From contig DYFC01000020.1 in assembly GCA_020725385.1 (NCBI GenBank), positions 1-33,125 on the forward strand: a stretch of DNA of 33,125 bases. The letters run 5' to 3'. The notes beneath the pieces are model-generated. The model made no database searches, was not told the DNA's origin, and saw nothing but the letters and a program-made list of their open reading frames with translations. Made by a program: the position numbers and the translations under genes. The stretch is from Nitrospira japonica (GTDB lineage Bacteria > Nitrospirota > Thermodesulfovibrionia > Thermodesulfovibrionales > SM23-35). Positions 1 through 33,125 of the stretch are shown piece by piece. Positions within the stretch are counted from its first letter, which is position 1, and each line of letters starts with the position of its first letter.

Positions 1-29
1 TCAAAAAACAATATAAAAAAGAAAGGTAA

Positions 30-95
30 TTTCGTTTATAATTTTAATGAGGCAACAGAGAAACTTTTCGTTTAGATTTTTATGTGAGGCAACAG
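30..95. mobile_element. Probable terminal end of an IS/transposon (TGT...ACA-type end with internal direct repeats) inserted into rsmD
   Basis: Two imperfect direct repeats, TTTCGTTTA-N9/10-TGAGGCAACAG, at 30-58 and 66-95. On the minus strand the outer copy reads 5'-TGTTGCCTCAC from 94. RsmD-like coding sequence (VFLDLYAGTG) starts right after it. No transposase is present in the window. Confidence 0.5.
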
Positions 96-524
96 GTATT
101 CCTTGATTTATATGCAGGAACAGGAACTGTTGGCTTTGAAGCTTTATCAAGAGGCGCTAAAAAATCAGTATTTGTTGAAAATAATCCTGAAAGAGCAAAC
201 ATGTTAAAAAAAATTGCCGAGAAACTGGGCTTTACTGAAAAATGTTCAATAATTAAGGAAAATGCTGAAAATTTTATTTCAAAAACTGACTTAAATAAAG
301 ATTTATTTGACATTATTTTTATTGACCCGCCTTATCATGCTGATATTATAGAGAATATACTTAATATAGTTGCAGAAAAGAATATAATTCATGACAATGG
401 AATTGTTATTGCCGAACATTTTAAAAAAAAGGTATTACCTGAAAAGATTGGAAATCTTAGGCTGAAAAAATCATATCGTTATGGCGATACAATGCTTACT
501 TTTTATGAAAGAGGAGATACATGA
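84..524 (+). pseudogene. rsmD: 16S rRNA m2G966 methyltransferase RsmD, N-terminally truncated
   Basis: Motifs FLDLYAGTGTVGFEALSRGA, FDIIFIDPPY and YGDT, located just upstream of coaD (conserved rsmD-coaD synteny). The usual ~40-aa N-terminus (MRIIxG...RPT) is missing, and the GTG start lies inside the repeat. Confidence 0.75.
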
Positions 525-1006
525 AGAGAATAGCTATTTATCCTGGAACATTCGATCCTTTAACAAATGGACATCTTGATCTAATTACAAGAGGACTTGG
601 AATATTCGACGAAGTTATAATCGCTGTTGCACCTTCGATAAAGAAAACCCCGCTTTTTTCACTTGAGGAAAGGTTGGCAATGATAGCGGAAGTCATCAAA
701 GATATTCAAGGTGCAAGTGTTGAAGCATTTGATACATTGCTCGTTGAATATGTTAAAAAGAAAAAAGGAGTTGCGATTTTAAGAGGTCTCAGAGCAGTAT
801 CTGATTTTGAGTATGAACTTCAGCTTGCTTTAATGAACAGAAGAATAAGTCATGATATAGAGACGGTTTTTATGATGCCAAGTGAGGAATACAGTTTTCT
901 TACAGCAAGCATTGTAAAAGAAGTCGCCTCATTTGGAGGTTCTGTTAAAGATTTTGTTCCTCTACAGGTTGAAGAAGCATTAAAGAAGAAATTCAAGCGC
1001 GTATAG
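521..1006 (+). CDS. coaD: Phosphopantetheine adenylyltransferase
   Basis: Motifs IYPGTFDPLTNGHLD and RGLRAVSDFEYE. RBS GAGGAG and ATGA overlap with rsmD. Confidence 0.97.
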   Translation: MKRIAIYPGTFDPLTNGHLDLITRGLGIFDEVIIAVAPSIKKTPLFSLEERLAMIAEVIKDIQGASVEAFDTLLVEYVKKKKGVAILRGLRAVSDFEYELQLALMNRRISHDIETVFMMPSEEYSFLTASIVKEVASFGGSVKDFVPLQVEEALKKKFKRV

Positions 1007-1061
1007 TTGTTAAGCTTTTCTTATTTGCTGCCACTCATAAGTTGACAGGAGGACATGGGTT

Positions 1062-1871
1062 TTGAAGAAAAAGGTTCATGTCTTTATAATTTCTGATGCT
1101 ACAGGACTTACGGCTGAAATGGTTATAAGCGCTGCTCTTGTGCAATTCAAAGAAATAGAGCCTATCTTTAAGAAATTCCCATATATAAAAAACAAAGAAC
1201 AGATAAAAACAATTCTTGAGCAAGCTGAGAAGGTAAGAGGCATTGTTATTTATTCTCTTGTATCACAGGAATTAAGAGCATGGCTTAAAAAAGAACAGCG
1301 AAAAATAAAGATATATGCAATTGATATTCTTGGTCCTCTAATTGAACGCATAAGCAAAATGTTCGATCTTATTCCATCTTTCAGCGCAGGACTTTTCAGG
1401 AGGATAAGTGAAGAATCGATTCGACTTGCTGAGTCAATTGATTATACCTTAAGACATGATGATGGACAAAACATTGAAACACTTGATTTGGCTGATCTTG
1501 TTATTTGCGGTGTATCAAGAACTTCAAAGACACCAACAAGTTTATATCTTTCGTGTAATCATAATCTAAAAGTTGCTAACGTGCCTTTGATATATGGTAT
1601 TAAACCACCTGATAAGATATTTAACCTAAATATACAGATTATAGGTCTTACAATTTCAGCGGAAAGGCTTGCATTTATAAGAGAACGCAGGATGAAATAT
1701 GCAAGCTCATCAGATTATATTGACATATCAAGTATCAAAAAAGAACTTGATTACAGTCATATTATATTCAGAAAAATAAATGGTATAAATGTTATTGACG
1801 TTACTAATAGCTCAATTGAGGAGGTTTCTAATAAAATAATTGAATTGAGGCAGAGTTTAGTTAAAGCTTAA
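1062..1871 (+). CDS. ppsR: PEP synthase/PPDK regulatory protein (kinase/pyrophosphorylase, DUF299), copy 1
   Basis: Motifs ISDATGLTA, HDDG, GVSRTSKTPTSLYL, ANVPL and DVTNSSIEE. CAGGAGG RBS upstream of the TTG start. Confidence 0.9.
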   Translation: MKKKVHVFIISDATGLTAEMVISAALVQFKEIEPIFKKFPYIKNKEQIKTILEQAEKVRGIVIYSLVSQELRAWLKKEQRKIKIYAIDILGPLIERISKMFDLIPSFSAGLFRRISEESIRLAESIDYTLRHDDGQNIETLDLADLVICGVSRTSKTPTSLYLSCNHNLKVANVPLIYGIKPPDKIFNLNIQIIGLTISAERLAFIRERRMKYASSSDYIDISSIKKELDYSHIIFRKINGINVIDVTNSSIEEVSNKIIELRQSLVKA

Positions 1872-1947
1872 ATATTAATTTATCCAAATTATGCAGACAT
1901 TTTCCGAATAGCATAAAGTGTAATAATTAAATCGTAAACTGTTATCT

Positions 1948-1979
1948 TGTCATTCTCTGGCTTGACCAGAGAATCCAGA
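1948..1979 (+). repeat. REP-like palindromic element (TGTC-9bp stem-CTTGA loop-CCAG)
   Basis: TGTC ATTCTCTGG CTTGA CCAGAGAAT CCAGA, with a perfect 9-bp stem. Same family as the copies at 19219, 19316, 21040 and 21086. Confidence 0.85.
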
Positions 1980-2023
1980 TTTTTATAGTTAAGCAAACCA
2001 TAAAAAGAAAGGAGGAAATTTTA

Positions 2024-4414
2024 ATGGGAAAAAGCAATCAGGTTTTATGGTTCAGAGAACTTGGTAAGGAAGACGTACCTTTAGTCGGAGGCAAATGCGC
2101 CAATCTCGGAGAACTTATGAGCAAAGTTGGTATCCCTGTACCTGAAGGATTTGCTGTAACTGCAGAGGCTTACAAAGATTTTATGAATAATTCAAAGATT
2201 AAAGATAAAGTTTTTAGCTTTCTTTCTGATATCGATACATCTGATATGGAAAAACTTCATGAGGCTTCGGTAAAGATAAGAAAATTTGTTGAAGACTCTC
2301 CAATGCCTCAAAAACTTGAAGAGGATATAATCGAAAAATACAGGCAATTATGCAAAATAAGGGGTAAAAAAAATCTGCCTGTTGCTGTTAGGTCTTCTGC
2401 AACCGCAGAAGATTTGCCCGGAGCAAGTTTTGCAGGACAGCAGGATACTTTTTTAAATGTTACAGAAAAAAGTCTTATCCCAAGCATAAAAAGGTGCTGG
2501 AGTTCTTTATTTACTCCACGCGCTATTGTCTATAGGAAAGAAAAAGGGTTTTCACATGATGAAGTCTTAATAAGCGTTGCTGTACAGGAATTAATCTCTT
2601 CAAAAATATCAGGTGTAATGTTTACGATTGAACCTGTAAGCGGTCAAAAAGACAGAATAGTTATTAATGCGTCATGGGGGCTTGGAGAGGCTGTTGTGAG
2701 CGGTCAGGTTACACCTGATGAATATATTGTTGAAAAGGAAACATTAAAAATCATTGAAAAAAATATTTCAAGAAAAACAAAGCAGATAGTTTCGGATAAA
2801 GATGGTGGTACTAAATGGATTGATGTTCCTCATAATTTGCAGGACACTGCTGCTATGACAGATGATGAAATAAAAACTCTTGCAAGTTATGGAGAGAAAA
2901 TTGAAAAACATTATGGTGTACCACAGGATATAGAATGGGCAATTGATGATAAGGGAAACTTTTTTATATTACAAGCAAGACCTGAAACAGTTTTTGGAAA
3001 AGAAACAGAAATTAAAAAAGATGAAAGGGAAAAAGCAATGTCAGGCGAAATAATTTTAAAAGGCATTGGTGTAAGTCCTGGAACTATTTCAGGAAAGGTC
3101 AAAGTTATTTTAAATGTAAAAGACATCTCACGCTTTGAAAAAGGGGATATACTTGTTACAGAGATGACAACACCTGACTGGGTTCCTGCAATGAAAATGG
3201 CATCAGCAGTAATTACAAATCTTGGCGGAAAGACCTGCCATGCAGCAATTGTTAGCCGTGAACTTGGAGTGCCTTGCATTGTAGGTACTGAGAAAGCCAC
3301 AAATATTCTCAAAGATGGTGAAATAATTACAGTTGATGGACAAAAGGGCATAATTTTCAGCGGGGCTATTACCGAAAAACCTGAAATAAAATCCGAAGAA
3401 GTTACAGTAATTAAAGATAGTACTTCACAGCTTGTTACAGCTACAAAAGTATATGTTAATCTTTCGATCCCTGAAATTGCTCAGAAAATTGCTCAAGAAA
3501 CAAATGCTGATGGGGTAGGGTTATTAAGGGCAGAACATCTTATGTTAAGTATTGGCAAACATCCAAGACTATTAATAGAAGAAGGTGGCGAAAATGTAAT
3601 GATCGAAAAGTTTGCCACTGGAATAGGTCAGGTAGCAGAAGCTTTTTTCCCTAAACCAGTTGTTTATAGATTTCTTGATTTTAAACCAGATGAATTTCTT
3701 GAGCTTCCGGGTGGTGAAAAGTATGAAAGGAAAAATCTCGGACCAAATCCGATGATAGGCTACAGAGGAGAATATAGATACGCAAAAGAAGATGACATAT
3801 TCAGGCTTGAATTGAGGGCTATCAGAAAAGCAAGGGAAAGTATGGGATTGACTAACATCTGGGTTATGATACCCTTTGTAAGAACTGTTGAGATTTTCCG
3901 AAAAACAGTTAATATCATGAAACAGGAAGGACTTGACCATAAATCAGACAATAGCTTCCAGTTGTGGATAATGGTTGAAGTTCCGAGCGCAGTCTTTATG
4001 ATAGAAGAATTCTGTAAAGAAGGTATAGATGGAGTAAGCTTTGGAACAAATGATTTGACTATGCTTGTTCTTGGTGTTGATAGAAATGACACATCGGTCC
4101 AGGAAATTTATGATGAAAGAAATCTCGGAGTTTTACGCGCAATTGCTTACACGATGGCGGTTTGCAGGAAATATGGAGTGACAACTTCTATTTGCGGGCA
4201 GGCTCCAAGTGTATATCCTGATTATCTTGAATTTATGATAAGAAATGGAGCAACTTCAGTCTCTGTAAATCCTGATACAGTTATATCAACAAGAAAAAGC
4301 GTTGCTGTTCTTGAACAGAAAATACAGATGGAAAAAGCTCTTGGGTTACAGACAAAACCAAAAATAGCAAAAATTCCATTAGAGGAAGTCTATTTCTGGA
4401 AGAGCTTATTATGA
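2024..4414 (+). CDS. ppsA: Phosphoenolpyruvate synthase (pyruvate, water dikinase)
   Basis: Motifs VGGKCANLGEL, VRSSATAEDLPGASFAGQQDT, QDIEWA, phospho-His motif GGKTCHAAIVSRELG, GLLRAE, SFGTNDL and SICGQAPS. Strong RBS AAGGAGG. Confidence 0.96.
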   Translation: MGKSNQVLWFRELGKEDVPLVGGKCANLGELMSKVGIPVPEGFAVTAEAYKDFMNNSKIKDKVFSFLSDIDTSDMEKLHEASVKIRKFVEDSPMPQKLEEDIIEKYRQLCKIRGKKNLPVAVRSSATAEDLPGASFAGQQDTFLNVTEKSLIPSIKRCWSSLFTPRAIVYRKEKGFSHDEVLISVAVQELISSKISGVMFTIEPVSGQKDRIVINASWGLGEAVVSGQVTPDEYIVEKETLKIIEKNISRKTKQIVSDKDGGTKWIDVPHNLQDTAAMTDDEIKTLASYGEKIEKHYGVPQDIEWAIDDKGNFFILQARPETVFGKETEIKKDEREKAMSGEIILKGIGVSPGTISGKVKVILNVKDISRFEKGDILVTEMTTPDWVPAMKMASAVITNLGGKTCHAAIVSRELGVPCIVGTEKATNILKDGEIITVDGQKGIIFSGAITEKPEIKSEEVTVIKDSTSQLVTATKVYVNLSIPEIAQKIAQETNADGVGLLRAEHLMLSIGKHPRLLIEEGGENVMIEKFATGIGQVAEAFFPKPVVYRFLDFKPDEFLELPGGEKYERKNLGPNPMIGYRGEYRYAKEDDIFRLELRAIRKARESMGLTNIWVMIPFVRTVEIFRKTVNIMKQEGLDHKSDNSFQLWIMVEVPSAVFMIEEFCKEGIDGVSFGTNDLTMLVLGVDRNDTSVQEIYDERNLGVLRAIAYTMAVCRKYGVTTSICGQAPSVYPDYLEFMIRNGATSVSVNPDTVISTRKSVAVLEQKIQMEKALGLQTKPKIAKIPLEEVYFWKSLL

Positions 4415-4788
4415 ATGCTTTGGTAAATTATATAGCTGAAAAATATTTGAATGTAGCAGAAATAGGAATAGGACGCTATCCTGATGTAGCATATGGTCTT
4501 GTTTTAAAGGGAATTAATGTAATTGCCACTGATCTTTATCCCTTGAATTATAAAGGAGTAAAGTTCTTTGTTGATGATATTACAGAACCTGATATATCAA
4601 TTTATGATGGTGCAGGACTGATTTATTCAATTAGACCTGCACCAGAACTCGTTTTTTATATGAAAAAGCTTGCAAAAACTATTAAAGCTGATCTGATAGT
4701 CAAATCATTATCTTCTGAATTTCATGATGGAGAATTAAAGAGGAACAAAAGTATAAATTTTTATTTATGGGATTTCTATAAGATGTGA
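4411..4788 (+). CDS. UPF0146 family protein (methyltransferase-like fold, mostly archaeal)
   Basis: Motifs EIGIG, VIATD, DDITEPDISIY and LIYSIRPAPEL. ATGA overlap with ppsA. Confidence 0.8.
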   Translation: MNALVNYIAEKYLNVAEIGIGRYPDVAYGLVLKGINVIATDLYPLNYKGVKFFVDDITEPDISIYDGAGLIYSIRPAPELVFYMKKLAKTIKADLIVKSLSSEFHDGELKRNKSINFYLWDFYKM

Positions 4789-4806
4789 CTTAAAAAGGGT
4801 TTAAAA

Positions 4807-5655
4807 ATGAAAAAGTCAGAGACTATAAGTAGATCTTCTGAAGAAAAGAAAATCATTTATCTTGTTGGAGAAGGAACTGGCGAAACTATAACCAAAATAG
4901 CAAGAGCAGCACTTGCACAATTTCACAAAGAAAGAACCGAAGTTAAAACATTTTTTATGGTTCATGATGAACATTATATCTCGAGGATAATCAAACAAGC
5001 TTCAGAGGATGATGCTCTTGTTGCTTTTAGCATAGTTCAGCCTGACTTGAGAGATTTTTTAATTAAGGAGGCTGATAAAAGAGGTATCAAGGCAATAGAT
5101 GTTATTGGAAATTTTATTATTCAACTATCTTTATTTTTAAAGGAAAAACCTCTTGAGATACCCGGAAGACAGTATATTCTTGATGAAGATTATTTTAGAA
5201 GAATAGAAGCTATAAATTTTGCTGTAAAACATGATGATGGTAAACACCCGAATGGGTTGAAAATAGCTGATATAGTACTTGTTGGCCTGTCAAGGACAGG
5301 CAAAACCCCATTGTCAACATATCTTGCAAATCAAGGCTGGAAAGTCGCTAATGTGCCTGTTCATCCTGATATGGAAACACCTGAAGAATTATTTCAGATT
5401 GACCAGAAAAAAATATTCGCTCTAATTATAAGTGTTGAAAGTCTTGTAAAATTAAGAGAAGCAAGATTGGAGCAACTCGGACTTGAATCTGGAGCAAAAT
5501 ACGCTGATCCTGTTCAGGTCTCAAATGAAATTGATTGGTGCAATAATTACTTTAAGAAACATCCTAAGTGGCATGTAATAGATGTGTCCAATAAAGCTAT
5601 TGAAGAAGTTGCAGCAAGTATTGTTACTATCTATCAAAGGTTGAAAAAACATTAA
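4807..5655 (+). CDS. ppsR: PEP synthase/PPDK regulatory protein (DUF299), copy 2
   Basis: Motifs YFRRIEAINFAVKHDDG, GLSRTGKTPLSTYLA, KVANVP and DVSNKAIEE. Confidence 0.9.
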   Translation: MKKSETISRSSEEKKIIYLVGEGTGETITKIARAALAQFHKERTEVKTFFMVHDEHYISRIIKQASEDDALVAFSIVQPDLRDFLIKEADKRGIKAIDVIGNFIIQLSLFLKEKPLEIPGRQYILDEDYFRRIEAINFAVKHDDGKHPNGLKIADIVLVGLSRTGKTPLSTYLANQGWKVANVPVHPDMETPEELFQIDQKKIFALIISVESLVKLREARLEQLGLESGAKYADPVQVSNEIDWCNNYFKKHPKWHVIDVSNKAIEEVAASIVTIYQRLKKH

Positions 5656-5720
5656 CATGAATAGTTAAGATGTTGCTCTTATAATATTGGATGTGAAAAG
5701 TAACTAATAATCTGTCAACT

Positions 5721-5776
5721 TGTCATCCTCCGGTCATCTGGTCAAGGAAGAGGATAAACGTGCCCGAGAGTCTAGT
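5721..5776. repeat. Degenerate or nested REP-like element between convergent genes
   Basis: Starts TGTCATCCTCCGG, contains an inverted core (GGTCAAG...GGATAA) and ends GAGAGTCTAGT. Resembles two decayed copies of the 32-bp family. Confidence 0.45.
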
Positions 5777-5800
5777 ATTTTTTTGTTTTATTCTTAGTTG

Positions 5801-7264
5801 TTAAAATTGTTCCTGTATCCCAAAAGGGTCTTTTATTTCCATTGATTTATTGAATTTGAGTTTTTTCTCACCTCTGTTTTCAAGGTATTTATTTAATTCA
5901 AGGTCAACTTTCATAGGTACATCAACGCCTGCTTTAATTAATAACTGCCTTAGCAATGCTTCTGATTTGCCAGCAAATGCAAGAGCATCACCAAGTACCC
6001 TTAACGCTTCTGAAGGATTATGAAATCCAACTGAATTTTCTGCTCCAATAAAATTCAAACGTAAGAAGGCTTGCATGTAATATTCTTTCGCCTTTTCATA
6101 TAAATTTTTATCAATTGTTTTACCTGCTGCTTCTACAGCATGAGCTTTTTCAATAAGTTTTGCAACAGTGGCTGTTAAATAACCTGCTCTTATCATGAGT
6201 GAGACTGTCCTATCCTGAATTTCTTCGACCTGAGTTCTTAACCATTCGGCTGTTTCTGAATGGCATTGCATACATGCTCTCATATCAGTCTTTAAAGGAC
6301 TTGTTACGCGATGGTCTGATATTTTATATGAACCTACTCTTGTATAGGGCATGTGGCAGTCTGCACATGATGCTCCTGCTTTCCAATGAACGCTTTTATA
6401 TGTAAATAATTCATATTCGGGATGGCGTATGAAAGGCATTTTGTAACCGGTAACATTTTGTTTCCATTCAAGATAAGATGGATCACTTGTAATCTTTTTT
6501 ATAATATTTTCAATTGTTATTGCTCCCATAGTGCTTCCCTGCCACGGGAAAAATAAACCAACTGATTTCATATCTTTATCTTTAATAATATTATATGTAA
6601 CATGACATTGAGCACATACAATACTTCTCATTTCTTGATGGGACAATTTGGTGGGGTCAACACCCATATCTTTTAGCGCATTTGTTAAAGTAAACCCTCT
6701 TGAGATATTAAGCGACATATCTTTATTGTTGTGGCAGTCAATACATGCGACACCAAGTTTTTGAAAATCAGGCGGTATTTTACTATGAACTTCTTTGAAA
6801 GGCATTTTATAATAATCTAACCCCATCTCTTTCTCAAGTTTTGGAGCATAAGGAGATTTACAAGTTAAGCAAACACCCCCGGCTTTTACTCTGCCAGCAT
6901 CAATATCAAGCTGGTCAATGACCATATAAGCATGGCCTCTTGGTTCATTGTATTCTATGCCAAATCCCCATCCATTAAATAAAAGTGCAAGAAATGGAAA
7001 TTCTGATAATTTATCATAAATTATTTTATCTGCATCAAATCCTCTTTTGTATTTGCTCTTACCTGCTTCTGTTGGCTCTTCAGTTTTTTTCCATAATTCA
7101 TAGTGTAAAGGATATGCTTTCCCCCAATTTGCAGGGTCAATTTCACCATCAGCAATCTTTACAGGTCTTATAGGTTCGGTTTTAGGTGGTGCACAAGAAT
7201 ATAAAAGTAATGTGAAGGAAAATATAAAAATTAATATGAATATTAATATATAGTTTTTATTCAT
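5801..7264 (-). CDS. nrfA: Ammonia-forming pentaheme cytochrome c nitrite reductase (probable lipoprotein)
   Basis: One CxxCK (CLTCK) plus four CxxCH (CIDCH, CAQCH, CADCH, CMQCH). Motifs YNEPRGH and ENSVGFHN. Lipobox-like LYSC after a hydrophobic signal. Confidence 0.96.
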   Translation of the reverse strand: MNKNYILIFILIFIFSFTLLLYSCAPPKTEPIRPVKIADGEIDPANWGKAYPLHYELWKKTEEPTEAGKSKYKRGFDADKIIYDKLSEFPFLALLFNGWGFGIEYNEPRGHAYMVIDQLDIDAGRVKAGGVCLTCKSPYAPKLEKEMGLDYYKMPFKEVHSKIPPDFQKLGVACIDCHNNKDMSLNISRGFTLTNALKDMGVDPTKLSHQEMRSIVCAQCHVTYNIIKDKDMKSVGLFFPWQGSTMGAITIENIIKKITSDPSYLEWKQNVTGYKMPFIRHPEYELFTYKSVHWKAGASCADCHMPYTRVGSYKISDHRVTSPLKTDMRACMQCHSETAEWLRTQVEEIQDRTVSLMIRAGYLTATVAKLIEKAHAVEAAGKTIDKNLYEKAKEYYMQAFLRLNFIGAENSVGFHNPSEALRVLGDALAFAGKSEALLRQLLIKAGVDVPMKVDLELNKYLENRGEKKLKFNKSMEIKDPFGIQEQF

Positions 7265-7294
7265 TCTAACCCCCTTTTTAATATTGCTTAAAAT

Positions 7295-7753
7295 TTAAAT
7301 CGTTCCTGTTATGCCAGTATGCATATGAGTTATTCTTCTGTGACACTCCCAGCATTTTCTGTTTTTATTTATCATCATTACCATGTTCTCGTGACAACGT
7401 ATGCAGTTAGATTGGACTATTCTGATACCATGTTCAGATAATTTTATTCTCTCTGGAATCTTTCCGGAATGAAATACAATAACATCTTTTAGACCATCGA
7501 TAGTTTTCCACCAGTAATGTAATGCTTGATTATAATTTGGAAGATGGCATTCAACACAGACTTTTCTCCTGTGTGCTCCAGAATGTAACCATGCAGTATA
7601 TTCGTCTTGCATCACATGACAGCTTGCGCAATATTCAGATTTTTCGGTTTTTGCTATAATACCGGATTTGCCGCAAGCCGAAAATAATGTGATAATCAAA
7701 AAAAGTAAAAGTATTGAAATAAGATGAATAAAATTATTAGATCTTAAAAACAT
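7295..7753 (-). CDS. nrfH: Cytochrome c nitrite reductase small subunit (tetraheme quinol dehydrogenase)
   Basis: N-terminal TM helix and four CxxCH motifs (CASCH, CVECH, CIRCH, CWECH). Directly upstream of nrfA. Confidence 0.93.
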   Translation of the reverse strand: MFLRSNNFIHLISILLLFLIITLFSACGKSGIIAKTEKSEYCASCHVMQDEYTAWLHSGAHRRKVCVECHLPNYNQALHYWWKTIDGLKDVIVFHSGKIPERIKLSEHGIRIVQSNCIRCHENMVMMINKNRKCWECHRRITHMHTGITGTI

Positions 7754-7792
7754 GGTATATTTTTCTATTGATAAATAATAAAATATAATTAA

Positions 7793-7820
7793 ATTTTATC
7801 AAAATGTTATTCTTTGTCAA
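7793..7820 (-). promoter_or_regulatory. Sigma70-type promoter for nrfHA
   Basis: Minus strand reads TTGACA-N16-TAAAAT with TG in the extended -10 position, about 40 nt upstream of the nrfH ATG. Confidence 0.6.
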
Positions 7821-7824
7821 GGTA

Positions 7825-7854
7825 AATCCTCAAACGGGTTATAATTTGAGGATT
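7825..7854. promoter_or_regulatory. Perfect inverted repeat (candidate operator) in the nrfH/globin divergent intergenic region
   Basis: AATCCTCAAA-N10-TTTGAGGATT, immediately upstream of the nrfH -35 box. Confidence 0.45.
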
Positions 7855-7908
7855 AGATGGATTAAAAAACCCTTTAAAATAATTTGTTAATTTATATAAT
7901 ATTGTTAT

Positions 7909-8805
7909 ATGCGTTCGTTCAGAGAAATAAAAGAAGATTATTCATTTAAAGCAGAAGATGAAAATCGTCTTATGGCTTTAAAAGATATTATGGAGGAAAG
8001 TGCCGAGGAAGTAATTGGTGCATTGAATGTATGGATGATGAACACTAAAATAGCTGTCAGACTGCTTGGAGAAACGACAAAGCGTGAACATCTATACGAA
8101 GCTCAGAAAAAATGGTTTCTTGATTTGTTTTCAGGAAAATATGACAGCAGATATTATGAGAGGCTTATTCGAATAGGAATTGTGCATGTGAAAAATAATA
8201 TTGACGCTCATCTTATGAATAGAGCAATTAATATTATTAGAAATTCCTGCATCAATATTATCAATAGACAATGTAAAGATATTGAAGATACAACAAAGAA
8301 TATTATTTCTTTGGATAAAATACTTGATATTAATCTGGATGTTATTACCTCTTCATATATTGAAGAAGAAATAAGAACATATTCACCACTTTATAGAGTA
8401 AAAAGTGTACTTGTAGATTTCTCAGAGAAATTTGTGCAGAGCGCAAATCTTGTACTTGTGATTGCATTAATTGTATTAACTATTGGTGCAATAGGTCTAT
8501 TTGCCTTTGATCTAAAAAAACTTTTTTATGGTGACCTTGAAAGCGGAATTATATCTTCACTCGGCTCTTTATTGATCGTCTGGGTAATGATTGAATTAAT
8601 GAATACCGAAATATCTCACTTGAAAGGCGGTAAATTCAGAATAAGTATTTTTGTTAGTGTTGCACTTGTGGCAATAATAAGGGAAACTATGATTGCAACA
8701 CTTAAACACGAACAGACCGAGATCATGTACTATCTAATCGCATCAATTCTGGTAATCGGTTTTATTTACTGGCTTGTTATTAAAGGTGAAGAAAAGCTTA
8801 GATAA
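7909..8805 (+). CDS. Protoglobin/globin-sensor domain fused to a PsiE-family membrane domain
   Basis: N-terminal globin-like region (WFLDLFSGKYD...RIGIVHV with the proximal His, K.LD.NL). C-terminal 4 TM helices with PsiE-like IEL and ALVAIIRE motifs. Confidence 0.8.
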   Translation: MRSFREIKEDYSFKAEDENRLMALKDIMEESAEEVIGALNVWMMNTKIAVRLLGETTKREHLYEAQKKWFLDLFSGKYDSRYYERLIRIGIVHVKNNIDAHLMNRAINIIRNSCINIINRQCKDIEDTTKNIISLDKILDINLDVITSSYIEEEIRTYSPLYRVKSVLVDFSEKFVQSANLVLVIALIVLTIGAIGLFAFDLKKLFYGDLESGIISSLGSLLIVWVMIELMNTEISHLKGGKFRISIFVSVALVAIIRETMIATLKHEQTEIMYYLIASILVIGFIYWLVIKGEEKLR

Positions 8806-8818
8806 TTTTACGGTCTTA

Positions 8819-10015
8819 TTATATAATTCCCAGTGTTTTCCCAACTTTCTTGAAAGCATTTAGAACAAAATCAAGCTGTTCCTCGGTATGAGTTGCCATG
8901 TAACTTGTTCTTATTAAAGCCATTCCGTTTGGCACTGCCGGAGTTACAGCAACATTTGCAAAAACACCTTCTTCCTGTAACATCATTGCCATAAGAAAAG
9001 CTTTTTCATCTTCTCCTACTATAATTGGAATAATCGGTGTCTGGCTATTGCCGATTTTAAACCCTAAATCTCTAAATCCATTTAGCATTTTATTAGTGTT
9101 TTTCCATAATTTTTCTCTTCGTTCAGGTTCATTTTCAATAATATCTACTGCTGCGCTTACAGATGCAACTGAAGCTGGAGGAGGGCTTGCGCTGAAGATC
9201 AAAGAGCGAGCAAAATGTTTTATAAAATGTATTACATCAGAGTCACCTGAGATAAATCCGCCAATAGATGCAAGTGACTTGCTGTAAGTTCCCATTATTA
9301 AATCAACTTCTTTTTCAACTCCGAAATATTCTGCTGTTCCTCTTCCTGTTGCACCAAGAACACCGATTCCGTGAGCATCATCAACCATGAGACGGGCATT
9401 ATATTTTTTACATAAATCAATTATGTCAGGCAGATTGGCTATGTCTCCTTCCATACTAAAAACACCGTCAACGACAACAAGTTTACCTTTGTCTTCATAC
9501 TCTTTCAAAACTCTTTCAAGATCAGCCATATCATTATGTTTGAATTTTTTGACTTCTCCAAAAGAAAGTCTGCAACCATCTATAATACTTGCATGATCCA
9601 TTTTGTCTATAATCACAATATCATCTTTTCCGACCAGTGCTGATATTACTCCAAGATTGACCTGAAATCCTGTAGAAAATACGAGCGCAGCTTCTTTTCT
9701 CATAAATCTTGCAAGTTTTTCTTCAAGCTCAACATGAATGCTAAGGGTTCCATTTAAAAATCTTGAGCCTGCGCAACCTGTTCCATATTTTCTTATGGCT
9801 TCAATAGCAGCTTCTTTGACTTTTGGATGATTTGTAAGACCAAGATAATTATTGGAACCTATCATTATCATTTTTTTGCCATTCATTATAACTTCGGGTT
9901 CCTGAGCGCTTTCAATCATTCTGAAAAATGGATATAGATTATGTGACATTAATGTTTTTGCCTTATCAAATTTAAAACATTTTTCGAATAAGTCCGAAGA
10001 TTTTTTTACAGCCAT
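8819..10015 (-). CDS. spt: PLP-dependent alpha-oxoamine synthase, most similar to bacterial serine palmitoyltransferase
   Basis: Motifs [69 protein letters not shown] and IFSAS. The ATG at 10015 overlaps the upstream gene and is preferred over 10045. Confidence 0.72.
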
Positions 10016-10965
10016 TTGTGAATCCTGTACCAATCTGCTGTCCATTTTATTCCTTCCTTTAGTCCAACTTTTGGGGTAAAACCAATTTCATTTTTTATTT
10101 TCATAGAATCACAAACCCAGTATGAATGTTGAAAATCCTTTATTCTGTCTCTATTAATTATACTCTGTCTATTCATTTTTTCGCTAATAAAAGCTACGAA
10201 AGGCATCACAAATTTAGGAACTTTTATTGGATTAGCTTTTACATTCAATGCTGATGATATTTCCATCGCTATTTGTTCACCTGTATATGATTTGTTATCT
10301 GAAAGAAAATATATCTTATCTTTTGCCTTTTCATTTTCTGCACATAATATAATACCATGAATAAGGTCTTCAACATAAAGTAAAGAATAATAACATTTTC
10401 CAAGATCAAAGAAAAAACCTTTTTTTATCAGCTTAAACATAACAAGCATGTCTTTATCTCTCGGCCCGTATATAGCAGGTGGCCGTAAAATTGTAAAAGG
10501 TATTTTACCTTTGTATCTTAAAACAGCTTTTTCTGCTTCGAGTTTGCTTTTACCGTAATCAGAAACAGGTGCAGGAGATGATATTTCATTAACAGGAACT
10601 CCATCTTTACCGGGGCCAACAGCAGCAAGACTGCTAATGAAAATAAATCTTTTTAGTCTTGAATTATTTGAAATTTTCTTTAAAAGATTTTCGGTTCCTT
10701 TAGTGTTGACAGCAAAAAAAGCTTCTTTTGAAGTTGATTTTGTGAGTCCTGCAAGATGAAAGATATAATCAAAATCATCTATTATGCAATTTAAGGACTC
10801 GGGAATTGTACAATCACCTTTAAGAAAATTAACTCCGGAAGTTTCCAGCCATTTTATATTAGAGTTATTTCTTGAAAGGCAAGCAACTTCATAGCCTTTT
10901 CGTATAAGTTCCTCACAAAGGTGACTGCCGATAAACCCGGTCGCCCCTGTTACCAGAGCTTTCAT
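10006..10965 (-). CDS. NAD-dependent epimerase/dehydratase (extended SDR), candidate ceramide/3-ketosphinganine reductase
   Basis: Motifs [22 protein letters not shown] and [10 protein letters not shown]. Overlaps the spt-like gene. Confidence 0.85.
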
Positions 10966-11020
10966 AAGATACTATTTTTATTTAAACTATAAAAAAGTGT
11001 CAAGATGGAGAGCCTTTAAT

Positions 11021-11863
11021 TTATATCCTCATGGATTCAAGTCTTGCGATTCTTTCTTCAATAGGCGGATGTGTGCTGAATAGTTTAAGAAGGCCGCCTC
11101 CTGATAATGGATTTACGATAAACATATGAGAGGTAGCTGGATTAGCTTCCATAGGTATCTTCTGGGAAGCCATGTGAAGTTTCTTCAATGCACCGGAAAG
11201 ATATTTGGGGTTGCCCGCTATTTTTGCTCCGCCTTCATCAGCAGCATATTCTCTGGAACGTGAAATAGCCATCTGAACTATCATTGCTGCAATCGGTCCA
11301 ACGATCATCATTACGAAAGCAGCTATAGGATTTCCACCTTCTTCATCATCTCCTCTATGTCCTCCAAATATCATAGCCCATTGTGCCATTTGAGCAAGAT
11401 AACTTATGGCACCTGCGATTGTAGCAGCGATTGTACTGATAAGAATATCCCTATGCTTCACATGTGCAAGTTCGTGGCCAATAACACCTTCGAGTTCTTC
11501 GCGGGTTAGAATGCGCATAATTCCAGTAGTTACAGCTACTGCAGCGTGTTTTGGATTTCTACCTGTGGCAAATGCATTTGGTTGATCTTCTTCAATTATA
11601 TAAACTCTTGGCATTGGAATTTCAGCCTTCTGCGCAAGTCTTCTTACAATACTATATAATTCAGGTGACTGGGATTCTGTTACTTCTTTTGCCCCGTACA
11701 TTTTAAGAACTATCTTATCACTGAACCAATATGTAACAAAATTCATTGTAAGGGCAAAAATCAGTGCGATAGTCATACCTTGTTTTCCACCTATTGCACC
11801 TCCAGCCCAGACAAGTATAAGAGTTAAAGCAACAAGCAAAACCATGGTTTTTATATTATTCAT
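11021..11863 (-). CDS. htpX: Zinc metalloprotease HtpX (M48)
   Basis: Motifs [24 protein letters not shown] and [19 protein letters not shown]. Confidence 0.96.
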
Positions 11864-11966
11864 AAGAAACGTTACCTCCGTTTTTCTATTTAAGGGTTTA
11901 CGGCAGATGAAATTTCTGCCATTGATATTAATTAATACTAACGTAAATTATAGAATGATTTCAAGA

Positions 11967-13049
11967 TTACTGCGAGCCATAAGAATGTAATCCTGATAAT
12001 AGTAGATTAACCCCAAGATATGTAAATATAACTGCCATAAATCCTATAACAGCTACTATTGCAGCTTTTTTGCCTTTCCATCCTCTAACAAATCTGCTAT
12101 GAATATAAAAAGCATAAATAAACCAAGTTATTAATGACCATGTCTCTTTCGGATCCCAGCTCCAGTAAACACCCCACGCCTGATCAGCCCATATTGCGCC
12201 GAAAATAAGCCCCCCTAAGGTAAAAATAGGAAAACCCACAGCAATACTTTTGTATGTAATTTCATCAAGCATGTCAGCGGAAAGGCCGAATTTAATTAAA
12301 ATTCTTTTAAGAATAAAACCATATTTCCATACAATAAAAATTATAGCAAATGAAATTAACCAGCTAATAATATTGACAGTAGCAGATGGATGGAGAAAAG
12401 AAGTCTTGAAAAGATAACTTTTAATAAATATTTCCGGACGCACTTTTACTTTGAATGTAAGGAAATCAATTCCCATAGAAAGAATAAGTATTGCAAAAAG
12501 TCCGAATGTTAAAGTCCAGAAAATATACGCAGGCTCATTTTTTTTCTCTGTGTTAAGAATAAGATACATTATTCCTGTACTAAAAGATATAGCAAAAGCA
12601 GCATAAGCAATAAAACTCATTGTTACGTGCGCAAGAAGCCAGTTGCTTTTAAGTGCTGGAACCAATGGTTGAATTTCCTTTGTAACTCCTGTTAAATCAA
12701 TAAAAGCAAGTACAAGTCCTGCGATTGGTGTTACGAAAGCTCCGAATGATCGGTTCTTAAATTTAAATTCAATTATTAAATATCCTAAAATCAAACACCA
12801 TACAAAGAAAGTAAGGGATTCATATAGATTTGTAAGCGGAGCTGATCTTATAAAACCCATTCCGCTTAATTCAGCAAATTCTTTCCATCTGAGTGCTATT
12901 GCAAATGTTTGGGAAATAAAGCCTAAGATTGTAAATGAGGTTGCAATAATTCCTACAGGATTATTTCTGAAAGCAAGATATATAAAATAAATCATCATGG
13001 CAATAAAATATGCCATGGTCGAGATGCCAAATAGGAGAGGACTTTCCAT
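11967..13049 (-). CDS. ccsA: Cytochrome c biogenesis protein CcsA/ResC (system II heme lyase)
   Basis: WWD motif WADQAWGVYWSWDPKETWS, plus PALKSNWLLAHV and GLHSY. Multiple TM helices. Confidence 0.94.
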   Translation of the reverse strand: MESPLLFGISTMAYFIAMMIYFIYLAFRNNPVGIIATSFTILGFISQTFAIALRWKEFAELSGMGFIRSAPLTNLYESLTFFVWCLILGYLIIEFKFKNRSFGAFVTPIAGLVLAFIDLTGVTKEIQPLVPALKSNWLLAHVTMSFIAYAAFAISFSTGIMYLILNTEKKNEPAYIFWTLTFGLFAILILSMGIDFLTFKVKVRPEIFIKSYLFKTSFLHPSATVNIISWLISFAIIFIVWKYGFILKRILIKFGLSADMLDEITYKSIAVGFPIFTLGGLIFGAIWADQAWGVYWSWDPKETWSLITWFIYAFYIHSRFVRGWKGKKAAIVAVIGFMAVIFTYLGVNLLLSGLHSYGSQ

Positions 13050-14480
13050 TTATTTAGCTCCTTCCTTGTTTTTGGATAAGGTAGAAACAATCATGTCTAT
13101 TTTTCTTTCAAAAGCAGCCCTGTTTTTATTAGTATTTGCACCAATAACAATTCTTGTATACTGTTTGTCTGCTATAAGTTTTACCCATATTCTACGGTGA
13201 CTTAAGAAGAATGCTGTAAAGAGTCCTATGCTTATTAGGATGCAGCCAAGATAAACAAGCCATACGCCCGGATCTTTTCTAACCTGAAGCCCTGTGTATT
13301 CAACACCCCAATAATTATAGAATTCGACTCTATTGCCATCAGGAAGTTGCCATGATTCAGGATGTCTTTTAAATATCCACCCCGAAAATTTATGTTTACC
13401 TGATTCGGTAAAATCAATTAAAACAGCAGGATTATTCATCATATTAGTATAAGTAAAAGTGTTTCCTCTTTCATCGTATCTTAAAGCAGGACTGAAATCA
13501 ATTATTCTTCCTGTAAGGTTTGTTCCGGGAATCTGGAAAGAATCTCCGAATCTTAGGTTGAGCAGGTTTGATTTGCCATCTTTTGACACAACATTAAAAA
13601 TGAATATTCCTCTTCCAAGTCCATTTGGAATAATGCCATAGCTTGACTGATAAAATGTTATGCCTTCATATGTCAAAGGATCATTTACTGTTATTGATTT
13701 TTTAACCACTTCTTTCCCGTCTTTTATAATGGTTAGCCAGCTTCTATATTCTTTTGGCATATCGGACATGCCGTAAAACTCTGTTTCAAAATTTTCGCAT
13801 TTTACCAGGAAATCCAAAGTTAGGACTTTATCCCCTGAAATAACAGTGTTTGAAACAGTTCCTTCACCAACTTCCATATATCCTTTAAATCCTAATTTTA
13901 TACCTATAAGCGCACCAATTAAAATCAGAAGAATGCTCATGTGTGTTAGATAAACACCTAACCTGCTGTAATTCCATTTCTGTCCGAAAAATTGGAATCC
14001 ATTATCTTCTTTAACTTCATTACATTTGAACCCGGATTTTTTCAAGGTATCCGAAACAAAAAATTTAATATTGTCAGGTGTATTTTTAATAGTGAATTCT
14101 CTATTTATAAGAAATTTTTTTAGAGTTTCTTCAGGTAAAGGTAACATTGGTTCTTTGACAAGTTTCCAGATCTTTGGAAGTCTGTCGAGTGAGCAAATAA
14201 TAAGGTTTAAAGCAAATAACGCAAGAAGAGATATGAACCACCATGAGCGGTACATATTGAAAAAGCCGAGTTTATCAAAGATCTCATAAAGTGTGGGAGC
14301 TAAGGATTCACTAAAAAGACGTGACAATATTTGCAAATTTTTTGCAGGATCTTCCCTTTGCTCAAGTATAGTACCAATTATAGAAGTAGTCGCAATCAGA
14401 GCAAAAATAATGATGGCAAATTTTACAGAGGCAAAAAAAGCCCAGATTTTATCTATTAAAGTACTCTTTTCTTTTTCCAA
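13050..14480 (-). CDS. resB: Cytochrome c biogenesis protein ResB/CcsB (Ccs1)
   Basis: Motifs IIGTILEQ, YRSWWF, NLIICS, THMSILL, ITVNDPL...YQSSY and GLQVRKDPG. Directly abuts ccsA. Confidence 0.92.
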   Translation of the reverse strand: MEKEKSTLIDKIWAFFASVKFAIIIFALIATTSIIGTILEQREDPAKNLQILSRLFSESLAPTLYEIFDKLGFFNMYRSWWFISLLALFALNLIICSLDRLPKIWKLVKEPMLPLPEETLKKFLINREFTIKNTPDNIKFFVSDTLKKSGFKCNEVKEDNGFQFFGQKWNYSRLGVYLTHMSILLILIGALIGIKLGFKGYMEVGEGTVSNTVISGDKVLTLDFLVKCENFETEFYGMSDMPKEYRSWLTIIKDGKEVVKKSITVNDPLTYEGITFYQSSYGIIPNGLGRGIFIFNVVSKDGKSNLLNLRFGDSFQIPGTNLTGRIIDFSPALRYDERGNTFTYTNMMNNPAVLIDFTESGKHKFSGWIFKRHPESWQLPDGNRVEFYNYWGVEYTGLQVRKDPGVWLVYLGCILISIGLFTAFFLSHRRIWVKLIADKQYTRIVIGANTNKNRAAFERKIDMIVSTLSKNKEGAK

Positions 14481-14573
14481 TTAGAAGTTACCTCAAAGTT
14501 TTTTATTTTAATATTTTTAACTTGTTCAAAACAAGGATTTTATTCAGGGCAAATTAAAAGATGGAAAAGTTTT

Positions 14574-14882
14574 TTATTTTTTTAATGATACCCTACCTGT
14601 TGATGGGTCATACTCGTATTTTGAGATATCAATTTTTGCACCCATAAATTCTTCTGCTGCCTCAAGACTCTCGGGATATTTGCCATTTGTGGCATAATAA
14701 CTCTGAATTGCTCTTTTGACAGCGTCAAGATTTGCAGTTTCTCCTGCCTTCTGCCCTTTTTTGTATGAATCTATTAAAGCATCTCCGTATTCAGAGACAG
14801 GATTTTTAGGCTTTTCATCACATGCAATAATGAATAAAGTGAATAATAAAAAAAGAACCACTGCTATTTTATAGGTATTCAT
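14574..14882 (-). CDS. Small lipoprotein of unknown function
   Basis: Signal peptide with lipobox IIAC. C-terminal pseudopilin-like YYATNGKYPESL and YEYDPSTG segments. The start is placed at the second ATG because of the promoter position. Confidence 0.7.
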   Translation of the reverse strand: MNTYKIAVVLFLLFTLFIIACDEKPKNPVSEYGDALIDSYKKGQKAGETANLDAVKRAIQSYYATNGKYPESLEAAEEFMGAKIDISKYEYDPSTGRVSLKK

Positions 14883-14888
14883 ATTCAT

Positions 14889-14917
14889 ATTTTATGTATA
14901 GCTAAATTTTCTGTCAA
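14889..14917 (-). promoter_or_regulatory. Near-consensus sigma70 promoter, probably giving a leaderless mRNA
   Basis: TTGACA-N17-TAAAAT, then 6 nt to the ATG at 14882. No Shine-Dalgarno sequence. Confidence 0.65.
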
Positions 14918-15037
14918 ATGAAAACGAAATTCTCCAATCCTGCCACCAAACCAGCAGGCGAACAAGTTGGGAAATAGTACTCCCTAACCGAAAATTTGTT
15001 ATCCTTATCTGTTTTTAAAAAGTAATAAAAAATAAGA

Positions 15038-15808
15038 TTATAGGACAGTAAGAGAATCAAGCATTTTAAATAATGATTGTAATGCAATAGAGGAATAGGG
15101 CAAATCAAATACAGGTTTGCCAAGTAAATCTATATTAAATATATTTTGATCTTGAGGAATAACTCCGGATATATTCAATCCATATCCTTTACCTGTTTCA
15201 ATCAATTTTTCTTCTCCTCCACTACCTGATACCCTATTAATAATAACAACTCGTTTCTCTATATCCAGTTCCAGTTCATCCACAAGTAAATTAATTCTCT
15301 TTGCAGTTTCCAATCCTCTTATGGAAGGGTCGCTTATAATTAAAAGCAGGTTAACCTTATGTGTTGTCCTTCTGCTGAGATGCTCCATGCCTGCTTCATT
15401 ATCGATTACAACATAAGGATAAGATTCGGAAAGTTTATCAGTATATTTCCTGATAATATTATTTGCAGCACAATAACATCCCGGTCCTTCAGGTCTTCCC
15501 ATTACGAGCAAATCAAAACCTTTTGATTCTATTAATGACTGTTGAATCTGGTAATCAAAAAGTTGTTCCATAGACATGCCCCCGGGACGTTCAGACCCGC
15601 TTCTTATAATATTTAGCGAATCTTCCCTTAATTTGCCTATTGTTTGGTGTACTTCAACACCAAGTGCCTGATTAAGACAATTGTTGGAATCAGCATCAAC
15701 AGCAAGTACGGGTTTATTTTTTTTCTCAATGAGATAACGGATTGTTAACCCGGCAATAGTGGTTTTTCCGGTGCCGCCTTTTCCTGCAAGAGCAATAATA
15801 TAAGCCAT
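15038..15808 (-). CDS. cooC: CooC/AcsF family nickel-insertion ATPase
   Basis: Deviant Walker A GKGGTGKTT, VDAD, Ni-binding GPGCYC and DNEAGMEHLSR. Confidence 0.9.
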   Translation of the reverse strand: MAYIIALAGKGGTGKTTIAGLTIRYLIEKKNKPVLAVDADSNNCLNQALGVEVHQTIGKLREDSLNIIRSGSERPGGMSMEQLFDYQIQQSLIESKGFDLLVMGRPEGPGCYCAANNIIRKYTDKLSESYPYVVIDNEAGMEHLSRRTTHKVNLLLIISDPSIRGLETAKRINLLVDELELDIEKRVVIINRVSGSGGEEKLIETGKGYGLNISGVIPQDQNIFNIDLLGKPVFDLPYSSIALQSLFKMLDSLTVL

Positions 15809-15920
15809 AAATAATTATAACTTAAAAATGCTATTAAGTATCTTTCGACCTTTAAACCTTACAGCTTTCAAACTTGCTGGCTATCTTGTGCGCCATTTCA
15901 ACTGTTTTGTGGTTGTGATA

Positions 15921-17771
15921 TTACAGCTCTGAAATAGTCCTGTATAATTCAGGATATTCATCTTTTGCAAGAGCGGATTCTTTTTTCAGTAGTCTCAAAG
16001 CTTCAGGAATATATTTTAAGAAATATTTCTTGCCTTTTACCATTGATAAATACCCGTAAGCTCCTAATGCCTGCATATGACGTTGTAAACGACAGTAGAT
16101 AACGGTGCCGGCTAAAAATTGGCCTGTTTGTCCGATATAATAATCCAGTAAATAATCTCTAATATTTTCATTAAGCCTGTAATATGGATCCCATAGAATC
16201 GAGGCAAGATCATAGGCTGGAGGACCAATCCTCGCTCCCTGATAATCTATAATTCCCGGAAAATTACTGCTCAATATCATGATATTCTGGGATTGAAAAT
16301 CACGATGAATAACTGTTTTGGGGAATGAATTAACTTTTAAAGCAAGTCTATGGAAATCTTCTTCAAGTGCTTGCAAATTTTTAATCTTTATTTTCATAAT
16401 TCCAGTCAAAAATCTTTCATAAAAATAATCCGTTTCCCATCTTAGATAGTCATAATCAAAAATTCTATGCTGGAGTGTAGGACATTCTGAAACATGTCCG
16501 GTAACGGTTGTATGTATTGAAATAAGGACATCAATAACTTTCTTATATATTTCTCTAATTGCTTCCTCATTTCGTGGACATTTTAGCCAGTTATACAAAG
16601 AGCAGTCTCCAAAATCTTCGAAATAAGCTGTCTTATTGGCAAAGTCTGCTCTAATTAATTCCGGAACAGGGACAGCATATTTTCTAAAGAATTCTGTATA
16701 TTCGATATGTCGTTGAAAATCCCGGTCATGATTTTTACATTTCATAAGTACAAATGACTTTTCTCCTTCTTTGATTCTGTAATATTGTCTGTCCGATCCG
16801 CCGGTACCTATCAATACCGGATTATTGTCCAGGAATAATTCCGGGATTTCTGTTGCTTTTAAGTCTATCTTAAACCCCGGCCCGATAATGCAATTTTCAT
16901 AATACGGCAAATAAAAATCAGCATCAGGAAGTACAATACAATTTTTCAAGCACATTTGCCGGACATGGAAATTTTCAAGGATTTTTTGTGGAGTTTCAAT
17001 AACTATGTATCCATTTAATTTTAGTTTGTCACAAGTACCAATTTTGGCGTTAATAAAAACCATTTCTCCAATTTTTTTAAGTTCCTCTATTATTGTTTTT
17101 GTATATAAAGCAGGGGTGCCGATATCATTCCATGAGCATCCTGTCACATCGTAGGTATTTATCCTGTATCCTGCTGAGATTATTTTTTCCCATGTATAAA
17201 CTATACTTGATACACCATCGGGAATGAATTTTAGTATATCCGGTGAATAAACAGAAATCCCTGTAAAAGCTACAAGACGTGAACCCGGTGGACAAGAAAG
17301 AGAGCCCATCCTTTTAATACTGCATAATAAGCCATTATTATCGATGACGAGATTGTTGAATTCGGGATGATTATGTACAGCAAGAGTTGCGATATTGCCA
17401 GAGGAAAGATGAAATTCTATGAATTTTTTCAAATCAATATCTGAATAAATATCAGAGTTGTGAACTAAAAAAGCACCATCTTTTAGAAATTCTTCTGCAT
17501 TCTTCAATGCTCCGCCGGTTCCGAGAACAGGATTTTCCGGGAAAAGGCTGATTGAACTAAAGCCGGATCTTTTTATCCATTCTTCAATAGATTCTTTTTT
17601 GTAATGCAGATTAATACCGGTTTTATTTACAGGAAGGTCTAAAATTTTCTCGAGTATTGACTGCAAAACGGGTTTTCCGAGAATCGGGAGCAATGGCTTG
17701 GGAATATAATTTGTTATTGGTGCGAGTCGTTCACCGAGTCCCGCAGCAAGAATAAAAGCCGAGAGTTTCAT
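15921..17771 (-). CDS. Fusion of MurU-like nucleotidyltransferase (N-term) and AmgK-like sugar kinase (APH family, C-term)
   Basis: N-terminal LAAGLGERLAPITNYIPKPL, LGTGGAL, NSD and WNDIGTP. C-terminal GGSDRQYYR, EDFGD, HRDFQSQN, IDYQG..IGP..YDLAS and LQRHMQALGAY. Confidence 0.85.
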   Translation of the reverse strand: MKLSAFILAAGLGERLAPITNYIPKPLLPILGKPVLQSILEKILDLPVNKTGINLHYKKESIEEWIKRSGFSSISLFPENPVLGTGGALKNAEEFLKDGAFLVHNSDIYSDIDLKKFIEFHLSSGNIATLAVHNHPEFNNLVIDNNGLLCSIKRMGSLSCPPGSRLVAFTGISVYSPDILKFIPDGVSSIVYTWEKIISAGYRINTYDVTGCSWNDIGTPALYTKTIIEELKKIGEMVFINAKIGTCDKLKLNGYIVIETPQKILENFHVRQMCLKNCIVLPDADFYLPYYENCIIGPGFKIDLKATEIPELFLDNNPVLIGTGGSDRQYYRIKEGEKSFVLMKCKNHDRDFQRHIEYTEFFRKYAVPVPELIRADFANKTAYFEDFGDCSLYNWLKCPRNEEAIREIYKKVIDVLISIHTTVTGHVSECPTLQHRIFDYDYLRWETDYFYERFLTGIMKIKIKNLQALEEDFHRLALKVNSFPKTVIHRDFQSQNIMILSSNFPGIIDYQGARIGPPAYDLASILWDPYYRLNENIRDYLLDYYIGQTGQFLAGTVIYCRLQRHMQALGAYGYLSMVKGKKYFLKYIPEALRLLKKESALAKDEYPELYRTISEL

Positions 17772-18985
17772 TTATATAATAAATATTTTTTACGGTATTT
17801 CTTGTTAAAATCCAAACATTCTTCCAGCCACCATTCTTCCATATCTTTGAGATTCATGCCTGTTTCAATTTCATTTCTAAGTCTGTCTGTTCCGGCAAGA
17901 ATATCAACTGGCAATTTAATGTATTCATATTCATATGGTGGCCTCTTCCATGAAAACTCTTTTGGATAAAGATCATATATTGTTTTTAGAATAGCGACCC
18001 CTGTCCTGAAAGGTTTGAATTTCTCTCTGTTAGTAACATGAATTTGTGCACCCCCGCATAGTTTGCCGGCATATTTATGAAATGCGGGTTCAAAGTACAT
18101 GGGTCTAAAAACAACTCCCGGAAGAGGTAGTTCTTTCAAATGTCCGGCCAGAGTATCCGGATCAATAAAGGGAGCACCAAATATTTCAAAAGGTCTTGTG
18201 GTTCCTCTACCTTCACTGATATTTGTTCCTTCAAGCAGGCACATTCCAGGATATACTAAAGCAGTATCCGGTGTAGGCATATTCGGAGAAGGAGGAACCC
18301 ATTTTAATCCGGTTTCATTGAACCATATATTCCTTTTCCAGTTTTTAACAGGAATAATATATAAATCAAGGTCAGGATAAAATTCATTTCTTAAATAATT
18401 TGCTATTTCACCGATAGTCATTCCATGACGAACCGGTAAAGGCTTGAGCCCTACAAAAGAAGCATATTCAGATTTAAGAACATTACCTTCTATTATATGA
18501 CCGCCGATGGGATTTGGCCTGTCGAGGACTACCACGGCTTTATTTATCCGGTTGCATGATTGTAAACACAAATCCATTGTCCAGATAAATGTATAATAAC
18601 GCGAGCCAATATCCTGAAGATCGATTATAAGCACATTTATATTGCTTAGCATCGAAGGAGTAGGTTGACGAACATCTCCATAAAGACTGTAAACCGGCAA
18701 TCCGGTCTTCTTGTCTATGAAACCCTGCCATTCTATCATATTGTCCTGTGTTTCACCATGAATACCGTGTTGAGGTCCAAACAAGGCTGTTATATTAAAG
18801 TTCCTGGATTTCAGGCATATCTCAATAGCGTGATTTAAATTTCTGTTTACAGAGGCAGGATGAATAAGCAAGCCGGCATCTGTTCCTTTTAGATTTTTAG
18901 GCCACTCCTTCTCTATAATATCGAGTCCTGTATAAACCGATTTATGTTTTATTTGCCTTTTCAATCTGTTTAACCCAATGCTCAA
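17768..18985 (-). CDS. namZ: Exo-beta-N-acetylmuramidase NamZ (DUF1343/YbbC family)
   Basis: Motifs LFGPQHG, YSLYG, DLQDIGSRYYTF, LDRPNP, RHGMTIGE, WVPPSPNMPT and EGTNISEGRGT.RPFE. The TTG start is uncertain. 4-nt overlap with the downstream fusion gene. Confidence 0.88.
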   Translation of the reverse strand: MSIGLNRLKRQIKHKSVYTGLDIIEKEWPKNLKGTDAGLLIHPASVNRNLNHAIEICLKSRNFNITALFGPQHGIHGETQDNMIEWQGFIDKKTGLPVYSLYGDVRQPTPSMLSNINVLIIDLQDIGSRYYTFIWTMDLCLQSCNRINKAVVVLDRPNPIGGHIIEGNVLKSEYASFVGLKPLPVRHGMTIGEIANYLRNEFYPDLDLYIIPVKNWKRNIWFNETGLKWVPPSPNMPTPDTALVYPGMCLLEGTNISEGRGTTRPFEIFGAPFIDPDTLAGHLKELPLPGVVFRPMYFEPAFHKYAGKLCGGAQIHVTNREKFKPFRTGVAILKTIYDLYPKEFSWKRPPYEYEYIKLPVDILAGTDRLRNEIETGMNLKDMEEWWLEECLDFNKKYRKKYLLYK

Positions 18986-19218
18986 GTTTTCAGTGTTTCA
19001 TTTTATAAAATAATTATTAGAAAAATAACTCGTCTTATTCCTACTGAACTTTGGGTATATTATACTTTAAAAAGGCACTAAAAAATAAAACAGAATTTAT
19101 TAATTCAAAATTAATGTCACAAGTTATATAATCCTGATCTAGAATCTCCAACTGCATTTTTTGAATAAATTGTTTAGGACCTTCGCGTAATCGAGTGGGT
19201 AATACCGATAATAAATTA

Positions 19219-19250
19219 TGTCATTCCCCGACTTGATCGGGGAATCCAGA
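19219..19250 (+). repeat. REP-like palindromic element
   Basis: TGTC ATTCCCCGA CTTGA TCGGGGAAT CCAGA, with a perfect 9-bp stem. Confidence 0.88.
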
Positions 19251-19315
19251 AATTTTCTTGTCAGTTTTATTTGCTTACACATGCAGGTTTTGAGAAAGAT
19301 TCCCATTTTATTTAT

Positions 19316-19347
19316 ACTGGATTATTCGGTCAAGGCGGATAATGACA
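19316..19347 (-). repeat. REP-like palindromic element (inverted partner of 19219-19250)
   Basis: Minus strand reads TGTC ATTATCCGC CTTGA CCGAATAAT CCAGT, with 2 stem mismatches. Confidence 0.8.
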
Positions 19348-19525
19348 AATAGAAGATTAACCCTTTTGGATATTTCCACCTCCTGCCATTTTCTTTTATC
19401 CTTATTACAAGTCAGTTTGGAGTTTATTTTCATCATTTTTACCCATTCACTTTCACGATGAGCCATTATTTATAAATGTATCATAAAAAATACCGAGTAA
19501 AATAAAAAATTGTTTTTAATAATTT

Positions 19526-20917
19526 TTAGGTAATTTTATTAAGAATTTCTGTAATAGATTTTCTTACTCTTAATAATACTTCTAACCAATCGCCTCTTGT
19601 TTTTTGTTCAAAAAGAATCATGTTTGGATACCAGAAAGAACGGTTTCCATTTCTCTCAAGCCATCTCCAGTCAGGAGGTGTATGAAGTAATGTCCATGTT
19701 GGCTTTCCGAGTGCTCCAGCAAGATGAGCTACTGAAGTATCTACTGATATAACAAGATCAAGATTTTCAATAAAAGCAGCAGTATCTGCAAAGTCATTTA
19801 TCTGGTGTGTAAAATCAATTATCTTTAAATCGTTCAGAAAATTCTTTAGTTTCTCAACAGCGAAACCTTTTTGAAGACTAAAAATACTTAATTTTTCAAT
19901 TTCAGATAGTATTTTAAGGTGTTCTATGGGAATTGAACGAATATTATCCCAGGGTGTTTGTGGACTTCCTGACCATACAAGCCCTATATTTAAAACCGAT
20001 TTATAGTTTGAAATTTTTTTGCTCCAAATTTTAATTAAATCGGGTGGTGCTGAAAGGTATGGAGTAGTTGCCGGGATGTTTTCTTTTTTTGTTCCAAGTA
20101 TTAAGGGCATATCTAATAAAGGGAACTGAAAATCAAAATGTGGCAGTAATTTTAAATCTTCATAGGAGAATGTTTTATTTAAGCCTTTTATATTTTGAAA
20201 AAGTCTTACTAATTCTTTTTGGCAGTATAGGATTATTTTAAATCCTCTATTGACAAGGAAAGGGATGTAACGTGCAAATTGTATTGCATCTCCAAATCCC
20301 CATTCAGTATATAGCAATAATGTTTTATCTTTTATATCTGAACCATCCCAATATGGTTGTGAGAAAGCATATCTTGTTAATTTGTTTGACTCACAAATTT
20401 CTTTCCAGCCTTCCTCAAAATTATTTTCATATAGAAGTTTATTCCCTAAATCCATTTTTGTATCAGAAAGATTTTTTACTGCTTCTTTATAATTTGGATT
20501 ATTAATTAATGCATTTGCATAGCTTAAAATTGCTTCATTAAGTAATCCTTTACTTCTATATGTATTTCCAAGATGAAAGTAAATTTCTGGTTCATTTTGC
20601 TTTATTTGGAGTGCTTTTAGGTAGTATGATATAGCTTCTTCAAAATCTCCTTTTTGATGCGCTGCATACCCTAAATTATAATAAGCGACCCAATTAGACG
20701 GATCTAGATCAATAATTTTTTTTAAATAATATGAATAAAATGATAGGTCTCCTTTATAATGATAAACAAGACTGAGTGCAAAAAGAACATTTAAGTCTTT
20801 AGGATTTGTTTCATAAATTTTATTTAAAATATTCTCTGCATTTAAAATATCGCCATCTTGAAGCAATGTAAGTGCCTTTTTAATTTCTATTTCCATAATT
20901 TGTTGGTTCTTCTCCAA
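19526..20917 (-). CDS. TPR-repeat protein with C-terminal GT9-like glycosyltransferase domain
   Basis: About 4-5 TPRs (e.g. AYYNLGYA..GDFEEAISYYLKAL), then WDG, EWGFGDAIQFARY, IGLVWSGSP, DFADTAAFIENLDLVISVDTSVAHLAGALGKP and DWRW. Confidence 0.88.
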   Translation of the reverse strand: MEKNQQIMEIEIKKALTLLQDGDILNAENILNKIYETNPKDLNVLFALSLVYHYKGDLSFYSYYLKKIIDLDPSNWVAYYNLGYAAHQKGDFEEAISYYLKALQIKQNEPEIYFHLGNTYRSKGLLNEAILSYANALINNPNYKEAVKNLSDTKMDLGNKLLYENNFEEGWKEICESNKLTRYAFSQPYWDGSDIKDKTLLLYTEWGFGDAIQFARYIPFLVNRGFKIILYCQKELVRLFQNIKGLNKTFSYEDLKLLPHFDFQFPLLDMPLILGTKKENIPATTPYLSAPPDLIKIWSKKISNYKSVLNIGLVWSGSPQTPWDNIRSIPIEHLKILSEIEKLSIFSLQKGFAVEKLKNFLNDLKIIDFTHQINDFADTAAFIENLDLVISVDTSVAHLAGALGKPTWTLLHTPPDWRWLERNGNRSFWYPNMILFEQKTRGDWLEVLLRVRKSITEILNKIT

Positions 20918-21039
20918 TTTAGTTGCTTAAAAACTCTCTTTTGCCATTCTAGTGAGAACCTTGTTTATCATTCCTGCCTCCCTTTTTCACGCTGGCAGAT
21001 TCAAGCAGAAATCCATTTTTTTCTTTGTCATACCACCTT

Positions 21040-21071
21040 TGTCATACCACAACTTGATTGTGGTATCCAGT
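21040..21071 (+). repeat. REP-like palindromic element
   Basis: TGTC ATACCACAA CTTGA TTGTGGTAT CCAGT, with a perfect stem. Preceded by a 14-nt tandem duplication (CTTTGTCATACCAC x2, 21023-21050). Confidence 0.85.
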
Positions 21072-21085
21072 TATAAGCCTTAATT

Positions 21086-21117
21086 TCTGGATTCCCCGAT
21101 CAAGTCGGGGAATGACA
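21086..21117 (-). repeat. REP-like palindromic element
   Basis: Its reverse complement is identical to 19219-19250. Confidence 0.88.
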
Positions 21118-21348
21118 GTTTGTCTACTTATTAAGTAATTTTATGAGAGAAAACCCAATATAGCTGATTTTATTATTATATCATGGGCATGAAAATCAGA
21201 AATAAATAAAATAATCGTGATTTAATCTTGAAGAAATATTGAATTAAAGTTGGCTTTTTTATGTTTATAATATAATTTGTTTACACCTTAATATATTGAA
21301 GTCAGGAGTTTTAAAATGATATATTAAAAATAAAAAGGAAAATTCTGT

Positions 21349-22332
21349 ATGAACATCTTGTTTGCTCAGGCTGATTTTGGCGGGTGTGGTTTTTATCGTA
21401 TTTTACAACCCGCGGCTTATCTCCAGTTTGTCTTGCATCATAATACAAAAGTTATATTCAGGTATAAAAGTGAAAACCTTCTCAATTATGATTTGATAGT
21501 TCTTCAGAGACAGAATCACAATGGTATTGTTGAAGCAATAAAATTTCTACAGTCATATAACAAAAAAATAATTTATGAACTTGATGATGATCTCTGGAAT
21601 GTGGATGATTGTAATATAAGCAAACCATACTGGACGCCTGAAAAAGTCTCGAATGCAGAAGCTATAATGAGAGCTTGCGACGCTATTACGACTTCGACAG
21701 AACCTTTAGCAAAAATATTGAGACAATTTAACGATAAAGTTTATGTCATACCGAATTATATACCTGAAATTACACCTATCGAGAAATTCAGTAGTCCGAT
21801 AAGGATTGGCTGGTCAGGAAGCATTTCGCATAAAGTGGATTTTACTGATGAGATTATTGCTGCCTTGAAAGATATTAAGAAAAAATACAGAGAAAAAGTT
21901 GAACTTGTTTTCTGTGGATGGATTCCGGATAAACTTGTTGGTTATGTAACTTTTTTTGAGCCTGTGCCTCCAATGCAATATCTGTATTTTCTTAATGAAC
22001 TTCGCCTCCATATCGGGATCATGCCGTGTGTTGATATTAAATTCAATGAATCCAAGTCAAACCTGAAATTTCTTGAATACGGGATAACAAAAACAGCCTC
22101 TGTAGCTTCACCTATTTATCCTTATAAAAATACGATTACCGCAGAAACAGGTATTCTTCTTAAAGATAACAGTTATGAAGAGTGGTTTAATGCAATTGAT
22201 AAATTAATACAGGATGAGTCATATAGACAATTTCTTGCAAATAATGCATATAATTTTGTGAGGGAAAATTTTCTGATAATGAATAATATTATGAAGTTCG
22301 AAAAAGTATATCAGGAAATATTGAATATGTAA
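21349..22332 (+). CDS. Glycosyltransferase (GT-B fold, GT4-like)
   Basis: Motifs GCGFYRI, LQR, YELDDDLW, VIPNYI, IGWSGS, FNESKSNLKFLEY and ASP..PY. Confidence 0.82.
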   Translation: MNILFAQADFGGCGFYRILQPAAYLQFVLHHNTKVIFRYKSENLLNYDLIVLQRQNHNGIVEAIKFLQSYNKKIIYELDDDLWNVDDCNISKPYWTPEKVSNAEAIMRACDAITTSTEPLAKILRQFNDKVYVIPNYIPEITPIEKFSSPIRIGWSGSISHKVDFTDEIIAALKDIKKKYREKVELVFCGWIPDKLVGYVTFFEPVPPMQYLYFLNELRLHIGIMPCVDIKFNESKSNLKFLEYGITKTASVASPIYPYKNTITAETGILLKDNSYEEWFNAIDKLIQDESYRQFLANNAYNFVRENFLIMNNIMKFEKVYQEILNM

Positions 22333-22418
22333 AAGCCGGGTGTTAAGTGAAATATTATGGATTCCTCTCAGGAGGATAGAGATTTTTTACAAAAATTAAT
22401 TGTTAGTGCAGGAGTTTT

Positions 22419-23066
22419 ATGGGTTTAAGGATTGCAATTGGTTTTTCTAATTTTCTTTTTAGTGAAGGTTTAAAAAAGCTTATTGAAGAAGAGACGGATT
22501 CAATAGTAGTCGGTATATTCCATACTGTCAATGATTCAATGTCGGATTTAAAGGAAATTCTAAAACTTAATCCTGATTTGATAATTGCTGATTTAAATTT
22601 GAAGTATAACTATATTCCGGGATTTCCTGAAGAGTTAATAGCAAATGAAAGTCCAAAACTTCTTCTTGTTGGAGATAAGGATATGTGGTTTTTATCCGAC
22701 AGGAATATGAAAGAACTAATAACAAGAGGAATTGTTGGTATTCTTCCTACAGGAACAGATATTAATCTTCTCAGAAAAGCTCTAAAATCATTGGAAGATG
22801 GAGAACTATGGATAGACAGACATACATTGTTAAAATTATTTTCTGCAATGAAGGAACAAAACAAACATATAACTTTAGCTAAAAGAGAAAGAGAAATTGT
22901 TTTTCATATTTGTAGGGGTTACAGAAATAAAGAAATTGCTCAAAAACTTAATATTAGCGAACAAACAGTAAAATCACACTGTAACAGGATTTACAGAAAA
23001 TTAGGGGTTTCTGACAGGTTGCAACTTGCTTTATATTCGTATAAATTCTGGCCTAATAACATATAA
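22419..23066 (+). CDS. LuxR/NarL-type transcription factor with atypical receiver domain
   Basis: C-terminal LAKREREIV..ICRGYRNKEIAQKLNISEQTVKSHCNRIYRKLGVSDR HTH. N-terminal REC-like fold with degenerate active-site residues. RBS AGGAG. Confidence 0.88.
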   Translation: MGLRIAIGFSNFLFSEGLKKLIEEETDSIVVGIFHTVNDSMSDLKEILKLNPDLIIADLNLKYNYIPGFPEELIANESPKLLLVGDKDMWFLSDRNMKELITRGIVGILPTGTDINLLRKALKSLEDGELWIDRHTLLKLFSAMKEQNKHITLAKREREIVFHICRGYRNKEIAQKLNISEQTVKSHCNRIYRKLGVSDRLQLALYSYKFWPNNI

Positions 23067-23137
23067 CAACCTTTGTTATAAGAGAATTTTTCCTCATCTG
23101 TATTATTTATATTAGATTTAAGCGTAAATAAGAAAAT

Positions 23138-23632
23138 ATGAAAAAGTTTATAAATTACTGGCTTCCACCAATTATGTGGATGATTATAATTTTCCCATGG
23201 AATAAAGCCTTGACTTCTGAAAATACCTCTTATTTTTTATATCCTATTATCCATTTTTTATTTCCCCACGCTGATAAAATTTTTATAGAAGATGTTCATA
23301 AGTTCATAAGAAAATTCATGCATTTCCTTGATTATGCTTTTCTTGCATTTCTTTTGCTCAGAGCATTCAAAGGTGAAAACAAAATAATAAAACTGGAATA
23401 TCTTTTATATGCAGGTTTAATCTCGGTTGGTTATGGTATGCTTGATGAAATAATACAGGCTTTTATTCCGAGCAGGACAGGTTCAATATATGATTGGTTT
23501 GTGGATTCAGCGGGCACGATTTCTTCATTAGGAATTACATATTTAATAAAACGAAATAAAGTTAACCCTGAAAATATGGACATTCCTAATATAAAGAAAA
23601 ACATTGACAGTCAAGAGTTAATAGATAAATGA
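23138..23632 (+). CDS. VanZ family membrane protein
   Basis: Motifs WLPPIMWM, IRKFMHF..YA and DEIIQAFIPSRTGSIYD...D. Confidence 0.85.
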   Translation: MKKFINYWLPPIMWMIIIFPWNKALTSENTSYFLYPIIHFLFPHADKIFIEDVHKFIRKFMHFLDYAFLAFLLLRAFKGENKIIKLEYLLYAGLISVGYGMLDEIIQAFIPSRTGSIYDWFVDSAGTISSLGITYLIKRNKVNPENMDIPNIKKNIDSQELIDK

Positions 23633-23689
23633 CTATATATGAGAATTAAAATTAAATGCCGCCCGAACAATTGAATGCCCGTGATATTT

Positions 23690-26600
23690 TTATTTTTTGT
23701 TACCGCCTCTTGTAAGTGTACAGTTATTGCTTATAGTTGAATTGCCAATATAGCCTGTAAGCGTGACATTTATCTCATTGTTTGAGATAATATCTCCACT
23801 GATTGTGTCAATATTGTCAATAGATTTGCCGCTTATTTTTCTTCCATTTATTGTTCCTCTATATTTATCAACATCCACTTCTGCTTCAAAACTCGAACCA
23901 TTTTGGATTATTTTGACACTATAAGTGTCTCCACCTTTACATTTTGCAATCCATGTTCCTGAAAGATTTATTATTTCCCTTGTACCTTCAGTCGGGATTT
24001 TTATAACATCGTCTTTTTTCTCTTTTATTCTTGTTCCGGTCCAGTCACCTCCGCTAAGACTATCTCCATATCCCCATTTGCCCGAGATTGAGTTCCCATC
24101 GGGTGACAGTGTAAAAGTAACACGTCCGCCATCACGGGGTGGGGAGTAACTTGGAGCTTCAAGCCACATTCCATGCATTGTCTTTTTATCAGAAGACAAT
24201 GTTGCTTCAATTCTTCCTTTATCGTGAGTATAATTACCATAAACTTTTATGCCATCAATGGTAAATTCAAGCACACCCCAGTTTGTATTCCATTTACCCT
24301 CAAATCCTCTAACATAATTAATGTCTTCTTGAGATGCTCCTGTGCCTGTTTCAGTTTCTGTGACAGTCGTTGTGCCTGTAATCATGGATTCTATTTTTGC
24401 TATATGCTCTTCAAGCGCAGGGTCAGGCCAGTATTTAAGGCTTTCACGATATTTTGATATCGCATCACGGTATCTTTTTTGATTTTGGAAAATTGCTCCT
24501 TCATCTCTTAATTTCTGAGCTTTTACTTTCCTGCTATCAAGCTCTTTTACATAATTTGCTCTTTCATTGTTTGTCCAATATTTTATACTTTCTCTGAATT
24601 TATCAAGAGCCTTTGAAGGTTGTCCCTGATTGAACAAATTAGTTCCTTCTTTCCATAGTTCATCAGCTTTAGCTTTGTCAAAAATATTTTCTTCAATTTT
24701 TCTTATATGTTCTTCAAGCGCAGAATCAGGCCAGTATTTGAGGCTCTCATGATATTTTGATATTGCATCTTTTAATTTATTTTGGTTCTGTAATTTTTCT
24801 CCTTCTTCTCTAAGCTTTTTTGCTATTTCTTTATTTTTAGAAAGTGTTTTTTCTAAGTCTTTAACATATTTTTCTCTTTCTGAATTTGACCAGAATTTTA
24901 AACTTTCTTTGAGTTTATTTAGAGCTTCTGAATATTTCCTTTCACGGTATAAACCATCTCCTTCAGTCCATAAATTATCAGCAATAGCTTTGTTCTCTTT
25001 AGCTTTCCGGGCATTTTTTAATTTTTGTTCAAGACGTGCTTTAAATATCTGCGAATCCGTATTATTTGGCTGAAGATCAACCATCTCCTGAGCGTCTCTT
25101 AATGCGTTCTCAATGATTTCTATTGATAATGGTTTTTCATCCATTGCAGCGCTTCTTACACCTGGAAGCAGTTCTTTAAGCCTTTTGTCTTTAGCAACAC
25201 AATCCTGGTATTTATTGTAATATTTCGCATAAATAGGATCATTAATATCTCCATAATCCCGTATAGCCTTAAGACCTTCAAAATAAGCATCAGCAGCCTG
25301 TGAATATAGATATGTCCTCAGGAATTCATCTCCGGCTATAAACAAATTCATCGCATGATTTTTTGCTGAACGTATCTTATTCCATTTTTCAAGCTCTGAA
25401 ATTAGCTCTATAATCTTTTCTCTTCGTGGATCAGTTTTCATAAAGTATTGTGGTTTGTTTTTAAGTTCACCAAGCATTCCATATGCCTGTTCTTTATCTC
25501 CCTTTTCAAATATTGATTTAACATTCTGATAGTATTGCCATGCCTGATTGCGCTCTGCAATTTTTTGTTTTGCAAAATCAAGATTTCCTTCCCATATTTT
25601 TTGTTCGGCAGGAGTATGTTCTCTCTTTAAGACTTCTTTAACATGAGTAAGCATGCCATCCCAGTCCATCACATCATAAAATCCTTGATGTTTTTTAAGA
25701 GACTCCTGTATGAATTGATTATATTCTTCATTTGCTTTATTCCATCGCATATTCAAATCTTGAGAAAATTTATTTGCCATCTGTCCTGGCATTTCTTGCT
25801 GCAAGTCTTGTATATCAAGTATCTTTTTATATGCTGAGACAATCTTTTTCTCATCAATAAGATTTTCAAATTCTTTTGCTTTATTTTCAACTTGAGGCCA
25901 GATTTTCTTAAATTTGTTAGTCTTTTCAAGCTTCTCTTTTGCATCATTGTCTTTAGGAGCAAATTTAACGGCTGCTTTTAATAGTTTCAAACCTTTATCA
26001 AAGTCTCTTTCATAAACAGCATCCCAGCCGAGTTTTTTAATTTCCTGAGAAAATTTTTGTAAAGAAGATGATTCAGGGTCAGATTTTGCTGCATCTTCAG
26101 CAAGTTCAATCGCTTCATCTATTTTCCCCTGATTAAGTAATTCGAAAGCTTTTGAAAGATTGTTTTTGCTTTTCTCTGCTTCCTCTATTTTTTTCTGCGA
26201 GTCCTTTAGAGTTTTCTCAGATATTGTAATATTTAAAGATTTTGAATCAGAACCGAGAAGTATGCCCTTTGAATCATTTATCTGAACTGTAATATTAAAC
26301 GTTCCTGTGCTGCTGCAGTTTAAAGTAATCTGATCTCCTGAGCCTGGAATTCCACATATTCCGTCGGGTTGCACACTCCATTTATAGCGCAAATCGCTTT
26401 TGGAAACTTCGGGAGAAATTTGAGCCTCCATATAGATATTATGATGAACTGCAAACTGGTCGCTTACTTCAACCATACCGCATTTCTGTGCTCCGCCAGG
26501 TTGTGTGTCACATTTCCACAATTTTGGTTTCGAAGCAGCATAATGTGGCTCTGTTATAGTAACTTTATAGGGTGCAACCTGATATTCTTCTGTTAGCGCA

Positions 26601-29600
26601 CCGCCAATCAAATCATTGTTTGATTTGCTTTTTGGCTGTACGAGCAATTTAAAAGGTTTTGCATCCTTAGGAACAAAACCAATAACACTTGAATTCTCAA
26701 CATATTCCATGCGGTTGGAAGATTCAGGATAATCCCAATAATAGTAAATAAGCTCATCTTTAATTTTTGGCTCTGTGATTAAAGTAACCTTAATCTCCTG
26801 CCCAACTCTTCCTTTGCCTTTTTCCGGTTCAAATGTCCACTTGAATTTTGGCGGTAACACTTTTACCTCTATCTGATCGGCTTCGCCAACTGTTTCATAA
26901 ATACTTCCACTTACATTCTGCTGAATTTCAGCCCATATTTTGATTTTATTATCACGTCCCATCTGATCGAATAATATATCGGTTTTACCATCTTCACTCG
27001 TTGAAGGATAAAAACTGATTGCTGGTTCGGATTGCCATATTACCCTGTATTGACCGGCTTTTTTTGTTTTTCCTGAAGTAAAACTAATTGTCTTACCATC
27101 TTCTGTTTTTGCCTGAACAGAAACCTTCTGCTTCCATGTCCCGAAGATAACTTCCTTTGGAAGACCTGTTATGATTCCTGTGACACCTCCAACTTTCAGG
27201 ACAATACTTGCCTGACCTCTGCTTCCTGTTACATCTGTAACTTCAACAGAAAGTGTATGTTCTCCGGGCTTCATAGACATAAATGTTACTGTCTCGCCTT
27301 TGCCCGAATAATTGCCTTTCCATTCATAAGTGAATGGTGCTTTACCACCTTTCACTTCAGCAGTTACATTTGTTGATTCTTCACGTTTTAATATAGTTTT
27401 ATTTGCTTTGAGAGTTACACTCAGCTTTGTTTGATCAGATACAACTCCATCAACTGAACCGCAGGAACTTGAATAAGCCCATGGAAGTACAGGAGGAGAT
27501 GGAATAGGGTCAGGAAGATTCAATTTTGTTCTTAATGCTTCAATTTCATTCACATATTCTTTATACATGCTCCATGTAATATAGTCCTGATAATTCTTTA
27601 AAACCTTAGATTCTTTAACTTCGCTTAACTTTCCTTTAAGTTCCTGCTGGTGTTCTCTATGTGGTTTTGAAATCTGCTCATAGCATTTAAATTCTTCATA
27701 TGACATAGGATCTGCCAATCTTGCAGCTTCCTCTGCGCGTGCCTGATCTGCTGCACTGCATGGTTTATCTTCCTTAATAACATTAATCAAAACCATTTCA
27801 CCTGTGAGAGGGTCGGGTTTACTTTCTTTAACTACATACGGCCCGCAATTACCAATTGATTTTCTTATTTCTTCAACTTTTTTCTGGCACGTATCATCAC
27901 ATTGTGGATATGCGCCGGAAGCAGCTTTTTTAAGTACTGTCTTACGTATTTCTTTTTCAGCCTTAGTATGGGTCTTTTTATCTAACTCTATAAGAGCTTC
28001 AAGATAATCAGGTATTTGTTCAAGCCATTTGTATTTTTTTTCAGCAAGAGTCTTCAAATCTTCTGTCTTTGTTTTTTCACCTGTTTTATCATCAGGTTTG
28101 GTTCCATCTTTTTCTTTTCCCTTTACAAAAATCTGTGCCACTGCTTCGCCTGTTCTTCCTTTTTCATCTCTAACTTCACAGACAACAGGAACAAGGTTTT
28201 CACGTCCTTTACCAGAAAATTTCAAAGTTATACTGTTAATACCAGGCTTTTGAGTAACATTATTGAAAGTAAGCCTTCCGCTGTCAGGAAAAGGCTTTGC
28301 AGTGCATATGATTTCTCTAATATCTTCCTGGGTAATAGTGTCCCTTTCAGGCTTAACAGTAACTTCAAGTTTCAATCTATCCTCAGCAGAAATGACTTTT
28401 ACAGGAGAAGTTTCAGCCTCTGCTTTTCTTCCATATTTATCGCTTACTATGACTTTCAGAGTGATGTAGCTTCCGGATTTTCCTGCTCCTGATACACTGC
28501 TACATTTTGAGGTTTGATTGGGTCTCCAGAATTTGTCATCTTTCTCAAACCATTCAAATTTATATTTATCAACAGGCTCCCCTGGTTTTATTGAAGGATT
28601 TTCAACGCAAACAACAAGATTCTCTGCATCTGTTATTGATGAAGGTATTTCTCCGAATTGTATTTTTATTTCATCCGAAGATATAACTTTCAGATATTTT
28701 TCAGCTTGCCCATCACGAAGCATCTGTTTGAAAGTCTTGCTTTTAGAATTATCATCAATGTCCTGCACATATAAAACAAGCTTTACTTCATCATTTTCAG
28801 AAAATTCTCTACTATCTATAATTAGAGATGATTCATTTCTTTTTCCTTTAATTTCTCTTTCTCTGCCATTAACAAAAAGATTCCACTGATAGCGCATTCT
28901 GCCACTATCGGATTTTCTGATTACATCTGACTTGAAAGTTATTAATTGTTCATCAATTTTTATAACTTCTTTTTCTTCAGGAAGTATTTTAACAGTCAAC
29001 CCTTTTTTATCTGTAACTTTGATAGAGATATAGGAAATGTCTGTGTAGCCAGTGTCAGTTTTGGCTCTAACGCCAATTTTTACATCCTGACCTTTTCTGC
29101 CTTTGCCATAGAATTTGTAAGTATCTCCGGTTTCCTTTGAATCTCTTTTATCGTCAATAAACCAGATATATTCTTTTATTTTTTCCCTGCCTGAATAGTT
29201 TTCATCGGGTTTTACTTTTATTATTGATATTTCATCTTCCTGAATTTCCTTATGGTCAGCCGTGACCATAAGTTTTATTTTAGGGCATTTTTCAGAAGGT
29301 AGAACATTTATCTTTTTGTCCTTGAAAATATCTAATTCAGAATCTTTAGAAGGTCTTACTGTAAATCTCAATGTGTGTTGTCCTGAATATTTCGGAACCC
29401 ATTCAGCTTTTACATTTCCAACAGGATTTATCTCTTCTGTCATGTAGCCAAAACTTTCCCATTTTGTAAAGCATTCAGGGCATTCTCTGTCTAATCTTGC
29501 TGTGAGAATAACCGGAGAGCCTTCACATATAGTGTCAGGCTCGATAAAAATATCCTCTATTGCAATTATGGTCGATTTATTCTTTAAATCATTCAGCGCT

Positions 29601-32600
29601 TTTTCATACGCTTCACTGTATTCTTTTTCTCTTTTTGTGCCCTTATAGTATTCCCGACAAACTGCAGCCTGTATTAATGGAGTTAAGATTTCTTTATTTG
29701 AATTTTTTCCGCCAATAATTTTTAATGCTTCATTAGATGCTTTACTGATAGCGCTTCTTAATTCATTGTCTTTCTTTTGGATCTTTTCTAACAATTTATT
29801 AATTGAGTCTGTGCTGCATTTTGGCATGAAGTCCGAAATCCATCTGTAATAATCATTTTCATCTTCTTCTTTGAAATCTGCTCTCTTTAAATTAATGCAA
29901 TCAATATTCCATTCATCAACAATATCTTTTACGATTCCGCTGTTATATTTTTTAAGCTGATTATAATTATTTATTATTGTCTGGAATCTCTCAGCATCAT
30001 CCCTTATATCTTCTGTAGATTTATCAGGTCCAAGAACATAACTTTTCCATGAAGGACTTTTTGAATATTCAACAAGATGATAGGTACAGTTCAATTCTTT
30101 TTCTATTTTAATTATTTCAGCATAGCTTGTTCCCGATGCCCAGCCTTTAGCTATTTCAAGCTTTTCCACGAGTCCTCTGAAATATTCAAGAACAACATCA
30201 TCAACTTTTTTCCTGTAAAGATTGTATATCTCTTCACCATATTTACTCCCGCGTGTATCATATTTATATGGGAATTCTCCCATCTGTCCTGAAGAGATTG
30301 ATTTATTTGAAAGCATTTCCTGAAGCTGTACTAATACAGGATGATTTTTTATCTGGGGAATAATTATATGATAAACTCCGGGGCATGTTTTTGGTATATT
30401 TAAAATATCTTCTTTTTTGTTGAGAAATATTTCATCGCCTGAAGGGCATTTATATTTTAAGCTCACAATTTTCCATTTCTTGCCTTCTCTTTCAAACTGA
30501 GCTCCTTTGAAAATTTCATCGATCATCTCATCATATTGCCACTTATTGTATTTATCAATTCCCCATTCTGCTGTTCCCCTAACCATTCCATAGATGCCCT
30601 CAGGCACTGCTGTTAAAGGACAGAAAAGATATGCTGTCTCAATAAGTAATCTGCCGTAACTACCCATGACTAAGGCTTCAGTGGCAGCATATCCTGGAAG
30701 TCTCCTTGACATCAATTCAAAGCCAAGATTTACAAAACCTTCTGACCATGTTTCGGCATTCATTATTGCATCCCAGTATGCTTTACCCTCCATCGCAAGA
30801 TTGATTCCTTTATACATCGTGCTGTTGCCAATTTTCCCGAGAATAGAATCATTTAATGCTTGATTAATTTCAGGAACAGGCAAAGGATTATTAATCTGCC
30901 ATTTTTTATCTTTTGATCTTACGAATTCAAGAACTTTCTTTGAACGTAATTGTTCAATAGTATGGTTATCAAGCACATCAAGGAAATTATTGAATGCATC
31001 AATTTGCTGATCAACCTTGTTATACATTGAAGAAATTCTTATCCACGCGATCGCAAGCCATGTTTTTGCAGCTCTTGGATTGTCAAGCATATTCTTCATT
31101 AAATCAGCAAGACGTTTCTGTTCTTCAGCAGGCAGGGAAGATTTCTTCCGGTTGAAATATTCTGCCAGCTTTTTCATAACTTCATAAGCTCGTTCAGGAA
31201 AAGGGACAGATTCATCACCGCCTTTAAAAGCCCGATATTCATTTTCAAGGTCATTCAATAATTTTAGTTTTTCAGCATCCTGTTCTTCAGGTGTAAGTTT
31301 TTTCTCAGCAAGCATTATTCTTGCGTTTATTCCTTCATTTATATTATGGATAATCACTTCCTGTGAACGTTTTGCGATTTCACTTAAGGCTTCCTCTGGA
31401 TTAGTAAACCAGTTTGCATCACCTACAAGATCTCCTGTTCTTTTCATTGTCAGCCATAAGGCAATTTCAGGGTTTATACCTTTCATCTGTTTAAGATTGG
31501 TTATCATAGCTGCAAAATTTATTATTGGAGCATCCTTTGTAACAGTAGAAGCATTTGCAGCTTTCATGATTTTATTATGTTCGCCTGCGCTTCTATTTAA
31601 GTATTTACACATCTTGATAATTTTTTCATGGACTGCAAGATTTGAATCAATTGCATCAGAGGTTATATGTCTCAGAAATTCAAGACTTATGCCTGGCTCC
31701 ATATCATACTTTGGCTCAGGAGTTGATTTTTCTGATAATATTTCAGCGAGCCTGTCAGGCTCTCCCCTACTCATTCCAACATTATTTTTCAAAACAGCAA
31801 ATGCTACTGCTTTCTCTGTTTCATTTGCTTCCCTTGAACTTAAAGAACCATCTTTTTCATTCCTTTGTATTACATACATCTTCCCCCGCCTGATAGCATC
31901 AATCTCAGCCCAATCAGCGCCGTAATCTCCAATATATACAGCATAGGTAGCAGCCCTATGAGCTGTTGCAAGAGCATCAACAGCCACCATATCCATATTG
32001 AAAAATCTAACAACTTCGCTCTCAAACATATCCCTAATTATCTTTGCCTGTTCAACATCAAGCATTATTATAGTGAAATCAATATCACCTTCAAAGCGCA
32101 TTTTTTCGAGAGGCTCTGATACCCATCCTCCGACATCCATTCTAAAGATAGGCGGGCTGTCAGGATGCTCGCTCATATAACGTCTGGCAACACTCTCCCA
32201 CAATTTGATTACATTATCACGCCTGAATCTCATAAGATTCTGCTCTAAGGATTTGAAGTTATCATTCCAGTATTGGATAGCTTTTCTATAATCACCTGTC
32301 TCTTTTATCTTTTGATTGATTACATCAGCTTTGAATGATACAAGATCTTTTATTGAAATCTTTATATCGCCATCTCCCATTTTTCTGAAAAAATCTATTT
32401 CGCTCTTATTTGTTTTATATTCTTCAAATAATGACATAATCTTTTCTGCTTTTGGAGACAATGGAGGAGCAGGCTTTTCCCCTGTCTTTATTCTTCTTCC
32501 GCCTGTTTTATCAATTGTAATGACTGCTTTTTCTGTCCAGTCAATGGCTCTGATAGTTGCCCCTACTATTACATCAACCATGTCTCCTTTGAGATTTTCA

Positions 32601-32866
32601 AGCTTGCAAGAAAGTTCAGTACCGCCTTCTTTACATTTAAGCAAAGGGTCAATTTCCCATAATATTCTGCTTCCAGAAGGTGCATTTTCAACTTTTATTG
32701 TGAATGGACTTTTAACTTTAACCGATGTTTCAGGAAAGACTAATTTTGGGTCCTGTGCATATACAAATGTTGGAGAAAAAAGAAATGCAATTAATAATGA
32801 GAGTAAAATAGAAGAAAATTTTGCTTTGATAATTCCTGTAGAAGGTTTAATGTATGAAAAATTCAT
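23690..32866 (-). CDS. Giant (3058 aa) predicted secreted multidomain protein: NTase-like motif, helical/hydrophobic region, Ig/PKD-like domains, TPRs, C-terminal beta domains
   Basis: Uninterrupted 9.2-kb ORF with GGGGG RBS and a signal peptide ending FVYA|QD. Contains PKD-like segments (GGKAPFTYEW, YKWSV, VEVTD..G), TPR-like helices and C-terminal GKWNTNWG/ISGKW/NLSGTW beta repeats. Confidence 0.85.
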   Translation of the reverse strand: MNFSYIKPSTGIIKAKFSSILLSLLIAFLFSPTFVYAQDPKLVFPETSVKVKSPFTIKVENAPSGSRILWEIDPLLKCKEGGTELSCKLENLKGDMVDVIVGATIRAIDWTEKAVITIDKTGGRRIKTGEKPAPPLSPKAEKIMSLFEEYKTNKSEIDFFRKMGDGDIKISIKDLVSFKADVINQKIKETGDYRKAIQYWNDNFKSLEQNLMRFRRDNVIKLWESVARRYMSEHPDSPPIFRMDVGGWVSEPLEKMRFEGDIDFTIIMLDVEQAKIIRDMFESEVVRFFNMDMVAVDALATAHRAATYAVYIGDYGADWAEIDAIRRGKMYVIQRNEKDGSLSSREANETEKAVAFAVLKNNVGMSRGEPDRLAEILSEKSTPEPKYDMEPGISLEFLRHITSDAIDSNLAVHEKIIKMCKYLNRSAGEHNKIMKAANASTVTKDAPIINFAAMITNLKQMKGINPEIALWLTMKRTGDLVGDANWFTNPEEALSEIAKRSQEVIIHNINEGINARIMLAEKKLTPEEQDAEKLKLLNDLENEYRAFKGGDESVPFPERAYEVMKKLAEYFNRKKSSLPAEEQKRLADLMKNMLDNPRAAKTWLAIAWIRISSMYNKVDQQIDAFNNFLDVLDNHTIEQLRSKKVLEFVRSKDKKWQINNPLPVPEINQALNDSILGKIGNSTMYKGINLAMEGKAYWDAIMNAETWSEGFVNLGFELMSRRLPGYAATEALVMGSYGRLLIETAYLFCPLTAVPEGIYGMVRGTAEWGIDKYNKWQYDEMIDEIFKGAQFEREGKKWKIVSLKYKCPSGDEIFLNKKEDILNIPKTCPGVYHIIIPQIKNHPVLVQLQEMLSNKSISSGQMGEFPYKYDTRGSKYGEEIYNLYRKKVDDVVLEYFRGLVEKLEIAKGWASGTSYAEIIKIEKELNCTYHLVEYSKSPSWKSYVLGPDKSTEDIRDDAERFQTIINNYNQLKKYNSGIVKDIVDEWNIDCINLKRADFKEEDENDYYRWISDFMPKCSTDSINKLLEKIQKKDNELRSAISKASNEALKIIGGKNSNKEILTPLIQAAVCREYYKGTKREKEYSEAYEKALNDLKNKSTIIAIEDIFIEPDTICEGSPVILTARLDRECPECFTKWESFGYMTEEINPVGNVKAEWVPKYSGQHTLRFTVRPSKDSELDIFKDKKINVLPSEKCPKIKLMVTADHKEIQEDEISIIKVKPDENYSGREKIKEYIWFIDDKRDSKETGDTYKFYGKGRKGQDVKIGVRAKTDTGYTDISYISIKVTDKKGLTVKILPEEKEVIKIDEQLITFKSDVIRKSDSGRMRYQWNLFVNGREREIKGKRNESSLIIDSREFSENDEVKLVLYVQDIDDNSKSKTFKQMLRDGQAEKYLKVISSDEIKIQFGEIPSSITDAENLVVCVENPSIKPGEPVDKYKFEWFEKDDKFWRPNQTSKCSSVSGAGKSGSYITLKVIVSDKYGRKAEAETSPVKVISAEDRLKLEVTVKPERDTITQEDIREIICTAKPFPDSGRLTFNNVTQKPGINSITLKFSGKGRENLVPVVCEVRDEKGRTGEAVAQIFVKGKEKDGTKPDDKTGEKTKTEDLKTLAEKKYKWLEQIPDYLEALIELDKKTHTKAEKEIRKTVLKKAASGAYPQCDDTCQKKVEEIRKSIGNCGPYVVKESKPDPLTGEMVLINVIKEDKPCSAADQARAEEAARLADPMSYEEFKCYEQISKPHREHQQELKGKLSEVKESKVLKNYQDYITWSMYKEYVNEIEALRTKLNLPDPIPSPPVLPWAYSSSCGSVDGVVSDQTKLSVTLKANKTILKREESTNVTAEVKGGKAPFTYEWKGNYSGKGETVTFMSMKPGEHTLSVEVTDVTGSRGQASIVLKVGGVTGIITGLPKEVIFGTWKQKVSVQAKTEDGKTISFTSGKTKKAGQYRVIWQSEPAISFYPSTSEDGKTDILFDQMGRDNKIKIWAEIQQNVSGSIYETVGEADQIEVKVLPPKFKWTFEPEKGKGRVGQEIKVTLITEPKIKDELIYYYWDYPESSNRMEYVENSSVIGFVPKDAKPFKLLVQPKSKSNNDLIGGALTEEYQVAPYKVTITEPHYAASKPKLWKCDTQPGGAQKCGMVEVSDQFAVHHNIYMEAQISPEVSKSDLRYKWSVQPDGICGIPGSGDQITLNCSSTGTFNITVQINDSKGILLGSDSKSLNITISEKTLKDSQKKIEEAEKSKNNLSKAFELLNQGKIDEAIELAEDAAKSDPESSSLQKFSQEIKKLGWDAVYERDFDKGLKLLKAAVKFAPKDNDAKEKLEKTNKFKKIWPQVENKAKEFENLIDEKKIVSAYKKILDIQDLQQEMPGQMANKFSQDLNMRWNKANEEYNQFIQESLKKHQGFYDVMDWDGMLTHVKEVLKREHTPAEQKIWEGNLDFAKQKIAERNQAWQYYQNVKSIFEKGDKEQAYGMLGELKNKPQYFMKTDPRREKIIELISELEKWNKIRSAKNHAMNLFIAGDEFLRTYLYSQAADAYFEGLKAIRDYGDINDPIYAKYYNKYQDCVAKDKRLKELLPGVRSAAMDEKPLSIEIIENALRDAQEMVDLQPNNTDSQIFKARLEQKLKNARKAKENKAIADNLWTEGDGLYRERKYSEALNKLKESLKFWSNSEREKYVKDLEKTLSKNKEIAKKLREEGEKLQNQNKLKDAISKYHESLKYWPDSALEEHIRKIEENIFDKAKADELWKEGTNLFNQGQPSKALDKFRESIKYWTNNERANYVKELDSRKVKAQKLRDEGAIFQNQKRYRDAISKYRESLKYWPDPALEEHIAKIESMITGTTTVTETETGTGASQEDINYVRGFEGKWNTNWGVLEFTIDGIKVYGNYTHDKGRIEATLSSDKKTMHGMWLEAPSYSPPRDGGRVTFTLSPDGNSISGKWGYGDSLSGGDWTGTRIKEKKDDVIKIPTEGTREIINLSGTWIAKCKGGDTYSVKIIQNGSSFEAEVDVDKYRGTINGRKISGKSIDNIDTISGDIISNNEINVTLTGYIGNSTISNNCTLTRGGNKK
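24390..24995 (-). repeat. Intragenic tandem duplication of a ~100-aa double-TPR unit
   Basis: KA.AD.LW.EG...YVK.L...A.KLR.EG...QNQ....DAISKY.ESLKYWPD.ALEEHI.KIE occurs twice. The near-identical DNA blocks starting at 24401 and 24704 are offset by 303 nt. Confidence 0.85.
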
Positions 32867-32986
32867 AATAGCCCCCTGAAAGTATTTAAAATTACTTTAA
32901 TGTATCATAATAAGGGAGAATATATAAATCTTAATTTTCAGGTTCGACAACGTGAATCTTTCAATCTTATAGTCTATTATTTAAAA

Positions 32987-33125
32987 AGCAGAGAGCAAAG
33001 AGCAACGAACAAAAGTGCGTGAAACGTAAAGTGTAAAGAATAGGATGTGAACTGTAAAAGCGTAAAATGTGAAAGCGTAAAACGTGTGCACGAGAGTACG
33101 TAAAGCATAAAACGTAAGTTGTGAA
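32987..33125. repeat. Degenerate 7-8-nt tandem repeats (AGCAGAG/AGCAAAG, then CGTGAAA/CGTAAAA/TGTAAAG)
   Basis: Visible heptamer periodicity running to the window end, in non-coding sequence. Confidence 0.7.

What the first reader, a model, noticed from the sequence alone, without database searches (positions are those of the whole stretch)
23690..32866. Giant secreted protein with a toxin-like layout
Seen (approximate boundaries): signal peptide, small Ig-like domain, NTase-motif region (~aa 240-330), long helical region, Gly/Ala-rich hydrophobic stretch (~aa 690-770), Cys-containing helical region, many Ig/PKD-like beta domains (~aa 1100-2210), TPR array, Thr-rich linker, and C-terminal GxW beta-barrel-like domains. 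Inference: the order enzyme-translocation-stalk-binding recalls large AB-type or polymorphic toxins, or else an enzymatic surface adhesin. I recognise no named family for the whole protein. No immunity gene or dedicated exporter is evident in the window, although the upstream context is cut off.
Basis: partly seen in the sequence, partly recalled or inferred. Interest (0 to 1): 0.75.

Follow-up and report, generated by a model that had tools for sequence, protein, structure and literature searches.

The report
Giant exported protein with nucleotidyltransferase head
This 3058-residue exported bacterial protein carries, at its front end, a previously unannotated enzyme domain of the nucleotidyltransferase type on a long stalk of repeat domains, a layout shared by a sparse family of giant proteins in many phyla whose role (toxin-like effector or surface enzyme) is still open.

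Summary
The ORF is real: window 23690-32866 (-), 3058 aa. It has full-length relatives at 40-85% identity. A Sec-type signal peptide (aa 1-37) is followed by a conserved head of about 800 aa.

Downstream come at least six PKD-like domains, a TPR array, a Thr-rich linker and beta-rich C-terminal modules.

The family has 128 clusters. Nearly all are giant proteins, and 95 of 103 have a hydrophobic N-terminus. C-terminal domains vary: WSC in the own-genome paralog, Laminin_G_3 elsewhere. The head was not found in 40 of 40 nearest relative genomes.

No immunity gene, exporter, protease or proven translocation domain was found. The enzyme head is supported. The toxin reading stays plausible but unproven.

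The parts
23690..32866 (-). Whole ORF, 3058 aa
   Evidence: ORF list and translation. Twelve relatives of 2252-3404 aa show 40-85% identity over aa 130-1100.
32756..32866 (-). Sec-type signal peptide, aa 1-37 (predicted cleavage VYA|QD)
   Evidence: Hydropathy 2.09 over 19 aa and motif position. A hydrophobic N-terminal stretch lies before the head in 95 of 103 family members. Cleavage is inferred.
32477..32755 (-). Small beta-rich N-terminal domain, aa 38-130 (Ig-like by sequence pattern only)
   Evidence: The alternating pattern and two Cys residues (78, 87) are seen in the translation and family consensus. The fold was not modelled.
31292..32374 (-). Nucleotidyltransferase head, aa 165-525: two long helices, an alpha/beta NTase core (aa ~235-350) and a helical-bundle lobe (aa ~390-525)
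32072..32140 (-). Catalytic motif MDVGGW-x10-FEGDIDFT, aa 243-265 (hG[GS]-x13-DhDh)
   Evidence: G246 is kept in 121/122 members, W248 in 118/121, D261 and D263 in 121/121. In the model GG ends strand beta1 (aa 240-245) and DxD opens strand beta2 (aa 262-267).
31949..31981 (-). Third carboxylate block VDALATAHRAA, aa 296-306 (D297, T301, H303)
   Evidence: D297 is kept in 120/122 members, T301 in 122/122, H303 in 107/122. D297 immediately precedes strand beta3 (aa 298-302) in the model.
31589..31702 (-). Conserved polar residues of the helical lobe, aa 389-426 (MEPGISLEFLRH ... K418, K421, Y422, R425, S426)
   Evidence: P391, E396, R399 and H400 are kept in 117/117 members, K421 in 115/115, R425 in 114/114. 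A role in NTP or acceptor binding is inferred.
29567..31291 (-). Conserved helical region of the head, aa 526-1100, including module 2 (aa ~610-800) and a Cys-containing part
   Evidence: Model of aa 130-1100 with mean pLDDT 87.2. Module 2 is found in 75 of 91 long family members. No structural match was listed outside the NTase part; this region was not searched as a separate model.
30557..30799 (-). Mildly hydrophobic, Gly/Ala-rich conserved block, aa 690-770
   Evidence: Maximum hydropathy is 1.26 at aa 740-758. Modelled as helices at pLDDT 65-72. Conserved motifs are seen. Membrane insertion is not shown.
26237..29566 (-). Beta-rich stalk, aa 1101-2210, with at least six PKD-like domains and a non-PKD insert at aa ~1580-1810
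   Evidence: Pfam PKD E 5.1e-08 with 2 stretches. The iterated HMM finds 6 domains.
24383..26224 (-). Helical/TPR array, aa ~2215-2828
   Evidence: Pfam TPR_2 E 3e-11 (aa 2734-2762). TPR_16 and TPR_14 hits lie at aa 2240-2269.
24332..24382 (-). Thr-rich linker, aa 2829-2845
   Evidence: Seen in the translation and located by position.
23693..24331 (-). C-terminal beta-rich modules with G-x-W motifs, aa 2846-3058 (module 1 ~2846-2950, module 2 ~2965-3058)
   Evidence: No Pfam hit. Module 1 recurs in shorter proteins that carry FHA, DUF642 or SLH domains. The fold was not modelled.

Best explanation
The gene encodes a Sec-exported, modular 'enzyme on a stalk'.

**Shown.**
- The protein has a signal peptide.
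- It has a conserved head whose core is a Pol-beta-superfamily nucleotidyltransferase of the two-lobed ANT/MNT type, with all three catalytic carboxylates kept.
- A second conserved helical module travels with that enzyme domain.
- A PKD/TPR stalk follows.
- The C-terminal beta modules are swapped for lectin-type domains in relatives.

**Inferred.**
- The head transfers a nucleoside monophosphate from an NTP onto a hydroxyl group of a protein, sugar or nucleic-acid acceptor.
- The variable C-terminal end targets the protein to a surface glycan.
- NTPs are essentially confined to cytoplasm, so the most likely site of catalysis is inside another cell. On that reading the protein is a large toxin-like effector of environmental anaerobes, and module 2 is the candidate delivery part.

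**My odds.**
- Exported protein with an NTase-fold head: about 0.8.
- The head is catalytically active: about 0.65.
- It acts as a delivered toxin or effector: about 0.3.
For: **Gene and export.** The ORF has full-length homologues. A signal peptide is present here, and 95 of 103 family members have a hydrophobic N-terminus.

**Catalytic residues.** G246, D261, D263 and D297 are kept in 120-121 of 121-122 members. In a model of pLDDT 94 they sit at the end of beta1, the start of beta2 and just before beta3.

**Structural matches.**
- Other NTases appear among weaker rows: Cid1, HI0073, DrrA, ANT(4'), MntA, GlnE and a cGAS-like receptor.
- Foldseek weak rows also include DrrA, CdnC, CdnE, MntA and FAM46A.
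- hhalign against 31 PF01909 proteins puts GG on GS and DID on DID (P 0.0059).

**Family features.**
- The head is the best-conserved part, at 0.46-0.70 mean identity against 0.22-0.49 downstream.
- Module 2 co-occurs with the NTase head in 75 of 91 long members.
- C-terminal ends vary: WSC in the own-genome paralog and Laminin_G_3 in 2 of 17 scanned members.
- Distribution is sporadic. The head was found in 0 of 40 nearest relative genomes, yet named members come from several phyla.
Against: **Weak recognition of the head.**
- No sequence library recognises it.
- Foldseek found no match at E <= 0.001.
- The hhalign probability is only 6%.

**Toxin features missing.**
- No translocation, pore-forming or autoprocessing domain was recognised.
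- The aa 690-770 block is only mildly hydrophobic.
- No immunity gene or dedicated exporter lies next to the gene, here or in the closest relative.
- No neighbour is conserved across the 14 loci.

**Conservation.** The head is 40-54% identical across phyla, which also fits a housekeeping-like extracytoplasmic role.

The acceptor and the NTP are unknown.
Confidence: 0.45

Rival explanations
1. It is a surface- or matrix-bound enzyme-adhesin of the producer. The protein stays on or near the cell, and the C-terminal lectin-type modules bind its own or foreign polysaccharide. The head then modifies an extracellular or periplasmic substrate, using extracellular nucleotides or another phosphoanhydride donor. 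No delivery into another cell is involved.
For: - PKD, TPR, WSC and Laminin_G_3 domains are typical of surface proteins.
- The C-terminal module also occurs with an SLH domain.
- No immunity gene, exporter, protease or translocation domain was found.
- The head is strongly conserved across phyla.
- Three secretin genes in the genome could provide an outer-membrane route. This point is inferred.
Against: NTase-fold enzymes normally need NTP and divalent metal, and the extracytoplasmic space lacks them (established knowledge, not tested here). The sporadic distribution, 0 of 40 nearest relatives, argues against a core envelope function.
Confidence: 0.3
2. It is a periplasmic or envelope-spanning scaffold whose NTase-like head is a ligand-binding or regulatory domain (a pseudo-enzyme). 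The conserved acidic residues would bind metal or nucleotide without transfer chemistry.
For: - Fold matches to true NTases are only middling.
- TPR and PKD arrays are classic scaffolds.
Against: The complete triad and about 20 further polar residues are near-invariant over 114-122 diverged sequences. That pattern is what is expected of an active site, since pseudo-enzymes usually lose at least one catalytic carboxylate.
Confidence: 0.15
3. The effector activity is a HEPN-type RNase in the helical lobe. This protein has R425-x4-H430 there, and the NTase core would act as its regulator, as in MNT-HEPN pairs.
For: - R425-x4-H430 is present here, and H430 is invariant in the 13 close relatives.
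Confidence: 0.05

Closest known systems
Aminoglycoside/lincosamide nucleotidyltransferases ANT(9)/AAD(9), ANT(3'')(9)/AadA, ANT(4'), LinB
   Same: - Both have a two-lobe build, a Pol-beta NTase core plus a C-terminal helical bundle.
- 3jyy_A LinB is also listed.
- The hG[GS]...DxD...D motif order is the same.
   Different: - Those enzymes are cytoplasmic and stand alone at about 250 aa. This head is exported and fused to about 2500 further residues.
- Sequence identity is 6-13%.
- There is no Pfam match.
- Two extra long N-terminal helices carry the invariant E208 and R215.
- rmsd is 5-6 Å.
Minimal nucleotidyltransferases (MNT, PF01909) of MNT-HEPN toxin-antitoxin pairs, e.g. MntA-HepT
   Same: - The catalytic motif aligns in register in hhalign.
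- The chemistry of that family is AMPylation of a hydroxyl, going by the PDB titles.
   Different: - Here the two parts are fused and exported.
- hhalign probability is 6%.
- Rx4-6H is kept in only 23 of 114 members.
- There is no toxin-antitoxin gene pair.
DrrA/SidM and GlnE-type protein adenylyltransferases
   Different: The structural scores are weak. DrrA is delivered by a type IV system and has no Sec signal peptide (recalled). There is no sequence-level match.
Large single-chain AB toxins such as large clostridial toxins (compared by layout only)
   Same: The order is the same: N-terminal enzyme, a conserved middle part with a hydrophobic block, then C-terminal repeat or binding region. 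This resemblance is recalled and was not tested by any search.
   Different: - The enzyme here is an NTase and not a glycosyltransferase.
- No cysteine-protease domain, CROP repeats or recognised delivery domain are present.
- No sequence or structural match to such toxins appeared in any search.

Membership tests
Pol-beta-like nucleotidyltransferase superfamily | hG[GS] motif at the end of the first core strand | tested here: met
   V245-G246-G247. G246 is kept in 121/122 members. Strand beta1 spans aa 240-245 in the model.
Pol-beta-like nucleotidyltransferase superfamily | [DE]h[DE]h on the second core strand, 9-13 residues after G[GS] | tested here: met
   D261-I262-D263-F264 lies 13 residues after G247. 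Both Asp are kept in 121/121 members. Strand beta2 spans aa 262-267.
Pol-beta-like nucleotidyltransferase superfamily | Third carboxylate on the third core strand | tested here: met
   D297 is kept in 120/122 members. It directly precedes strand beta3, aa 298-302.
Pol-beta-like nucleotidyltransferase superfamily | Significant fold match to solved NTases | tested here: inconclusive
Pol-beta-like nucleotidyltransferase superfamily | Sequence-profile match to a curated NTase family (e.g. PF01909) | tested here: inconclusive
   No Pfam or NCBIfam hit at E <= 10 and E <= 1 respectively. hhalign against 31 PF01909 proteins gives P 0.0059 and probability 6%, with the motifs in register.
Pol-beta-like nucleotidyltransferase superfamily | Metal-dependent nucleotidyl transfer | not testable with these tools
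   This needs an enzyme assay.
ANT(3'')/ANT(9)/KNTase-type two-domain nucleotidyltransferases | NTase core followed by a helical-bundle lobe that completes the active site | tested here: inconclusive
ANT(3'')/ANT(9)/KNTase-type two-domain nucleotidyltransferases | Small cytoplasmic stand-alone enzyme | tested here: not met
   The domain is part of a 3058-aa protein with a signal peptide. The family head lies at the N-terminus of proteins mostly 1200-3700 aa long.
HEPN RNases | Conserved Rx4-6H motif | tested here: not met
   R425-x4-H430 is present here, but only 23 of 114 family members keep it.
Polymorphic toxin systems (CDI, Rhs, MafB-like) | C-terminal variable toxin domain followed by a cognate immunity gene | tested here: not met
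   The enzyme domain is N-terminal and conserved. The next gene downstream is a convergent VanZ gene here and in the closest relative. No downstream gene is conserved in the 14 loci.
Large clostridial-type AB toxins | N-terminal glycosyltransferase, cysteine-protease domain, delivery domain, CROP repeats | tested here: not met
   None of these Pfam families hit the protein. The enzyme fold here is an NTase. The region that could be a delivery domain was not searched as a separate model.
Type I-secreted RTX or repeat adhesins | No N-terminal signal peptide, plus C-terminal RTX or secretion signal | tested here: not met
   An N-terminal signal peptide is present. There is no RTX or related Pfam hit.

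The most novel reading that the evidence does not exclude
This protein is a founding member of an undescribed class of very large, Sec-exported, single-chain AB-type toxins of environmental anaerobes. The class spans Nitrospirota, Desulfobacterota, Planctomycetota, Synergistota and others. Its warhead is an ANT/MNT-like nucleotidyltransferase that nucleotidylates a target inside another cell. The co-conserved helical module 2 (aa ~610-800) would be a new kind of delivery domain, and the swappable lectin-type C-terminal modules would set target range.
Probability: 0.2. Interest if true: 0.85.

Novelty: new variant of a known kind. Interest (0 to 1): 0.6.

Why it matters
Nucleotidyltransferase-fold enzymes are known as cytoplasmic enzymes, toxin-antitoxin parts and injected effectors. 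A conserved one at the tip of a 2000-3700-residue Sec-exported protein is not covered by any family model I could search.

Public records call these proteins only 'hypothetical', 'TPR repeat' or 'PKD domain-containing'.

- **If the head is active outside the cytoplasm**, it raises the question of where its NTP comes from.
- **If it acts inside other cells**, it defines a new large-toxin architecture in uncultured sediment, groundwater and hot-spring bacteria.

Either way, a defined motif set (G246, D261, D263, D297, E396, R399, H400, K421, R425) and a confident model make the question directly testable.

Tried and rejected
**Searches that found nothing useful**
- PDB sequence search with the head found only noise at E 0.94. 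A profile search hit only coiled-coil proteins in the downstream consensus.
- The ESM Atlas gave no usable hit with aa 130-1100. With aa 165-525 it gave unnamed Chloroflexota clusters at 0.93 and NTP_transf_2 clusters at 0.89-0.90, which I treat as leads only.
- PADLOC gave 0 families. NCBIfam gave only sub-threshold noise.
- Foldseek on the 971-residue model returned mostly long helical repeat proteins.
- VIA searches on that model were dominated by model residues 255-447. The folds of aa ~575-1100 therefore remain effectively untested.
- BFVD gave no match at E <= 0.001.

**Context and synteny**
- A linked operon was rejected. DUF4384, Gly-zipper, caspase and TPR genes precede the homologue in 3 of 14 loci. 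In the own genome that set lies mid-contig on C62 and is followed by an unrelated gene.
- A DAHP-synthase-like gene lies upstream in the closest relative. In the own genome its best match (57% identity) is mid-contig on C58. What lies upstream here is therefore unknown.
- A same-genus synteny search with the downstream flank found only short 66-76% matches and settled nothing.

**Other attempts**
- My self-BLAST for internal repeats printed nothing. I replaced it with the iterated HMM.
- The promoter scan was at chance level, 35 sites against 37.4 expected.
- For sequencing runs, no RNA holder was listed. I did not lay reads.
- Earlier findings of this scan were not open to the session.

**Literature**
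- Three narrow full-text searches found no description of this family.
- I saw only the listings and abstract starts and read no paper, so this is not evidence that the family is unpublished.
Full report
**1. The observation**

The window is one whole contig (C14) of a 2.46-Mb, 71-contig genome, so nothing lies beyond base 33125 in this assembly.

- The minus strand carries a single ORF from 32866 to 23690. It starts with ATG and encodes 3058 aa.
- G+C is 0.31-0.38 across the gene, like the rest of the window.
- The N-terminus has a basic stretch, then a 19-residue window of hydropathy 2.09, then VYA|QD at aa 35-39. There is no lipobox Cys. This is a Sec-type signal peptide; cleavage is inferred.
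- Apart from the signal peptide, no stretch exceeds 1.26 on the same scale. No transmembrane segment is therefore evident.

**2. What curated libraries see**

- Pfam recognises only TPR repeats (TPR_2 E 3e-11, TPR_16 over its cut-off, within aa 2240-2815) and PKD (E 5.1e-08, two stretches, best at aa 2138-2201).
- NCBIfam has nothing near a cut-off.
- PADLOC has nothing.
- The first ~1100 residues get no hit even at E <= 10 when scanned as pieces.

**3. The family**

A word-indexed search with aa 130-1100 found 14 proteins at E <= 0.001 among 7995 scored candidates, the query included.

- Twelve of them, 2252-3404 aa long, are 40-85% identical over 96-100% of the region.
- One carries a source name, from a Thermodesulfovibrionales MAG.

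An exhaustive phmmer search over 1.84 billion cluster representatives found 128 proteins at E <= 0.001. Of these, 107 were at <= 1e-10 and 35 at <= 1e-30. Most are 1200-3700 aa long, and the short ones mostly end inside the match.

Along P0001 the most conserved part is aa 151-950, with mean column identity 0.46-0.70 and a peak at aa 251-400. Downstream identity is 0.22-0.49 with many gaps.

An HMM of aa 190-450 finds the domain in the fetched set always near the N-terminus. Of the 103 members that start with M and have at least 60 residues before the domain, 95 have a 12-residue window of hydropathy >= 2.0 ahead of it. Export therefore looks like a family trait.

**4. The enzyme head: sequence motifs**

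These residues are near-invariant across the aligned family:

| Residue | Kept in |
|---|---|
| E208, R215 | 119/119 each |
| G246 | 121/122 |
| W248 | 118/121 |
| D261, D263 | 121/121 each |
| D297 | 120/122 |
| T301, V310 | 122/122 each |
| P391, E396, R399, H400 | 117/117 each |
| K421 | 115/115 |
| Y422 | 113/115 |
| R425 | 114/114 |

V-G246-G247, 13 residues, then D261-I-D263-F, then D297 is the hG[GS]-x9-13-DhDh...D signature. I recall this signature as the definition of the Pol-beta nucleotidyltransferase superfamily.

**5. The enzyme head: models**

Two AlphaFold models were made from natural-sequence alignments.

- aa 130-1100, from 54 sequences: mean pLDDT 87.2, pTM 0.56.
- aa 165-525, from 56 sequences: mean pLDDT 94.0, pTM 0.89.

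In the second model GG ends strand beta1 (aa 240-245), DxD opens strand beta2 (aa 262-267) and D297 precedes strand beta3 (aa 298-302). A helix lies between each pair of strands, and a helical bundle follows from aa ~390 to 525.

**6. The enzyme head: fold searches**

- Foldseek found no match at E <= 0.001.
- NTases nevertheless recur among its weak rows: DrrA (prob 0.51), CdnC, CdnE, ANT(4'), MntA (prob 0.72), FAM46A, and a viral Pol-beta NTase and a viral RelA/SpoT protein.
- With VIA-align the best matches covering both lobes are the following:

|---|---|---|---|---|
| 6xxq_A | AAD(9) | 7.5 | 197 of 248 | 5.3 |
| 5g4a_B | AadA | 7.3 | 205 of 262 | 6.3 |
| 7uy4_B | ANT-3,9 | 7.1 | 204 of 257 | 5.4 |

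- Lower rows are Cid1 (5.3), HI0073 (5.3, 96 of 102 residues), DrrA (5.2), ANT(4') (5.0), MntA (4.5, 124 of 124 residues) and GlnE (4.5).

**7. The enzyme head: profile comparison and verdict**

I ran a profile-profile comparison in the script box. It set the family's NTase region against 31 PF01909 proteins taken from related genomes.

- It aligned 44 columns, with GG on GS and DID on DID.
- P was 0.0059 and probability 6%. The register is right but the support is weak.

Taken together, I read the head as an NTase-fold enzyme of the two-lobed ANT/MNT kind (about 0.8), probably active (about 0.65). The grounds are the motif, its placement on the predicted strands, its invariance, and the consistent identity of the weak structural matches.

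An HEPN-type Rx4-6H motif is present here (R425-x4-H430). Only 23 of 114 members keep it, so I do not treat it as the family's function.

**8. The rest of the head**

aa 526-1100 is mostly helical with two small sheets.

- A second block (module 2, aa ~610-800) is detected in 75 of 91 long members that carry the NTase domain.
- That stretch is conserved but only mildly hydrophobic (1.26) and is modelled at pLDDT 65-72.
- No structural match was listed for it.
- A translocation role is therefore neither shown nor excluded.

**9. Stalk and C-terminal end**

- An HMM seeded on the two Pfam-detected segments and iterated four times over the 13 close relatives finds six PKD-like domains in P0001. 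Other beta-rich parts stay unassigned.
- The TPR array, the Thr-rich linker (aa 2829-2845) and the G-x-W motifs are in the sequence.
- The first C-terminal module recurs in 17 shorter proteins. Some of these carry FHA, DUF642 or SLH domains, so it is a mobile module with no Pfam model.
- Among 17 diverse family members scanned, 11 have PKD, 3 have TPR families, 2 have a C-terminal Laminin_G_3 domain, and none has any NTase Pfam family.
- The own genome holds a paralog on contig C9. It is 2393 aa long with 27% identity in the head, and it ends in a WSC domain.
- The pattern is therefore a conserved head with swappable, lectin-type ends.

**10. Context**

In the window the gene is followed by a convergent VanZ gene. 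Around it lie LuxR-type regulator, glycosyltransferase, cell-wall recycling, cytochrome c maturation, NrfAH and PEP synthase genes. Only 259 bases lie upstream before the contig ends, and they include short tandem repeats.

In the closest relative (86% identity) the downstream genes are the same. The upstream gene is a divergent DAHP-synthase-like gene. The own genome's best match to that gene lies elsewhere.

Among 14 loci from species-representative genomes, no neighbour is shared beyond close kin. The genomes are Nitrospirota/Nitrospiraceae, Syntrophaceae, Lentisphaeria, Planctomycetia and Desulfarculia MAGs. The local patterns are:

- Three loci have DUF4384, Gly-zipper, caspase and TPR genes upstream.
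- Three have a tandem giant paralog.
- Three have a MORN-TPR gene, one of them also with a patatin gene.
- One has a transglutaminase gene.

The caspase set exists in the own genome but is unlinked. I found no immunity gene and no dedicated exporter. The genome does encode three secretins.

**11. Distribution**

- The head was found in 1 of 41 genomes searched. That one is the own genome, with two copies. None of the 40 nearest relatives has it, including 5 of the same genus and 24 in all of the same family.
- Named members elsewhere come from Synergistaceae, Chitinophagaceae and Hyphomicrobiales MAGs. They are annotated only as hypothetical, TPR or PKD proteins.
- Near-identical DNA occurs in metagenome runs of 11 studies. 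No RNA run was listed.

**12. Mechanism**

Shown:
- The protein is exported and has a conserved NTase-fold head.
- Module 2 is co-conserved with that head.
- A PKD/TPR stalk follows.
- The C-terminal ends vary among relatives.

Inferred:
- The head moves an NMP from an NTP onto a hydroxyl acceptor.
- The C-terminal end targets a glycan.
- Because NTPs are scarce outside cells, catalysis most plausibly happens in another cell's cytoplasm, which gives a toxin-like effector (about 0.3).

The main rival is a surface or matrix enzyme-adhesin of the producer (about 0.3). A non-catalytic scaffold comes next (about 0.15), and a HEPN-type activity is least likely (about 0.05).

**13. Comparison and novelty**

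The head works like, and probably descends from, the ANT/MNT branch of Pol-beta NTases. I do not file it in any curated family, because sequence-model membership was not met.

It is not a polymorphic toxin, since the enzyme is N-terminal and there is no immunity gene. It is not a large clostridial-type toxin, since it has a different enzyme, no protease and no CROP repeats. It is not a type I adhesin, since it has a signal peptide.

I rate it a new variant of a known kind: a known catalytic fold in an undescribed, exported, giant architecture.

Three narrow literature searches found no description. I saw listings only and read no paper.

Noticed in passing
G000 contig C9 = L015:6847-14028 (-): A second family member in the same genome. 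It is 2393 aa long, has a signal peptide, a head 27% identical to this one, PKD and TPR domains, and a C-terminal WSC (carbohydrate-binding) domain.
   Followed up: partly
L002, L003, L010 upstream of the homologue; own genome C62:26573-30051: A four-gene set (DUF4384 protein, glycine-zipper protein, caspase-like Peptidase_C14 protein, TPR protein) sits just upstream of the giant gene in three related MAGs. In the own genome it lies mid-contig and is unlinked.
   Followed up: partly
L006:3385-9555, L007:544-9552, L008:1612-9519: In three Syntrophaceae or delta-proteobacterial MAGs a second giant paralog (2056-3002 aa) lies directly upstream on the same strand.
   Followed up: no
window 31580-31594 (aa 425-430): R425-x4-H430 resembles the HEPN Rx4-6H motif and lies in a helical lobe that structurally resembles HEPN domains. 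H430 is kept in the 13 close relatives, but only 23 of 114 family members have the motif.
   Followed up: partly
window 32983-33086 and L056:50-115: Short tandem repeats (periods 7, 8 and 15) lie at the contig end upstream of the gene. Other short repeats lie at the start of the closest relative's contig. They may be why both assemblies break there.
   Followed up: no
window 7909-8805 (+): One ORF fuses a protoglobin domain to a PsiE (phosphate-starvation-inducible) membrane domain.
   Followed up: no
window 15921-18985 (-): An NTP_transferase-APH fusion gene lies next to a NamZ exo-muramidase gene, which looks like a MurNAc recycling pair. The naming of the pathway is recalled.
   Followed up: no
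window 1062-5655 (+): Two Kinase-PPPase (PEP synthase regulatory protein-type) genes flank ppsA and a UPF0146 gene.
   Followed up: no
P0146, P0148, P0149, P0152: The first C-terminal beta module of this protein (aa ~2846-2950) is a mobile domain without a Pfam model. It is also found joined to FHA, DUF642 ('choice-of-anchor C') and SLH domains.
   Followed up: no
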